Below, one piece after another: positions 1 to 64,000 of a DNA stretch of 64,000 bases. The stretch comes from Clostridiales bacterium. GTDB taxonomy: Bacteria; Bacillota; Clostridia; Caldicoprobacterales; UBA3941. Each line of letters begins with the position of its first letter. Position 1 is the first letter of the stretch. Under the pieces are notes generated by a model. The model saw only the letters and a list, made by a program, of their open reading frames with translations, was not told where the DNA came from and ran no database searches. The DNA is taken from contig JAAYTG010000080.1 in the NCBI GenBank assembly GCA_012518075.1, positions 23,048-87,047 of the forward strand. The letters run 5' to 3'. The translations under genes were made by a program, and so were the position numbers.

Positions 1-639
1 AGGGGAGAGGTCAAGGACTGCGATCTTGTAGCTATTAAAGGGAATGAGCTAGTTATTGTTGAACTGAAGAAGAATTTTAGTGTAGATTTGATGATCCAGG
101 CTACGGATAGGCAGAGGATAAGTAGTGGTGTTTATGTAGCATTACCTAGACCTAAGGCCAGTCTCAGATCAGCAAAATGGAGAGGAATTAGACGTTTGTT
201 AAGACGTTTAGAAATTGGATTGATTTTTGTCACCCTAAACTTATCCAACCCAAGAGTTGAGCTAGTCTTTCATCCGGCTCCATATAATCCGAGAAAAAAT
301 AGCAAGGCCAGAGAGGGCATAATAAAGGAAGTACAGGGACGCTATAAGGATTCCAACAAAGGGGGAAGCAGCAGGAAAAAGATAATGACCGCTTATAGGG
401 AAAATGCAATCTTTATTGCCTGTTGTTTGGAAAAGGAAGGTGTCCTCTCAGCAACAGAACTGAAGGGATTAGGTACAGGTGACAAAACCTACTCTATCTT
501 ATATAAGAATTATTATGGCTGGTTCGACAAGGTGGCAAGGGGCCAATACACTTTAAGTCATCAGGGGAGATTGGCTTTAGAGGAATACTCCGATATAGCC
601 CATCATTATCGGCAAAAGCTTAATGACGGAGCCTCTTAA
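1..639 (+). CDS. DUF2161-like PD-(D/E)XK nuclease-fold protein, 5' end outside window
   Basis: Frame 1 is open from nt 1 into track ORF 88..639. The upstream part reads GEVKDCDLVAIKGNELVIVELKK, a D-x12-E-x-K pattern. The C-terminal half looks like a winged helix. Family name is from memory. Confidence 0.5.
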   Translation, partial: RGEVKDCDLVAIKGNELVIVELKKNFSVDLMIQATDRQRISSGVYVALPRPKASLRSAKWRGIRRLLRRLEIGLIFVTLNLSNPRVELVFHPAPYNPRKNSKAREGIIKEVQGRYKDSNKGGSSRKKIMTAYRENAIFIACCLEKEGVLSATELKGLGTGDKTYSILYKNYYGWFDKVARGQYTLSHQGRLALEEYSDIAHHYRQKLNDGAS

Positions 640-1665
640 CTATAGCTTAAGCTTCATATCCCCATATTGAATCCAACCCTTTATTCTCATTAATTCGGAA
701 AACACAAGGGTTAAAAGGGCGGGAAGAATAAAGTGCATTAATAATATCTCTACTAGAATAAGCCAAGATGGTATGGTTCCTTCCATTGCAGTCCAAGTTG
801 CAAACTGTCCTACCAATCCACTGGTCCCCATACCAGCACCTATAGGGGTACCCTCCAATTTTAGAATAGTAGTGGAGATAGGGCCTAGGATGGCACTGGC
901 CAGGGTAGGTGGAATCCAAATTTGAGGTTTTTTGATTATGTTTGGGACCTGAAGCATGGAAGTACCCAATCCCTGAGCAATCAAGCCCTCTACTTTATTC
1001 TCTCGATAACTAGCTACTGCGAAGCCTATCATTTGAGTAGAGCAACCAACGGTGGCAGCGCCTGCTGCCAACCCCGACATCTGCATTGAGATGGCTAAGG
1101 CAGCACTGCTTATAGGTGCCGTCAAAATCATGCCCATGGAGGAAGAAACCAAGATACCCATGGGAAGGGGGTGGAGGGTGGTTGTAGTATTTATAAGATA
1201 GCCTAGCCATACCATAAAACTGGAGATATAAGGCCCTACAAAACTTCCTGTAAGTCCTCCGGCTATAATTGTGACGGAAGGGACTATTACTATATCCACC
1301 TTGGACTTACCTGCAACCAGGCTGCCAAGTTCTGCTCCAACCAGTGCAGCTATAAAGGCACCTACGGGTCCTGCATTCATATAAGTGTATCCCAATGCTC
1401 CTGTGGCTGCTGATGAGAATAAAACCAAGGGTTGGGCTCTTAAACCATGGGCAACAGCCACTCCAATAGCGGCTCCTACCACAGGAGACTCAGCAGAAAG
1501 AATGTCAGAAAAGCCCTTGATAAAGCCAAGACCGGGCAGCCTAGAAAGCTGTGAAAGAATTAGGCCAACAATAAGTGAGGAGAAAAGTCCTAAAGCCATG
1601 GCACTAAAAGCATCAAGAGCATAACGCTTAATGCCTTTTTTAATAATCCGTTTAATATTGTCCAT
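640..1665 (-). CDS. Polytopic membrane protein, PTS EIIC_2-like putative permease
   Basis: 341 aa, Gly/Ala-rich with multiple TM helices. N-terminus (YALDAFSAMALGLFSSLIVGLIL) is typical of proteins annotated PTS subunit IIC. No EIIA/EIIB neighbour. Confidence 0.5.
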   Translation of the reverse strand: MDNIKRIIKKGIKRYALDAFSAMALGLFSSLIVGLILSQLSRLPGLGFIKGFSDILSAESPVVGAAIGVAVAHGLRAQPLVLFSSAATGALGYTYMNAGPVGAFIAALVGAELGSLVAGKSKVDIVIVPSVTIIAGGLTGSFVGPYISSFMVWLGYLINTTTTLHPLPMGILVSSSMGMILTAPISSAALAISMQMSGLAAGAATVGCSTQMIGFAVASYRENKVEGLIAQGLGTSMLQVPNIIKKPQIWIPPTLASAILGPISTTILKLEGTPIGAGMGTSGLVGQFATWTAMEGTIPSWLILVEILLMHFILPALLTLVFSELMRIKGWIQYGDMKLKL

Positions 1666-1862
1666 ACAAGCACATCCTTACTAAGATTGAACTGTTCTAG
1701 CCTGTTTTATAGGGCATATCCATATTATAACATCAATTAATACGGGAGGGCAATAAAAGCATAAGGTTTCTAAATCATTACGTAGTTGTTAGAGAGATGT
1801 AATGATTTTATTGTGTGGACAACAATCCAGCTGTTTAACTATAAGGAGAGGAGGGCGATGAC

Positions 1863-3305
1863 ATGAAATTATTGAAATTACTACTAGTTTTTATTCTTAT
1901 ACTTAGTTTGACTGCTTGTTTAAGTTTGCCTCTCGGTAGCTGGCCGTCCTATAAAGATGAGAATGAAACAGGGCAAAATCATGAAGTCCAAAACAACGGA
2001 GAAGCTGAAGACTATATAGACGGACATGACCATAAGGGAGAGGCCATAGATAAAAATAGTAGCCTAGATCGGGAAGTCGATCAAGAAGAGGAAAACCTTA
2101 TAGTCAATAAAGATGATGATATAGATAGAGATTATGATGTAGGATTGGAAGAAATAGAAGAAAAAGAAGAGCTGGAAGAAGAGGAAGACAAGGACTTTGA
2201 GGGAAAAGAAGAGCCAAGTCAAGGACTTGAGCTAGTTCAGGTCTTTAATACTCAACTACCCGAAAACTCATCTTTGGATCTTATATATGATAATTATCCT
2301 ATGGAATATGATTACCTTTTAATGTTGAAGAGTGCAAATATTCGTGAACTGCCCACATTAGATGGAATGATTATTAAAAAAATAGGAGCCATGGAGAGGA
2401 TTGCCTTAATTGCTGAAGTCAAAGGCGACCATTTGGAGCAGTGGAATAATGATTCATGGTATCAGGTGGAATGGGAGGAAAATAGCGAGACTAAAACCGG
2501 CTTCATTTTTTCTAGTTTGGCTGAGGTGAGACAATTTCAATTTGATAAGATGGTAGAGGCTATAGAGCAATTGGAGCATTCAGCCTCATACGGTGAGCTG
2601 GCCCATATAAGTAATTACAAGAATGTAAATGGTGCTCCCTCTAAAATAGTGGGTCAAACCTGGGATGAATTTGGCTACAGAAGAAGCCAAAGTGCTGCAG
2701 GATATGAGGAACCCAATACATCTTCCAAATTCAGATATATTCCCGATGGTATGCTGATACAGGTACTGGAAGAAGAAAATGGCTTTACCAAGGTGCAAGT
2801 GGTAGGTTTTGAAGGGGAATACTGGGTGATGGATAAGTACATAAATAGCAAAAATACTTTAACAAAGCCCAATAAAGTAATAATTGTAGATCGGAAAAAT
2901 CAAAATCAGGGGATCTTTGAACAAATCAATGGGCAATGGACATTGGTTTCATACGGTCTTTCCACAACCGGTAAAAATGGGCCCTATTCCCTTGAGACTC
3001 CCCTAGGATATTATATGGCGATTGAGAAAAGAGATAAGTTCTTGTATTTTAAGGATGGAACTAATCAAATAGCTGGCTATGCTCCCTATGCAATACGTTT
3101 TTCCGGAGGCGGCTATATACATGGTGTTCCCGTTGATTACAGAATAGAGGACGGCAGAAGAATAGACCCAGGCAAGCGGGAATATCTTCACACCATAGGT
3201 ACAATACCTCGGTCCCATATGTGTGTGAGAAATTATACTAGCCACGCTGAGTTTTTACATGGGTGGGCGGATATAGGAGAAACAGCCCTTATTGTAATTG
3301 AATAA
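1863..3305 (+). CDS. Lipoprotein with acidic linker, SH3b-like segments and C-terminal L,D-transpeptidase (YkuD) domain
   Basis: Lipobox LSLTAC, then an E/D-rich low-complexity stretch. C-terminus has YIHGVP...GTIPRSHMCVRN, matching the YkuD His / S-H-G-C-[IV]-R catalytic pattern with Gly replaced by Met. RBS AAGGAGAGGAGG. Confidence 0.7.
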   Translation: MKLLKLLLVFILILSLTACLSLPLGSWPSYKDENETGQNHEVQNNGEAEDYIDGHDHKGEAIDKNSSLDREVDQEEENLIVNKDDDIDRDYDVGLEEIEEKEELEEEEDKDFEGKEEPSQGLELVQVFNTQLPENSSLDLIYDNYPMEYDYLLMLKSANIRELPTLDGMIIKKIGAMERIALIAEVKGDHLEQWNNDSWYQVEWEENSETKTGFIFSSLAEVRQFQFDKMVEAIEQLEHSASYGELAHISNYKNVNGAPSKIVGQTWDEFGYRRSQSAAGYEEPNTSSKFRYIPDGMLIQVLEEENGFTKVQVVGFEGEYWVMDKYINSKNTLTKPNKVIIVDRKNQNQGIFEQINGQWTLVSYGLSTTGKNGPYSLETPLGYYMAIEKRDKFLYFKDGTNQIAGYAPYAIRFSGGGYIHGVPVDYRIEDGRRIDPGKREYLHTIGTIPRSHMCVRNYTSHAEFLHGWADIGETALIVIE

Positions 3306-3386
3306 ATCGTCATGGGCTTTATGGTAAAGTTTGATATAATTGATGTTAATAGATCATTAGGTAAAATAATCTAAAGAGGTGATCTC

Positions 3387-4553
3387 ATGAAGAAGGATAG
3401 GTTAAATATTGGGTTGGTAGGATATAAGTTTATGGGAAAGGCTCATAGCAATGCCTTTCGCAAGATTTCCATGTTTTTTAATCCAAGCATGAAGGTTAGT
3501 ATGAAGGCCATCTGTGGGCGAGATGAGACATGGGTCAAGGAAGCTGCCGAGAAATTTGGCTGGGAAGGCTACGAGACTTCTTGGGAAGACTTGATTAAGC
3601 GGGAGGATATTGACGCTATAGACATTACTGCTCCTAATAACTACCACAAAGAAATAGCTATAGCAGCTGCTAAAGCCGGAAAGCATGTTTTCTGCGAGAA
3701 ACCACTTGCCTTGAATCTTACGGATGCAAGAGAGATGCTATCAGCTGTAGAAGAAGCCAATGTTAAGCATCAGATAGGGTTTAACTATCGCTTTGCACCA
3801 GCTATTAAATTGGCTAAAAAGCTCATTGATGAGGGCAAGATAGGTACAATTTATCATTTCAGAGCCTCTTATCTTCAAGATTTTATAATTGATCCTAGTT
3901 TCCCTCTAGTATGGAGATTGGACAAGGATGTGGCAGGTTCTGGAGCTCATGGAGATTTAGGTGCCCATATTATTGATTTAGCGCGCTTCCTAGTAGGGGA
4001 TTTTTATGAAGTAATAGGTATGAGCGAGACCTTCATAAAGGAACGACCTATTGTTGAGAAGATGACCGGACTTAGTGGAGAGGCTCTAGCGGATGCCCAG
4101 ATGGGGAAGGTGACAGTAGATGATGCCACTTTATTCTTAGCTAGATTCAAAAATGGAGCTTTAGGCTCCTTTGAAGCTACCCGTTTTGCTGCAGGTCATA
4201 AGAATGATATGTCCTTTGAGATCAATGGTAGCAAAGGTAGCATAAAGTTTGAATTTGAGCGAATGAATGAGCTCCAGTACTTTTCATCAGCTGATGAAGA
4301 GGGAACTCAGGGTTTTAGATTAATTCAGGTAACGGAACCCGTTCATCCCTATGTAGAAGCTTGGTGGCCTCCAGGCCATGTAATAGGCTATGAGCATACC
4401 TTTGTCCATCAACTATATGAGTTTGTAGAGGCAATCGCAAAGGATAAGCTAGCCAGCCCAGACTTCAGTGATGGAGTGAAATGCTCTCAAGTACTTGAGG
4501 CAGTGAATTTATCTATAGAACGACGGCAATGGATAGAAGTAGATAGTCTGTAA
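3387..4553 (+). CDS. Gfo/Idh/MocA family NAD(P)-dependent oxidoreductase
   Basis: N-terminal Rossmann motif IGLVGYKFMGKAHSNAF, EKPLA motif (FCEKPLALN), 388 aa. RBS AAAGAGGTG. Confidence 0.85.
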   Translation: MKKDRLNIGLVGYKFMGKAHSNAFRKISMFFNPSMKVSMKAICGRDETWVKEAAEKFGWEGYETSWEDLIKREDIDAIDITAPNNYHKEIAIAAAKAGKHVFCEKPLALNLTDAREMLSAVEEANVKHQIGFNYRFAPAIKLAKKLIDEGKIGTIYHFRASYLQDFIIDPSFPLVWRLDKDVAGSGAHGDLGAHIIDLARFLVGDFYEVIGMSETFIKERPIVEKMTGLSGEALADAQMGKVTVDDATLFLARFKNGALGSFEATRFAAGHKNDMSFEINGSKGSIKFEFERMNELQYFSSADEEGTQGFRLIQVTEPVHPYVEAWWPPGHVIGYEHTFVHQLYEFVEAIAKDKLASPDFSDGVKCSQVLEAVNLSIERRQWIEVDSL

Positions 4554-4579
4554 TAAGATATACAATGCACTGAGAAGCC

Positions 4580-4612
4580 CCTTAAAATCTCTTATGAGGT
4601 TTTAAGGATTTT
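4580..4612 (+). terminator. Rho-independent terminator after the oxidoreductase gene
   Basis: 12-bp stem CCTTAAAATCTC / GAGGTTTTAAGG (one G-U), loop TTAT, followed by ATTTT. Confidence 0.6.
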
Positions 4613-4747
4613 CCCCTAATAGTTCATGGGGATATGGTTAGTGGAGCAGTATACCCTTGCTAGATACAATATTTGATTAGATCAATAATCAAACTATTAA
4701 GGATTAGAATAGATGAATACTAGGAGTATTTTAAGTGGGGGATTAAG

Positions 4748-6004
4748 ATGAAAACTAAAGCCGTTAGGCTATACGGAAAAAAAGATCTGCGACTTGAGGA
4801 GTTTGAATTACCAGCTATTAAAGACCATGAAATTCTCGCAAAAGTAGTATCCGATAGTATTTGCATGTCTTCGTACAAGGCGGCTATACAAGGAGCTGAT
4901 CACAAGAGGATACCCAAAGATGTAGATCAGAATCCGGTTATTATAGGACATGAACTATGTGGGGTGATCTTGGAGGTTGGGAGGAAGTGGGAGGATAAGT
5001 TTAAGCCTGGTCAGAAATTCACCATCCAACCGGCTTTGAACTATAAAGGCAGTCTAGATGCACCAGGATACTCCTATCCCTATATAGGCGGTTCAGCTAC
5101 TCATATTATAATACCTAATGAAGTTATGGAGACAGGATCCCTGTTAGAATATAGTGGAGAGGCATATTTCTATGGCTCCCTAGCCGAACCCATGTCCTGT
5201 ATCCTAGGAGCATTTCATGCAAACTACCATACCGTGCCGGGTGAGTACCATCACAATATGGGTATAGTAGAAGGTGGCAATATGGCTATATTGGCTGGTT
5301 TAGGGCCTATGGGGCTGGGTGCTATTGATTATGCCATTAATTGCAACAGAAGACCCAGGATTTTGGTAGTCACCGATATTGATGAGGCAAGGCTTTATAG
5401 AGCAAGGCAGCTTATTACAGTAGAGAAAGCTACAAAAAATGGTGTTGAACTCCATTATGTCAACACCGGTAAACTGGAAGATCCTATAGCAAAGCTCATG
5501 TCCTTTACTCAAGGCAAAGGCTATGATGATGTCTTTATATTTGCTCCTGTTAAGGAGTTAATCGAGCAGGGTGATAGGATTTTAGGCAGAGATGGATGCC
5601 TTAATTTCTTTGCAGGACCAACAGATCAAAATTTTAGGGGCAATTTCAATTTTTATAATGTGCATTATGCTTCTACCCATGTAGTAGGAACCAGTGGTGG
5701 AAATATGGATGACCTCAAGGAATCCTTAGACATGATGTCGAGGGGGCTTATTGATCCTTCCACTATGATTACCCACATTGGAGGACTAAACAGTGTGGTA
5801 GATACAACTTTAAACTTACCCAATATTCCAGGCGGCAAGAAACTCATATATACAAATATTGATTTGGAGCTTACACCTATAGATGAATTCAACAAAAAGG
5901 GGAAGAAGGATTCACGTTTTACACGACTAGCTAAAATTGTTGAAGAAAACAAAGGCCTTTGGTGTGCTGAAGCTGAAAAGTATCTACTGAACAACTTCCA
6001 ATAA
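4748..6004 (+). CDS. Zinc-type medium-chain dehydrogenase/reductase (sorbose-1-phosphate-reductase-like)
   Basis: 418 aa. GHELCG zinc-ligand motif and GLGPMGLG nucleotide-binding glycine motif. Confidence 0.7.
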   Translation: MKTKAVRLYGKKDLRLEEFELPAIKDHEILAKVVSDSICMSSYKAAIQGADHKRIPKDVDQNPVIIGHELCGVILEVGRKWEDKFKPGQKFTIQPALNYKGSLDAPGYSYPYIGGSATHIIIPNEVMETGSLLEYSGEAYFYGSLAEPMSCILGAFHANYHTVPGEYHHNMGIVEGGNMAILAGLGPMGLGAIDYAINCNRRPRILVVTDIDEARLYRARQLITVEKATKNGVELHYVNTGKLEDPIAKLMSFTQGKGYDDVFIFAPVKELIEQGDRILGRDGCLNFFAGPTDQNFRGNFNFYNVHYASTHVVGTSGGNMDDLKESLDMMSRGLIDPSTMITHIGGLNSVVDTTLNLPNIPGGKKLIYTNIDLELTPIDEFNKKGKKDSRFTRLAKIVEENKGLWCAEAEKYLLNNFQ

Positions 6005-6053
6005 TGAGCATCATCTGCTTTTAAACAAGAGAGGAAGAGCAGGAACCATAAAA

Positions 6054-6082
6054 TTGACATGGTTAGGCCTGTTTGATAAAAT
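6054..6082 (+). promoter_or_regulatory. Candidate sigma-A promoter for the dihydrolipoyl dehydrogenase gene
   Basis: TTGACA (6054-6059), 17-nt spacer, TGaTAAAAT extended -10 (TAAAAT at 6077-6082), about 110 nt upstream of the ATG. Confidence 0.5.
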
Positions 6083-6191
6083 ACATCTAATAAAAACTGG
6101 CATACCAACAAGAAACATACAGCTAAATCTAAAGGAACTGGCTATAATCTTGAGAATTTTAGTTTTGTTAGCTAAGTAGGAGGATTTTGTC

Positions 6192-7556
6192 ATGAAATAC
6201 GATTTAATTGTTATAGGCGGAGGACCGGCAGGATATTTAGGAGCCCAACGGGCGGCCAATGAGGGGCTGAAAACACTCTTGATTGAGGGAAGGAGAGTTG
6301 GAGGCGTCTGTCTTAATGAAGGTTGTATACCTTCTAAGACACTACTCCATTCTGCTAAAATATACGATTATGCCAGATTCAGTGAAAAATATGGCATAAC
6401 TGCCAAAGAAGTAGAATATGATCATGGAAAGGTTATAAAGCGTAAGAATAAGGTTGTGAGAATTCTAGTAGCTGGGGTAAAGTCCCAGCTAAAAGCTGCT
6501 AAAGTAAGTCTAGTAGAGGGGTATGCTAGCATCAAAGGTAAAATTCCTGGCGGATATCTAGTCGGAGTAAATGATGATGTTTATAAAGCTAGCAGACTAT
6601 TGATTGCTACTGGCTCTACACCTATAATTCCTCCCATGCCCGGGGCAAAAGAGGGAATGAAAGAAGGGCGAGTACTGACCAATCGGGAGATCCTTGACCT
6701 CAACCAGATTCCACAATCCCTTGTCATTGTAGGCGGAGGAGTTATTGGATTAGAGATGGCCTCCTATTATAACTCCGTTGGTAGCAAAGTTACTGTTATA
6801 GAGATGCTAGATCGCATTGGAGGGGCAACGGATAGGGATATATCCACAATACTCCTTAAAAAGTATCAATCAAGGGGCATAGATTTTAAATTAGAAGCCA
6901 AGGTGGTTACCATAGATGGAGATAAGGTTATCTATGAGCATGGGGGACAAGAAGTTGCAGTGGAAGCAGATAAAGTGTTGATGAGTGTAGGAAGAAAACC
7001 AGTCACAGAAGGAATAGGTCTAGAGACCATAGGGGTAGAAGTAGAGAATGGTGCAATTAAAACCGATGAAAGAGGACTTACCAATATTCCTAATGTTTAT
7101 GCCGCGGGAGATGTCAATGGCATTTCCCTACTTGCCCACACTGCCTATAGAGAGGCTGAAGTCTGCATTAATAATATGGTAGGTAATAGAGATCTTATGA
7201 GCTATAATGCTATCCCGTCGGTGATCTATACCAATCCAGAGGTGGCATCCGTTGGAGAAACAGAGGAAACGGCCAAGAAAAAAGGTATAGATATAGAGGG
7301 CATTAAGCTGCCCATGCGGTATAGTGGAAGATATTTGGCTGAAAATGAAGGTGGAAATGGAATTTGTAAGATAGTAGTAGATAAAAAAACAAATAGTTTA
7401 CTTGGTGTTCATATGATTGGGAATCCAGCTTCCGAGATCATCTACGGTGCTGCCCTTATGATAGGGAAGCAAATGAGTATTGAGGATATTAAAAAGCTGG
7501 TATTTCCACATCCTACGGTTGCTGAAATCATTCGTGAAGGAATATTTCAGTTATAG
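6192..7556 (+). CDS. lpdA: Dihydrolipoyl dehydrogenase (E3)
   Basis: FAD motif GGGPAGY, redox-active disulfide CLNEGCIPSK, 454 aa. RBS AGGAGG. Confidence 0.85.
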   Translation: MKYDLIVIGGGPAGYLGAQRAANEGLKTLLIEGRRVGGVCLNEGCIPSKTLLHSAKIYDYARFSEKYGITAKEVEYDHGKVIKRKNKVVRILVAGVKSQLKAAKVSLVEGYASIKGKIPGGYLVGVNDDVYKASRLLIATGSTPIIPPMPGAKEGMKEGRVLTNREILDLNQIPQSLVIVGGGVIGLEMASYYNSVGSKVTVIEMLDRIGGATDRDISTILLKKYQSRGIDFKLEAKVVTIDGDKVIYEHGGQEVAVEADKVLMSVGRKPVTEGIGLETIGVEVENGAIKTDERGLTNIPNVYAAGDVNGISLLAHTAYREAEVCINNMVGNRDLMSYNAIPSVIYTNPEVASVGETEETAKKKGIDIEGIKLPMRYSGRYLAENEGGNGICKIVVDKKTNSLLGVHMIGNPASEIIYGAALMIGKQMSIEDIKKLVFPHPTVAEIIREGIFQL

Positions 7557-7604
7557 AAGATAGATGAAGGAAGATATGTATTGTTGTCAAGTTCTCTGAC
7601 TATA

Positions 7605-7645
7605 AAGGGATGGGTTATATGGAACCATAAAGAACCCATCCCCTT
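7605..7645. terminator. Hairpin between convergent genes (possible bidirectional terminator)
   Basis: AAGGGATGGGTT ... AACCCATCCCCTT, about 12-bp GC-containing stem. U-tracts are weak on both strands. Confidence 0.4.
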
Positions 7646-7705
7646 ATGGTAAATAAGAGAATTTAATTTGCCAATCCAAGGGTATCGCCTATGGAGGTAT
7701 CTTCT

Positions 7706-8386
7706 TTAAAATGATTTATTGATGTCGGTAGCCAAAACATTCTTGTCTTCAAAGAGTAGTGGTAACTTGTATATTGCAAGATATAATACCAGAGACAGGA
7801 ATATAGCCCAGAGACCGTCTTTAATGGAATGTTGTTTGATAAAGACAGTAGACAAGCTGATTAGAACAACACTAATTAAGGACAGCCAATACCAAATTTG
7901 AGGTAGTTTTCTAAACTCTTTGCAGTTTGCTAGAGCAACATGGACTGCAATTGAATTAAGCACATGAATGCTAGGAGCAACATTGGTATTGGTATCAGTG
8001 CTATATATATGCTTAATCATTCTGGAGAAAATATCGTTTTCTACAATAACTGGTCTTAAGTTTTGAGCATTGGGAAATATCATATATATGGTATAGCAAA
8101 TGCACATTCCTCCAAAAATAAACAAGCATAGTCGATAATAATCCTTTTTGGATACAATACCTAAGTAAAGAAAAGCAATAGCCATATAGGCAAACCAAAA
8201 GAGATAGGGTATAACAAAAAACTTAATAAAAGGTATATAATCATCTAATGGTGAGTACATAATATACTTAGGACGTAGGGTTCTCTCACAGTAGTTGAAC
8301 CAAATCTGACATATCCCATAAAGCGAGAGCAAGGAAAAATGCCAATATTTTTGGCATAGGGCTAGAAGTTTTTCTTTTTTTGTCAT
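7706..8386 (-). CDS. PAP2-superfamily-like integral membrane protein
   Basis: 226 aa, about 6 TM helices. PSIHV and KQHSIKD resemble the PAP2 C2 (PSGH) and C3 (H-x3-D) motifs. Confidence 0.55.
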   Translation of the reverse strand: MTKKEKLLALCQKYWHFSLLSLYGICQIWFNYCERTLRPKYIMYSPLDDYIPFIKFFVIPYLFWFAYMAIAFLYLGIVSKKDYYRLCLFIFGGMCICYTIYMIFPNAQNLRPVIVENDIFSRMIKHIYSTDTNTNVAPSIHVLNSIAVHVALANCKEFRKLPQIWYWLSLISVVLISLSTVFIKQHSIKDGLWAIFLSLVLYLAIYKLPLLFEDKNVLATDINKSF

Positions 8387-8662
8387 GGTGTTTATTACCT
8401 CCAGTAAAACTTGAATGGTTAATGATAAACATAAACAAGGAATTCATCTTCGAAGCTATACACTCATCAATAACCCACTATGCTTATATTGTGATAACTG
8501 TTACTAGCACAACAGATCTGATTATAGTTTTGACTTCTTCGATTTATCAAAGATATACTCCATAAAAGCAGATTCCATCTATATATTTGAACAATATATT
8601 AGCGAATATATTATATAATAGATATGAATATACAAATCTTAAAAATATCTTAAAGATACATG

Positions 8663-8696
8663 ATGCATCAATAATTAATGCATCAATAATATGCAA
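8663..8696. repeat. Tandem direct repeat ATGCATCAATAAT x2 plus partial third copy
   Basis: ATGCATCAATAAT at 8663-8675 and 8678-8690, then ATGCAA at 8691-8696. Lies in a 450-nt AT-rich divergent intergenic region. Confidence 0.7.
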
Positions 8697-8759
8697 GAAA
8701 ATTCTAGGCATATAACTTGTAGTAAAGGGATAGCTTATAGCTTAGATTCAATTAAATAG

Positions 8760-8788
8760 TTGTATGCAAGAGTTGTGTATGCTAAAAT
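8760..8788 (+). promoter_or_regulatory. Candidate sigma-A promoter for adk-like operon
   Basis: TTGTAT (8760-8765), 17-nt spacer, TGcTAAAAT extended -10 (TAAAAT at 8783-8788), 50 nt upstream of the GTG start. Confidence 0.45.
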
Positions 8789-8837
8789 TAATAGATGACA
8801 AAACTATATAGAAAGTAGCGAAAAGGGGGAGCAAAAA

Positions 8838-9500
8838 GTGTACATAGTATTATTAGGTCCGCCTGGATCTGGGAAGGGTACCCAAGGAAATCTATTGTCT
8901 CAAAAGACCAGTATTCCTCATCTATCCACAGGGACTTTGTTTAGGGATATTCTAGCTAATCCTGACCATGAACTACATAAAGATATTCAAGTTATCAAAG
9001 AAGGGAAGCTAGTTTCAGATGAAATAGTTAACAAGGTTGTATGGGATACCTTGAAAAAACCAGAGTATGATAAGGGAATTATATTTGATGGCTATCCAAG
9101 AACTGTAGCTCAAGCAGAAGCTCTGGAAAAGATGCTGGAGTCAATGGGTAAAAAAGTTGATGTTGTAATAGATATAAATGTGACCCGAGAGGTCCTTTTG
9201 GAGCGTTTATTAGGACGCAGAAGTTGCCCTATTTGCAAGAGAATTTTTCATATTAGCCAGGGTCTAGAAAAATGTCCTGATTGTGGTGTACCCCTTATTA
9301 AGAGGGAAGATGATAACCGAGAGACTATTATGGAGCGTTTTGAGGAATACGAAGAAAAGACTGCTCCCTTACAGAGCTATTTTAAAAGTGGGAGTGTCAA
9401 TTATATAGAAATTATTGTAACTGAATCGTCCAGGACAGCTTCCAGTGTAAAAGAGGAGATAATGAATAAACTCTTTGAGCTAGGGCTTGTGGGGAAATGA
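8838..9500 (+). CDS. adk: Adenylate kinase family protein with 4-Cys lid
   Basis: GTG start after RBS AAGGGGGAG. P-loop GPPGSGKGT, FDGYPRT, lid CPICK-x12-CPDC, 220 aa. Confidence 0.8.
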   Translation: MYIVLLGPPGSGKGTQGNLLSQKTSIPHLSTGTLFRDILANPDHELHKDIQVIKEGKLVSDEIVNKVVWDTLKKPEYDKGIIFDGYPRTVAQAEALEKMLESMGKKVDVVIDINVTREVLLERLLGRRSCPICKRIFHISQGLEKCPDCGVPLIKREDDNRETIMERFEEYEEKTAPLQSYFKSGSVNYIEIIVTESSRTASSVKEEIMNKLFELGLVGK

Positions 9501-10195
9501 AAATTTTTGCCATCAGCGATTTGCATCTTCCCGGCCAACAGGACAAGCCCATGGATGTATTTGGAGCCCATTGGAAAAATCATTGGGGAAAAATAAAAGA
9601 AAACTGGATAGAAGCCGTTTCGCCTCAAGATATAGTTTTGATACCAGGTGATATTAGTTGGGCTATGACCCTGGAAGAAGCTTTGGTGGATTTAAATGAT
9701 ATCGCTACTTTACCTGGTAATAAAATTATGATAAAGGGTAATCATGACTATTGGTGGTCATCTATTTCCCGCCTTAGAGATAGGTCCCATCACTCTATCT
9801 ATACTATACAAAACGATAGTATAAGTTTGGAGGATTTCCCTGGTTTGGTATTTTGTGGCACAAGGGGATGGACTGCTCCAGGAGCAAAGGACTTTACAGA
9901 GCATGATCAAAAAATATTTAATAGAGAAGTTAGCCGGCTTAAATTATCCTTAGATGCTGCCAAAGGTGCACCGAGTATTATAGTCTTACTACATTTTCCG
10001 CCCTTTGATGATAAGGGACAGGAAAGTGAAATCTGTCATTTGATTAAACAGTATCCGGTTAAACATGTTGTATTTGGACATCTTCACGGAGATAGTCTTA
10101 AAGGTGTTATAGAAGGCAAGATCAATGGTGTGACATATCATCTAGTATCTTGCGATTATTTGGATTTTATTCCAAAACTAATTGAGAAGTTGTAA
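9497..10195 (+). CDS. Metallophosphoesterase (calcineurin-like)
   Basis: Motifs ISDLHL, GDISW, GNHDYW, GHLHG. ATGA overlap with the upstream adk-like gene. Confidence 0.75.
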   Translation: MKIFAISDLHLPGQQDKPMDVFGAHWKNHWGKIKENWIEAVSPQDIVLIPGDISWAMTLEEALVDLNDIATLPGNKIMIKGNHDYWWSSISRLRDRSHHSIYTIQNDSISLEDFPGLVFCGTRGWTAPGAKDFTEHDQKIFNREVSRLKLSLDAAKGAPSIIVLLHFPPFDDKGQESEICHLIKQYPVKHVVFGHLHGDSLKGVIEGKINGVTYHLVSCDYLDFIPKLIEKL

Positions 10196-10256
10196 ACCCA
10201 ACTTATATATAAGAATAAGATGTAATAAAAAAAGAGTCGAATATAATAGCTTTAAC

Positions 10257-10294
10257 AAATAACACGGCAAAATGCCGTGTTATTTGTAGTTTTT
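10257..10294 (+). terminator. Rho-independent terminator
   Basis: Perfect 13-bp stem AAATAACACGGCA / TGCCGTGTTATTT, 3-nt loop, followed by GTAGTTTTT. Confidence 0.85.
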
Positions 10295-10360
10295 GGGACT
10301 TATTTCCTATTTTCTTTACGACAAATTTTTTTTTGGACATTATAGCAGGAATTTAAAAAA

Positions 10361-10415
10361 AAGTAGAGAATAAGTAATAAAAGTGGTTGAAAGTGGGGGC
10401 AAGTGGTGAGATAAT
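10361..10415 (+). promoter_or_regulatory. dcw promoter overlapped by phased AAGTGG (MraZ-box-like) repeats
   Basis: AAGTGG at 10381, 10391 and 10401 (exact 10-nt phase). Degenerate AAGTAG at 10361 and AAGTAA at 10372. -35 TTGAAA (10387-10392), 17-nt spacer, TGaGATAAT (-10 at 10410-10415). Confidence 0.6.
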
Positions 10416-10435
10416 ATAGAAAAGAGGTGAGGGTT

Positions 10436-10867
10436 GTGTTCATTGGGGAATATAAACATATTCTCGATCCTAAGGGACGGGTGATTATGCCGTCTAAGTT
10501 TCGTGATGACTTGGGTGAGAGATTTGTTGTGACCAAAGGTTTGGACAATTGCTTATTTGTATACCCCCAAACTGAATGGCAAGAGCTAGAACGCAAACTT
10601 CGTACCCTACCACTTACCAGTAAAGATGCAAGAGCATTTACTAGGTTTTTCTTCTCGGGTGCTACTGAATGTGAATTGGATAAACAGGGAAGAATTTTGA
10701 TTCCTTCTAATCTGCGTGAATATGCTGGTCTGACTAAGGACTTGGCTATCATTGGAGTCGCTAGCAGGGTGGAGATTTGGAGCAATGAGAAATGGAATCA
10801 ATACAACGATGATTCCAATTTGGATCATCAGTCCATTGTAGAGAAGATGGCCGAACTGGGAATTTAG
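10436..10867 (+). CDS. mraZ: Transcriptional regulator MraZ
   Basis: [18 protein letters not shown] with two SpoVT/AbrB-like halves. Start moved to GTG 10436, 6 nt after GAGGTG. The track ORF starts at 10427. Confidence 0.9.
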
Positions 10868-10877
10868 GAGGATATAG

Positions 10878-11810
10878 ATGAACTTTCACCACATTCCTGT
10901 ATTATTTAATGAGACTATAGAACTGCTTGATTGTAAGCCGGGAGACCTTGTTGTCGATGGAACTTTAGGTGGAGGAGGACATGCTGAGGCAATCCTAGAG
11001 AGAATACTTCCTGGAGGCACACTTATAGGAATAGATAGAGATCCAGCTGCATTGACAGCTGCAAGTAAGCGTTTAGACAGATACAAGGGTTCGCTGATAA
11101 CTGTACATGATAACTTTGCCAATCTAGATAGCATATTGGACAAGCTAGGTATTTCGGCTATTGACGGAATGATTATGGATCTTGGAGTCTCGTCGTATCA
11201 ATTGGATAAGGATAGTCGAGGCTTTTCCTACCGGAGCGATGCTCCATTGGACATGAGGATGAACCCTACTCAAACCTTAAATGCACATAAAGTTATCAAT
11301 GAATATGATGAGGGAAAACTAGCTCGTATTATATCAGAATTTGGAGAGGAAAGATGGGCTGCCAGAATAGCAAAATTTATAGTGCGCAACCGCCCAATAA
11401 ACACAACTTATGAGTTAACAGAGACAATAAAGGCTGCTATTCCGGCTGGAGCAAGGCGGCGAGGGCCTCACCCATCCAAAAGAACCTTTCAAGCCATTAG
11501 AATAGAGGTTAATAGGGAGCTTGAGATTTTGGAAGATGCTATAGAGACAGCAAGCAAGATGTTAAGACCAGGGGGAAGGCTTTGTATCATTACCTTTCAC
11601 TCTCTGGAAGATAGGATTGTAAAGAACACCTTCCGTAAGCTTCAAGATCCTTGCATATGTCCGCCGCAATCGCCTATATGTATATGTGGCAAAGAGGCAA
11701 TGGTAGAAATTATTAACCGAAAACCCATTACTCCTTCAGAGGATGAGGTTAAGGAGAATCCACGTTCGCGAAGTGCCAAGCTTAGAGCTTGTCAAAAACT
11801 GAAAGTGTGA
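10878..11810 (+). CDS. rsmH: 16S rRNA m4C1402 methyltransferase RsmH
   Basis: [21 protein letters not shown] and [10 protein letters not shown] motifs. Second gene of the dcw cluster. Confidence 0.9.
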
Positions 11811-11849
11811 CTAGGTGTTAAACATAAAGAATGAGGGGGCTGAATACAA

Positions 11850-12320
11850 TTGTTAGTAGCACAGAGGCAACAATATGAGGAACCATACTATCCGCAACCA
11901 GTAGAGAGAGAAGAAGCCAAACTTGAGCCAAACCCTAGGGTATTAGCGAAACCAAAGAAAAAGCCTCATAAAAAGGTATTACATCTTGCTATTGTATTAG
12001 TTGGATTTGCACTATGCTCGTATACGGTGGGCAGATTTGCTATGATTGCTGAAAAACAACAGGAGATTTTGGCTTTGGAGCAAGCCTTAGAAAAGCAACA
12101 GACCATTCAAGAGTATATGAAACTGGAGCTAGCTGCTCGTGGGGATCTAAATAGAATAGAAGAATTTGCAAAAAATGATTTGGGTATGGATTATCCTAAC
12201 AAAGAGCAAGTTCTATTTGTAGAGCTTCCAGAAAGAGTTGTAAAGGAAATAGCCGATACTTCGACAGAAGCTGAATCCAAAGATAGTATCTGGAGTAAGA
12301 TTGTTGGCCTTCTAGATTAA
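11850..12320 (+). CDS. ftsL: Cell division protein FtsL
   Basis: TTG start. Basic N-terminus, single TM (LAIVLVGFALCSYTV), then coiled-coil. Position between rsmH and the PBP. Confidence 0.7.
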   Translation: MLVAQRQQYEEPYYPQPVEREEAKLEPNPRVLAKPKKKPHKKVLHLAIVLVGFALCSYTVGRFAMIAEKQQEILALEQALEKQQTIQEYMKLELAARGDLNRIEEFAKNDLGMDYPNKEQVLFVELPERVVKEIADTSTEAESKDSIWSKIVGLLD

Positions 12321-12354
12321 ATAACTTAAATTTATAGAGGAAGGTGATAGAGGT

Positions 12355-14544
12355 ATGACTGTACCCGGCGTTAGCAATAGAAAAAGATTGCTTGTTATGC
12401 TAATATTATTTTCATTAGTCTTTACAGGCCTCATAGGACGGCTGGGATATATTCAGTTAGTATGGGGAAGAGAGCTTCAAGAGAAAGCGACGGGGCAGTG
12501 GACACGAGACCTGGCAGTTTACCCTAAAAGGGGAATGATCAAAGATCGAAATGGTAATATTCTGGCTCAAAGTGGCAGTTCGGAAACTATTGCAGCCCGA
12601 CCTAGTCAGATAGAAGATCCAAAAGGAGTTGCATCGCTTCTAGCACCAATTCTGGAGTTAGATATGGATGAGCTATATGAAAAACTGGCAGATAAAAAGA
12701 GTTCCTTTGTATGGGTAAAAAGACAAGTTTCAAGAGAAGTAGCCAATGAGGTTAGGGTACTGGGTATAAAGGGTATTGATTTTACCGAGGAACCTAAGCG
12801 ATACTACCCCAACCGAGAATTGGCTTCTCATGTATTAGGGTTTACGATGAAATATGCAGAGGGAGAAGACGGTCTAAAAGGTCAGGAAGGTATAGAACTC
12901 TATTATGATAAGTACTTAAAAGGTTTACCGGGGAAGATTATCATGGAAACCGATGCAAGAGGCAGGGAGATGCCAGACAATGTAGATCGATATATACCTC
13001 CCATAGATGGGTTAAATATTGAGCTGACAATCGATCAGGTAATACAGCATTTTTTTGAAAAAGCAGTGGATGATGCCATGGAGAAATACAATGCAAAGAA
13101 GGTATATGCTATTGGAATGGATCCCAAAACCGGGGAAATACTGGCTATGGCAAACAGACCTAACTTCGATCCCAATGATCCACCTAGAGAATTAGGTTAT
13201 GATGGGATGCAGGACTATGTAAAGAACTTTTTAGCCAAGGATAGCATGGATCCCGGATCCACCTTCAAGGTTGTTACAACCGCTGCTGCTCTGGACTCAG
13301 GGATAATGACACTTAACAATACTTTCAACTGTTCCGGTTATAGGGAATTGGAAGGAAGTGAGCGCATTAGATGTCATAAGGCAGGGGGACATGGTCATCA
13401 AACATTTGCGGAAGCTGTAGAGAATTCTTGTAATCCTGCTTTTGTTGACATGGCTCTAGCCTTGGGTAAAGGCAAATTTTATGATTATATAGAAGCTTTC
13501 GGATTTGGCCAAAAGACCGGTATAGATATAAATGGGGAAGCTCAAGGCATCGTTATTCCAAGGGAAGCGGTAAAAAATCTAGACTTGGCTAGAATTGGAT
13601 TTGGTCAATCTATCTCTGTAACCCCTCTACAACTCATAACTGCTACCGCAGCAGCTATAAATGGGGGAAATCTTATGAGACCCTATTTGGCAAAAACTCT
13701 TACAGAAAGCAAGATTGATCCGGTAACCGGTCAGGAATATACCGAAGTAGTAAAGGAAATTGAACCACAGAGGATTCGCCAGGTTATATCAGAGGCAACC
13801 TCTAGAAATGTGGGCAAGATACTTCAGGGTGTTGTAGAAAATGGTAGCGGTTCCAATGCATACATACCTGGATATAGGGTAGGGGGTAAGACGGGAACCG
13901 CTCAGAAATACGGGGAAGACGGTAAGATAGTTCAGGGCAAGCATATAGCATCTTTTGTGGGATTCGCACCTGCAGATGATCCTAAAATAATAGTTTTATT
14001 TGCAGTTGATGAACCCCAAGTGGCTGTGGACTTTGGAAGTGTAGTTGCTGCCCCCTATGTACAGATGATCCTAAAGGATACATTACCCTATTTGGGAGTG
14101 GAGCCCATTTTTGACGAAGAAACAGAGGAATTGAATACCTTGGTAGAGGTGCCTGATTTAATGGGTAAGGAATTAGCAGAGGGATATGCTATACTTGATG
14201 AACTGGGACTTAACTATCTTTCCGAAAGTAGTGGGACTGTAATAAAAGATCAGCTACCTAAGCCGGGTGCCAAAGTCAAAATAAATACTACAGTATTACT
14301 TTATGCACAGCAGCAGTCTACTGAGGATTCCATTGTAGAGCAAGAAGAGGCGGAGGAAGGTAAAGTCCTTGTACCCGATGTCATAAAGAGATCCATAAGA
14401 GAGAGCAACAACATTTTGGTTTCTCAAGGACTAAAACTGAGAATAGAAGGTTCGGGAATAGCTATTGAACAGAACCCACCTGCTGGGAGTCAGGTGGATC
14501 TGGGCACTGAAGTTACAGTTAAGTTTGCCATGCCTGAAGAATAG
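12355..14544 (+). CDS. Class B penicillin-binding protein (FtsI/PBP2B/SpoVD family) with two PASTA domains
   Basis: 729 aa. N-terminal TM, transpeptidase motifs STFK, SCN, KTGTA, and two C-terminal PASTA-like repeats. Confidence 0.9.
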   Translation: MTVPGVSNRKRLLVMLILFSLVFTGLIGRLGYIQLVWGRELQEKATGQWTRDLAVYPKRGMIKDRNGNILAQSGSSETIAARPSQIEDPKGVASLLAPILELDMDELYEKLADKKSSFVWVKRQVSREVANEVRVLGIKGIDFTEEPKRYYPNRELASHVLGFTMKYAEGEDGLKGQEGIELYYDKYLKGLPGKIIMETDARGREMPDNVDRYIPPIDGLNIELTIDQVIQHFFEKAVDDAMEKYNAKKVYAIGMDPKTGEILAMANRPNFDPNDPPRELGYDGMQDYVKNFLAKDSMDPGSTFKVVTTAAALDSGIMTLNNTFNCSGYRELEGSERIRCHKAGGHGHQTFAEAVENSCNPAFVDMALALGKGKFYDYIEAFGFGQKTGIDINGEAQGIVIPREAVKNLDLARIGFGQSISVTPLQLITATAAAINGGNLMRPYLAKTLTESKIDPVTGQEYTEVVKEIEPQRIRQVISEATSRNVGKILQGVVENGSGSNAYIPGYRVGGKTGTAQKYGEDGKIVQGKHIASFVGFAPADDPKIIVLFAVDEPQVAVDFGSVVAAPYVQMILKDTLPYLGVEPIFDEETEELNTLVEVPDLMGKELAEGYAILDELGLNYLSESSGTVIKDQLPKPGAKVKINTTVLLYAQQQSTEDSIVEQEEAEEGKVLVPDVIKRSIRESNNILVSQGLKLRIEGSGIAIEQNPPAGSQVDLGTEVTVKFAMPEE

Positions 14545-14632
14545 TATTGATTTTTATAGGTTTTAACTCTATTATTATAGGGCTATAATTAATATTATAG
14601 CTAGTATTGAATGAAAATAGGATGGGACATAG

Positions 14633-16084
14633 ATGAAGCTAAGAGAGTTACTTAAAGGAATAGATTATATTAAGATTGAAGGATTGCAGGATAGACCAGT
14701 TAATGATCTCCACTATGATTCAAGGAAGGTCACTCCTGGGTCTTTGTTTTTCTGTATCAAAGGTCTTACAGTGGATGGTCATGACTATACTGATCAGGCT
14801 GTATCCAAAGGTGCAAAAACTTTGGTCTTAGAGAGGGATGTAGCTATAGAAGGAGATGTAACCAAAGTCTTTGTACCTAATTCTAGGACTGCTATGGCAT
14901 ATATGGCTAGGAATTATTACAAGAATCCTACCAAGGACATTAAGCTTATTGGAATAACTGGAACAAACGGCAAGACGACCATCACTTACCTAGTGAAGTC
15001 CATACTAGAAAATACGGGTGAAAAAATAGGGCTTATTGGTACCATAAGTAATATGATAGGAGATAAAATTATTCCATCAAGATTTACTACCCCGGAATCC
15101 TTGGATTTGCAAAAGCTGTTGAGGGATATGAGAGATGAAAAAGTAGATAGTATGATTATGGAGGTATCCTCACATTCCTTAAGCTTGGGAAGAGTCGAAA
15201 GCTGTGAGTTTGATATTGGGGTATTTAGCAACCTATCCCAAGACCATCTGGATTTTCATTCTAGTATGGATGAATATCGTGATGCCAAGGCTAGGCTATT
15301 TAGGCAAAGCAAGTTAGCCATAATTAATATTGATGATGAAAATGGGAGATGGATAAAGGAAGGAGTAGCTACTAAGGTCTATACATACGGAATATATAAA
15401 GAGGCGGATATATACGCTAGGGACTTAGTAATAAGCCATAAAGAGGTTACCTTCAATCTCCATACACCCAAGGGTAGTATCCCTATTGAGCTTGGGATAC
15501 CAGGAATCTTTAGCGTATATAATGCATTAGCTGCTGCTAGTGTATGCTATGCTTTGGGCATTTCATTGGAGTCCATTGCACATGGATTGAAGCAGGTAAA
15601 GGCTGTAAATGGTCGCTTTGAGCTCCTGGATACGGGCAGGGACTATTCTGTTATATTAGACTATGCTCATACACCTGATGGTTTGGAGAACATCCTAAAA
15701 ACCGCCAAGGAGTTTACCAAAGCCAGGCTAATAACCCTCTTTGGCTGTGGGGGAGATAGGGACCAGGGAAAGAGGCCAGTAATGGGTGAGATTGCCGGTA
15801 AATATTCCGATCTGTGCATTATCACATCCGATAACCCACGCAGCGAAGAACCTATGGAGATAATTAGGCAGATTCAAGCAGGAGTAGAAAAAACTCCTTG
15901 TCCATATAAGATAATCGAGGATCGTAGGAAAGCCATTGAATATGCTTTACACAATGCCCAAGAAGGCGATGTAGTCATATTGGCCGGCAAGGGCCACGAG
16001 ACCTACCAAATAATAGGTGATAAAACTATACACTTTGACGAAAAAGAAATAGTTTCAGAAATACTGGGAAAGGAGCATATATAG
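14633..16084 (+). CDS. murE: UDP-MurNAc-L-Ala-D-Glu:meso-diaminopimelate ligase MurE
   Basis: GITGTNGKTT P-loop. The DNPR motif (SDNPRSEEP) is typical of mDAP-adding MurE. Confidence 0.9.
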   Translation: MKLRELLKGIDYIKIEGLQDRPVNDLHYDSRKVTPGSLFFCIKGLTVDGHDYTDQAVSKGAKTLVLERDVAIEGDVTKVFVPNSRTAMAYMARNYYKNPTKDIKLIGITGTNGKTTITYLVKSILENTGEKIGLIGTISNMIGDKIIPSRFTTPESLDLQKLLRDMRDEKVDSMIMEVSSHSLSLGRVESCEFDIGVFSNLSQDHLDFHSSMDEYRDAKARLFRQSKLAIINIDDENGRWIKEGVATKVYTYGIYKEADIYARDLVISHKEVTFNLHTPKGSIPIELGIPGIFSVYNALAAASVCYALGISLESIAHGLKQVKAVNGRFELLDTGRDYSVILDYAHTPDGLENILKTAKEFTKARLITLFGCGGDRDQGKRPVMGEIAGKYSDLCIITSDNPRSEEPMEIIRQIQAGVEKTPCPYKIIEDRRKAIEYALHNAQEGDVVILAGKGHETYQIIGDKTIHFDEKEIVSEILGKEHI

Positions 16085-17488
16085 ATGGGATCCTTTACCA
16101 TAAAACAAGTTATTGAAGCAAGCAAAGGACAACTGCTAAATGGGGACCTTAGACAGTGGGATACTATTGTAAAGGGCGTAAGTACCGATACTAGGACCAT
16201 AGAAAAAGGAAATCTTTTCATTCCCTTGGAAGGGGAAAACTTTGATGGGCATAATTTTATAGATAAGGCCATAGAAAAGGGAGCAGGTGCCTTATTAACT
16301 CATAGGGATGATGGGGATTGTTTATACGATATTCCTACTATAAAAGTAGCCGATACTCTGAGAGCCCTCCAGGATCTAGCGGCTTTTCATCGCAGGCGCT
16401 TCTCTATACCTGTAGTTGCTGTAACAGGTAGCAACGGAAAGACGACAAGCAAAGATATGATTGCTTTGGTTCTATCTAAAGGGTACAAGGTTCTTAAAAC
16501 CCAAGGCAACTTAAACAATGAAATAGGCCTACCCCTTACCCTTTTGGGATTAGAGGAAAGCCATCAAGTGGCCGTGGTGGAGATGGGAATGAATCATTTG
16601 GGGGAAATTCAACGGCTGGCCCAAATAGCAAAACCCAATATTGCAGTAATAACCAATATAGGCGTGTCCCATCTTGAAAACCTTGGCAGCAGAGAAAATA
16701 TCCTGAAAGCCAAGCTGGAGATTTTAGATTTTTTCACATCCAAGGATAAGGCAATACTCAATGGGGATGACGAGTTTTTAGGCAAAACAAATAAAAAGTT
16801 TCCATTTGAAGTTGAGTATTATGGTACTGAAGATAGAGCTGATATAAGGGCAACTAATATAGAGATCTTAGGAGAGCAGGGCATTTCCTATGATCTTAAA
16901 ATAGGTCATGAGACATGTCATATGGAGATTCCTGTACCAGGCAAACACAATGTATACAATAGTCTAGCCGCAGCAGCTGTGGGTAATATACTGGGCATAG
17001 AGTTTGGGGATATGGCAGCTGCCTTAAAGACTTTCCGTCCAGGAAGTATGAGGCTTAATATCTTTACAACAGATTCTGGTATTAGAGTTATAGATGATGT
17101 TTACAATGCCAGCCCAGATTCCATGAAGGCTTCCATAGAAATCTTAAAGGACATAGGGGGAGAACGAAAAATTGCTATCCTGGGAGATATGCTAGAGTTA
17201 GGCAATTATTCCCACAAAGGTCATACTGAGGTAGGCCAGGTTGTGGCAGATAAAAAGATTGATCTTCTGCTAACAGTAGGGAGAGATAGCCGATTTATTG
17301 GTATGGGGGCACGGAATTCAGGAATGAGTGATAAGAATATAATACACCTGGATTGCAATAAAGATCTGATGAAATATTTAGGTACAATACTGAATTTAGG
17401 CGATACAATACTAGTAAAAGGTTCAAGAAGCATGAAATTAGAAGAGGTAGTAGAATACTTAAGAGTTTGGGCAAAGAGGCAATCATAG
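16085..17488 (+). CDS. murF: UDP-MurNAc-tripeptide:D-Ala-D-Ala ligase MurF
   Basis: VTGSNGKTT P-loop, 467 aa. Starts directly after the murE stop. Confidence 0.9.
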   Translation: MGSFTIKQVIEASKGQLLNGDLRQWDTIVKGVSTDTRTIEKGNLFIPLEGENFDGHNFIDKAIEKGAGALLTHRDDGDCLYDIPTIKVADTLRALQDLAAFHRRRFSIPVVAVTGSNGKTTSKDMIALVLSKGYKVLKTQGNLNNEIGLPLTLLGLEESHQVAVVEMGMNHLGEIQRLAQIAKPNIAVITNIGVSHLENLGSRENILKAKLEILDFFTSKDKAILNGDDEFLGKTNKKFPFEVEYYGTEDRADIRATNIEILGEQGISYDLKIGHETCHMEIPVPGKHNVYNSLAAAAVGNILGIEFGDMAAALKTFRPGSMRLNIFTTDSGIRVIDDVYNASPDSMKASIEILKDIGGERKIAILGDMLELGNYSHKGHTEVGQVVADKKIDLLLTVGRDSRFIGMGARNSGMSDKNIIHLDCNKDLMKYLGTILNLGDTILVKGSRSMKLEEVVEYLRVWAKRQS

Positions 17489-17504
17489 GGAGGGAGAAGA
17501 CCCA

Positions 17505-18494
17505 ATGGACAGAATTATCTATTCAGTAATTATATCGTTTATATTTACATTGGCATTAGGCGTTGCCATTATCCCAATGTTAAGGAAATTAAAGCTAGGA
17601 CAAAATATTAGAGATGATGGGCCCAAATCCCATTTCTCCAAGGCTGGAACTCCTACTATGGGAGGAATTATGTTTATTATACCCATAATACTGGTTTCCC
17701 TAGCCCTATCCACTAGGAGCTATGATTATGTTATAGCAGCTGTACTATCTACATTGGCTTTTGGTGCAATTGGCTTTATTGATGATTTTATTAATGTTTA
17801 TAAGAAGCGATCACTAGGGCTTCGGGCTTATCAGAAACTATTAGGGCAGATAATAATATCAGTCTTGTTTGCCTTTTTTGTTTATCGAAATAGTGGGAGT
17901 ACAGTTTATGTTCCCTTTACAGATATACAATGGGATTTAGGATATTTCTATATCCCTATAATAGTTTTTATTATGGTTGGGACTGTTAACAGTGTCAATT
18001 TGACTGATGGTTTGGACGGATTAGCTTCAGGGGTCACTCTTATTGTAGCTAGCACTATGAGTATTATTGCAGCTTTTGCTACCTATGCCATGCAGGAAGA
18101 GGGCCTTATCTATATTGCAGAAAATTATAAGAACCTATCTATATTCGCGGCTGCTATGGCTGGGGGTTGCCTTGGATTTTTGAGGTTTAACACTAATCCT
18201 GCCAAGGTCTTTATGGGAGATACTGGTTCTATGGCTCTGGGTGGTGGGCTAGTTGCAATTATGGTATTGCTGAAGATGCCTTTACTACTGCCTATAATTG
18301 GTGGGGTTTATATGGCAGAGTCCTTATCGGTTATTATTCAGGTAATATCTTTTAAAAGCAGGGGCAAACGTATATTTAGAATGAGCCCCCTTCATCATCA
18401 TTATGAACTAGGAGGCATGCCTGAGACTAGGGTGGTAGCTATGTTTATGATTGCTACAGTCCTACTTTGCCTCATAGGATTATTGGCAGTATAG
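17505..18494 (+). CDS. mraY: Phospho-MurNAc-pentapeptide translocase MraY
   Basis: 10-TM protein with GTPTMGG, NLTDGLDGLA and MGDTGS motifs. Confidence 0.9.
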   Translation: MDRIIYSVIISFIFTLALGVAIIPMLRKLKLGQNIRDDGPKSHFSKAGTPTMGGIMFIIPIILVSLALSTRSYDYVIAAVLSTLAFGAIGFIDDFINVYKKRSLGLRAYQKLLGQIIISVLFAFFVYRNSGSTVYVPFTDIQWDLGYFYIPIIVFIMVGTVNSVNLTDGLDGLASGVTLIVASTMSIIAAFATYAMQEEGLIYIAENYKNLSIFAAAMAGGCLGFLRFNTNPAKVFMGDTGSMALGGGLVAIMVLLKMPLLLPIIGGVYMAESLSVIIQVISFKSRGKRIFRMSPLHHHYELGGMPETRVVAMFMIATVLLCLIGLLAV

Positions 18495-18509
18495 ACAGGG
18501 GGATAAACT

Positions 18510-19877
18510 ATGGATTTCCGAGATAAAACTGTTTTGGTAGTTGGTCTGGCTCGAAGCGGTTTAGCTGCAGCTAAAGTGTTGAAAAGCTTAGGGGCCAGGG
18601 TAATAGCCAATGATATTAAGGACAGATCTCAGTTGGCAGATGTATATATAGAGCTGGATTCTCTAGGTGTTGAGTGGGCTTTGGTAACGAAACCCGATGA
18701 ATACTTGTCCAGCGCTGATTTAATAGTTATAAGCCCCGGGATTTCTATAGATTCTCAATTTGTGCTAAAAGCAAGAGAGATGGGCATCGAGGTTATAAGT
18801 GAGGTAGAATTGGCTTATCGCCTATGTAAGGCACCTATCGTGGCAATTACCGGGACTAACGGAAAAACAACTACTACGGCTTTGGTAGGAGAGATTTTTA
18901 AAGCTTCCAATAGGAAAACGCATGTGGTGGGCAATATAGGCATTCCTTTTATAGGCATTGCTAGCAAGACTCATGAATCTCAAGTTGTGGTTGCTGAAAT
19001 TAGCAGCTTTCAACTAGAGGCTATGCCAACATTTCATCCTAGAGCAGCTGCCATATTAAATGTCTCTGAGGATCATCTAGATAGACACAAGACTATGGAA
19101 AACTATATCAGTTTAAAGGCTGGTATATTAAAAAACTCTGGCCAATCTGATTGGGTAATATTAAATGCAGATGATAATATAAGTTCTAGTTTGGCTAGAG
19201 AAACCAAAGGGCAGGTCTTACTATTTAGCTCGGCTCAAAGATTGAGAAAAGGAGCATGGGTGGAGGATGACTGGATAATTGTAGATTTAGGTCAGGGAAG
19301 AGAAAAGGTATGCAAAACCAAGGATGTTTTTATTCCTGGGCCCCATAATTTGCAAAATGCACTTGCCGCTGCTTTGATAACTAGGGCTATGGGTGTTCCA
19401 GTGGATATTATCGGCCAAGTTCTAAGGGTTTTCCCAGGTGTAGAACACCGCATTGAACTAGTAGATACCATTGACGGAATTACCTTCTACAATGATTCAA
19501 AGGGTACCAATATAGATGCCGCGCTAAAGGCCATAGAATCAATGACATCTCCTACCGTGCTAATTGCAGGAGGATACGATAAAGCAAGTGAATTTGATCC
19601 TCTAATTGACGGATTTGGGGGAATAGTTAGCCATTTAGTGGTACTGGGACAAACATCGGATAAAATAATTAAAGCAGCAAAGGACAAGGCTTTCCAGAAT
19701 GTTTACAAGGTGGACAGTTTGGAAGAAGGTGTGAAAAAAGCCTTCAGTCTTGCACTACCCGATGGGAATGTCCTTCTTTCTCCTGCCTGTGCCAGCTGGG
19801 ATATGTTCAAGGATTTTGAGGAAAGGGGAAGGGTATTCAAAGAGGCTGTAAAGGTTCTCAAGGAGGAGCAAAAATGA
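18510..19877 (+). CDS. murD: UDP-MurNAc-L-Ala:D-Glu ligase MurD
   Basis: N-terminal Rossmann motif GLARSG, ITGTNGKTTT P-loop, 455 aa. Confidence 0.9.
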   Translation: MDFRDKTVLVVGLARSGLAAAKVLKSLGARVIANDIKDRSQLADVYIELDSLGVEWALVTKPDEYLSSADLIVISPGISIDSQFVLKAREMGIEVISEVELAYRLCKAPIVAITGTNGKTTTTALVGEIFKASNRKTHVVGNIGIPFIGIASKTHESQVVVAEISSFQLEAMPTFHPRAAAILNVSEDHLDRHKTMENYISLKAGILKNSGQSDWVILNADDNISSSLARETKGQVLLFSSAQRLRKGAWVEDDWIIVDLGQGREKVCKTKDVFIPGPHNLQNALAAALITRAMGVPVDIIGQVLRVFPGVEHRIELVDTIDGITFYNDSKGTNIDAALKAIESMTSPTVLIAGGYDKASEFDPLIDGFGGIVSHLVVLGQTSDKIIKAAKDKAFQNVYKVDSLEEGVKKAFSLALPDGNVLLSPACASWDMFKDFEERGRVFKEAVKVLKEEQK

Positions 19878-20980
19878 AAAAAAAGCCCATGGATTACCCC
19901 ATATTTATAACCACTATAATACTGGTTTGTTTTGGGATTGTAATGGTTTTTAGTTCCAGCTTCTATATGGCACAGCATAATGAAAGAATTCAAGACAGCT
20001 ATTACTTCTTAAAGACTCAGTCCCAATGGGCAGTGGTAGGTTTAGTTGCCATGATTATAATGTCCAACTTCAGCTATTGGAGACTAAAAAAGTATGCTAA
20101 TATTATGCTGATTGTAATTATTGGTCTGTTGGTGGCACTTTTGATATTTGGAAAACCAATCAACAATGCTAAGCGCTGGTTTGTTATTGCAGGAATCAGT
20201 ATACAGCCTTCGGAGATTGCAAAGTTTGGGTTAATTATATACCTATCCGCCAGTATATCCAGAAACAAAGATCGACTGAAAAGGCCAATTACCGGGTTTG
20301 GCTATTACTTGGCCATTACAGGACTTATTTTTGTACTTATATTTAAGCAGCCTAACCTGAGTACTGCCAGCAGTATAGTGATGTTAGCTCTAGTTATTCT
20401 CTTTGTAGGCGGTGCCAAGATTCTGCATTTAGGGGCGCTGGCAGGCCTTGGAATTTCAGGTATTGTTTTATTGCTTCAGAATGTTGATCATACCGATTAT
20501 AGAGTAAAGCGCTATTTGACCTTTTTAGATCCCTGGGCAGACCCCTTGGATGACGGTTTTCAAGTCATCCAATCCTTATATGCTCTGGGCTCTGGTGGGT
20601 TATTTGGAATGGGTTTAGGGCAAAGCAGGCAAAAATTCTTATTTCTCCCCTATGCAGAGACTGATTTTATATTTGCCATTATTGGCGAAGAATTGGGATT
20701 TGTTGGTGGTTCACTGGTTATGGTATTATTTTTGATTTTGATCTGGAGAGGCATTAGGATTGCCCTCACTGCTCCAGACCTGTTTGGATGTTTGCTGGCC
20801 ACAGGCATTACCGCTGCTATTGGCATTCAAACTGTAATAAACATAGCAGTTGTTACATCTTCCATGCCAGCAACAGGTTTACCTTTGCCCTTTATTAGTG
20901 CAGGAGGTTCCTCTTTGGCGTTTTTTATGGCAAGTATTGGGCTTTTGCTCAATATATCTAAGTATTGCGAGACTACCTAA
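19874..20980 (+). CDS. ftsW: SEDS-family lipid II polymerase FtsW/SpoVE
   Basis: 368 aa, about 10 TM helices. QPSE, FLPYAETDFIF and LPFISAGGSS motifs. ATGA overlap with murD. Confidence 0.85.
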   Translation: MKKKPMDYPIFITTIILVCFGIVMVFSSSFYMAQHNERIQDSYYFLKTQSQWAVVGLVAMIIMSNFSYWRLKKYANIMLIVIIGLLVALLIFGKPINNAKRWFVIAGISIQPSEIAKFGLIIYLSASISRNKDRLKRPITGFGYYLAITGLIFVLIFKQPNLSTASSIVMLALVILFVGGAKILHLGALAGLGISGIVLLLQNVDHTDYRVKRYLTFLDPWADPLDDGFQVIQSLYALGSGGLFGMGLGQSRQKFLFLPYAETDFIFAIIGEELGFVGGSLVMVLFLILIWRGIRIALTAPDLFGCLLATGITAAIGIQTVINIAVVTSSMPATGLPLPFISAGGSSLAFFMASIGLLLNISKYCETT

Positions 20981-21057
20981 GATATATAATTGTAACACCT
21001 CTTTTTTGGAATGCATACTATGGTATGGGAATAAAGTATCTAAGAGAGGTGCATACA

Positions 21058-22320
21058 ATGGCAAAATATATAATCACCGGAGGGAAAAGACTTGAAGGAA
21101 CTGTCAGAGTGACAGGGGCAAAAAATTCCATCCTGCCAATTCTTGCAGCTACATTATTAACTACCAAAGAGGTTGTTATAAATGATTGTCCCGGTTTAGT
21201 TGATATAGAGAAAGTTCTTGGTATCTTGAGAGCTGTTGGATGTAAGGTTAAACAAGAAGGCAGTACCCTTATCATAGATCCCTCTACTATAACCACTTGT
21301 ATAATCCCTGATAAATATGTCAAAGAGATTCGATCTTCCATTATTTTTTTAGGCGCTATGATTGCCAGAACGGGAAAGGCCCGAGTTACATATCCCGGAG
21401 GCTGTGAGATCGGACAGAGACCTATTAATCTGCATTTATCAGGATTAAAAAAACTGGGAACAGATATAAATGATTCTCATGGATATATTGAATGTGAGGG
21501 TTCTAACCTAATAGGCGCAGATATTCATTTGGATTATCCCAGTGTTGGAGCCACAGAAAATATAATCTTAGCAGCTACTGCAGCCCATGGTTATACCATC
21601 ATCAGAAACGCGGCAAAGGAACCTGAGATAAGTGATCTACAAGCTTTTATAAATGCCATCGGTGGAAGAGTCAGCGGAGCTGGGACCAGTACTATAGTTG
21701 TAGAGGGTAGAAGGCCCATGTATGGGACTGAGTATACCATTATTCCGGATCGTATTGTGGCAGGCACCTACCTGACGGCGGGAGTCATAACCGGAGGAGA
21801 GGTATTAGTGGAGAATGTCATATTAGATCATATTCAACCTATTATCGCTAAGCTAAGGGAATCGGGAGCCATTATTAAAGCTTCAGGAACATCCATTCAT
21901 ATTAAAGGGAGGGAGAGGCCACTACCCATATATCATACCACAACGCTACCATATCCAGGATTCCCTACGGATATGCAAGCTCAACTGATGAGTCTTCTCT
22001 CGGTTTCAAGTGGAACCAGCGTACTGGTAGAAACTATATTTGAGAACAGGTTTAAACATGTACCCGAATTGATACGCATGGGTGCTAATATAAGGATTGA
22101 CGGGAAGACAGCGGTTATTCAAGGTGTAGAGAGACTTAAGGGAGCAAGGGTTTCATCCTGGGATCTGCGAGGAGGGGCGGCCTTGGTTTTAGCCGGCTTA
22201 AGGGCCGAAGGGCAAACTGTTGTAGAAAACATCCATCATATTGATCGAGGATATGAATGCTTGCAATCCAGCCTTAAAAAGTTGGGAGCAGATATAGATA
22301 GGGTGGAAGATCAACAATAA
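21058..22320 (+). CDS. murA: UDP-GlcNAc 1-carboxyvinyltransferase MurA
   Basis: MAKYIITGGKRLEGTVRVTGAKNS. Catalytic-loop Cys in YPGGCEIGQRPINLH. Start moved to ATG 21058 after RBS AGAGAGGTG; the track ORF begins at 20965. Confidence 0.9.
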   Translation: MAKYIITGGKRLEGTVRVTGAKNSILPILAATLLTTKEVVINDCPGLVDIEKVLGILRAVGCKVKQEGSTLIIDPSTITTCIIPDKYVKEIRSSIIFLGAMIARTGKARVTYPGGCEIGQRPINLHLSGLKKLGTDINDSHGYIECEGSNLIGADIHLDYPSVGATENIILAATAAHGYTIIRNAAKEPEISDLQAFINAIGGRVSGAGTSTIVVEGRRPMYGTEYTIIPDRIVAGTYLTAGVITGGEVLVENVILDHIQPIIAKLRESGAIIKASGTSIHIKGRERPLPIYHTTTLPYPGFPTDMQAQLMSLLSVSSGTSVLVETIFENRFKHVPELIRMGANIRIDGKTAVIQGVERLKGARVSSWDLRGGAALVLAGLRAEGQTVVENIHHIDRGYECLQSSLKKLGADIDRVEDQQ

Positions 22321-22398
22321 AGGTATATAGGGGCAGGGCCGGAAAATAAACATCTACTTTTCGGCCTCTAGCCTAGACTTCGGAGATGGAGTGATTGT

Positions 22399-23133
22399 AT
22401 GAGAGGCTCAAGGACAAAAAGGTATATGCTGGTAATATTAATGCTACTACTTGCTATAACTGGGCTTGTATATATTGGAACAGAAAGCTTTGAAATTCAG
22501 GAGATCACTATTATAGGGAATGAAAAATTCCAGAAGGATGATATTATAAAAAGATCGGGAATATCCTATAATCAAAATATCTTAAAGTTGGACAAGGGTC
22601 TGGTAAAAGATAGGATTGAGACCGAGCCATATCTGGAAGTTGTGTCAATAAAGTCTAATTATCCTGATGAAGTAATAATCACCATAAGAGAGAAAGAAGC
22701 TGCTGCAATTATTCCATATTTGAACTCATATTTTATCATAGATGTTGACTGTAATATCATGGAGATTACTGATAAACTTGACGATGTGCAGTATCCTTTG
22801 ATACAGGGTGTGCAGGTAAATAGTTTTGTAGTGGGTAAAAAGCTAGTAGCTGAGGAAGAATATCAGGTAAAAGTTCTATCTAGAATCTTAGAATCAATAG
22901 AGCTTTTGGAGCTGGAAAATCAGATTTCTGAAATCATGCTAGATGATCCTGATGATGTTAAGATGTTGTTGACAGATGGAATACGGACTAGGATTGGACA
23001 GGCCATAGAAGTAGATGAAAAGCTATTATGGATTAAAAGTGATAAAATAAAAGAGGTTTGTAAAGGTATTGCTAGGGGTATATTGGATTTAAGCACTCCT
23101 TCCCAGCCGGTATTTTATTCTGATGAAAGTTGA
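22399..23133 (+). CDS. ftsQ: Cell division protein FtsQ/DivIB (POTRA domain)
   Basis: N-terminal TM, then a POTRA-like EIQEITIIGNEKFQKDDII. Position in the dcw cluster. Confidence 0.7.
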   Translation: MRGSRTKRYMLVILMLLLAITGLVYIGTESFEIQEITIIGNEKFQKDDIIKRSGISYNQNILKLDKGLVKDRIETEPYLEVVSIKSNYPDEVIITIREKEAAAIIPYLNSYFIIDVDCNIMEITDKLDDVQYPLIQGVQVNSFVVGKKLVAEEEYQVKVLSRILESIELLELENQISEIMLDDPDDVKMLLTDGIRTRIGQAIEVDEKLLWIKSDKIKEVCKGIARGILDLSTPSQPVFYSDES

Positions 23134-23142
23134 GGTGAATTC

Positions 23143-23853
23143 ATGAAAAAATCTTATGCAGGTCAACTTGCTATTAGTCTAGTTAGTCTGATTTTAGGGC
23201 TGATGTTGGCTGCACAGTTCAAAAATGTTCAGAAGGTAGGAGGAAATGTGTCTAGACAAAGGACACAAGAACTGACCGAGCATATTAAGAAGTTAGAGTC
23301 TGACAATGAGAGTCTTAGCAATCAAATTAAGGAGTATGAGGACATTATAAAGAGCTATGAAAATGTGTCTAAGGATGAGACTTTGGTTAACGAATTGGCA
23401 AAATCAAAGAGTCTTGCCGGACTTCTACCTATGGAGGGTCCTGGAGTGGTTGTAACTGTAGATAACCTATATATAAATAGTTGGGATGGAGGGCATCAAA
23501 CGGTTCAAAATGTCCATTATGATGACTTATTAAGGTTGGTAAATGAGCTAAATGCAGCAGGTGCTGAAGCCATCGCTATAAACAATGAGCGAGTAATTCC
23601 TACAACTGAGATTCGAAACGCTGGGGACTATATTGTTATAAACACCAATAGACACTCCGTGCCCTTTGAAATTAAAGCTATTGGAAATTCGGAAAACCTA
23701 AAGGCTGCCTTAAACCTCTTGGGTGGCGTAGTGGACAATCTAAGTCAAATACTAAATATTAAGGTGAAAACAGAGTCCAATATAAGTATACCGGCATATG
23801 AGGGAACTATAAACTATAGATATGCGGAACCGGTACAGGACAAAAAGTCGTGA
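23143..23853 (+). CDS. DUF881 (YlxW/YlxX-like) division-associated protein, copy 1
   Basis: TM plus coiled-coil, then GPGVVVTV ... LVNELNAAGAEAIAINNERV. Synteny with B. subtilis ylxW/ylxX. Confidence 0.7.
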   Translation: MKKSYAGQLAISLVSLILGLMLAAQFKNVQKVGGNVSRQRTQELTEHIKKLESDNESLSNQIKEYEDIIKSYENVSKDETLVNELAKSKSLAGLLPMEGPGVVVTVDNLYINSWDGGHQTVQNVHYDDLLRLVNELNAAGAEAIAINNERVIPTTEIRNAGDYIVINTNRHSVPFEIKAIGNSENLKAALNLLGGVVDNLSQILNIKVKTESNISIPAYEGTINYRYAEPVQDKKS

Positions 23854-23862
23854 GGGATATGA

Positions 23863-24642
23863 ATGAAAATAAAGAAAGACCTTTGGGTATTAACTTTGAT
23901 TGCAATATTAGCAGGCTTCTTTATTATACGGGTATTAGAAGCACAAAACCCACAGTTGGGTATAAGTAGCATGCTATCTCCTCAAGCCCTGGACCAGTAC
24001 TTTGAAGGTAGATCATTAGGGAAAATAGAGGAGTATCTTAAGGTTTCCAAGGAGTTGGAGCAAGAAAGAGCTGACCTGTTGGAAGAGATTAGAGCTTTGG
24101 GGGAAATTATTTCCAGACATGAGAAGGAAGCAGCTGAAAAAATAGAAGAAGGTGAGCAAATCCGAGAAGAACTCGAAATCAGTAGAATGATTGCTGGCAT
24201 GCTAGATGTGGAAGGTCCTGGTGTGGAGATCATACTAGATGATCGAAAAAGGGATACAATTTTAGAGAGCGATCTGGGTATGATGGGATACTATATTGTT
24301 CATGATAGTGATCTCTTAGAGGTGGTCAATGAATTACGTGCTGCAGGAGCCGAGGCAGTGGCCATAAACGGTGTAAGGATCATTGGATCCTCCAGAATAA
24401 GCTGTGGCGGGCCTACAATTAATGTAGGGAAGGAACAAAGGTTTGTACCTCCTTTTGTAATTCATGCGGTTGGGGACCCAGACGCTTTGGCTTCCTATTT
24501 CCAACGAGAGGATAGCATCTATCAGACCCTAATGTTTTGGGGTTTAAGATTCGAGATTGAAAAGAAGGATTTGGTTCAGATACCTCGCTATATTGGCGAT
24601 ATAGAATATAAACATGCAAAACCTATTGGAGAGGGTGAGTAG
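23863..24642 (+). CDS. DUF881 (YlxW/YlxX-like) division-associated protein, copy 2
   Basis: Paralogue of the previous gene: GPGVEIIL ... VVNELRAAGAEAVAINGVRI. Confidence 0.7.
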   Translation: MKIKKDLWVLTLIAILAGFFIIRVLEAQNPQLGISSMLSPQALDQYFEGRSLGKIEEYLKVSKELEQERADLLEEIRALGEIISRHEKEAAEKIEEGEQIREELEISRMIAGMLDVEGPGVEIILDDRKRDTILESDLGMMGYYIVHDSDLLEVVNELRAAGAEAVAINGVRIIGSSRISCGGPTINVGKEQRFVPPFVIHAVGDPDALASYFQREDSIYQTLMFWGLRFEIEKKDLVQIPRYIGDIEYKHAKPIGEGE

Positions 24643-24643
24643 A

Positions 24644-25006
24644 ATGTGGCTTCCAATATTAGGAATAATCATTGGTATTGTTTTAGGGCTAGTACTGCCT
24701 TTGCAGATTCCTACAAACTATGCTTCATACATGTCCATAGCTGTACTAGCTGCACTGGACTCAGTGTTTGGTGGGATACGTGCAAGTCTGGAGGATAATT
24801 TCCAAACTGACATCTTTATATCGGGATTCTTTGGCAATGCCTTCCTGGCGGCAGGCCTTGCATATATAGGAGATCGACTGGATGTTCCTATATATTTGGC
24901 GGCAATATTTGCTTTTGGGATAAGACTATTCCAGAATTTCGCAGCACTACGCCGTCATTTTCTCATATTTTTGCGCAAGAAATTTGGAAATAATCTTGAA
25001 AAATAA
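24644..25006 (+). CDS. sbp: Small basic protein Sbp (DUF1290)
   Basis: About 120-aa membrane protein MWLPILGIIIGIVLG between DUF881 and ftsZ, as in B. subtilis. Start moved to ATG 24644 after RBS GGAGAGGGTGAG. Confidence 0.65.
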   Translation: MWLPILGIIIGIVLGLVLPLQIPTNYASYMSIAVLAALDSVFGGIRASLEDNFQTDIFISGFFGNAFLAAGLAYIGDRLDVPIYLAAIFAFGIRLFQNFAALRRHFLIFLRKKFGNNLEK

Positions 25007-25209
25007 TTGATAAATATATTTCGTTTTATTCACTTATATGATAACATAATAATGTGTTATATATTATAAAGCAATATTTTTCATTGTTTAGTTTGTTAGG
25101 ATAAACAGCAACTACATAGGAGACGGAAATATAACCAAGAGTGAAATTTTGTTGGACAAGTTGATATGGGAAAATCATTTCTGAAAAGGACTGAGGGGGA
25201 GGAAGGGAA

Positions 25210-26286
25210 ATGCTAGAATTTGATATTGATATGGATCAATTTGCTCATATAAAGGTTATTGGGGTTGGTGGCGGTGGAAACAATGCTATCAATCGCATGA
25301 TACAGTACGGTTTAAAAGGTGTTGAATTTATTTCCATTAATACTGATAAGCAAGCTCTATATTTGTCTCAATCAAATCAGAAGATTCAAATCGGAGAAAA
25401 ACTGACCAAAGGACTTGGCGCTGGTGCCAACCCGGAGATTGGGCAAAAGGCAGCTGAGGAAAGCAGGGAAGAAATTCAGCATGCCTTAGAGGGCTCTGAC
25501 ATGGTTTTTATCACTGCCGGCATGGGTGGTGGAACCGGGACAGGAGCAGCACCAATAGTGGCGGAGGTAGCAAAGGAAATGGGAGTTCTAACGGTAGGTG
25601 TAGTTACAAAACCATTTCTATTTGAAGGTCGCCAAAGAATGACCAATGCCGAGAAAGGTATAATAGATTTAAAAGAAAAAGTAGATACCTTAGTAACCAT
25701 ACCCAATGATAGACTACTGCAGGTAATAGAAAAACGTACGTCTATGTTAGAGGCTTTTAAGATTGCCGACGATATATTGAGACAGGGTGTCCAGGGTATT
25801 TCGGATTTGATTGCAGTACCTGGTTTAGTCAATCTGGACTTTGCGGATGTACGTACCATAATGAGAGAAAAGGGTCTGGCCCACATGGGTATCGGTAAGA
25901 GTGGTGGTGACAATAGGGCAGTAGAAGCAGCAAAGCAGGCTATACAGAGCCCTTTACTAGAGACCACTATTGATGGGGCCAGAGGCGTATTGCTAAACAT
26001 TACTGGTGGGGAGAACCTAGGTCTATTTGAGGTCAACGAAGCAGCGGAGTTGGTGGCCCAGGCAGCCCATCCTGATGCAAATATTATATTTGGAGCCGTA
26101 ATAGATGAAAATCTGGAAGATGAGATCAAGATTACGGTCATAGCCACCGGATTTGAACAGGGCAAAGTCGGCTCTGCAAGGGAACAAAGAAGGAGTACCA
26201 GCAGGCCGGTAGAACCTACATTTGGTTCGGATTATCAAGAGGATGATCTGGTAATCCCGACTTTTTTAAGGCGGGGAAGAAACTGA
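25210..26286 (+). CDS. ftsZ: Cell division GTPase FtsZ
   Basis: [13 protein letters not shown] and tubulin signature [11 protein letters not shown]-terminal [10 protein letters not shown] peptide. Confidence 0.95.
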
Positions 26287-26313
26287 GTAAGAAACTAATG
26301 GAATAACCTATAG

Positions 26314-26356
26314 AAACAAACGACAATAAAGGAACTTATTGTCGTTTGTTTTTTTT
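26314..26356 (+). terminator. Rho-independent terminator after ftsZ
   Basis: Perfect 16-bp stem AAACAAACGACAATAA / TTATTGTCGTTTGTTT, 6-nt loop, T5 tail. Confidence 0.85.
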
Positions 26357-26505
26357 GTTCCAGTACATCGTTCTACAAGATTCTAATGTCTAATATTATA
26401 TAATAGGGACAAAGACTGAACTTAGTTTATATTATAATGCTTCCATTGAATCCATATTATACAAGCGCCAAGGGATTATGCAAAAAATATGTAGGGGGCA
26501 AGGGT

Positions 26506-27414
26506 GTGGGTCCTATTGAGTATAGATATGTAGATATAATATGGCTTGATAATCTAGTCATGAACTTTATCCTATTATGGACAACATCTAAGCTATCAAA
26601 AGAATGTATTGTCCTATGGAGATTGTGGCTAGCATCATGTATAGGGGCAAGCTATGCAGTGGTCATGATATATTATAAATCTTCTATACTCAACTGCTTG
26701 GGGCTAAAAATATTATTATCATTAGCAATGCTAATAGTGGTATTTAAGTATACTAGTATTGCAAAACTTTTAAGACTTATGGGACTCTTCTATAGCGTTA
26801 CCTTTGCATTTGGTGGAGGGGTTTTTGGTATATATTTCTTTACCCAGGATATATTATCAATTGAGAATGGGGTATTTTATATAAAGAACTTCCCAGTTAA
26901 AGTCTTATTTTTTTCAGCTCTGCTAATCATTATATTTATATACACTTTAGTACCAAGAATTCGGAGAATATGGACTACCAGTCATTTAGTCTACCCTATA
27001 AAAATAATCTATAATGGAATGGATTTTATACTAGATGCATTGCTTGACACAGGTAATTCATTGTATGATCCAATGACCCATAGTCCGGTGGTTATAGTTG
27101 AATATACAAAAATTCAGGAGCTTTTGCCAAATGAAATAAGGGATATTTTTAAGGCTGATAAGGACTCCAATATGGAGTATATTGCCAATACCCTATCTGA
27201 TTCTGATTTTATAGGAAGATTTCGGTTAATACCTTACCATACAGTAGGTAAACCAGGGGGACTATTATTAGGATTTAGGCCAGATAAGGTTTTAATATCT
27301 GTAGAGGATAAATGGTCTGAATACGAGGATATAATTGTGGCTTTATATAATGATAGGCTTTCGAGGGATGAGCAGTATCATGCCCTCATTCATCCAGAAG
27401 TGCTATCTACTTGA
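26506..27414 (+). CDS. spoIIGA: Sigma-E processing aspartic protease SpoIIGA
   Basis: YVDIIWLDNLVMNFILLW N-terminus, 5 TM helices, catalytic LLDTGNSL. Start placed at GTG 26506; the track ATG at 26437 lies inside a TATAAT box. Confidence 0.8.
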   Translation: MGPIEYRYVDIIWLDNLVMNFILLWTTSKLSKECIVLWRLWLASCIGASYAVVMIYYKSSILNCLGLKILLSLAMLIVVFKYTSIAKLLRLMGLFYSVTFAFGGGVFGIYFFTQDILSIENGVFYIKNFPVKVLFFSALLIIIFIYTLVPRIRRIWTTSHLVYPIKIIYNGMDFILDALLDTGNSLYDPMTHSPVVIVEYTKIQELLPNEIRDIFKADKDSNMEYIANTLSDSDFIGRFRLIPYHTVGKPGGLLLGFRPDKVLISVEDKWSEYEDIIVALYNDRLSRDEQYHALIHPEVLST

Positions 27415-27427
27415 TTGAAAAAGGAGG

Positions 27428-28174
27428 ATGATGAAATTGAGTAGGGGTTTTATAGATAAAATGAGATATCATGTCTATAGGATTCAGCTTAGACTGATAA
27501 AAAGATTCCCGTCACTAGGAAAGTTCACAATATTTTATATAAGCGGGAGTGAAGCCCTTCCTCCCCCTCTATCTCCCCAGGAAGAGAGAGAGCTGATTAA
27601 ACGCTTAGAGCAGGGAGATAAATCTGTAAAGAGTCCCTTGATTGAACGAAATCTACGCTTGGTTGTATATATAGCCAGAAAATTTGAAAACACTGGAATA
27701 GGATTGGAGGATTTGGTCTCCATTGGTACCATCGGCCTAATAAAAGCTGTCAATACATTTGATCCCCAAAAGAAAATAAAACTTGCTACCTATGCCTCTC
27801 GCTGTATCGAAAATGAAATCCTTATGTATTTAAGGAGAAATGGAAAAATAAAATCAGAGATATCTCTTGATGAACCTTTGAATATCGATTGGGATGGTAA
27901 TGAATTGCTATTGTCGGATATTTTGGGTACGGAGAATGATCTAATATATAAGGTAATAGAGGAGGAAGTGAATCGGGAACTTTTGAATATAGCTATGGAG
28001 AAATTGACAGGTAGGGAAAGGAAGATCATGGAACTGAGATTTGGACTGGGGGGACAGAAAGAGCAAACTCAAAAGGAAGTTGCAGATTTTTTAGGAATAT
28101 CTCAGTCATATATCTCAAGGCTAGAAAAGCGAATAATAAAGCGTCTTAGAAAGGAAATAGCCAGAATGGTTTAA
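27428..28174 (+). CDS. sigE: Sporulation sigma factor SigE (pro-sigma-E)
   Basis: Pro-sequence followed by [17 protein letters not shown], with regions 2 to 4 conserved. The exact start is ambiguous (27428, 27431 or 27437). Confidence 0.9.
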
Positions 28175-28311
28175 GCCATGTCGGCATAAACTAACATTAT
28201 TATACAAATCTAGTAGGATCTATTTTAGAATAAAAACCTCTGTCCAGGGAAATACTTCATCTATAGAATCAGTACTGATTTATACTACTACAGACGGACG
28301 GAGGATTTGAC

Positions 28312-29085
28312 ATGCTTGTAAACAAAGTTGAGATCTGTGGAGTAAACACTTCAAAGCTGCCGGTATTAACAAACGAGGAGATGAAGGAATTGTTTGCTCT
28401 CATGCACGCTGGAGACCAAAGTGCTAGGGAAGAATTCATTCAAGGGAATCTGAGACTAGTTTTGAGTGTTATAAAGCGATTTAACAATCGTGGAGAGAAT
28501 ATTGATGATCTTTTTCAAGTAGGCTGTATCGGACTCATAAAAGCTATTGATAATTTTGATTTATCACATAATGTTAGATTTTCAACCTATGCTGTTCCCA
28601 TGATTATAGGAGAAATTCGCAGATATTTAAGAGATAATAATTCTATTAGGGTAAGCAGATCCTTAAGGGATATAGCCTACAAGGCTCTACAGGTAAGGGA
28701 CCAGCTAATAAACAAGAACTCAAAGGAACCTACAGTAACTGAAATAGCCAAGGAGTTGAATCTTTCTAGAGAGGAAGTGGTTTTTGCCCTAGATGCTATC
28801 CAAGATCCCATATCACTATTTGAGCCAATATACAATGATGGTGGCGATGCCATCTATGTTATGGATCAAGTTAGCGATGAAAAAAATCTTGATGACACAT
28901 GGTTGGAGGGAATTGCCCTTGGAGAAGCAATGTCCAAGCTTAACCAAAGGGAAAAACTTATATTGACATTAAGATTTTTCGAAGGAAGGACTCAGATGGA
29001 AGTTGCAGATGAGATAGGTATCTCCCAAGCACAAGTTTCTAGATTGGAAAAGACAGCTTTGAATCAGATGCGAAAATATATATAA
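28312..29085 (+). CDS. sigG: Sporulation sigma factor SigG
   Basis: VEICGVNTSKLPVLTNEEM ... FSTYAVPMIIGEIRRYLRD. Position directly after sigE. Confidence 0.9.
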   Translation: MLVNKVEICGVNTSKLPVLTNEEMKELFALMHAGDQSAREEFIQGNLRLVLSVIKRFNNRGENIDDLFQVGCIGLIKAIDNFDLSHNVRFSTYAVPMIIGEIRRYLRDNNSIRVSRSLRDIAYKALQVRDQLINKNSKEPTVTEIAKELNLSREEVVFALDAIQDPISLFEPIYNDGGDAIYVMDQVSDEKNLDDTWLEGIALGEAMSKLNQREKLILTLRFFEGRTQMEVADEIGISQAQVSRLEKTALNQMRKYI

Positions 29086-29094
29086 AATATATCT

Positions 29095-29115
29095 AAGGGG
29101 GAAACCCCTTTTTTT
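29095..29115 (+). terminator. Rho-independent terminator after sigG
   Basis: AAGGGG GAAA CCCCTT followed by a T-run. Confidence 0.7.
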
Positions 29116-29174
29116 CATACCCTCGTCCACAAAGGAATATAATATACAAAGATAAAAGTGGGGTGAAGGGTATT

Positions 29175-29426
29175 ATGGCAAAGTCTTCAGATTTCCGACA
29201 GAAGGAAGTAATAAATATTAGGGATGGTAGAAGGTTGGGAGTTATAATAGATATGGAGTTTGATTTGCAGGCAGGTAGAATAACCGCAATAGTGGTTCCG
29301 GGGTCTAGTAAGTTAATGGGTTTTATAAAAGGACATACTGATTATGTAATACCTTGGGAAAAAATTAAAAAAATAGGAGATGACGTTATACTGGTGGATG
29401 TAGATCTGATGAAGTTTGAAATTTGA
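29175..29426 (+). CDS. ylmC: YlmC/YmxH family sporulation protein (PRC-barrel)
   Basis: MAKSSDFRQKEVINIRDGRRLGVIIDMEFD aligns with the YlmC/YmxH N-termini. Start moved to ATG 29175. Confidence 0.75.
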   Translation: MAKSSDFRQKEVINIRDGRRLGVIIDMEFDLQAGRITAIVVPGSSKLMGFIKGHTDYVIPWEKIKKIGDDVILVDVDLMKFEI

Positions 29427-29572
29427 GAAAATAGGGAGATTATGTAGACAGATAGGAATAAATTGGTTATAATATGTTTAGAAATAGAAAGCAGGTAGTA
29501 AAAAGTTATAGTTGGGTGTTAGAAGATAGGGAATAACATAAAAGACTGAAGTAGGAGTTTGGAGGTTTACAT

Positions 29573-30028
29573 ATGAAATGCCCATTTTGTGGAAGTTTTG
29601 ACAGTAAAGTTATTGATTCACGTCCTACCGATGAGGGATCTGCTATCCGAAGACGAAGAGAATGTATGGAGTGCACAAAGAGATACACCACCTATGAAAA
29701 AATAGAAATCCTGCCTCTTTTTGTAATCAAGAAAGATGGTAGCAGAGAAACTTTTGACAGAAACAAGATAATGTCTGGTCTGCTAAAAGCATGTGAAAAA
29801 AGACCCGTACCCATAAAGAAATTGGATAAACTGGCCCAGGATATAGAAAAGAATATGTATAATTCTTTGGACCAGGAGATTACCAGTGAAAGAATAGGAC
29901 AAATGGTAATGGAGGGACTAAAAGAATTAGATGAGGTTGCATATGTACGCTTTGCATCGGTATACCGTCAGTTTAAGGATGTTAACAATTTCATTGATGA
30001 ATTGGAAAAAATAATACGAGATAGATAG
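29573..30028 (+). CDS. nrdR: Transcriptional repressor NrdR
   Basis: Zinc ribbon MKCPFCGS...CMEC, then an ATP-cone. 151 aa. Confidence 0.9.
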
Positions 30029-30056
30029 TGGACAAATAGTATCAAATCAGCAATAG

Positions 30057-30088
30057 GAGCCTTAATAGGATTAGGGGCTCTTTTTTTT
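30057..30088 (+). terminator. Rho-independent terminator after nrdR
   Basis: About 10-bp stem GAGCCTTAAT / ATTAGGGGCTC (one bulge), followed by T8. Confidence 0.65.
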
Positions 30089-30166
30089 ATGTCGAATACA
30101 ACTATTGCTAGCTGGGTAATATAAGTATGATTAGCAGAAGCAATCAATGCAAAATGAGGTGAAGTT

Positions 30167-30868
30167 ATGTCATTAGGTTTGACATTATTGGTTGTAGTAG
30201 GTATTCTTTTTTTGTTTGGTATAGGTCACAGTGTACTGGATCGAATGCGACTGAGTGATAAAGCAGCCATGCTTTTTATGGCAGCAATCTTAGTTGGCAG
30301 CTTCATTCCCAATATTCCATTGGGAAGAAGGCTTTCTATCAATATTGGAGGAGCCATAATACCCTTAGTCTTGGCCATATATGTTTTTTTCAAGGCAGGG
30401 ACTGTCAAGGAAAAAACCCGCTCAATACTGGCTTCTATACTAGCAGGAATAGGGGTTTTTGCTGCTAGTCGTCTATTACCCCACGAACCTGAAACCATGT
30501 TAATCGACCCCAACTATGTCTATGGTATTATAGCAGGTATTATTGCTTATCTATTTGGCAGATCCCGACGTGCTTCCTTTATTGCAGGAATAGTAGGAGT
30601 ACTGCTAGCAGATATTGCTCAAGGGATAATAAATTATATGAACAATCTACCCACACCTGTACGCCTAGGAGGAGCTGGTGCTGTGGATGCCGTGGTAATA
30701 TCTGGATTTTTAGCAGTTATATTAGCCGAAGTCGTAGGAGAACTTCGGGAGAAGATACAAGGAGGTACTAAGAAAAAGAACATGGGCTTTGACAAAGGAG
30801 AGTTCATAAGATTAGTTGATTTTGATGAAATGGAGGAAAGGGGTGGCGAAGATGAAAAACAAAAGTAA
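30167..30868 (+). CDS. Integral membrane protein (DUF1614-like)
   Basis: 233 aa, about 6 TM helices, acidic C-terminal tail. Family name from memory only. Its 3' end overlaps spoIIP by 17 nt. Confidence 0.45.
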   Translation: MSLGLTLLVVVGILFLFGIGHSVLDRMRLSDKAAMLFMAAILVGSFIPNIPLGRRLSINIGGAIIPLVLAIYVFFKAGTVKEKTRSILASILAGIGVFAASRLLPHEPETMLIDPNYVYGIIAGIIAYLFGRSRRASFIAGIVGVLLADIAQGIINYMNNLPTPVRLGGAGAVDAVVISGFLAVILAEVVGELREKIQGGTKKKNMGFDKGEFIRLVDFDEMEERGGEDEKQK

Positions 30869-32015
30869 ACTAGTCAGTATGGTAGTTATCATGGCCATCA
30901 TCTTTACCACTATCTCACCCATAGGGATAAGTAGAGCTGATAATTGGTATGAAGATGAGCCAGGCTTTTTTACTCTCTTTGATGAGGAGGGAAATGAGCT
31001 TACTACTATGGCTAGCGAAATGTTTAAGGAGGATGAGTATATTAGTAGTGACAACAAGCACTACTCCATATCACGAGTGGATAAGAAAGGTAAAAGAGCC
31101 CATGCAAAATTTTTGGGAGAGATCCAGCTTCCGGAGTTTGAAGAGATTGACGATATGTCCATGGAGGCTATTGCCCCTAAAGAAGGGGATAGGAGCATAC
31201 TACTATACTGTACCCATAGCGATGAGTCCTATGTTCCAAGCGATGGGAAGCCCAGTATTCCCGCTGAAGGAGGGATCTATGATGTAGCTGAGAGTTTTAA
31301 GAACTCCTTAGAAAAAAAGGGAATTAAGGTCGTACTGGACAAAACCTCCCATGACCCTCATGATGCTGGAGCCTATCGTCGTTCTAGACAGACAGCTATG
31401 GATCTTATTAGAAAGAATATGCCCATAGCCGCAGTTTTTGATCTTCATAGGGATGCAACACCAAAGCACACCTATGAAACCTCTGTAGATGGAGAATATA
31501 TGAGCAAAGTGAGGATCGTTATCGGGAAGAGAAATCAGAATAGGAAAGTAAATGAAGAGCTTGCCTATAAGATAAAGGCCATTGCCGACAAGTCACATCC
31601 TGGGCTGATAAAAGATATATATATAGGACGTGGTGAATATAATCAAGAACTATCCCCACGTTCACTTCTCTTTGAATTTGGAACCCATGAGATAAGTAAA
31701 GAGGCAGCTCAAAAGGCTACTGTTAATATGGCTGATGTAGTAAACAAAGCCATATTTGGCGGGGTTTTTAAGTCGAAAGAGCATGATAAAGGACAAGAGG
31801 AAAAAGGGGAGACAAAAGAGACAAGAGAAACAAAGGAAAGAAGTTACAAGGCAGAACCAATAAGCCAGGAGGAAGGAAAAGGAGCAGGTAGTGGGATACT
31901 ATGGTTTATAATCATAGCAGCCATAGGCATTGTAGTCTTTACATTGATTAGCAAGAGTAGAAATGAGATGGCAGATTCTTTTAACAATATATTTGGAAAG
32001 AAAAAGAGAGAATAA
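30852..32015 (+). CDS. spoIIP: Stage II sporulation protein P (SpoIIP)
   Basis: LLYCTHSDESY and FDLHRD amidase-fold motifs, with an N-terminal TM. Start moved to ATG 30852 (MKNKSKLVSMVVIM). Confidence 0.8.
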   Translation: MKNKSKLVSMVVIMAIIFTTISPIGISRADNWYEDEPGFFTLFDEEGNELTTMASEMFKEDEYISSDNKHYSISRVDKKGKRAHAKFLGEIQLPEFEEIDDMSMEAIAPKEGDRSILLYCTHSDESYVPSDGKPSIPAEGGIYDVAESFKNSLEKKGIKVVLDKTSHDPHDAGAYRRSRQTAMDLIRKNMPIAAVFDLHRDATPKHTYETSVDGEYMSKVRIVIGKRNQNRKVNEELAYKIKAIADKSHPGLIKDIYIGRGEYNQELSPRSLLFEFGTHEISKEAAQKATVNMADVVNKAIFGGVFKSKEHDKGQEEKGETKETRETKERSYKAEPISQEEGKGAGSGILWFIIIAAIGIVVFTLISKSRNEMADSFNNIFGKKKRE

Positions 32016-32124
32016 GCAAAACACCTTAAAGGAGCCTAGTTTTTAAGGCAATAAATCACTGCAAAAGCTCTACCTATACAGCTTATGTAGTGTAGCCATG
32101 CCTATAGGGACCTATAAGATGAGG

Positions 32125-32171
32125 AAGCTCCTCTGTTTTAAGGATATTTTGAGACAGAGGGAGCTTTTTTC
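32125..32171 (+). terminator. Rho-independent terminator
   Basis: AAGCTCCTCTGT ... ACAGAGGGAGCTT stem followed by T6. Lies 110 nt after the spoIIP stop. Confidence 0.75.
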
Positions 32172-32316
32172 ATTTACAGGCCTGGATGGCTTTATATAAA
32201 AATACTTCATCTGGCTTTGGAATGTCTTGACTTTGCCTTAGTTTTGGTCAATAATAGTACTATATTAGCCGTTTAGTATCAGGTGATAAAATCTAGTGAT
32301 AAGAGGTGGCAAAAGC

Positions 32317-33633
32317 ATGAAAACTAAGGGCCATACTATATCTAACATACTTCCCGGCAGCATTGCTGATGAGATGGGTATAGAGCCGGGAGACAAATTG
32401 ATAGCTATCAATAATACTACCGTTTTAGATGTGCTGGATTATTTAGAGTGGATTGAGCAGGATTATTTAGAATTGACCATTCGAAAGCAAGACGGAGAAG
32501 AATGGATTTTGGAGATAGAGAAGGATATCGATGAAGATATTGGTATAGATTTTGAATTTCCTTTGATGGACAGGAAGAAAGCTTGTGCAAATAACTGTAT
32601 ATTTTGTTTTGTGGATCAACTTCCACCTTCATCTCGTTGCAGTCTACAGTTTAAAGATGATGATTGGAGGCTTTCATTTTTAATGGGTAACTACATTACT
32701 TTGACCAATCTATCACCTAGGGATCTAAAGAGGATACATGAAAAGCATGTAAGTCCTCTCTATGTATCCATCCACACCAGCAATCCTGATCTTAGGATCA
32801 AGATGATGGGGAACAAAAGAGCGGGAGAGATATTAGATATATTGGAAGGATTCCGCGAAAACGGGATTTTAGTTCATTGTCAGATTGTACTGTGCAGAAA
32901 CATAAATGATGGCAATGAATTGGACAAGACCTTAGAGGATTTATGGTCGTTTCATGATATAATACAATCAATAGCCATTGTTCCTGTAGGCCTTACAGGG
33001 CACCGCCAAGGTTTGGAGGAAATATTGCCTTATGATAAAGGATCATCAAATCAGCTTATAGACCAGGTAGAGGTATGGCAGGCTTTTTTCAAGGACAAGC
33101 TAGATACAGCTTTAGTTTTTGTAGCCGATGAATTCTACCTAATGGCAGAAAGACCTATGCCGGAATACCAAGCCTATGAAGATTTCCCACAAATTGAAAA
33201 TGGTGTGGGATTGGTACAGAAATTCCGCAATGAATTCTATGAGGCTATTGAGGAGTTGAGCAGTGACATTAGAGGGCAAGATGAGATATCTATAATCACC
33301 GGTCAATCGGCTTTTGAGATTATGGAGGAAATTGGACAAACATTAGAAAGGATGACAGGCAAAACTATCTATGTTTATCCTATTAAAAATAACTTCTTTG
33401 GTGGACAAGTTTCCGTTGCTGGATTGGTAACAGGTAGTGATATAATAAAAGGGCTAGAGGGAAAGCCTTTGGGAGAAAAGATACTTATTCCCAACATAAT
33501 GTTAAGACAAGGCGAAAATGTCTTTCTAGATGATACGACTTTGGAGACATTGCAGCAAGGGTTGGGAACTAAAGTAGTTCCCGTTGCTGTAGATGGCCGA
33601 GCCCTAGTAAAAGAGATTATGTCCAAGGATTAG
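32317..33633 (+). CDS. PDZ plus radical-SAM-like plus DUF512 protein
   Basis: N-terminal PDZ-like ILPGSIADEMGIEPGDKLIAIN, Cys cluster CANNCIFCF, about 438 aa. Typical neighbour upstream of der. Start moved to ATG 32317 after AAGAGGTGG. Confidence 0.7.
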   Translation: MKTKGHTISNILPGSIADEMGIEPGDKLIAINNTTVLDVLDYLEWIEQDYLELTIRKQDGEEWILEIEKDIDEDIGIDFEFPLMDRKKACANNCIFCFVDQLPPSSRCSLQFKDDDWRLSFLMGNYITLTNLSPRDLKRIHEKHVSPLYVSIHTSNPDLRIKMMGNKRAGEILDILEGFRENGILVHCQIVLCRNINDGNELDKTLEDLWSFHDIIQSIAIVPVGLTGHRQGLEEILPYDKGSSNQLIDQVEVWQAFFKDKLDTALVFVADEFYLMAERPMPEYQAYEDFPQIENGVGLVQKFRNEFYEAIEELSSDIRGQDEISIITGQSAFEIMEEIGQTLERMTGKTIYVYPIKNNFFGGQVSVAGLVTGSDIIKGLEGKPLGEKILIPNIMLRQGENVFLDDTTLETLQQGLGTKVVPVAVDGRALVKEIMSKD

Positions 33634-33804
33634 TATTTTATTATTTGTCATACTAGTCCAGCATTTTGCACTATATAAGTATAATGGCTATTGAAGCTAT
33701 TAATCAAAAACTATAATTTAGCTGTAGTCCATTAACTATATACCATGACAAGTGTGGGGCTAGAGTAAGATTGAATAAAAGCTGTTTATAAAGGTGGGAA
33801 ATAA

Positions 33805-35124
33805 GTGATAAATCCAATTGTTGCAATAGTAGGCCGTCCCAATGTGGGCAAGTCTACACTCTTTAACCAGCTAGTTGGCGCAAGGATTTCTATTGTAGAC
33901 GATCGTCCAGGGGTGACTCGAGATAGAATCTATGCTGACACCGAGTGGCTGGATAATAAAATGACTTTAGTAGATACAGGCGGTATAGATGTACACAGCC
34001 AAGATCAATTAGTCACACAGATGAAGGAGCAGGCAAATGTGGCTATCGATATTGCTGATGCTATTATCTTCCTAGTGGATGGGAAGGAGGGTATAACCCC
34101 TGCTGACCAAGAGGTAGCCAACCTATTGAGAAGAGCACAGAAGCCAATTGTTTTAGGTATAAATAAAATCGATGCCCCTCATGAAGAGGAAATGCTCTAT
34201 GAATTCTATAACCTAGGTATGGGAGAACCTATTTCCATATCTGCCTCACATAAAAGGGGATTAGGGGATCTTTTAGATGCGGTGGTTGCCCATCTTCCCA
34301 AGCTGGATTATGATGAGGAGGATGAGGACGTTATAAAGGTTGCCGTTTTAGGAAAACCTAACGTGGGGAAATCTTCTATTGTCAACTGTCTACTAGGAGA
34401 GGATAGGGTAATTGTCAGTGATATACCGGGTACTACTAGGGATGCTATCGATACCCCCTTTGTGGTCAATGGGAAAAAATATGTTATTATAGACACTGCC
34501 GGTATTAGGAGAAAGAGTAGGATAAGCGAAGATTTGGAGAGGTATAGTGTTATTAGGGCATTATCAGCTATTCGGAGATGTGATATTGCTCTTTTGGTTA
34601 TCGATGCTACTGAAGAAGTCACCGAGCAGGATACTAAGATAGGCGGCCTTATACATGAGGAAGGCAAGGGCTGTATAATGATTATGAATAAGTGGGATCT
34701 GATTGAAAAGGAAACCAATACTATGAACCAGTATAGGAAGCGTTTACTTAATGATCTATCCTTTTTGCAATATGCGCCTAGCCTTTTTACATCTGCCCTT
34801 ACAGGTCAGAGGTTAGACAGGATAATTGAAATGGTTGATGAGGTTTATGCCAAATGTACTTTCAGAATTTCTACGGGGGTATTAAATGATTGTATTGCAG
34901 ATGCCGTGGCTTTTTCTGAACCACCAACTGATAAGGGTAGAAGGCTCAAGATATATTATGGTACTCAGGTTTCTATCAAGCCTCCCACCTTTGTTCTGTT
35001 TGTAAATGATCCAGCCTTAATGCATTTTTCATATATAAGGTATTTAGAGAATCAATTTAGGAAAAGTTTTGGACTGGAAGGCACACCTATTAGATTTATT
35101 GTAAGGCAAAGATCCAATGGATAA
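33805..35124 (+). CDS. der: Ribosome-associated GTPase Der (EngA)
   Basis: Two G domains (GRPNVGKST, GKPNVGKSS) plus a KH-like C-terminus. GTG start after AAAGGTGGG. Confidence 0.9.
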   Translation: MINPIVAIVGRPNVGKSTLFNQLVGARISIVDDRPGVTRDRIYADTEWLDNKMTLVDTGGIDVHSQDQLVTQMKEQANVAIDIADAIIFLVDGKEGITPADQEVANLLRRAQKPIVLGINKIDAPHEEEMLYEFYNLGMGEPISISASHKRGLGDLLDAVVAHLPKLDYDEEDEDVIKVAVLGKPNVGKSSIVNCLLGEDRVIVSDIPGTTRDAIDTPFVVNGKKYVIIDTAGIRRKSRISEDLERYSVIRALSAIRRCDIALLVIDATEEVTEQDTKIGGLIHEEGKGCIMIMNKWDLIEKETNTMNQYRKRLLNDLSFLQYAPSLFTSALTGQRLDRIIEMVDEVYAKCTFRISTGVLNDCIADAVAFSEPPTDKGRRLKIYYGTQVSIKPPTFVLFVNDPALMHFSYIRYLENQFRKSFGLEGTPIRFIVRQRSNG

Positions 35125-35142
35125 AAAGGAGGGGGCTAAATA

Positions 35143-35748
35143 ATGTTATATATTCTTATTGCTGCAATAGGTTATACTCTCGGTAACATTTCTTCATCCT
35201 ATCTTGTGGGCAAGTTTGCAGGCAATATAGATGTCAGACAACACGGCAGCGGTAACCTAGGGGCTACTAATGTCTTTAGAGTACTAGGTTTTAAGGCAGG
35301 AATCATTGTGTTTTTGGCAGATGCACTTAAAGGGGTTCTTGCTACCTTGATAGGCTTATGGATAAAAGGAGATATTGGTGGGTTGGTAGGAGGCATAGCA
35401 GCCGTGGCAGGACATAATTGGCCATTTATGCTAGGTTTCAAAGGTGGAAAGGGAATCGCTACTTCTTTTGGTACCCTTATTATAATTTTTCCTGGAGTTT
35501 CCCTTATTCTTTTTGTAGTGGCTGTCCTAATAATTGTATTGACCAAATATGTATCCTTGGCTTCGGTTTCAGTAGCAATCTTATTTCCTATTCTAGTAAT
35601 CGCTTTTGGATACAGTGGCAAGCACATTATAGGAGCATTGCTATTGTGTGCCTTGGCTCTATACAGGCATAGAGCTAATATATCCAGGCTGCTAAATAGA
35701 CAGGAAAATAGGATTACATTAAGAAGTAGGGGTAGGAGATTAAGATGA
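35143..35748 (+). CDS. plsY: Glycerol-3-phosphate acyltransferase PlsY
   Basis: SGNLGATNVFR, HNWPFMLGFKGGKG. 201-aa membrane protein. Confidence 0.9.
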   Translation: MLYILIAAIGYTLGNISSSYLVGKFAGNIDVRQHGSGNLGATNVFRVLGFKAGIIVFLADALKGVLATLIGLWIKGDIGGLVGGIAAVAGHNWPFMLGFKGGKGIATSFGTLIIIFPGVSLILFVVAVLIIVLTKYVSLASVSVAILFPILVIAFGYSGKHIIGALLLCALALYRHRANISRLLNRQENRITLRSRGRRLR

Positions 35749-36764
35749 TAAAAAAGGTCTCTGTTATTGGTGCAGGTAGCTGGGGGACTGCCCTGTCCAT
35801 TCTCCTTGCCAATAAGGGCATAGATGTGAATCTTTGGGCTTATGAAGAAGAGGTATATGAGCAGATCACTGAAACTAGGGAAAATAGTCGCTACCTTCCG
35901 GAAATAGTCATACCGTCTAGTGTCATAGCCTATAGGGATAAACGAGAGGCCATAAGAGATACAGATCTTACGGTGCTAGCTGTATCCTCTCAAGCAGTAC
36001 GTAGCGTGGCTGCTCAGATAAGGGATTTTATTCCCGACCAAGGCATTATAGTCAATGTAGCAAAGGGGCTGGAAGTAAAGAGCCTTAAGAGATTATCACA
36101 GGTAATAGAAGAGGAGGTTCCTCATTGTCGCATAGCCATACTATCCGGTCCAAGTCATGCGGAAGAGGTGGCTATGGGAATCCCCACTACAATAGTAAGT
36201 GCAGCTAAAGAGCGTCGGGTATCGGAATTTGTCCAGGATGTCTTTATGAGTCCAAATTTTAGAGTGTACACAAATTCAGATGTAATTGGTGTTGAAATGG
36301 GTGGAGCTCTCAAAAATATTATTGCCCTGGCAGCGGGAGTGGGAGATGGCTTAGGCTATGGTGATAATACCAAGGCAGCTCTAACTACTAGGGGTATTGT
36401 AGAGATAACCCGCTTGGGTCAAGCTATGGGTGCATTACCCAGTACCTTTGCTGGTCTAACCGGTATCGGGGACCTAATAGTTACCTGTACCAGTATGCAC
36501 AGTCGAAACAGACGGGCAGGAATAATGATCGGTCAGGGAAAATCCTTGGATGAGACCCTAACTACTGTTGGAATGGCTGTAGAAGGAGTAAAAACCTGCG
36601 AGGCTGCGTATAAATTAGCTCAGAAGATGGGTGTAGAAATGCCCATCACCGAACAATTATACCAAGTGCTTTTTATGAATAAGGAAGCCAAGGAAGCTGT
36701 AGAGGATTTGATGCTTCGTAATAAGACCTTTGAAAGTGAAGAAGGCTACAATAAATGGCTATAA
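35745..36764 (+). CDS. gpsA: NAD(P)H-dependent glycerol-3-phosphate dehydrogenase GpsA
   Basis: GAGSWGTAL Rossmann motif, GALKNIIALAAG. ATGA overlap with plsY. Confidence 0.9.
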   Translation: MIKKVSVIGAGSWGTALSILLANKGIDVNLWAYEEEVYEQITETRENSRYLPEIVIPSSVIAYRDKREAIRDTDLTVLAVSSQAVRSVAAQIRDFIPDQGIIVNVAKGLEVKSLKRLSQVIEEEVPHCRIAILSGPSHAEEVAMGIPTTIVSAAKERRVSEFVQDVFMSPNFRVYTNSDVIGVEMGGALKNIIALAAGVGDGLGYGDNTKAALTTRGIVEITRLGQAMGALPSTFAGLTGIGDLIVTCTSMHSRNRRAGIMIGQGKSLDETLTTVGMAVEGVKTCEAAYKLAQKMGVEMPITEQLYQVLFMNKEAKEAVEDLMLRNKTFESEEGYNKWL

Positions 36765-36766
36765 TT

Positions 36767-36788
36767 TTTATGACAACCTTGTCATAAA
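36767..36788. terminator. Perfect 10-bp-arm palindrome directly after the gpsA stop (hairpin or operator)
   Basis: TTTATGACAA CC TTGTCATAAA, followed by CCTTTTCCC. Could be the gpsA terminator or a protein-binding site upstream of spoIVA. Confidence 0.4.
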
Positions 36789-36884
36789 CCTTTTCCCTTA
36801 ACAATATACATTATTATAGATATTCATGTATGTTGAGCTTGTAATGGCAAGAGTTGCAATCTAATAACAGGGAGGGAAAAGGTG

Positions 36885-38363
36885 ATGGAGAAATTTGACT
36901 TATATCGGGATATTGCCGAACGCACCGATGGCGATATATACATTGGAGTGGTGGGGCCAGTTCGAACGGGTAAATCTACCTTGATAAAAAAAATCATGGA
37001 TTTACTGGTGCTCCCAAATATCGAAAACGATCCTAAGAGGGAGAGGGCTATCGATGAGATGCCCCAGAGCGGGGCAGGTCGAACCATTATGACCACCCAA
37101 CCTAAGTTTGTTCCCGATGAGGCAATAGAGATTACTATTCGAAATAATGCTAGCCTAAAGGTTCGTATGGTGGACTGTGTAGGCTATCTGGTAAATGGTG
37201 CTATGGGTCATATGGAAGGGGATAGTCCTCGAATGGTACGTACCCCTTGGTTTGACTACGACATCTCTTTTGAGGATGCTGCGGAACTGGGCACCAGAAA
37301 AGTAATTACGGATCACTCAACCATCGGCCTGGTGGTGACAACTGATGGGAGTATTACGGATATTTCCCGATCAAATTACATAGAGGCGGAGGAGAGGGTA
37401 GTCAATGAACTTAAGGAGCTAAATAAGCCCTTTGTAATCATTCTCAATTCCAGTACCCCCAAGGCACCGGAGACAGTAAACATGCGGGAGGCCCTGGAGG
37501 AGAAATATGATGTTCCTGTACTATTGTTTGATGTAATGAATTTAACCTTGGAAGACATAGACGATATACTTAGCAATATTCTGTTTGAGTTTCCATTGAC
37601 AGAGATACGGATAGATATTCCCAAATGGGTTCAGAGCCTTGATGATGACCACTGGCTTATTGAGCATATATTTGATTCCATCAAAGGCTTTACTGAGGAT
37701 ATCTTTAGAGTAAGGGATATAGATATAATAAAAAACGCACTGGAGGGCTCAGAGTTTGTAGAGCAGCCCAGCATAGCTGAAATAAGCCTGGGTAATGGTA
37801 AAGTATTAGTGGATATGGATACCAAGCCCGGTATGTTCTACAAGGTTCTGGGTGAGACCTGTGGATACAATATAGAAGGGGACTATCAGTTGATTGGACT
37901 CATGAAGGAATTGGCCTCGGCTAAGAAGGAGTATGATAAGGTAGCTCAGGCTCTAGATGATGTTAAGACAACTGGCTATGGGACTGTTTCCCCTACCATG
38001 GATGAGTTGGTGTTGGAAGAACCAGAGATTATTAAGCAAGGTGGTAGATTCGGGGTGTGCCTAAGGGCTAGTGCGCCGTCCCTTCACTTTATACGGGCTG
38101 ATATTCAAACCGAGGTTTCGCCAATAGTAGGCAGTGAAAAGCAAAGCCAGGAGTTGGTCAACTATCTATTAGATGAGTTTGAGGCGGATCCGGCAAAACT
38201 TTGGGAATCCAACATCTTCGGAAAATCTTTACATGAGCTAGTAAATGAAGGTCTATCCAATAAGCTTATGCGAATGCCGGAAGATGCCCAGTTCAAAATC
38301 CAAGAAACTCTCCAACGGATAATAAACGAGGGTAGCGGGGGGCTCATCTGCATAATACTATAA
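36885..38363 (+). CDS. spoIVA: Stage IV sporulation protein A (SpoIVA)
   Basis: MEKFDLYRDIAERTDGDIYIGVVGPVRTGKST Walker A, 492 aa, C-terminal GGLICIIL. Confidence 0.9.
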   Translation: MEKFDLYRDIAERTDGDIYIGVVGPVRTGKSTLIKKIMDLLVLPNIENDPKRERAIDEMPQSGAGRTIMTTQPKFVPDEAIEITIRNNASLKVRMVDCVGYLVNGAMGHMEGDSPRMVRTPWFDYDISFEDAAELGTRKVITDHSTIGLVVTTDGSITDISRSNYIEAEERVVNELKELNKPFVIILNSSTPKAPETVNMREALEEKYDVPVLLFDVMNLTLEDIDDILSNILFEFPLTEIRIDIPKWVQSLDDDHWLIEHIFDSIKGFTEDIFRVRDIDIIKNALEGSEFVEQPSIAEISLGNGKVLVDMDTKPGMFYKVLGETCGYNIEGDYQLIGLMKELASAKKEYDKVAQALDDVKTTGYGTVSPTMDELVLEEPEIIKQGGRFGVCLRASAPSLHFIRADIQTEVSPIVGSEKQSQELVNYLLDEFEADPAKLWESNIFGKSLHELVNEGLSNKLMRMPEDAQFKIQETLQRIINEGSGGLICIIL

Positions 38364-38384
38364 AGGACATAAGATCATAGGGCG

Positions 38385-38413
38385 AAATCGTCAGCATAAG
38401 CTGACGATTTTTT
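38385..38413 (+). terminator. Rho-independent terminator after spoIVA
   Basis: 11-bp stem AAATCGTCAGC / GCTGACGATTT, loop ATAA, T-run. Confidence 0.8.
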
Positions 38414-38539
38414 GTGTCCAAATTAAATAGATCTTTATCCCTAATCAGTAAAGGCATTGACTTATCAATAGCGCATATGCCCATATGGCGATACCTGTTG
38501 AACTGGTACAAAAGGTAAAGTTATCTGTCTTATATATTG

Positions 38540-41500
38540 TTATTCAACCGCTTTAAGTGCTTCCACCATATCGATATCTTGGAGCTTTCTATGGGTAATT
38601 AGCATAACTATAAGTGAAAAAGCTAGGGTCAGGGCAGTGGATAGAATATAGCTACTGAGCTTAACTGCAGGATCCATCATAATGTTGGCAGGAGGAAGAG
38701 CTGTAAGAACAAAGTCATGGAGCAGTAAACCAAAACCATAGCCAATGGAAATCCCTATTGCAGTCAACAGCATAGTTTCCCTATATACGTAAGCAGTTAC
38801 CTCTTGGGGATAAAAACCAAGAACCATTATTGTGGATAATTCCCTAACCCGTTCAGAAACATTAATATTGGTTAAGTTATAAAGGACCACCATGGCTAGC
38901 AAAGAAGAAGCTAGAATAATGACTAGGACCACAATATCCAAGGCTTTCATAAGCTCCCGAATTATATCGCTAGATACATTTTTATTAATGGCACTCAAAA
39001 CTACATCTTTGTTGAGCATATCCTGGGTAAATTGGGTGGTAGCTTCATTGCTTTTTTCATTGAGCAAAAGGTAATCACAGTTTTTAGCATAGGTTTTTTC
39101 AAAGATTTCTTCATAATAATCCTTGGTCATATACAAGTAATGGCCAGCGTAATTTTCAGCAATTCCAGAAATTTCAATTTGCCTAAACTTTCCATCATTA
39201 TCTTTGAATTTCAGCCTGTCGCTTATATCTAAGTCAAGAAGACTGGCCAGCTTTTCTGTAATAACAGCACCCTTATTAAGTTTAATTTCATCTTGACTTT
39301 CCCTTTCTATCAGGGGATTAATTTTTTGGAAACCCTTCTCGTCCTCAGGTACAACTATACTAAGGTCTTGATCTAGTTTATCCGGTATTTCTACTGTAGC
39401 CTGCTCCAAACGAGCCGGATAGACACTGGCAATACGCTTATCCTCTTTTAGCAGATTATTATAATCAAACAAATCCTCTGCTGGGGCACTGTCATTGATA
39501 ATCAAAATAGTATCATATTTGAAAAGTTTATCATACTGTTTACCGAGTATCCCGGTAACTGAATCCCTAATAGCAAAGCCCATAAAAATCAGAGCAGTGC
39601 AGCCTGTAACACCAAGGATGGTCATTATCATCCTTTTCTTGTAACGGAAGATATTGCGGGCAGTAACCTTATAATTAAAGGATAAACGTCGCCACAGCAG
39701 GGTAAATCGCTCTAATAAAACACGATTCCCATTCTTTGGAGCCTTCGGTCTAAGGAGAGTAGCAACATTATTATCCAAAGAAGATCTAGTTGTTACAAGG
39801 GTGACAAATCCCGTACAGAAAAGGCTAATAATCACAGCTATTAGATTGTATATAGGTGGAAGCAGCGGGAGAGGCTCTTTAAAGAGAAAATTCGAGGAGT
39901 ATGCAAAGAATACTATAGGCATAAGAAGTTTGTGAGCTCCAATAATGCCTATAATGCTTCCTATCAGGCTTGCGCAGCTTCCATATATCAAATACTTCTT
40001 AATAACAGCCCAGTTGGAATAGCCTAGTGCCTTCAAAGTTCCAATCTGCAACCGCTGCTCATCAACCATGCGGGTCATGGTGGTTAAGGAAACCAAAAGA
40101 GCTATAAGGAAGAAAAAGACTGGGAAGATATGGGATAGTAAATCCATGCTCTCAGAGTTCTCTATATATTGTGAAAAACCCATATCCTTATACGGATGAC
40201 TGACACTATAAGCTGGGATTTTTAGTCCTTCCAGGGCCTTTCGTGCCTTGCTTATATCTTTTTTTGCCTGCTCAATATCTTCTCGAGCTTCAGGCAACTT
40301 CTCCAGGTATTCATTCAATCCCTTTTCATACTCTTCCTCAGCTTCTAGAAGCTTGCTATAGGCATCCTCTAGTTCATTTTCACCTTTTAAGCGCTCTGAC
40401 GCAAGTTTGTTTTTAGCCTTCTTTAATTCGGACATTCCATTTTCATATTCTACTTGGCCTGCAGCCAGATCTTCCTGCGCCTTTTTTAGCTGTGTTTCTC
40501 CTTGGTTGACTTGCCTGCGACCACTTTCCAGCTCAGCAAGTCCTTCTTCATATTCCATTTTTTTTAATTCAAGGTTGGCAATTTCCTGATCTAGCTTTTT
40601 TTGGCTAATATCTAGCAGGGTGGAGGCTTCATCCAGTTGGGATATACCGGCCAACACTTTCTCCTTTTGGCTTAAGAGGTCTTTGTGTTGACCTTCAAGC
40701 TCAGCTTTATTTTTAAGAGACTCTTCTTTACTTTCCAAAAGCTTTCTTTGCTCTCCTGCCAGCTCATCTTTTGCTCCTATAATATTGTTTTTCTCTAATT
40801 GAAGACCAGTGAGGGAGGCTTCAATTTGGCTAATTTCTATAATTATATTATCCAATTCAGCCTTCAGTTCGGGTCTGGGATTATCTTTGAGTTTTAATTC
40901 CAATTGAGTTTTCCTATCCATTAAAACCGTTAGTTGCTCATTTGAGCTAAGAATTAACGTGTCTACATCATTTAGTTGACTTTCCAAAAACGATGTTTGG
41001 GCTGACAGCTGGGATAAGGCCTCATAAATGGAATTCAGACCTTTATTTACATCAGTTAAGGAATTCTCTAGCATTTTTATACCTTGGTTAAGGGCAGCTA
41101 GACTTTCATCAGGTTTTAGTAAATCCATCTTCTCTTTTAGCTCAGATCTAGCTTGATTAATTTCTTTTTGTACAGATTCCAGGCGAGCTTTACCCTGGTC
41201 AAGTTGTAGCTTAGCCTTAGCTAGTTGGGCCTCCCCTTGAGACAATTCAGCTTTGGATTGGCTTAATTCTTGCTCACCCTCTACAATCTCTGTATATCCA
41301 TAATCCAGTTTATCCTTGGTCTTTTGCAATTCTGTCTCTGCTTTTGAAATTTGTAACTGGGCATCCTCAATCTCTTTGTCAAAGGTAGCTTTACCTTCCT
41401 CATAATCAGCCCAGGCCTTGTCTAGTTTATCCCTTGCATCATCCAGTTCCACTTGGGCATTGAGAAGTTCCTGCGTAGCTTCGGATATTTCCTCTTCAGC

Positions 41501-42286
41501 AGAGGAAATATCTCTATTCCCTTCTTGAAGGTATTTATTTAGTCTTGCTTCTGGACGGGAGGCAAGGAGTTCCTCAACCTCCTTAACATGTAAATTCATC
41601 ATTTGCCTATATTGGGATGAATACTTACTTTCCTTTTGTACATCATCAAAAGTGAGTCTGGCTAGACTATAGTTTTCCATATTAAAATCATCTTCAAGGA
41701 TTACACCAAAAAAGTCCACAACTCCAGTACCTATGGGGGAGCTTCCTTTTTCGTAAGGTGTAAGGTATTCTGGAGAATTTATAAAGCCAACTATAACAAA
41801 ATTATAATCTTTCAAATTGTAATTGTCTTCATCTTTTTCAGGAAGAAATGAGATCTGATCCCCAACTCTGTAGCCTTCCTCTGCCATAAGCTCATCTAAA
41901 ACAATTTCTCCCCGCTTATCAGGCAGTCTGCCTTCTATAAGCTCATAACCTGGTAGTTGGCCAAGAGACTCAATGCGAACTACCATATATGAATCATCTA
42001 TCATCAAATCAGCACGGTAAGCGTAATCCAGTATTTCTACACCAGAAATAGAGGCAAAGATTTCTTGGTCTTCCTTATCCAGACCAAAAGGAGAGGAAAC
42101 TGTCATATCTCCTAATCTATAAGTATTCGTATAGGTGAGAATGGTGTTTCGCATGGTGGGTCCCGTTACACTAAGGCCTACAAAAACAAATGAACCTAGA
42201 GCGATCATCATCATTATTGAAAGAAATCTAGTAATTGAAACTGTGAACTCTCTATAAATATCTTTATTTAAAGCTCTTATTCTCAT
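38540..42286 (-). CDS. Fused double FtsX/MacB-type ABC permease (8 TM) with ~460-aa coiled-coil insert in the first extracytoplasmic domain
   Basis: 1248 aa. Order is TM1, ectodomain with heptad-rich E/K/Q/L region (about aa 225-688), 3 TM, TM5, second ectodomain, 3 TM. Directly downstream of an ABC ATPase. Confidence 0.8.
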   Translation of the reverse strand: MRIRALNKDIYREFTVSITRFLSIMMMIALGSFVFVGLSVTGPTMRNTILTYTNTYRLGDMTVSSPFGLDKEDQEIFASISGVEILDYAYRADLMIDDSYMVVRIESLGQLPGYELIEGRLPDKRGEIVLDELMAEEGYRVGDQISFLPEKDEDNYNLKDYNFVIVGFINSPEYLTPYEKGSSPIGTGVVDFFGVILEDDFNMENYSLARLTFDDVQKESKYSSQYRQMMNLHVKEVEELLASRPEARLNKYLQEGNRDISSAEEEISEATQELLNAQVELDDARDKLDKAWADYEEGKATFDKEIEDAQLQISKAETELQKTKDKLDYGYTEIVEGEQELSQSKAELSQGEAQLAKAKLQLDQGKARLESVQKEINQARSELKEKMDLLKPDESLAALNQGIKMLENSLTDVNKGLNSIYEALSQLSAQTSFLESQLNDVDTLILSSNEQLTVLMDRKTQLELKLKDNPRPELKAELDNIIIEISQIEASLTGLQLEKNNIIGAKDELAGEQRKLLESKEESLKNKAELEGQHKDLLSQKEKVLAGISQLDEASTLLDISQKKLDQEIANLELKKMEYEEGLAELESGRRQVNQGETQLKKAQEDLAAGQVEYENGMSELKKAKNKLASERLKGENELEDAYSKLLEAEEEYEKGLNEYLEKLPEAREDIEQAKKDISKARKALEGLKIPAYSVSHPYKDMGFSQYIENSESMDLLSHIFPVFFFLIALLVSLTTMTRMVDEQRLQIGTLKALGYSNWAVIKKYLIYGSCASLIGSIIGIIGAHKLLMPIVFFAYSSNFLFKEPLPLLPPIYNLIAVIISLFCTGFVTLVTTRSSLDNNVATLLRPKAPKNGNRVLLERFTLLWRRLSFNYKVTARNIFRYKKRMIMTILGVTGCTALIFMGFAIRDSVTGILGKQYDKLFKYDTILIINDSAPAEDLFDYNNLLKEDKRIASVYPARLEQATVEIPDKLDQDLSIVVPEDEKGFQKINPLIERESQDEIKLNKGAVITEKLASLLDLDISDRLKFKDNDGKFRQIEISGIAENYAGHYLYMTKDYYEEIFEKTYAKNCDYLLLNEKSNEATTQFTQDMLNKDVVLSAINKNVSSDIIRELMKALDIVVLVIILASSLLAMVVLYNLTNINVSERVRELSTIMVLGFYPQEVTAYVYRETMLLTAIGISIGYGFGLLLHDFVLTALPPANIMMDPAVKLSSYILSTALTLAFSLIVMLITHRKLQDIDMVEALKAVE

Positions 42287-42292
42287 AAAAAC

Positions 42293-43015
42293 CTACCATT
42301 CTATATCATCAATTGAAGCAGGATGCTTGTTTAGTGTTATTCTTCGTACCTTAGCATCATTAATTTCGATTACACGGTCGGCAATAGGTGTAATCGCCTG
42401 GTTATGGGTTATTACAATAACAGTTGTTCCAGTGTCCCTGCAGGTATTCTGTAGAAGTTCCAGAATTGCTTTACCGGTTCTATAATCTAGGGCACCTGTA
42501 GGCTCGTCAGCTAAAAGTATTTTTGGGCTCTTTGCCAGTGCCCGGGCAACTGCTACTCGTTGTTGCTCTCCACCAGAAAGTTGGGCAGGAAAATTGTTTA
42601 ATCGATGACCAAGGCCAACACTTTCTAAAACTTCATTAGCATCCTTGGCCTTTGGTACAATTTGGGATGATAGCTCCACATTTTCCAAGGCCGTCAAATT
42701 TGGCAATAAGTTATAGAACTGAAAAACAAATCCAACATCCAATCTTCGATACTTTATGAGCTCTTTACTAGTAAGCTTGGCTATATCTTTTCCATCTACA
42801 ATTACCTTTCCTTCATCACAGGTATCCATACCTCCTAGAATATTAAGTATGGTTGATTTGCCAGCACCTGAAGGGCCGACTATAACTACAAATTCACTCT
42901 TTTGAATCTCAAAACTTATTCCATTATTAGCTACAATAACTGTGTTGCCCATTCTATATCGTTTATAGCATTCCACTACTTTTATAAAGGCCATAATATT
43001 AACATCAACTCCCAT
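42293..43015 (-). CDS. ABC transporter ATP-binding protein (MacB/LolD-type)
   Basis: Walker [10 protein letters not shown], signature [15 protein letters not shown], Walker [12 protein letters not shown]. The true start may be the ATG at 42994 ([13 protein letters not shown]). Confidence 0.9.
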
Positions 43016-43039
43016 AGGTCCATTCCACGCATAAGTTTT

Positions 43040-43477
43040 TTATAGTTGATTCTCCTTATTCTTCATTACTTCCATAGAAAGTTCTATTAGTCGATTCAAC
43101 TCGATAACATTTTCTTCGCCTAGGCCTTCTACCAGGACATCAAAATAGTTATTTATTCTCTCTTGTTTTTCCTTGATAAAAGATTCCCCATTAGATGTTA
43201 GTTTTACACACATTCGACGTCGATCTTTTTCAGAGATGTTCATTTTAACATACCCTTTTTTCCTTAGAGAGGCTAGAGCATGGGTGATTCGGGGTCTTGA
43301 CACATGAAGTTTATCACTCAATTCTGATGGATTGACATCTCCATGGGGATTCTTTATAAGGTATAAGAGTATTTGTATTTTATCTTGCAAAAAAACAGCA
43401 AGTACACTAAAAACCTTCATCTCATACATGTCAGACAGAGACTTTGTCAAAGTATTTCTTAACTTAATCTTATCCAT
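43040..43477 (-). CDS. MarR family transcriptional regulator
   Basis: Winged-helix core LSDKLHVSRPRITHALASLRKKGYV. Start moved to ATG 43477, 6 nt after GGAGG; the track TTG at 43507 lies in the leader. Confidence 0.8.
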   Translation of the reverse strand: MDKIKLRNTLTKSLSDMYEMKVFSVLAVFLQDKIQILLYLIKNPHGDVNPSELSDKLHVSRPRITHALASLRKKGYVKMNISEKDRRRMCVKLTSNGESFIKEKQERINNYFDVLVEGLGEENVIELNRLIELSMEVMKNKENQL

Positions 43478-43500
43478 TATTACCTCCGGGAAAAATAGTT

Positions 43501-43555
43501 TAAACAATTAATTATTAACATTGTTTATTATATTCGCTTTTGGGTATTTTTGCAA
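43501..43555 (-). promoter_or_regulatory. Promoter of the MarR-ABC operon with inverted repeat over the transcription-start region
   Basis: Minus strand: TTGCAA (43555-43550), 17-nt spacer, TATAAT (43532-43527), then IR TAAACAAT-N11-ATTGTTTA (43527-43501). Confidence 0.6.
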
Positions 43556-43643
43556 TACTTATCTCTTTATTATTTTAAGTATCTTGAAAGAATGGATTCT
43601 TGCCGGTCTAATCTAGAGATAGCTTAATCTAAGGATAGCTTAT

Positions 43644-43673
43644 AATAAAAAAGGACTGCCAAAGCAGTCCCTT
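43644..43673 (-). terminator. Rho-independent terminator after the acyl-CoA synthetase gene
   Basis: Minus strand reads AAGGGACTGC TTTG GCAGTCC TTTTTT immediately after the stop. Confidence 0.7.
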
Positions 43674-43676
43674 CTT

Positions 43677-45329
43677 TTACTTACCATCTTTATCTCTAAT
43701 CTCCACCCTGCGGATTTTGCCGCTTATGGTCTTGGGCAGTTCGTCCACAAAGTCCACAATCCTGGGATATTTATAAGGAGCTGTTACTCTTTTAACGTGA
43801 TCTTGGAGCTCCACCTTCAGTTCTTCGCTTGCCTTATAGCCCTTCGCTAGAACAACCGTGGCTTTTACCACTTGACCCCGTATGGGATCGGGAACTGCAG
43901 TTATAGCACATTCCAGAACAGCAGGATGTTCTATAAGTGCGCTTTCCACCTCAAAAGGGCCTATCCGGTAGCCAGAGCTCTTGATAACGTCATCCGCTCT
44001 ACCAACAAACCAATAGTAGCCGTCTTCATCACGCCAAGCCATATCCCCAGTATAATAGATTCCATCACGCCATACATTTTTGGTCATCTCGGGATCCCTA
44101 TAGTATCCGTCGAACATTCCAAGGGGTTTGTCTTTGTGTGTACGGATGATTATTTGCCCCTCTTCACCTATATCGCAGGAATTGCCTTCTTCATCTATGA
44201 TATCTATATCATAACCAGGAGCGGGCTTTCCCATGGAGCCGGGCTTGGCTTTCATCCAGGGGAAGTTTGCTAAAACCACAACTAACTCGGTTTGCCCGTA
44301 TCCTTCCATTAGTTTTATTCCTGTCATTTGAAGGAATTGATTATAAACTTCCGGATTTAGAGGTTCACCGGCTACTACACAGTATTCTAAGGATTCTAAG
44401 TTATATTGAGAGATATCTTCATTAATAAGGAACCTGTATATGGTAGGAGGAGCACAAAAGGAGCTTATCTTAAATTTCTCTATGGTCTCGAGCATCCTTT
44501 GAGGATTGAATTTGTCGAAATCATATACAAATACCGCACTACCGCCAATCCATTGTCCATAGATTTTACCCCACATGGCCTTAGCCCAACCGGTGTCTGC
44601 AACGGTTAGATGGAGTCCTCCATCTATAACATTTTGCCAGTATTTTGCCGTTATTATATGGCCTAGGGGATAGGTAAAGTTATGTTGAACCATCTTGGGT
44701 TGTCCGGTGGTTCCTGAAGTAAAGTATAGAAGGGAAATATCCTCATTACTAGTAGCTTCTTCATCTATAGGTCTATGGAATGATGCGCTAGCCTTTTCGA
44801 TTTCAGAATCAAAATCTAACCAACCGGTCCGAGATCCCCCCACTAGTACCTTTTTCTTTAGGGACGGGGATTCTTTCTCTGAGTCTTCGATATGTTGTAT
44901 AACTTCCTCTTCATTTACTGATATTATCATCTTTATATCTGCAGCTCTATTTCGATAAACAATATCATTGGTAGTCAATAGATGGGTAGCTGGTATGGAG
45001 ATAGCCCCTAATTTATGTAGGGCTAGCAGGCAAAACCAAAATTCATATCTTCTCTTCAAGATAAGCATAACGGGATCACCTTTTTTTATGCCCGCCTCCT
45101 TAAAAAAGTTAGCTGCCTTATCACTATAGTATTTTAAGTCCTTAAAGTTAAAGACTTTGGTCTCTCCGTTGTCATTATACCACACTATAGCAGTGCTATC
45201 AGGCTTTGTTTGAGCCAGTTGGTCAACAACGTCATAGGCGAAATTAAAATTTTCTGGCACTTTTATATGAAAGTTCTCCAAAAAATCTTGGTAGGAATCA
45301 AATTCTCTGTCTACAAAGTTCTTTAGCAT
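43677..45329 (-). CDS. AMP-forming acyl-CoA synthetase (medium-chain/ACSM-like)
   Basis: AMP-binding signature [41 protein letters not shown]-terminal SGKIRR. Confidence 0.85.
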
Positions 45330-45346
45330 GTCGATGGTTCCTCCTT

Positions 45347-45901
45347 TTACATGATCAATGCAAGAAATTTAGCAGGTTTATCATTCAAAGCCTTCATACC
45401 GTGCTTATGACTGGAATCGTAGAAGATACAGTCTCCTTCTTCCAAAACAACCTCATGGCCGGCTATTAGTATCTTTAGGGTACCCTCCAAAACATAGTCA
45501 AACTCTTGACCTATATGGGAGTTTTGGGCTATGGGAGCATCCGGCGAGTCAGGCATTACTGTCACCAAAAAAGGCTCGGCCTTTTTGTGTGCAAAGTTAT
45601 AGGCCAGGCTTTGATAATCGTATTCCTTTCTTCTATTAACCTTGATGCCCTGGCCTTTACGCACTAAGGAATATATGTTGAGCTTTGGTTCATCACCCGT
45701 TAATATGGCGGTGAGCTCAACTTTGAATTTGTTTGATATTCCGTAGAGAACACTTACCGGTATGTCAGTTTCGCCTTTCTCATATGTACGGTACTCTTGA
45801 GGCGAGATGTTTAAATCCTGAGCAAGTTCTTCTATGGTCAATCCATAAATCTCTCTCAGTTCCTTTATACGCATGGCAATTTGCTTGATCTGTTCTGACA
45901 T
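45347..45901 (-). CDS. XRE-family HTH regulator with C-terminal cupin domain
   Basis: N-terminal HTH ([32 protein letters not shown]) and C-terminal cupin ([21 protein letters not shown]). 17 nt upstream of the synthetase gene. Confidence 0.8.
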
Positions 45902-46103
45902 TTATATTCTCCTTTCAAAATTATAGTTCAATATTATCTAAGGCTATTTAAGTCCTTGTGCTAGTTAGACTGATATTACCCCATAGGCATAATATTCCAT
46001 TGTCCAGTGAGAATATCCTTATAATGAATTTCAGCTGCAAACGAAGGTTCAAGGTCTCCTATCACAAGGCATTAATTGAATGTTTTCAGTATATACAAAC
46101 ATA

Positions 46104-46138
46104 ATAAAAAATGCAAGAATATCTGGATATTCTTGCAT
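46104..46138 (-). terminator. Rho-independent terminator for the small minus-strand ORF
   Basis: 13-bp inverted repeat ATGCAAGAATATC / GATATTCTTGCAT (46111-46138), followed on the minus strand by TTTTT. Confidence 0.7.
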
Positions 46139-46166
46139 TAAAACCTAAGGCTCTCTAAAACTTTTA

Positions 46167-46337
46167 TCATTCTTCTTCTTTGTAAGAATTATAAATCCTA
46201 ATGAGGAGCTCATCGATTTCATATTGGAGATTCCCTATCTGCTCTTGAATGCTTCCCTCGATTGTCTTTAGTTCTTCGAGGTATTCCTCTTTTTCTACAA
46301 GGGCGGCTTCAAGAAGGTTTACACTTATACTTTTCAT
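46167..46337 (-). CDS. Hypothetical 56-aa helical/coiled-coil protein (below the ORF-track cutoff)
   Basis: MKSISVNLLEAALVEKEEYLEELKTIEGSIQEQIGNLQYEIDELLIRIYNSYKEEE. RBS GGAGGG 9 nt upstream of the ATG, and its own terminator 30 nt downstream. Confidence 0.45.
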   Translation of the reverse strand: MKSISVNLLEAALVEKEEYLEELKTIEGSIQEQIGNLQYEIDELLIRIYNSYKEEE

Positions 46338-46497
46338 AATGCCTTGCCCTCCTTTTTATTGTTAGCTATATATACCCTCAACTGGGTCAGCTAAACACTT
46401 ATTGTTATATACTATGCTAATTGATTAATGTCTATGAACAAATTGCACTTATATTGATTATAGAAAGGTTTAGTGATAATATCTAAGTATCTTTCTT

Positions 46498-46527
46498 TGA
46501 AAGGATTTTCTATGAAAGGATTTTCTA
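46498..46527 (+). repeat. Perfect 15-bp tandem duplication spanning RBS and start codon
   Basis: TGAAAGGATTTTCTA at 46498-46512 and 46513-46527, then TGAAA. Produces MKGFS-MKGFS-MKK in the ORF. Confidence 0.85.
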
Positions 46528-47597
46528 TGAAAAAGAACAAATGGACACTAATCTATATAGTATTAAATATCTTTATAATTGTATTGATAGGCTTTATGGA
46601 CCCGGAGATTAAGGATCTGGACAAGATATTTGGCAAGGTGAAGCCTGCTTGGCTAGTGGTTGCAGTTGCTACCATGGTAGTATTTTGGATAATGGATGGG
46701 GCTATACTTAGCTATGGGATAAAACTGATATACAGGGGAAAGAGTTTTTGGAAATGTTTTAAGATTTCTATTATAGGCCAGTATTACAATGCCATTACTC
46801 CCTTTGCAAGTGGAGGACAGCCAGCACAAGTTTATTATATGAACATGATCGGAATACCTGGCGGATCCGCTAGCTCTATTTTAATGATAAAATTTTTGAT
46901 ATATCAAATAGTCCTTTCTATATTCAGCACTGTGGCTATAGTATGGAAGGGGATGACCATTTATAATTTTAATAGCTGGGTTTTCTGGTTCTCCATAGTG
47001 GGATTTGTTATTAACGCAGGAGCTATCATTCTGTTGGTTTTTTTGTCTATAAAGAAAGGCTTTGTTCAAGGACTCGTGTATAAAACAATAGATATGCTAA
47101 GTAGAATAAAACTGATAAAGAATTCAGAGAATACGAAGAAAAAACTTAAATCCCATGTGGAGGATTTTCACCATGGTATGAAACTAATGCAAGACAATTT
47201 AAAAGGTATGTTGCTTATGGGATTTATGACGGGCATACAATTAATTTGCTTTTTTTCTATCACATTTTTCATATATATGGCCTTAGGCTTAAAAGGCGAG
47301 AGCTGGCCAAATATTATATTTGTTCAAGCCCTGCTTTATTTAGCCGTTTCCTTTATTCCTACCCCAGGTGCTATGGGGGCCTCGGAAACAGGTTTTATGT
47401 CATTTTTTAGACTCTTTTTCCCCAGCAATCTTATATTTGTAGCCATGTTGTTATGGAGGATCATAAGCTACTATTTAAACATTCTATCAGGTATCCTAGT
47501 TATACTCTTTGATAGCATCAAGTATTCTGTATCTGGAGATAATGTAAGCTATGGAGCAAAGAAATTCATTGTTAAAAAACACATGGATGACATATGA
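46527..47597 (+). CDS. UPF0104 / LPG-synthase-TM (flippase-like) membrane protein
   Basis: About 8 TM helices, with IIGQYYNAITPFASGGQPAQVYYM typical of the family. The start could also be ATG 46512; the track GTG at 46473 is unlikely. Confidence 0.7.
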   Translation: MKKNKWTLIYIVLNIFIIVLIGFMDPEIKDLDKIFGKVKPAWLVVAVATMVVFWIMDGAILSYGIKLIYRGKSFWKCFKISIIGQYYNAITPFASGGQPAQVYYMNMIGIPGGSASSILMIKFLIYQIVLSIFSTVAIVWKGMTIYNFNSWVFWFSIVGFVINAGAIILLVFLSIKKGFVQGLVYKTIDMLSRIKLIKNSENTKKKLKSHVEDFHHGMKLMQDNLKGMLLMGFMTGIQLICFFSITFFIYMALGLKGESWPNIIFVQALLYLAVSFIPTPGAMGASETGFMSFFRLFFPSNLIFVAMLLWRIISYYLNILSGILVILFDSIKYSVSGDNVSYGAKKFIVKKHMDDI

Positions 47598-47696
47598 TAT
47601 GGGTGATGGTATGGTTCACTGACACCTTTTATGGGTATAGAGATATATATCAGTCAAATTTGAGTATTTTGGATAGAAGTATTCACGAAGGAGGCG

Positions 47697-49190
47697 ATGG
47701 TGATACATGCTTTAATGATAGTATTTGGTGGTACTGGAGATTTAGCTCATAGGAAGCTTTATCCCGCTGTATGTAATTTATATTTTTCAGGTTTGTTACC
47801 TCAAGAGTTTGCTCTGGTATCGGTAGGAAGAAGGGATAAGACGACTGAGGAATTCCGCAAAGAGGTTGTAGATTCTATTACGAAGGATTCAAATATAAAC
47901 CCCGTAAAGAATAAGGATTTGGATGATATTACATCTAGGTTCTATTATTATAAAAATGATTTCTATAGCAACCAAGGCTATGAAGACCTAGGTAAGTTTT
48001 TGCAACAATTAGATGAAAAATACGAGACCAGGGGCAATAGAGTCTTTTATTTGGCTGTTGCTCCTGAACATTTTGGGCCTGTAGTAGAGAGGATAAACAG
48101 TGCTGGCCTGACTCCTAACAGTGGGAATTCATGGCAAAGAGTAGTTATAGAGAAACCCTTTGGGAAGGATTTGGACTCGGCAGCAAAGTTGAACCAGGAC
48201 ATAAGCAGGGTATTTGATGAAGAAAATATTTATAGGATAGATCACTATTTGGGTAAAGAAATGATGCAAAATATCATGGTTATCCGATTTGCAAACACTC
48301 TTTTTGAGCCTCTGTGGAATAACAAGCACATAGATCATATACAGATAACTTCTAGTGAGACAGTAGGGGTGGAAAATAGGGGGGGATATTATGAAGGATC
48401 GGGTGCCTTAAGGGATATGATGCAAAACCACATGCTACAGCTCCTTATGTTGACGGCGATGGAGCCACCGGTCAACCTAGATAACCAATCTATTCGTGAT
48501 GAAAAGGTTAAGGTACTCAGGGCTCTATCCCCTATGACTCCTGAGGAAGTGAAGAGAAATGTTGTGAGAGGGCAGTACGGACCAGGGATAGACGGGGATA
48601 GGAAGCTTAAGGGCTATAGACAGGAAGAACGGGTGTCCCCTCAGTCAAACACTGAGACCTACGTAGCCATGAAACTCATGGTAAATAATATTCGCTGGGC
48701 AGGAGTTCCCTTCTATCTGAGAACAGGTAAGCGTATGCCCTGCAAGACCACTGAGATAGCAATACAGTTTTCTGAACCACCGGAAGTATTATATTTTAAG
48801 GAGTTTCAGAGATTGGAGTCCAACTTATTGGTCATAAAAATTCAGCCTAGAGAAGGTGCTTTTCTGCAGTTTAATGCAAAGAAACCAGGCGCCCGTAGTG
48901 AAATCATTCCAGTGGCTATGGATTTTTGTCAAAACTGCGATATTGGAGCAGAATCTGTAGATGCCTATGTAAGATTGTTGTATGATGTTTTAAGAGGAGA
49001 TTCTACCCTCTTTACCAGATGGGATGAAGTTGAGCACTCATGGAGATTTATTGATAAGATTGCAAAGACTTGGGAGGATACTGCACCCGATTTTCCTAAC
49101 TATTCAGCAGGAAATTGGGGACCGGAAGAAGCAAGGGAACTAATAGAGAGAGATGAAAGAATGTGGAGGGATGTTTGTGACTATTATTGA
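47697..49190 (+). CDS. zwf: Glucose-6-phosphate 1-dehydrogenase
   Basis: FGGTGDLAHRKLYPA dinucleotide motif, active-site RIDHYLGKE, 497 aa. Confidence 0.9.
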   Translation: MVIHALMIVFGGTGDLAHRKLYPAVCNLYFSGLLPQEFALVSVGRRDKTTEEFRKEVVDSITKDSNINPVKNKDLDDITSRFYYYKNDFYSNQGYEDLGKFLQQLDEKYETRGNRVFYLAVAPEHFGPVVERINSAGLTPNSGNSWQRVVIEKPFGKDLDSAAKLNQDISRVFDEENIYRIDHYLGKEMMQNIMVIRFANTLFEPLWNNKHIDHIQITSSETVGVENRGGYYEGSGALRDMMQNHMLQLLMLTAMEPPVNLDNQSIRDEKVKVLRALSPMTPEEVKRNVVRGQYGPGIDGDRKLKGYRQEERVSPQSNTETYVAMKLMVNNIRWAGVPFYLRTGKRMPCKTTEIAIQFSEPPEVLYFKEFQRLESNLLVIKIQPREGAFLQFNAKKPGARSEIIPVAMDFCQNCDIGAESVDAYVRLLYDVLRGDSTLFTRWDEVEHSWRFIDKIAKTWEDTAPDFPNYSAGNWGPEEARELIERDERMWRDVCDYY

Positions 49191-49812
49191 TATATCTATG
49201 CCAATTACTATAGATATGCCAGTTTATAAGAATAGGGATGAAAAACGACCTAGTATTGAGCTTGTTCGAGATTTTACTAGCGGGAGCGTTTATGAAAGTA
49301 GGTTATCTATAGAGCTTCATACAGGAACTCATATTGATGCACCACTGCATATGATTGAGGGTGGAGAAGATATTACTGTCTACCCAATCGCAAGATCGGT
49401 ATCCCCCTGTAGGGTTTTGGATTTAACCAATATAGAAGATGGTATCACCAAGGAGGATCTAGTAAATAAGGAAATTGTAGCTGGGGAATTTGTTCTGTTA
49501 AAGACCAGAAACTCCTGGCATGATGAATTTAATCCAGACTTTATCTATCTAGAAGAGAGCGGGGCCAAATATCTAGTTGAAAAAGGTATTATAGGCGCAG
49601 GAATAGACAGCTTGGGAATTGAACGAAGCCAGGCAGACCATGGAACCCATAAAAGTCTATTGGGAAATGGGATTATGATATTGGAGGGGCTAAGGTTAAA
49701 GCATGTTCAGGAAGGTATCTACATGTTGATTGCAGCGCCTTTGAATATTCCAGGAGTAGAAGCTTCACCAGTAAGGGCATTTTTAATGGATAGAGGGACC
49801 TTTAATCTATGA
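49177..49812 (+). CDS. Cyclase-family metal hydrolase (kynurenine-formamidase-like)
   Basis: HTGTHIDAPLH (HxGTHxDxPxH) motif. Start placed at GTG 49177, 6 nt after GGAGGG, overlapping zwf by 14 nt. Confidence 0.8.
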   Translation: MTIIDISMPITIDMPVYKNRDEKRPSIELVRDFTSGSVYESRLSIELHTGTHIDAPLHMIEGGEDITVYPIARSVSPCRVLDLTNIEDGITKEDLVNKEIVAGEFVLLKTRNSWHDEFNPDFIYLEESGAKYLVEKGIIGAGIDSLGIERSQADHGTHKSLLGNGIMILEGLRLKHVQEGIYMLIAAPLNIPGVEASPVRAFLMDRGTFNL

Positions 49813-51557
49813 AGATTTTACTAACCAGTTTAAACTCGAAATTTATCCATAGCAATTTAGCTATAAGATATTTAAAATCCAGCTGTAAAAACCTGCCTGT
49901 AACTCTTCTAATGGATGAATTTACAATCAATGACAAGATGGAAAAGGTTATTGGAGAAATATATAGGCATAGGCCAGATATTGTGGCATTTTCCTGCTAT
50001 ATATGGAATATAGAAGAAACCTTAATGCTAGTGGAATCCTTAAAAAAGGTAGCGCCTGAATGTATTATTGTTCTGGGGGGGCCTGAGGTATCCTATAATA
50101 GTATTGGGCTAATGGAAGAGAATCCTGAAATAGATTTTATAGTGAGGGGAGAAGGGGAGGTTACCTTTCCTATTCTCATGGGGAAAATTATTTCAGACCA
50201 GCCTTTCGATGATGTGGAAGGTATTACCTATAGAATAGATGGAGGTATTATTGAAAATAGAGAGAGAGAGTTAATCAAGGATTTGGATACTATTCCCTTC
50301 CCTTATGAAGATGGCTTTGAAGGCCTAGAGAACCGTATAATCTATTATGAAACCACCAGAGGCTGTCCCTTTCAGTGTCAATATTGCCTTTCTTCTATAA
50401 ACAAAGGGGTTAGGTATTTATCTCTGGATAGGGTGAAGAGGGATATTAAGACCTTTATAGATGCAAAGATTCCACAGGTTAAGCTAGTGGATCGAACTTT
50501 TAACTGTAATCCCAAGAGAGCAAGAGCTATATTTAAGATGATTATGGACGTGGGAGGGAGTACCAACTTCCACTTTGAAATATGTGGAGATCTCTTGGAC
50601 CAGGAAACACTTGATCTTTTGAAAGATGCTCCTGCTGGATTATTTCAGTTTGAGATAGGAGTTCAGTCCACCAGGGAAAAGACTTTGGAGGCTATCAAAA
50701 GGAAGACTAACTTTGATGCTCTTTCAAAGTGGGTTAAAAAGCTTAAGGGGTATAGGAATATTCATCTCCACTTGGATTTAATAGCTGGGTTACCGGGAGA
50801 GGATTACTTATCCTTTCAAAAGTCTTTTAACGACGTATATGAATTAAAACCCGATAGGCTTCAACTGGGATTTTTAAAACTTCTAAAAGGATCTGGTATG
50901 AGAAACAATGCAGAAAACTGGGGATACGAGTATACATCCTATCCTCCTTACGAGATTTTGCAAAACAAAGATATCACATATGCCGAGCTATTAATGCTAA
51001 AGGATGTAGAAGATCTAGTAGAGAAGTATTACAATACCCATCGATTTGAAAACAGTCTTGATTATCTAGGTCTTTTCTTCCATTGGGACTATTACAGCCT
51101 CTATGAAAGCTTTGCCCAGTATTGGAGGGGCAAGGGCTATAATAAAGTATCCCATAGCTTGATGCGCCTTTACGAGATCCTTATTGGATTTGGGCTGAGC
51201 CTGAAAGGAGTAGACAAGGACCTTTTCAAGGATTTAATCAAATTGGATTATGTATCCTTGCAAAAACCTTCCAGGTATCCCAAAGGGATAAAGGCAGAGC
51301 AGTCCAAAGAGAAGAAAGAAAGGATTCGTCGCTTCTTTAATGACCCAGACAATATACGGAAATACTTGCCTCATTTGAAAGAGTATACTCCCAGCCAAAT
51401 TTCCCGCATGGCTCATATAGAGTTTTTTGACTATGATATAACACAAATTCCTAATGCAGATAGAGTAATCAAAAGGCCTACTATGGTACTTTTTGACTAT
51501 AATATTAGTAATAAAATATTCGAAAAAAGTCGAAGGATAAGAATAAATTCCCTTTAG
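49809..51557 (+). CDS. B12-binding-domain radical SAM protein with DUF4080-like C-terminus
   Basis: N-terminal cobalamin-binding-like domain, CPFQCQYC radical-SAM cluster, 582 aa. ATGA overlap with the cyclase gene. Confidence 0.8.
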   Translation: MKILLTSLNSKFIHSNLAIRYLKSSCKNLPVTLLMDEFTINDKMEKVIGEIYRHRPDIVAFSCYIWNIEETLMLVESLKKVAPECIIVLGGPEVSYNSIGLMEENPEIDFIVRGEGEVTFPILMGKIISDQPFDDVEGITYRIDGGIIENRERELIKDLDTIPFPYEDGFEGLENRIIYYETTRGCPFQCQYCLSSINKGVRYLSLDRVKRDIKTFIDAKIPQVKLVDRTFNCNPKRARAIFKMIMDVGGSTNFHFEICGDLLDQETLDLLKDAPAGLFQFEIGVQSTREKTLEAIKRKTNFDALSKWVKKLKGYRNIHLHLDLIAGLPGEDYLSFQKSFNDVYELKPDRLQLGFLKLLKGSGMRNNAENWGYEYTSYPPYEILQNKDITYAELLMLKDVEDLVEKYYNTHRFENSLDYLGLFFHWDYYSLYESFAQYWRGKGYNKVSHSLMRLYEILIGFGLSLKGVDKDLFKDLIKLDYVSLQKPSRYPKGIKAEQSKEKKERIRRFFNDPDNIRKYLPHLKEYTPSQISRMAHIEFFDYDITQIPNADRVIKRPTMVLFDYNISNKIFEKSRRIRINSL

Positions 51558-51576
51558 TAGAGGGAATTTATTTTTT
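51545..51576 (+). terminator. Rho-independent terminator overlapping the stop codon
   Basis: AAATTCCCT TTAGTAG AGGGAATTT, followed by A and T6. Confidence 0.75.
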
Positions 51577-51733
51577 ATGGCAAGCTTGACAGGTTCAATA
51601 GAAATATAATCCTTTCAAACTGGTAATTCATAGATTTTCATTTTTAGCTATGCTATAATATTCATAGTTTTTAGTTGTAATGGAAATTTATACTAGATAC
51701 TCTTCAGACAGAAGATTCGAGAGGATGGGACTT

Positions 51734-53512
51734 GTGAAAAAAAGAATAATTATTGTCATTTCAGCTATTGTGCTATCTTTGACAAGCTATGGAGTCTATA
51801 GTTATTATCAAATTAATAACATGAAAGGACTGTTCGAAAATCCAACAAATAAGGCAGTTGCATCCGGAAAGACCAAGAGTCAGGATAATGCCGCAGAGGA
51901 TGAAAGAGATCCATTACTAAATGACCCTTTTCAATTTAGTAATCGAGTAAATTTTCTATTCCTGGGCCTTGATGCCAATAAACAGCGCTATAAAACTATG
52001 GGATCCTTCCGTACTGATACCATTATGCTCATATCCATTGATTTTGACAATGAAAAGGTGGATATCATATCCATTCCCAGGGATAGTTATGTAGAGATAC
52101 CCGGCAGACAAAGAAGGGAAAAAATCAATGCAGCTTTTGTCAGAGGTGGCGGCTTTGAAGGAGATGGTTTCGATAAGACAATGGAAACCGTAAGCCACTT
52201 TTTGGGGGGAATTCCCATCGACTACTATGTAGGGGTGGATATGAATGTGGTCAAAGACTTTGTAGACATTATGGATGGCATATATTATGATGTTGACGTT
52301 CGAGTCAAGTTAGGTAGTAGAGTTATTGAAAAAGGATACCAGCATTTGGATGGGCAGCAGGTTTTAGACTATGCCAGATTTCGCAAGACGGCAAGAGGAG
52401 ATATCGATAGAATAGAGCGTCAGCAAAAAATAGTCATGGCTATATTCAATGAGTTAAAATCAACAGATCAGATTCTTAAGCTTCCTCGGTATTATACAAC
52501 TGTAATGGAAAGAGTACATACCAATTTAAATATAAAGCAAATTGCAGGCCTGGCTCTTTTTGCAACAAAAATAGACCTAAATAGTATTCAACCTCATACA
52601 ATCCCAGGTGGATTCCTGGATATGGACAAGATAAGCTATTGGGGAGTAGATGAACATCAGAAAAAGGAACTTATAGAAGAGATATTCGGGGTTGAAATCC
52701 AGATTGATCCAAGAAATGATATAAAGTATATAAGAAGAGAACTTGCAGAAAAAGAGAAGGCCTTCAAAGAGGCTGTCGCCCTGAGTGAAGGGATAATCGA
52801 AACAGGGAATGAGCTTTTAGAAAACTATGAGCAGATAGTTAAGCACGAGGAAATTAGCCAAATAGAGTCCTTTACTTCCCAAATAAATCATGCGGTAGAG
52901 GATGGAGACACTGAAAATGTCAAGAGAATAAGCTTGGAACTTCAGCAATATCTAAATAGCTTACAAGCTACTTTAGAAGATCGAAACAATGCTATTTTAG
53001 CAGCTCATGCTCTAGTCGCTAATACTTTGTCAGAGAAGGGCAAATATCAAAGCTTTATAAGTAACCATGAGCAGGATACCCTAAACAAGAAAATAGAAAT
53101 TGTCAACCAAGCCATAGATTCTAAGGAAGTCGGGTCCATAAATAGGGCGGTTGAGGATTTAGAATCCTATGTTGCTCAAGTGTTTCAGGCTTGCCAGCAG
53201 CGGAAAGAAGATAAGGAAAAGACAGATAAGGGGTTGGCTGAAAGGGATCAAGCAATAAAAATTGCCCAGACTATAATAGCTGAAGTTAGGGGACAGATCA
53301 GCAACTATGATGACGTCATACAAGATGATGAAAAGAGCATCCTTCAAAACAAAATAAGTATTGTAGAAGAGGCTATAAAGTCCAAGGATACCCAAGCTAT
53401 TAACAAGGCGGCCCAGGACTTAAAGGAGTATGGGGCAGATGTTTTTAGGCGGACTGAGCAGGCTAGGGAAGCCAATGATAAAGATGCAGCTGCTAATGAA
53501 ACATCGGATTGA
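51734..53512 (+). CDS. LytR-CpsA-Psr (LCP) family protein with three C-terminal helical repeats
   Basis: N-terminal TM. LCP core (FLFLGLD...RTDTIMLISI...SIPRDSYV...ARFRK...DIDRIERQQ). Start is GTG 51734, or ATG 51725. Confidence 0.8.
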   Translation: MKKRIIIVISAIVLSLTSYGVYSYYQINNMKGLFENPTNKAVASGKTKSQDNAAEDERDPLLNDPFQFSNRVNFLFLGLDANKQRYKTMGSFRTDTIMLISIDFDNEKVDIISIPRDSYVEIPGRQRREKINAAFVRGGGFEGDGFDKTMETVSHFLGGIPIDYYVGVDMNVVKDFVDIMDGIYYDVDVRVKLGSRVIEKGYQHLDGQQVLDYARFRKTARGDIDRIERQQKIVMAIFNELKSTDQILKLPRYYTTVMERVHTNLNIKQIAGLALFATKIDLNSIQPHTIPGGFLDMDKISYWGVDEHQKKELIEEIFGVEIQIDPRNDIKYIRRELAEKEKAFKEAVALSEGIIETGNELLENYEQIVKHEEISQIESFTSQINHAVEDGDTENVKRISLELQQYLNSLQATLEDRNNAILAAHALVANTLSEKGKYQSFISNHEQDTLNKKIEIVNQAIDSKEVGSINRAVEDLESYVAQVFQACQQRKEDKEKTDKGLAERDQAIKIAQTIIAEVRGQISNYDDVIQDDEKSILQNKISIVEEAIKSKDTQAINKAAQDLKEYGADVFRRTEQAREANDKDAAANETSD

Positions 53513-53587
53513 GAGGAAAGATGGGAGTTTTATGCTGGTTATAAAGGAGTCAGCATAAAAAGTTAGATAGGATGACCAGAATAAATC

Positions 53588-53631
53588 AAAGCTCTGTGGA
53601 AATAGACTAGGAACACAGAGCTTTATTAATT
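53588..53631 (+). terminator. Candidate terminator after the LCP gene
   Basis: 11-bp stem AAAGCTCTGTG / CACAGAGCTTT with a 15-nt loop. Interrupted T-tract. Confidence 0.45.
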
Positions 53632-53866
53632 TATATAGTAATCAACATGAGAAATATGGCGTAATCATATCTTTTATAGTAGATAACAATTCAGGAATAT
53701 GGTATATTTATACAGTGGGTCCTTTGATTAGGAACATTATATAATTGACATTAAATTAATGAGGGTATTAATGGATTATACATATATGGACGATGTTATT
53801 AAAACCAATCTAGATTAGATGGAGTGACTTAAAAGACCTATATAAGGTCAACTAGGAAGTGATAGT

Positions 53867-54556
53867 TTGAATGAAATCCTAATACAAAATGTTACAAAGA
53901 TTTATCCAATGGGGGAGAGCAAGGTATATGCTCTCAGAGATATCAGCCTTAGTATAAAGCAAGGTGAATTTGTCTGCTTATTGGGGCCATCAGGTTCGGG
54001 GAAATCCACATTATTATATGTAATTGGGGGACTTGAGGAAGCCAATGAAGGAAGGGTTGATATATTTGGGGAGAGAATAACAGATTATGATCAAAATCAA
54101 CTAAGTCTTTTTAGACGAAACTACATAGGCTTTGTCTTCCAATCTTTCAATCTTTTTACCCGTCATACAGCCTCTGAAAATGTACAGATTCCTCTTTTCT
54201 TTGCCAGGCGTGATAAAAGGACTAGGAAAGAACAAGCAGATGGTTTATTAGAGCTAGTTGGACTCAAGGATCGTATTTTGCACAAGCCAGGTGAGCTAAG
54301 TGGAGGCCAGCAACAGAGAGTCAGTATAGCTAGGGCATTAGTATCAGATCCGCCCTTAATCTTAGCAGATGAGCCAACGGGCAATTTGGACAGTAAGACA
54401 GGGAAAGAGATAATTGAATTGTTTGTAAATCTAAATAAAGATAATGGCAAAACCATTATTATTGCAACCCATGATAAGGCTGTTGCTCAATTTGCCCATA
54501 AAATAGTTTATCTAAGAGATGGCTGCATTCAAAATGTAGAGGAAAATAAGATATAA
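53867..54556 (+). CDS. ABC transporter ATP-binding protein (MacB/YknY-type)
   Basis: TTG start. GPSGSGKST, LSGGQQQRVSIARAL, ILADEPTGNLD. Confidence 0.9.
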   Translation: MNEILIQNVTKIYPMGESKVYALRDISLSIKQGEFVCLLGPSGSGKSTLLYVIGGLEEANEGRVDIFGERITDYDQNQLSLFRRNYIGFVFQSFNLFTRHTASENVQIPLFFARRDKRTRKEQADGLLELVGLKDRILHKPGELSGGQQQRVSIARALVSDPPLILADEPTGNLDSKTGKEIIELFVNLNKDNGKTIIIATHDKAVAQFAHKIVYLRDGCIQNVEENKI

Positions 54557-54568
54557 GGAGGTAGTAAC

Positions 54569-55432
54569 TTGAAGAGATCTTTTGCCATATTGCTTACAAC
54601 TATAACTATATTGCTCTTTCCAATGCTTGCTATGCAAATCCACGCATCGGTCAATCGTCCTGTCGTGGTTATTCAGTCTATAGAAACGGACCCATCTCCC
54701 GTGACTCCTGGGAATGAATTTAAGCTCAAGATAAATCTTGAGAATGAAGGGAACCAATCGGCTCGATGGGTGACTTTATCCCTGACTTCTATTGAAGGCA
54801 GGGAGGGCCTGGGTTCATTTTCGGTTTTAAACAATGATAACACTATTCATTTGGGAAGGATAGATAAGGATGAGGAGGCACAGGGTGTTTTTTCTATGGT
54901 GAATGCAGGAGCTATAGAGCCTGGCATATACAATCTTAATTTTCTACTTAAATATACCAACCATAATGGAATTGAATATGAAAGCAACCATGTTACAGGT
55001 ATTATTATAAGAGAAGAAAATCTCCTATCACTCTTTAATATCAATATACCTAGTGAAGCTGAGCTTGATGATGAAATCTATATTGAAGGTGAGTTTGCAA
55101 ACCTGGGCAAATATGATATAGAGAGTGTAATGATAAAAATTCAGGGGGATATTGACATATCACCTTCTGAATATTTTGTGGGAACGATGGCATCTGGTGA
55201 TGTGGATATGTTTAGTTCTAATGCGGTGGTGAGTAAATCAGGGAATATAGATATTAAAATAGAAGCTTCATACACCGATTCCATGAACCAAAGAACAGTC
55301 ACATCCGTTGATAAGAAAATACAGGTATCTGAGCCTAAGGAAGATCTATCTCAAGAGCAAATTCCAGAAGAAGATGAAGGTTTCTTTACTTCCATAATAA
55401 GTTTTATTAAGAGACTGTTTGGGTTAGGGTGA
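54569..55432 (+). CDS. Secreted two-domain beta-rich protein (COG1361/CARDB-like) with C-terminal amphipathic helix
   Basis: TTG start after AAGGAGG. Signal/TM FAILLTTITILLFPMLAMQIHA, two internally similar beta-rich halves, tail GFFTSIISFIKRLFGLG. Family call is tentative. Confidence 0.5.
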   Translation: MKRSFAILLTTITILLFPMLAMQIHASVNRPVVVIQSIETDPSPVTPGNEFKLKINLENEGNQSARWVTLSLTSIEGREGLGSFSVLNNDNTIHLGRIDKDEEAQGVFSMVNAGAIEPGIYNLNFLLKYTNHNGIEYESNHVTGIIIREENLLSLFNINIPSEAELDDEIYIEGEFANLGKYDIESVMIKIQGDIDISPSEYFVGTMASGDVDMFSSNAVVSKSGNIDIKIEASYTDSMNQRTVTSVDKKIQVSEPKEDLSQEQIPEEDEGFFTSIISFIKRLFGLG

Positions 55433-55436
55433 GGAA

Positions 55437-56702
55437 ATGAAGTTTGCGTTGGAGTTGTTTTTATTTACCTGGAGAAACCTGTGGAGGACTAAACTTCGTA
55501 CTATTTTTACTATTGCCGGTGTTTTGATTGGGAGTGGAGCCATAATGACCATGGTGTCATTGGGGTCGGGTTTGCAGAGTAGTATTACCGGAGCTTTTGC
55601 TGAAGTAGCTGATTTGCAGGTCTTGGAGGTAATGCCTGGTTTTGATATTGATGAAAATAGTATCAGTTTCACCTTTAATACGGATGAGGCAGACTACCCT
55701 TTAGACCAGAAAGCCATAGATGCTATAAATAAACTGGAAGGCGTAGAAGGGGTAACCCCTGTTTTGAATATTTATGGTGGATATATAAGAAGCAGGGGGG
55801 AGAATCATGATATTCAGTTGATAGGTATGGATTTTTCTACTCTCCCAACATTTGGATTTGCTTTAGAGGATAGAAATGAGATTTTAAGAAAGCCAAGAGG
55901 TGTCCTAATTGGGAGTAAGGTGGGTGAGATTATCGGGGATTCTACAGAGTCAATAGGAAGAGGGAATATACAATATAATCTATCTAAATTTGATGACCAG
56001 GGTATAGAGACCAGCAAAAGATATAGGTTTGTATCCATGGGGATTTTAGAAGAGAGAAGTAGCATGGAGGATTACTCAATAATTATTCCTCTTGAGACGG
56101 CACGGGATATGCTTAAATGGTTAGGTCAGGATAGAAATTTTGAAAAAGAAGGATATGATAATCTCAAAGTAAAAGTAGTATCCCCTGAAGAAGTAGATAG
56201 GGTAACTAATGCAATACAAGATATGGGTTTTTTGTTATTCTCCCTAAAGCAAATATTAGAAGGAGTAAATGTAGTATTTCTTATAGTAAAAGTTATTCTG
56301 GGCTCAATTGGGGCCATTGCTTTGGTAGTGGCAGGTCTTGGTATAGTAAACACCATGATAATGTCAATTTATGAGAGAACAAAAGAGATCGGTATCATGA
56401 AGGTAGTGGGTGCTTCCCTAGGAGATATAAGAAATATGTTTATTCTTGAAGCTGGAATTATAGGGCTTTTAGGAGGCATAGGAGGGGTCATTTCAGGATG
56501 GCTATTAGGACGTATTATTGATTTTGGTGCCAACCTATATATTACTTCCATGGGGGGAGAAGCCATGACATTGGTAGATACACCACCAGGGCTGGTAATA
56601 TTTACTTTGATTTTTTCAATAGGGATAGGGGTGCTTTCAGGATTATATCCAGCATTAAAGGCCATGAAACTAAGCCCTTTATCCGCTATAAGGCAGGAAT
56701 AG
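55437..56702 (+). CDS. ABC transporter permease, FtsX/MacB type (4 TM)
   Basis: TM1, about 230-aa ectodomain, then 3 TM, with the ERTKEIGIMKVVGA FtsX signature region. Confidence 0.85.
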   Translation: MKFALELFLFTWRNLWRTKLRTIFTIAGVLIGSGAIMTMVSLGSGLQSSITGAFAEVADLQVLEVMPGFDIDENSISFTFNTDEADYPLDQKAIDAINKLEGVEGVTPVLNIYGGYIRSRGENHDIQLIGMDFSTLPTFGFALEDRNEILRKPRGVLIGSKVGEIIGDSTESIGRGNIQYNLSKFDDQGIETSKRYRFVSMGILEERSSMEDYSIIIPLETARDMLKWLGQDRNFEKEGYDNLKVKVVSPEEVDRVTNAIQDMGFLLFSLKQILEGVNVVFLIVKVILGSIGAIALVVAGLGIVNTMIMSIYERTKEIGIMKVVGASLGDIRNMFILEAGIIGLLGGIGGVISGWLLGRIIDFGANLYITSMGGEAMTLVDTPPGLVIFTLIFSIGIGVLSGLYPALKAMKLSPLSAIRQE

Positions 56703-56787
56703 GTCCACACAAGATATATTCCTATAGGCATCGTTGAATTCCCACAATTGGTTTTTTATAAAAGAGCAAAGGAAGAGGGGGAAAGAT

Positions 56788-57516
56788 ATGAATGAAAAAA
56801 AAGGATTAGGATATGTTTTAAAGAACATTTTTTTCAAGCCGGCTTTAGCCTTTGACAGTTTTAAGGTAGGCTCTGCTATTGTTTTTGCCCTTGTACTAAT
56901 TTTTAGTGCCAACATCTTCAATGGCATAATACAAGTGGATACGGTTAAGGAATTGGATTTGACTGAATTTGAATTAACGGATGAAATGATAGAACAATAC
57001 AGGGATATGGGCTATTCAGAGGAAGAAATTAAGGAGATAGAAAAAACCTTTGACTCACAAGATTTTCAAGACACTATGGGTGTGGTAGGTAAATTTGCAG
57101 GTGTTTTTTCCTTTATTGGAGGGGTTATTGCTGGTATAGGTGTGTGCATAGGCTGGCTTATCAAAGGAGGAATTATTACTTTAGTCTTTAGTTTCATGGG
57201 GACCAAAGCAAAATTCGGCGAGACCATGGCTATAATTGGTCTGGCATGGATTCCTTTCTTTATTAGAGAAATTCTTCGAGGTATAATGACCTTAGCTACA
57301 GGGGAGGCAGCCGGGGCGGCCTCTAGCATGGTGAATAATTTGGACATATTTGTCCTTTGGAATGTTATATTATTAATCATTGGCTTTTCTGTAAATCTAA
57401 AGATATCCAAGAAAAGAACTGGTGCTGTAGTAATTGGCTATTGGGCCTTCACCATGTTATTCTATTTTGGTATAGATCAATTAGGGAAATTATTAGTAGG
57501 GGCCATAGGAGGATAA
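56788..57516 (+). CDS. Yip1-domain-like membrane protein (YknW-like)
   Basis: About 5 TM helices, with an acidic extracytoplasmic loop after TM1. Start moved to ATG 56788 after GAAGAGGGGG. Confidence 0.55.
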   Translation: MNEKKGLGYVLKNIFFKPALAFDSFKVGSAIVFALVLIFSANIFNGIIQVDTVKELDLTEFELTDEMIEQYRDMGYSEEEIKEIEKTFDSQDFQDTMGVVGKFAGVFSFIGGVIAGIGVCIGWLIKGGIITLVFSFMGTKAKFGETMAIIGLAWIPFFIREILRGIMTLATGEAAGAASSMVNNLDIFVLWNVILLIIGFSVNLKISKKRTGAVVIGYWAFTMLFYFGIDQLGKLLVGAIGG

Positions 57517-57542
57517 ATTGAATCAAGAAGCATTCTATATAG

Positions 57543-57585
57543 AAGCACTAGTAAGGCTTGCAGGATGAGTTTACTGGTGCTTTTC
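57543..57585 (+). terminator. Rho-independent terminator after the Yip1-like gene
   Basis: AAGCACTAGTAA ... TTACTGGTGCTT (one G-U), followed by TTTT. Confidence 0.6.
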
Positions 57586-57620
57586 ACAAATTTATATAGT
57601 TATGAAAGTGAGGAATTTAT

Positions 57621-58040
57621 ATGATGTGGAAAGATAAGTACAAAATCGGCGTTGAACTAATTGATCAGCAACATAAGGAGCTGTTTAGGCGGGTCTCTGA
57701 TTTTACTGAGACTATCCGAAATGAACAAAATTGGGAAGATAAGCTGGATAAAGTAAAGGAGACAATGGTTTTTATGCAAGAATATGTAATCGCCCACTTC
57801 GATGCTGAAGAAGCTTATCAAGAAGAAATAAACTATCCCGATATTGAAAACCATAAGGAGGCCCATGCCAAGTTTAAAGAGGGCATTAATGATTATGTTA
57901 AAATCTTTGAGGAGGAAGGTTTTAATGAAGCTAAGATACAAGAATTTGGCGGTAGACTTATGACATGGCTTATTATGCATGTTGGAAGAACAGATCAAAA
58001 GATTGGAGAATATGTCAGAAGTAAAGGAGGACAAGCCTAA
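57621..58040 (+). CDS. Bacteriohemerythrin (hemerythrin-like di-iron protein)
   Basis: MWKDKYKIGVELIDQQHKELF. Ligand pattern H...HxxxE...HxxxH...HxxxxD is present. 139 aa. Confidence 0.85.
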   Translation: MMWKDKYKIGVELIDQQHKELFRRVSDFTETIRNEQNWEDKLDKVKETMVFMQEYVIAHFDAEEAYQEEINYPDIENHKEAHAKFKEGINDYVKIFEEEGFNEAKIQEFGGRLMTWLIMHVGRTDQKIGEYVRSKGGQA

Positions 58041-58510
58041 TGAGAGCAGAATATGTAAACTCCTTCTACAAGGCAATAAAGGAAGTATTTGAATTAATGA
58101 TTGATATAGTTCCCCAGAGAAGTAATATGAGAATGGTAGACAGTCTGGTAAGCAATAAGGATGCCAATGTTATACTAGAAGTAAAAGGAAATCTACAAGG
58201 GACAATTCTCTTTAGCTTCCCACAAGATATGATTTTGAAAATGATGAAGATTATGTCCGGGATGGATGTGGATAAAATAGACAGTTTTGCTTCTTCGGCC
58301 CTAGGAGAAGTAGCCAATATTATAGGAGGAAATGCATTAACTAATTTAGCAGAACAAAACTATATCTGTGATATTGCACCACCACAGATATTTGTGGGAG
58401 AGCATAAAGCATTGTCCATAGTAGATGAAAAGGCTTTACAATTGACCTTAACGACTCCAATTGGAGAATTCGACATAACTATTTCTCTCAATGAAAATCA
58501 ATCAGAATGA
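58040..58510 (+). CDS. cheX: CheX/CheC-family CheY-P phosphatase-like protein
   Basis: 156 aa. Single S-x3-E-x2-N site (SALGEVAN, E90/N93), followed about 21 residues later by PP. The ATG shares one nt with the hemerythrin stop (TAATG). Confidence 0.7.
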   Translation: MRAEYVNSFYKAIKEVFELMIDIVPQRSNMRMVDSLVSNKDANVILEVKGNLQGTILFSFPQDMILKMMKIMSGMDVDKIDSFASSALGEVANIIGGNALTNLAEQNYICDIAPPQIFVGEHKALSIVDEKALQLTLTTPIGEFDITISLNENQSE

Positions 58511-58566
58511 AAAGATGCTAATTTATTTGTGATTGCTTAATAAGTTAGGATTTGAAGAAATATGGT

Positions 58567-58634
58567 AAGCAGATTAGAAATGTATGAGATAAGCTTGTTG
58601 GTTTTATGGATACTTTCTAATCTGCTTTTTATTT
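58567..58634 (+). terminator. Long-stem terminator-like hairpin after cheX
   Basis: AAGCAGATTAGAAAtGTAT ... ATACTTTCTAATCTGCTT (18 bp, one bulge), 24-nt loop, then TTTTTATTT. Confidence 0.55.
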
Positions 58635-58878
58635 GCAGATAGATCAAGAACTTGCCTTTCCAACTAACTCATAAGGATTAATATATGTAAGGCTGATTGG
58701 AAAAGAAAAAATGGGGAATAATGTATAGGTAGTAAAAATAACAGAAGATTAGTCAAGAATGCTACTCTCATATAAGTCAGGGGGAAAAACCAGAAAGGAA
58801 AAACTAGATAGATCCGCAGCTGGATTGATTATATGGATTCTAAGAAATAAACAAACTTATTGTAACTGGAGGCATAAG

Positions 58879-61140
58879 TTGAAAAAAACAGGCTTATATT
58901 TCATTTTAATAGCTATCTTGTCTATATTAATTACTACCAGTCCTGCCTTGGCCCAAAGTAATAATATGGATGATAAAGGTAAGGTAATTTTGCTGGTTAT
59001 AGATCGTGTGAGTTGGAATGAGATTGATGAAGCCCATACTCCCAACCTAGATAAGTTGATAGATATGGGAGCAATAGGGCTTATGACAACCAATACGGGA
59101 AGCAGCCTCTCTCAAAACAATGCCTATTTAACTATAGGTGCCGGGGCTAGGGCTGTAGGAGTGTCTGGATCCCAAGAGGCTTTATCATATAGTCACAAAT
59201 ACCGGGGTGACAGGATAGAAAACGTAATGTATCAGATTACCGGATTCAGAATGGCTGAGGGGGCAGTAGGTAATCCATCTATAGCCAAATTGCATAGAGA
59301 GAATGAAAAGAAAGCCTATAATGTAGGAATAGGGTCTTTAGGAACTGCCCTAAGGGAAGCAGGTTTAAAGGCTGCGGTTTTAGGTAATTGTGATAATTAT
59401 AGACGATTGGAGAAAGAGGGCGGCGGTAAAAACTTTCTGGTATCAATGATGATGGATGATAGAGGAATAATACCCTTAGGCGACATCAGCCAATCACTTA
59501 TTATTGATGATCCCAACTGGCCTATGGGGATTAGGACCGACTATGACAAAATGCTGGAGGCCTTTAAGGAAATGACAGAACAAGCCCACGTTATTGCAGT
59601 ACAGTTGGGGGATACCTCTAGGGCAGAAGACTTCCGGCACCAGTGTATGGACTCACGGATTGAGCTTCATAAACGAAGGGCCTTGGAAGAAGGAGATAGA
59701 TTTTTAGGCAAAGTCATGGATTATTTTGATCCTCATTGTGATTATATGATGGTGCTTACTCCTGTGGGAGCTAGCAAAGAAATTGGCAATAACAATAGAT
59801 TGACCCCTATAGTCATAGCAGGTAAGGGCATTAACAAAGGCTGGCTAACATCGGGCTCTACTCATAGGGAAGGAGTGGTAACCAATCTGGACATCGGTAC
59901 CAGCATACTTAATTTTTTTGGACTAAGTCCCTTGCTCGGTCAGGGTGGAGCACCCATATATTCCACAAATAAGGTCAAGGAAACGTCAGCAATAGTTGAA
60001 TTTAACGCAAAATTAACTACTATATACAATCAAAGACCCTTTTTGTTAAGAGCTTATGTATACATATTGATACCTATCCTGGCACTTGCTGCCTTGTGCC
60101 TATTATCTAAAAGAGAATATTTAAGAGTCATTAAACCAATGCTCATATTTATCATGGTAGTTCCCCTGGTATATCTCTTCTTACCTTTATTACAACAAGC
60201 CCAGCTTCATAAGACCGCCATTATAGCAATGTCTATGTGCATATTAGTAACTGCACTGGTTTGTCGAATCTTCCGCTCCACCATTGATAAAATTATGGCA
60301 ATATCTAGCCTAACTGCTATGGCTTTAATACTAGATCAGTGGATGGGTATGAGGCTTATTCAATCATCACCCTTAGGCTATGATGTAATTGCAGCTGCTC
60401 GCTTTTATGGTATGGGGAATGAATACATGGGGGTACTGGTTAGCTCCATATGTTGTACAGGTACGGCTCTTATTGAAAGATTTAGGGGGCAGGACAGACT
60501 TGCCAAGATAGCAGCATTGTTTGTAGGACTTATAGCTATCTACACTATGGCCTCACCAGCCTTAAGTGCCAATGTAGGTGGAACAATAGCCATTTTTATT
60601 GCTATTTCCATTAGTATTTTAATGGTTAAAGATAAAAAGATTCGGATTCCAAATCTAGTTGCCATGGGAGTTATGATGATGCTCATATTGGCGGGGACAT
60701 TCTTCTTGGATTCTTTAAGGGTAGTGGACAGTCAAAGCCATATGGGACAAACTGTAAATGCCATAAAGCAAAATGGTTTGCTGGAGCTTTTTTATATATT
60801 CTATAGAAAGATTTATATGAATATCCAACTTATTCGAAGCACTATATGGACAAGGGTGTTTTTGACTTCTTTGGGAGTAGTAGTGCTGCTTCTCTTTCGT
60901 CCCGTGGGAATCTTTAGGGATGTATATAGAAAGCATGAACTACTTATAAAGGGCTTGACAGGAGCATCCATAGGTGCCATTGCAGCTCTTGTTTTCAATG
61001 ACTCTGGAATTGTAGCTGCTGCAACGGCTATGGTATTTATCGCTCCCCCCTTCATAATGCTGATAGTGGATGAGATAGAAGAAAAAGTCATGGATGGAGC
61101 CTTAGAAGATGAAATACAATTCGAAACTCCGAGTAGCTGA
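58879..61140 (+). CDS. Large membrane protein: N-terminal alkaline-phosphatase-superfamily-like ectodomain plus about 10 TM helices
   Basis: TTG start 6 nt after GGAGG, giving the signal peptide MKKTGLYFILIAILSILITTSPALA. VILLVIDRVSWNEIDEAHTPNLDKLIDMGAIGLMTTNTG resembles the NPP/phosphodiesterase metal-site region. Function unknown. Confidence 0.6.
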   Translation: MKKTGLYFILIAILSILITTSPALAQSNNMDDKGKVILLVIDRVSWNEIDEAHTPNLDKLIDMGAIGLMTTNTGSSLSQNNAYLTIGAGARAVGVSGSQEALSYSHKYRGDRIENVMYQITGFRMAEGAVGNPSIAKLHRENEKKAYNVGIGSLGTALREAGLKAAVLGNCDNYRRLEKEGGGKNFLVSMMMDDRGIIPLGDISQSLIIDDPNWPMGIRTDYDKMLEAFKEMTEQAHVIAVQLGDTSRAEDFRHQCMDSRIELHKRRALEEGDRFLGKVMDYFDPHCDYMMVLTPVGASKEIGNNNRLTPIVIAGKGINKGWLTSGSTHREGVVTNLDIGTSILNFFGLSPLLGQGGAPIYSTNKVKETSAIVEFNAKLTTIYNQRPFLLRAYVYILIPILALAALCLLSKREYLRVIKPMLIFIMVVPLVYLFLPLLQQAQLHKTAIIAMSMCILVTALVCRIFRSTIDKIMAISSLTAMALILDQWMGMRLIQSSPLGYDVIAAARFYGMGNEYMGVLVSSICCTGTALIERFRGQDRLAKIAALFVGLIAIYTMASPALSANVGGTIAIFIAISISILMVKDKKIRIPNLVAMGVMMMLILAGTFFLDSLRVVDSQSHMGQTVNAIKQNGLLELFYIFYRKIYMNIQLIRSTIWTRVFLTSLGVVVLLLFRPVGIFRDVYRKHELLIKGLTGASIGAIAALVFNDSGIVAAATAMVFIAPPFIMLIVDEIEEKVMDGALEDEIQFETPSS

Positions 61141-62242
61141 ACTTATAAGAGATGCCAAAGGAGGGATGAAAGAGCATTACTTGGCATTGGTCAAAGGGCT
61201 TTTAGACTCTGGAATAGATATAATCGCCCTGGGCAAATTTTCACCAAAGGAGAGGCATGAACTAGAAAAATGGGGGGCAATTGTTGTGTCTTTTGTTATA
61301 AGGGATAGGATTAAACCTATCAGGGATGTATTTGCCATTGCCAGGCTGACAAGGATTCTTAAAAAGTATAAGGTTGATATAGTACACTGCCATGGATTTA
61401 GGGCAGGTATGATAGGGAGGGTAGCTGCCTTCTTGGTTAAATGCCGTTGTATCTATACTATACATAATTTCCTTCCTATGAATCTAGGGAAGATAGGAAG
61501 AAGGATAACTGGGTGGACAGAAGGAAAGCTTTTTGCTATTACCGAAACCATCATAGCCGTATCCAAGGCTCTAAAGGAGGAAATCAGCCGGATTTTTTCT
61601 ATTGATAGCTGTAGAGTAAAGGTTATCTATAATGGCATTGATCCTCCCAATGTCTCAGATGGTGGTAACTTTATCAAAAAGAGATGGGGGATTGATAAGG
61701 AGGAAAAAGTTATTGGAACGGTAGCTAGATTAATTCCTTCTAAAGGTATAGATGTCCTATTAGATGCCATTCCCTTAGTCATAAGGGAAAATGCAGAAGT
61801 TAAGTTTATGATTGTGGGTGATGGCCCTGAAGAGTCCATTCTTAAGAAAAAAGCGGAGCTATTAAATTGCAGTGAAAATATTATATTTACCGGGTACAGT
61901 GAATATATATGGTATTATTACGAAGCTTTTGATATCTTTGTTCTGCCTTCCCTATCTGAAGGACTAGGAATATCTATCTTAGAGGCAATGGCTATGGGTA
62001 AACCGGTTATCGCTTCTAGAACTGGCGGCATAGAGGAAATTATCAAACATGATTGGAATGGATACCTAGTTCCCCCTAAGGACAGTAAAGAGTTGGCAGA
62101 TGCAATATTATATTGTCTATCCAATCCAGGTCAGACACAAGACTATGCTGACAGAGGCAAGAGAGAAATAGACCAGAAATTCCATTTAGAAAACATGATT
62201 AAGAAGACATTAGGGGTTATATTACAAACCAATAATGAGTAG
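61109..62242 (+). CDS. Glycosyltransferase family 4 (GT-B, group 1)
   Basis: C-terminal E-x7-E region PSLSEGLGISILEAMAMGKPVIASRTGGIEEII. 32-nt overlap with the upstream membrane-protein gene. Confidence 0.85.
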   Translation: MKYNSKLRVAELIRDAKGGMKEHYLALVKGLLDSGIDIIALGKFSPKERHELEKWGAIVVSFVIRDRIKPIRDVFAIARLTRILKKYKVDIVHCHGFRAGMIGRVAAFLVKCRCIYTIHNFLPMNLGKIGRRITGWTEGKLFAITETIIAVSKALKEEISRIFSIDSCRVKVIYNGIDPPNVSDGGNFIKKRWGIDKEEKVIGTVARLIPSKGIDVLLDAIPLVIRENAEVKFMIVGDGPEESILKKKAELLNCSENIIFTGYSEYIWYYYEAFDIFVLPSLSEGLGISILEAMAMGKPVIASRTGGIEEIIKHDWNGYLVPPKDSKELADAILYCLSNPGQTQDYADRGKREIDQKFHLENMIKKTLGVILQTNNE

Positions 62243-62292
62243 CTTGTTTTGGGCATCTATATGAAAAAGAATATAGGATAGAGGGTGGGGTA

Positions 62293-62574
62293 ATGAATTT
62301 AAAATTGTTCTTCTTATCTTTCTGGCTCTTATTCATTGCAGAATTGGGAGACAAGACTCAGCTGGCTGTATTTACATTGGTAACTCAGTATAAACAGCCT
62401 TGGCCGATTTTTTTAGGGTCTTCCCTAGGTCTTATTTCCGTCACCTTATTGGGGACTTTTCTAGGACAATTTGTATGTAAATATATACCAGCCACCATAT
62501 TAAAACTGGCGGCTGGAGTAATGTTTATAATTATGGGTTTTTTTATTTTAAAGGAGTGCTGGGGAGAATTATAA
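62293..62574 (+). CDS. Half-size UPF0016 (GDT1/TMEM165) family cation transporter subunit
   Basis: 93 aa, 3 TM helices, signature E-x-G-D-K-T (AELGDKTQLA). Confidence 0.8.
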   Translation: MNLKLFFLSFWLLFIAELGDKTQLAVFTLVTQYKQPWPIFLGSSLGLISVTLLGTFLGQFVCKYIPATILKLAAGVMFIIMGFFILKECWGEL

Positions 62575-63342
62575 AAGACCCATGGTGTGATAGCCAGCAT
62601 CTACATGAATATTTTCTCCTGTTATTCCTCGGGCCATAGGACTCAATAGAAAGACGGCTGTGTCTCCAACTTCTCCTTGGGTCACGGTTCTGCGAAGGGG
62701 TACTTTTTCTTCATAGACTTTAAGAATACTTCTAAATCCCTTTACCCCTTGGGCAGCTAAGGTTTTTATGGGGCCAGCTGAGATGGAATTTATCCGAATA
62801 TTTTCCGGTCCTAGATCGGCTGAGAGATATCTAACCGATGATTCCAGGGCAGCCTTTGCTACTCCCATGACATTATAGTTCTGAACCACACGTTCCCCAC
62901 CTAAATAAGTCATGGTAACAATGCTTCCACCTTCTTTCATAAGCGGCCGAGCGTATTTGCTAATAGCTACTAGGGAGTAGGAACTAATGTCCTGGGCTAG
63001 GTGATAGCCTTCACGACTAGTGTTATAGTAGGCACCTTCTAGTTCTTCTTTATTTGCAAAGGCGATACTGTGCACTAGGCCGTGAATAACTCCAAAATCT
63101 TCTTCTAGGTTATGGAAAAGGGCTATGATATCTTGATCCTGAGTTACATCACACTGATATAGGCTAATGCCAGCAAGGTCTGCTGTTAGCTTTTTGAGGT
63201 TGGACAGATTTCGTTCTCCTTGATAAGTAAGAATTATATTAGCTCCCGCCTCTATGCAGGATTGGGCAATACCCCAGGCAATACTCCATTTGTTGGCAAC
63301 GCCCATAATAAGAATTTTCTTATCCTTTAACAAAGTGTTCAT
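62569..63342 (-). CDS. fabI: Enoyl-[acyl-carrier-protein] reductase FabI
   Basis: ILIMGVANKWSIAWGIA, catalytic Y-x6-K (YNVMGVAK), ISAGPIKT. Confidence 0.9.
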   Translation of the reverse strand: MNTLLKDKKILIMGVANKWSIAWGIAQSCIEAGANIILTYQGERNLSNLKKLTADLAGISLYQCDVTQDQDIIALFHNLEEDFGVIHGLVHSIAFANKEELEGAYYNTSREGYHLAQDISSYSLVAISKYARPLMKEGGSIVTMTYLGGERVVQNYNVMGVAKAALESSVRYLSADLGPENIRINSISAGPIKTLAAQGVKGFRSILKVYEEKVPLRRTVTQGEVGDTAVFLLSPMARGITGENIHVDAGYHTMGLL

Positions 63343-63527
63343 TTAAATCATTCCTTTCACACTAAACGGTGTATAAGTTAAACTGCTTGTCAATTTGGTT
63401 CAAGGTCAAGAAATTGGTTATATAAATTATAAAGGAACTTAAAGATGAGTGCAAGGAATATAAAAACTACGAGAGCAAAATAATATTTGAATTATTTTCA
63501 AAATAATAGTATTATACAATAAGAATG

Positions 63528-63556
63528 TTGGACAACTGTCAATGTTGTGTTATAAT
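63528..63556 (+). promoter_or_regulatory. Candidate sigma-A promoter for tig
   Basis: TTGGAC (63528-63533), 17-nt spacer, TGtTATAAT extended -10 (TATAAT at 63551-63556), 45 nt upstream of the GTG. Confidence 0.6.
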
Positions 63557-63600
63557 ATTAAAGATTATTGACGTACATAGAAACTAAGGAGGACGTTTTT

Positions 63601-64000
63601 GTGAAAGCTAATATAGAGAAACTGGATAACAACAAAGTCAAACTAGAGATTGAAGTAGATGCCAAGCAATTTGATGAAGCAATGCAAAAGGCCTATATAA
63701 AGAACAGAGGTCAGATAACTATTCCTGGCTTTAGAAAGGGGAAAGCACCTCGCAAGATTATAGAGAGTTACTATGGCGAAGGTGTTTTTTATGAAGATGC
63801 TATAAATGAAGCTTGTCCAAAGGCTTATGATGATGCAATCAAAGAGAACGGAATTGAGCCTGTAGATCAGCCTACCATTGATATTGTTCAAATTGGAGAA
63901 GGTCAAAACCTTATCTTTACCGCTGAGGTTACGGTTAAGCCAGATGCTGAGCTGGGACAGTACAAGGGAATAGAAATTACTAAGGTTGAGTATAATGTTA
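63601..64000 (+). CDS. tig: Trigger factor, 5' part (continues beyond the window); not in the ORF track
   Basis: GTG start 8 nt after AAGGAGG. Open frame to nt 64000. VKANIEKLDNNKVKLEIEV... with ribosome-binding signature IPGFRKGKAPR. Confidence 0.9.
   Translation, partial: MKANIEKLDNNKVKLEIEVDAKQFDEAMQKAYIKNRGQITIPGFRKGKAPRKIIESYYGEGVFYEDAINEACPKAYDDAIKENGIEPVDQPTIDIVQIGEGQNLIFTAEVTVKPDAELGQYKGIEITKVEYNV

Follow-up and report, generated by a model that had tools for sequence, protein, structure and literature searches.

Two adjoining genes in a 64,000-nucleotide stretch of a Clostridiales genome (contig JAAYTG010000080.1; the whole stretch is called the window below) raise the question why a protein of the hemerythrin type should be encoded together with a CheX-type protein. 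In nearly all accounts of bacterial chemotaxis, sensory input reaches the pathway via receptors that act on the CheA kinase. CheY-P phosphatases are regarded as constitutive enzymes, or as enzymes adjusted by their localisation or by CheD. A CheY-P phosphatase with a sensor of its own would give chemotaxis signals another point of entry. An earlier note, made from the letters of the window, had read the pair as a device for redox or O2 control of response-regulator dephosphorylation.

Structure of the two-gene locus

The upstream gene (57621-58040, plus strand) encodes a bacteriohemerythrin of 139 amino acids, the proposed sensor subunit. The downstream gene (58040-58510, plus strand) encodes a predicted phosphatase of CheX type (CheC/CheX/FliY family, 156 amino acids), the proposed output subunit. 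The hemerythrin stop codon (58038-58040) and the cheX start codon (58040-58042) overlap by one base in the translational coupling junction TAATG (58038-58042, plus strand; GCC TAA TG). The reading frames given in the earlier note were correct. The cheX Shine-Dalgarno sequence GGAGG (58026-58030, plus strand) lies within the hemerythrin codons K135-G136-G137. The hemerythrin has its own Shine-Dalgarno sequence, GAGG (57610-57613, plus strand), 7 nt 5′ of the ATG, and the context of this element, GAAAG-N-GAGGGAT, was found again in orthologous loci. A candidate sigma-A-type promoter (TTTACT, 17 nt, TATATA; 57570-57598, plus strand) can be read from the sequence; it has 8 of the 12 consensus matches, which is below the threshold of the promoter scanner, and clearer extended -10 boxes stand upstream of several orthologous loci. 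The antisense ORFs 57657-58076 and 58066-58317 were rejected as shadows of the coding strand.

The earlier note had placed the pair between two terminators. Downstream this proved right: the two-gene operon ends in a good intrinsic terminator (58567-58635, plus strand), whose hairpin (58567-58627) has an outer stem of 14 perfectly paired bp; UUUUUAUUU comes directly after it. The folding energy is -25.6 kcal/mol (z -4.6), and none of 200 shuffled sequences folded as well. The upstream hairpin (57541-57584, plus strand; -19.2 kcal/mol, z -3.6), located between a Yip1/YknW-like gene and the hemerythrin-cheX module, is weaker than claimed, with a weak U-tract of just four U after the G-C part of the stem. 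It is a plausible, perhaps probable, terminator of the upstream ABC-transporter operon. A simple consensus terminator scan called neither hairpin.

Among the ORFs of at least 150 amino acids, scanned across the 64-kb window except for 7706-8386, no member of the che, mcp or fla families was found, which bears out the absence of such genes in the vicinity that had been remarked on earlier. The description of the host as a spore-former likewise agrees with the window, which contains SpoIIGA, sigE, sigG, SpoIIP and SpoIVA.

The product of the upstream gene matches the profiles Pfam PF01814 (E=2e-11, 44.8 bits; cutoff 25.3), NCBIfam bact_hemeryth NF033749 (92.4 bits; cutoff 84) and TIGR02481 (102.8 bits; cutoff 51.75). 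The ligand pattern H...HxxxE...HxxxH...HxxxxD is complete, as the earlier note had stated, and consists of H18, H59/E63, H78/H82 and H120/D125. All seven diiron ligands are invariant in 75/75 orthologues; G136 and G137, which overlap the cheX Shine-Dalgarno sequence, are each conserved in 54/75. The closest relative of known structure is the hemerythrin domain of DcrH (DcrH-Hr; PDB 2awc/2avk), as judged by sequence (E=1.4e-11 over residues 11-136 of the window protein). It is also the closest relative by fold of a fusion homologue, whose AF2 model, the first of two, superposes on 2avk with a TM score of 0.82. Four long helices, as in a four-helix bundle, are seen in the AF2 models of the fusion homologues, which are not models of the window protein itself. 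By profile, ligands and fold the protein falls in the bacteriohemerythrin / O2-binding hemerythrin family, and its iron and O2 reactivity is predicted.

The downstream protein matches Pfam PF13690 (E=1e-15, 57.8 bits; cutoff 27) and PF04509 (E=7e-11, 42.4 bits; cutoff 22). A phmmer search of the PDB retrieved 3h4y, 1squ, 1xko, 3hm4 and 3hzh_B (E 1e-11 to 3e-9), and the C-domain of the fusion AF2 model superposed on CheX structures with TM scores of 0.66-0.80. As criterion for assignment we used the motif (D/S)-x3-E-x2-N followed by a conserved proline about 21-22 residues on, CheX having one such site and CheC two. A single full motif is present, S86-x3-E90-x2-N93, with P114/P115 after it, in agreement with the one active-site motif described before. 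The motif, S86-A-L-G-E90-V-A-N93 (codons at 58295-58318, plus strand), aligns to SAIGELGN of Thermotoga maritima CheX. S86, E90, N93, P114 and P115 are invariant in 75/75 orthologues, and a partial motif, E4-x2-N7, is conserved on the N-terminal helix. The score against NF041094 ('CheY-P phosphatase CheX', a Thermotogales equivalog) is 87.6 bits, far under the cutoff of 280, and we therefore regard the protein as a member of a distinct CheX subfamily. To our knowledge, all characterised CheC/CheX/FliY enzymes are CheY-P phosphatases. The window protein appears to be a single-site member of the CheC/CheX family, and CheY-P phosphatase activity is predicted from its sequence.

Conservation of the pair and natural fusions

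CheX orthologues with 43-69% identity provided 78 assessable genome loci, and in 77 of these a hemerythrin orthologue stands directly upstream of cheX on the same strand. The upstream hemerythrin is intact in 75 loci, interrupted in two (MAGs) and a remnant in one. The lineages with the adjacent pair include Clostridia, Tissierellia, Acetivibrio, Heliorestis, Carboxydothermus, Halanaerobiales, Limnochordia and Thermotogae-labelled bins; adjacency is also found in more distant Lachnospiraceae-type pairs and in A. thermocellus. Stop and start codons overlap in 62/72 junctions (37 at -1, 21 at -4 and 4 at -11), and the cheX Shine-Dalgarno sequence lies inside hemerythrin codons in nearly all loci. 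As an operon the pair is represented by 333 CheX and 288 hemerythrin clusters at 90% identity, to which fusions add at least 21 more. Because it recurs in 77/78 loci of other genomes, the arrangement is not due to chance. A lack of conserved adjacency, which the earlier note had named as grounds for refutation, is thus decisively contradicted: in essentially every genome with this CheX clade the two genes stand side by side in the same orientation, in most cases with an overlap. Cultured organisms with the module are Acetivibrio thermocellus (Cthe_2307/2308), Clostridium aceticum, C. formicaceticum, Tissierella and Haliovirga abyssi.

Natural fusions, which the earlier note had proposed to survey, do exist. 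Hemerythrin and CheX were contained in one polypeptide of 284-296 amino acids in 9/9 representatives tested. Although the mutual identity of these is just 31-36%, all nine kept every iron ligand, the S-x3-E-x2-N motif (with S86, E90 and N93) and the prolines equivalent to P114/P115. Fusions occur on many contigs and make up at least 21 clusters (90% identity); they come from Eubacteriales and Fusobacteriota, and the isolate Haliovirga abyssi has one. The split proteins align colinearly with the fused ones, and a linker of 5-10 residues is found exactly at the position where the split genes end and start. Translational coupling together with the fusions suggests a 1:1 stoichiometry of hemerythrin and CheX.

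AF2 models were obtained for two fusions; they differ in how the domains are connected and do not establish an interface. In the model of P0270 (pTM 0.70) a continuous helix joins the domains, whereas in that of P0436 (pTM 0.54) the linker is broken (pLDDT <50). A rigid continuous helix from hemerythrin helix 4 to CheX helix 1 was therefore not retained as a structural feature.

Genomic context and expression

Clustering of 836 flanking ORFs from 80 loci did not reveal a conserved third gene. The next-best neighbour cluster occurred in at most 16/80 loci, all from one Tissierella synteny block. In one Tissierellia synteny block (13-14/80 loci) an HD_5/HD-GYP-like gene directly precedes the module in the same orientation, and EAL and HDOD genes are found among the neighbours. 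Conserved linkage to che, fla or mcp genes was absent in the 80 loci, and none of these genes was found at three fusion loci; an MCP gene lies within 6 kb in 9/80 loci, approximately the chance level.

For the sigma-D promoter (TAAA-N15-CCGATAT) the upstream regions of 78 loci were searched. CCGATA was present in 0/78 and the relaxed pattern TAAA-N12-18-NCGATA in just four, and sigma-D/FliA control was rejected. PerR, Fur, Zur and Rex boxes appeared enriched relative to mononucleotide shuffles, but this enrichment was largely gone when real promoters served as control: PerR boxes at up to three mismatches occurred in 31% of loci versus 26% of control promoters. PerR/Fur-like boxes at up to two mismatches showed weak enrichment (8/78 loci versus 6/223 control promoters). 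An Rfam scan for riboswitches and leaders upstream of 52 loci gave one case alone, a c-di-GMP-I riboswitch. It precedes cheX in Natronincola at the place where the hemerythrin otherwise stands; this is an input swap of the kind typical for motility genes.

Expression data are available for A. thermocellus. Cthe_2308, the CheX orthologue, shows a roughly 8-fold higher level in planktonic (motile) cells than in biofilm cells and appears in the same list as the chemotaxis genes (PMC5327387, supplement). This planktonic level is the sole positive hint of membership in the flagellar/chemotaxis regulon, to which neither linkage nor a sigma-D promoter points. It is thus family membership, together with a single transcriptome, that connects the module with flagellar chemotaxis. 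Another C. thermocellum 'hemerythrin', Cthe_1509, which is 70-fold induced in planktonic cells, is a DUF438 protein and was rejected as an orthologue; the true orthologues of the pair are Cthe_2307 and Cthe_2308.

Proposed function of the module and alternatives

The adjacency, the fusions, the invariant residues and the likeness to DcrH support redox or O2 control of response-regulator dephosphorylation, in which the hemerythrin would bind CheX, respond to O2 and act through CheY-P as the substrate. The planktonic level of Cthe_2308 and the input swap in Natronincola also count in favour of this reading. We estimate at roughly 0.55 the probability that hemerythrin sensor and CheX phosphatase form a self-contained module which bypasses MCP-CheA and places the dephosphorylation of CheY-P under the control of O2 or redox state. 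With two translationally coupled cistrons and a terminator of its own, the operon would define one signalling module. Its sensor would be the DcrH-like diiron four-helix bundle, with an iron site that binds O2 or is oxidised by it, and its output the Glu/Asn helix of CheX, which would speed hydrolysis of the aspartyl phosphate on a CheY-type response regulator. The two proteins most likely form a complex; in other lineages they are fused. Whether the iron centre is in the deoxy, oxy or met form would then affect phosphatase activity or access to CheY-P. The O2 or redox state of the cytoplasm would thereby set the lifetime of CheY-P directly, without MCP-CheA input. CheY-P causes smooth swimming in B. 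subtilis. If the Bacillus/Firmicute motor polarity is assumed, an O2-activated phosphatase would lead to tumbling or reorientation and to escape from oxygen.

A bolder version of this proposal, which we put forward tentatively and would not expect to hold in full, sees the module as a widespread device by which strict anaerobes carry out aerotaxis or aerokinesis independently of MCP and CheA. O2 that enters the cytoplasm would be read by the diiron centre, this centre would directly switch the CheY-P phosphatase, the signal would enter at termination instead of kinase control, and re-reduction of the met form would provide the reset in place of methylation-based adaptation.

The same hemerythrin and CheX-fold architecture might serve a receiver protein other than flagellar CheY, for example in c-di-GMP turnover, biofilm/planktonic switching, type IV pili or sporulation. 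We consider such a target unlikely. It would fit the lack of che/fla linkage at the loci examined, the absence of the sigma-D promoter (78 loci), the EAL and HDOD neighbours, the Natronincola riboswitch and the low NF041094 score of CheX. The fusions in Fusobacteriota, most of whose described members are non-motile, point in the same direction. So does the HD_5/HD-GYP-like gene directly upstream, but that linkage is confined to one clade, and every characterised CheC/CheX/FliY enzyme acts on CheY-P (PDB 3hzh). The invariant catalytic helix and the co-variation of the A. thermocellus orthologue with chemotaxis and flagellar genes also speak against a different receiver, and the chance-level frequency of MCP genes near the module was counted on this side as well.

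Somewhat less probable again is a signal other than O2. Hemerythrin-like domains are known as sensors of iron, O2 and NO, and the diiron site could report iron availability, NO or the H2O2/redox poise to the phosphatase, in the manner of FBXL5-type or RIC/YtfE-type proteins. The weak excess of PerR/Fur-like boxes at up to two mismatches is consistent with this, but at up to three mismatches the frequency of PerR boxes equals that of the control. Moreover, the full canonical set of O2-binding ligands is invariant, DcrH-Hr as the nearest relative of known structure is an O2 sensor, and Cthe_2307, the hemerythrin orthologue, is classed among the O2-binding hemerythrins (PMC4919030). The same source proposes that single-domain clostridial hemerythrins protect against O2 damage, and a scavenging or protective hemerythrin could just share its operon with a constitutive auxiliary CheY-P phosphatase, without regulatory coupling. 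This we regard as very improbable: co-expression alone does not explain near-universal adjacency over distant lineages and in unrelated contexts, and it leaves unexplained the conserved stop/start overlap and especially the repeated single-polypeptide fusions that keep both active sites.

The preferred reading, a hemerythrin sensor acting on a CheX phosphatase, would offer a simple account of fast O2 reactions in oxygen-sensitive Clostridia, Tissierellia and relatives. The pair also gives a functional context to the large group of clostridial 'single-domain hemerythrins', so far read as O2 scavengers. Since the module is small and present in cultured organisms, the hypothesis can be tested directly. 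In a literature search that combined hemerythrin with CheX, CheC or CheY-P phosphatase the pair did not turn up, and an earlier mention is possible; as a potential O2/redox route onto motility signalling the pairing is apparently undescribed.

Several known systems resemble the module in part. DcrH of the strict anaerobe Desulfovibrio vulgaris (2awc, 2avk) is an MCP with a C-terminal hemerythrin domain, a cytoplasmic diiron O2 sensor that feeds chemotaxis. There the sensor is fused to the MCP, influences the kinase activity of CheA from upstream and is combined with adaptation by methylation, whereas in the window it would be coupled to a phosphatase downstream of the kinase, and MCP, HAMP and transmembrane parts are lacking. 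In Bhr-DGC of Vibrio cholerae and in other hemerythrin-GGDEF, -MCP and -kinase fusions, an N-terminal bacteriohemerythrin governs the signalling enzyme at the C-terminus according to the redox or O2 state of its diiron centre. The output here differs, being a CheX phosphatase, and the pair mostly occurs as two separate proteins whose translation is coupled; a CheX output is not among the hemerythrin-output fusion architectures listed in PMC4919030, nor was it met with in the other papers searched.

The CheX proteins of T. maritima (1xko, 1squ) and Borrelia burgdorferi (3hzh, with CheY3-BeF3) share with the window protein the length of about 150 amino acids, the fold and the single S/D-x3-E-x2-N helix. 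They differ in having no dedicated sensor partner, and are about 25% identical to it. CheC-CheD of T. maritima and B. subtilis (2f9z), in which a CheC-family phosphatase is modulated by a small partner encoded adjacent to it, is by analogy a precedent for partner-regulated CheY-P phosphatases. CheD, however, is a receptor deamidase that reports the receptor state, whereas the partner in the window is a predicted metalloprotein, a proposed gas/redox sensor, unrelated to CheD. A. thermocellus carries a canonical cheC-cheD pair in its che operon besides the hemerythrin-cheX module.

Anatomy of the gene pair

The module consists of two genes on the forward strand. The first ORF (57621-58040, 139 aa) encodes a bacteriohemerythrin, which matched Pfam PF01814 (E=2e-11), NCBIfam bact_hemeryth (92.4 bits, cutoff 84) and TIGR02481 (102.8 bits), and in which every ligand of the set is present: H18, H59-x3-E63, H78-x3-H82 and H120-x4-D125. 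The second ORF (58040-58510, 156 aa) matched PF13690 (E=1e-15) and PF04509 (E=7e-11), which place it in the CheC/CheX/FliY phosphatase family as a CheX-type protein. One S86-x3-E90-x2-N93 motif is present, with P114-P115 after it, and in the HMMER alignment the protein's SALGEVAN segment matches SAIGELGN of the T. maritima CheX catalytic helix residue for residue. Against the curated Thermotogales CheX equivalog it scored 87.6 bits (cutoff 280). Judged from the profile scores, both halves are bona fide members of their own superfamilies, and this CheX falls outside the curated Thermotogales equivalog.

At the TAATG junction the hemerythrin stop codon (58038-58040) and the cheX ATG (58040-58042) have one base in common, and the cheX Shine-Dalgarno sequence GGAGG (58026-58030) lies inside the final hemerythrin codons. 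Read from the sequence, the junction shows translational coupling. The full His/Glu/Asp ligand set, the TAATG overlap and the single S-x3-E-x2-N motif were all found as the earlier note had claimed. Its claim that terminators bracket the pair held for one side: the downstream hairpin (58567-58627; dG -25.6, z -4.6), followed by UUUUUAUUU, is a convincing predicted terminator, whereas for the upstream hairpin (57541-57584; dG -19.2, z -3.6) a terminator role is no more than plausible, because most of its U-run is paired. A consensus terminator scan of the two hairpins called neither. The reported lack of che, mcp and fla genes near the pair was borne out, as no chemotaxis, receptor or flagellar gene was found among the scanned ORFs of at least 150 aa in the rest of the window.

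Conservation and fusion of the pair

A profile of 24 CheX orthologues, scanned against one genome per GTDB species, yielded 80 loci with CheX 43-69% identical to the query. The upstream gene was checked by tblastn with the window hemerythrin; 78 loci were assessable (in L029 and L086 the contig ends at the gene). The earlier note had proposed surveying neighbourhoods for hemerythrin-cheX adjacency or fusions, and both were found. Of the 78 loci, 77 have a hemerythrin match directly before cheX in the same orientation; in two of these, both MAGs, the hemerythrin is interrupted (stop codon in L055, frameshift in L068). The 78th locus, L008 of Natronincola peptidivorans, keeps just the last ~44 hemerythrin codons. 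Among 72 junctions the commonest overlap is 1 nt (37 loci), ahead of 4 nt (21) and 11 nt (4), and nearly all those without overlap are 0-4 nt apart. The layout is the same in more distant pairs (a 4.7-Mb genome, a Lachnospiraceae MAG and A. thermocellus).

Among the taxon names that the records bear are Clostridiaceae, Acetivibrio, Herbivorax, Tissierellia, Heliorestis, Carboxydothermus, Desulfitispora, Fuchsiella, Halanaerobiales and Limnochordia. Atribacteria, Thermotogaceae or Varibaculum is the label of a few bins, which may reflect gene transfer or mis-binning. Such non-Firmicute records include L007 (Atribacteria MAG), L083 (Thermotogaceae MAG) and the protein representative P0026 (Defluviitoga), which could represent horizontal transfer or mis-binning, and L058 (Varibaculum timonense), whose flanks (SmpB, tmRNA) match those of the Firmicute locus L023 and therefore suggest a mislabelled or contaminated record.

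In the 75 intact pairs the iron ligands and S86, E90, N93, P114 and P115 are 100% conserved. The N-terminal helix of split-type CheX (window 58040-58060, residues 1-12) carries E4-x2-N7 (E in 68/75, N in 74/75), which is absent from the fusions described below (K and G in fusion P0270). Its pattern is similar to the E-x2-N core at active site 1 of CheC proteins with two sites, and it may act as a second catalytic site or contact the hemerythrin. Compared with its nearest relative, L007, the window hemerythrin is 88% identical but the CheX only 68%, and residue 47 is E where 70 of 75 orthologues have Gly. By this comparison the divergence of the window CheX relative to its partner is unusual.

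Clustering of all 836 flanking ORFs did not reveal a third conserved gene beyond the pair; the commonest other cluster occurs in at most 16 loci, within one Tissierella synteny block. Nine of the 80 loci have an MCP gene no more than 6 kb away, which is about the chance expectation in genomes with this many MCP copies. The flanking-gene families include HD_5, the commonest (14/145), HDOD (4), MCPsignal (4) and EAL (3).

When the CheX profile was run exhaustively against 1.84 billion representative proteins with HMMER, the matches listed included several of 284-296 aa, and in each of the nine tested a Hemerythrin domain forms the N-terminal part and a CheX domain the C-terminal part. They share 31-36% identity, keep the seven ligands and the S-x3-E-x2-N...P motif, and each occurs on several independent contigs. 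A follow-up search gave 21 fusion clusters at 90% identity, one of them in the complete genome of the isolate Haliovirga abyssi (Fusobacteriota). Split and fused forms are colinear, the end of the window hemerythrin and the start of its CheX corresponding to the 5-10-residue linker of the fusions. At three fusion loci no che or fla neighbours were found, and the genomic contexts are unrelated. These proteins are adjacent and translationally coupled elsewhere, and their repeated fusion is therefore strong genomic evidence for their acting together. Hemerythrin and CheX are most likely in physical contact, which in the split form would mean a complex.

The AF2 model of P0270 (pLDDT 91, pTM 0.70) resembles DcrH-Hr, the hemerythrin domain of the Desulfovibrio vulgaris chemoreceptor DcrH, in its N-domain (TM 0.82), and CheX structures, including B. 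burgdorferi CheX of the CheX-CheY3 complex 3hzh, in its C-domain (TM 0.66-0.80). In this model the final hemerythrin helix, with H120 and D125, runs unbroken into the first CheX helix, whereas in that of another fusion, P0436 (pTM 0.54), the linker is broken and of low confidence. The models disagree at the linker, and the modelled relative orientation of the domains is therefore not established.

Regulation and proposed function

The A. thermocellus pair is Cthe_2307/Cthe_2308, recognised by its MatE, nitrilase and Cu-amine-oxidase-like neighbours. Cthe_2307 was grouped with O2-binding hemerythrins in a survey in which the most frequent hemerythrin fusions were MCP, GGDEF and HAMP-MCP, and CheX was unmentioned (PMC4919030). 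Cthe_2308 has low expression, yet ~8-fold higher in planktonic than in biofilm cells, and most chemotaxis and flagellar genes are likewise higher in planktonic cells (PMC5327387). The organism also has a canonical cheA-cheW-cheC-cheD operon, so the CheX of Cthe_2308 would be an additional phosphatase. A second stand-alone 'CheC domain protein', Cthe_0126 (154 aa), is ~10-fold higher in planktonic cells (PMC5327387 supplement); it lies directly 3' of spoVAE, with a gap too small for a hemerythrin gene, and is a CheX-like paralogue in a sporulation context.

Upstream of the module loci no sigma-D promoter was found, and no PerR, Fur or Rex box was convincing against real-promoter controls. Among 52 loci scanned for riboswitches the only one was in L008 (NZ_FOHU01000007), where a c-di-GMP-I riboswitch (RF01051, 81.3 bits; 5690-5779, forward strand) with its own terminator hairpin replaces the 5' two-thirds of the hemerythrin gene directly before cheX. 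The hemerythrin remnant (5867-5998) is followed by an intact cheX (6001-6456), which overlaps its stop. From this arrangement the locus looks like a natural input swap from O2 sensor to c-di-GMP.

In the Tissierellia locus L019 an HD_5/HD gene (4491-5525; HD-GYP-like with weak HDOD, ~345 aa) lies 30-55 nt before the hemerythrin gene on the same strand, an arrangement shared by 12-13 other Tissierellia loci (e.g. L025, L028, L037, L047 and L064). Because of this short same-strand gap the two genes may be co-transcribed. Locus L030 has a c-di-GMP-II riboswitch 3 kb 3' of the module (9725-9808) and, beyond it, a second, distant hemerythrin-like ORF (11390-11767, 30% identity).

We propose, with a probability of roughly 0.55, that the pair is a self-contained sensor and effector module, in which a CheX acting on a CheY-type response regulator is under the control of a DcrH-like diiron O2/redox sensor. 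Hemerythrin with O2 bound, or in its oxidised form, would activate the CheX phosphatase, CheY-P would fall, and its lower level would lead to reorientation away from oxygen, given an assumed Firmicute motor polarity. The complete absence of che/fla linkage, the HD-GYP and c-di-GMP associations and the fusions in Fusobacteriota would also suit a non-chemotaxis receiver as the target, which we regard as unlikely though worth keeping in view. Iron, NO or peroxide as the signal is weakly supported and somewhat less probable again. That the hemerythrin is an O2 scavenger merely co-expressed with CheX is very improbable because the fusions speak against it.

By analogy, the proposed module would work like three known systems, yet is identical to none: it resembles DcrH in a hemerythrin that passes O2 information to chemotaxis, CheC-CheD in a phosphatase regulated by a partner, and Bhr-DGC in a fused enzyme under hemerythrin control. 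Unlike these, it places the sensor on signal termination, not on the kinase, and lacks receptor, HAMP and membrane parts. Full-text searches, whose coverage excludes the review of French et al. 2008, found no published description of a hemerythrin-CheX pair or fusion.

Other genes of the window

The window is part of a 157-kb contig of a biogas-fermenter 'Clostridiales bacterium'. Besides the pair it contains genes of lipid and sugar metabolism, two ABC/FtsX systems, a LytR-CpsA-Psr protein and a GT4 glycosyltransferase. Directly 5' of the module, and parted from it by the 57541-57584 hairpin, a four-gene operon with a YknWXYZ-like layout (53867-57516) encodes an ABC ATPase, a 287-aa secreted CARDB-like protein, a MacB/FtsX permease and a Yip1/YknW-like membrane protein. 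The ORF at 58759-61140 (called gene about 58879-61140) encodes a large polytopic membrane protein (753-793 aa); it has a weak, sub-cutoff N-terminal 'Metalloenzyme' (alkaline-phosphatase-superfamily) match and no NCBIfam match. Because its gene overlaps the start of the GT4 glycosyltransferase gene, it may belong to an undescribed family of enzymes for cell-envelope polymers. A divergent unit on the reverse strand (38540-43507) encodes a MarR-family regulator, an ABC ATPase and a 1247-aa FtsX-domain permease, which as read from its first ATG has no record in the gene-position collection. The dcw cell-division cluster (mraZ to ftsZ), followed by spoIIGA-sigE-sigG, nrdR, spoIIP, der/engA, plsY, gpsA and spoIVA, occupies 8800-38400, and these genes confirm the organism as an endospore-forming Firmicute.
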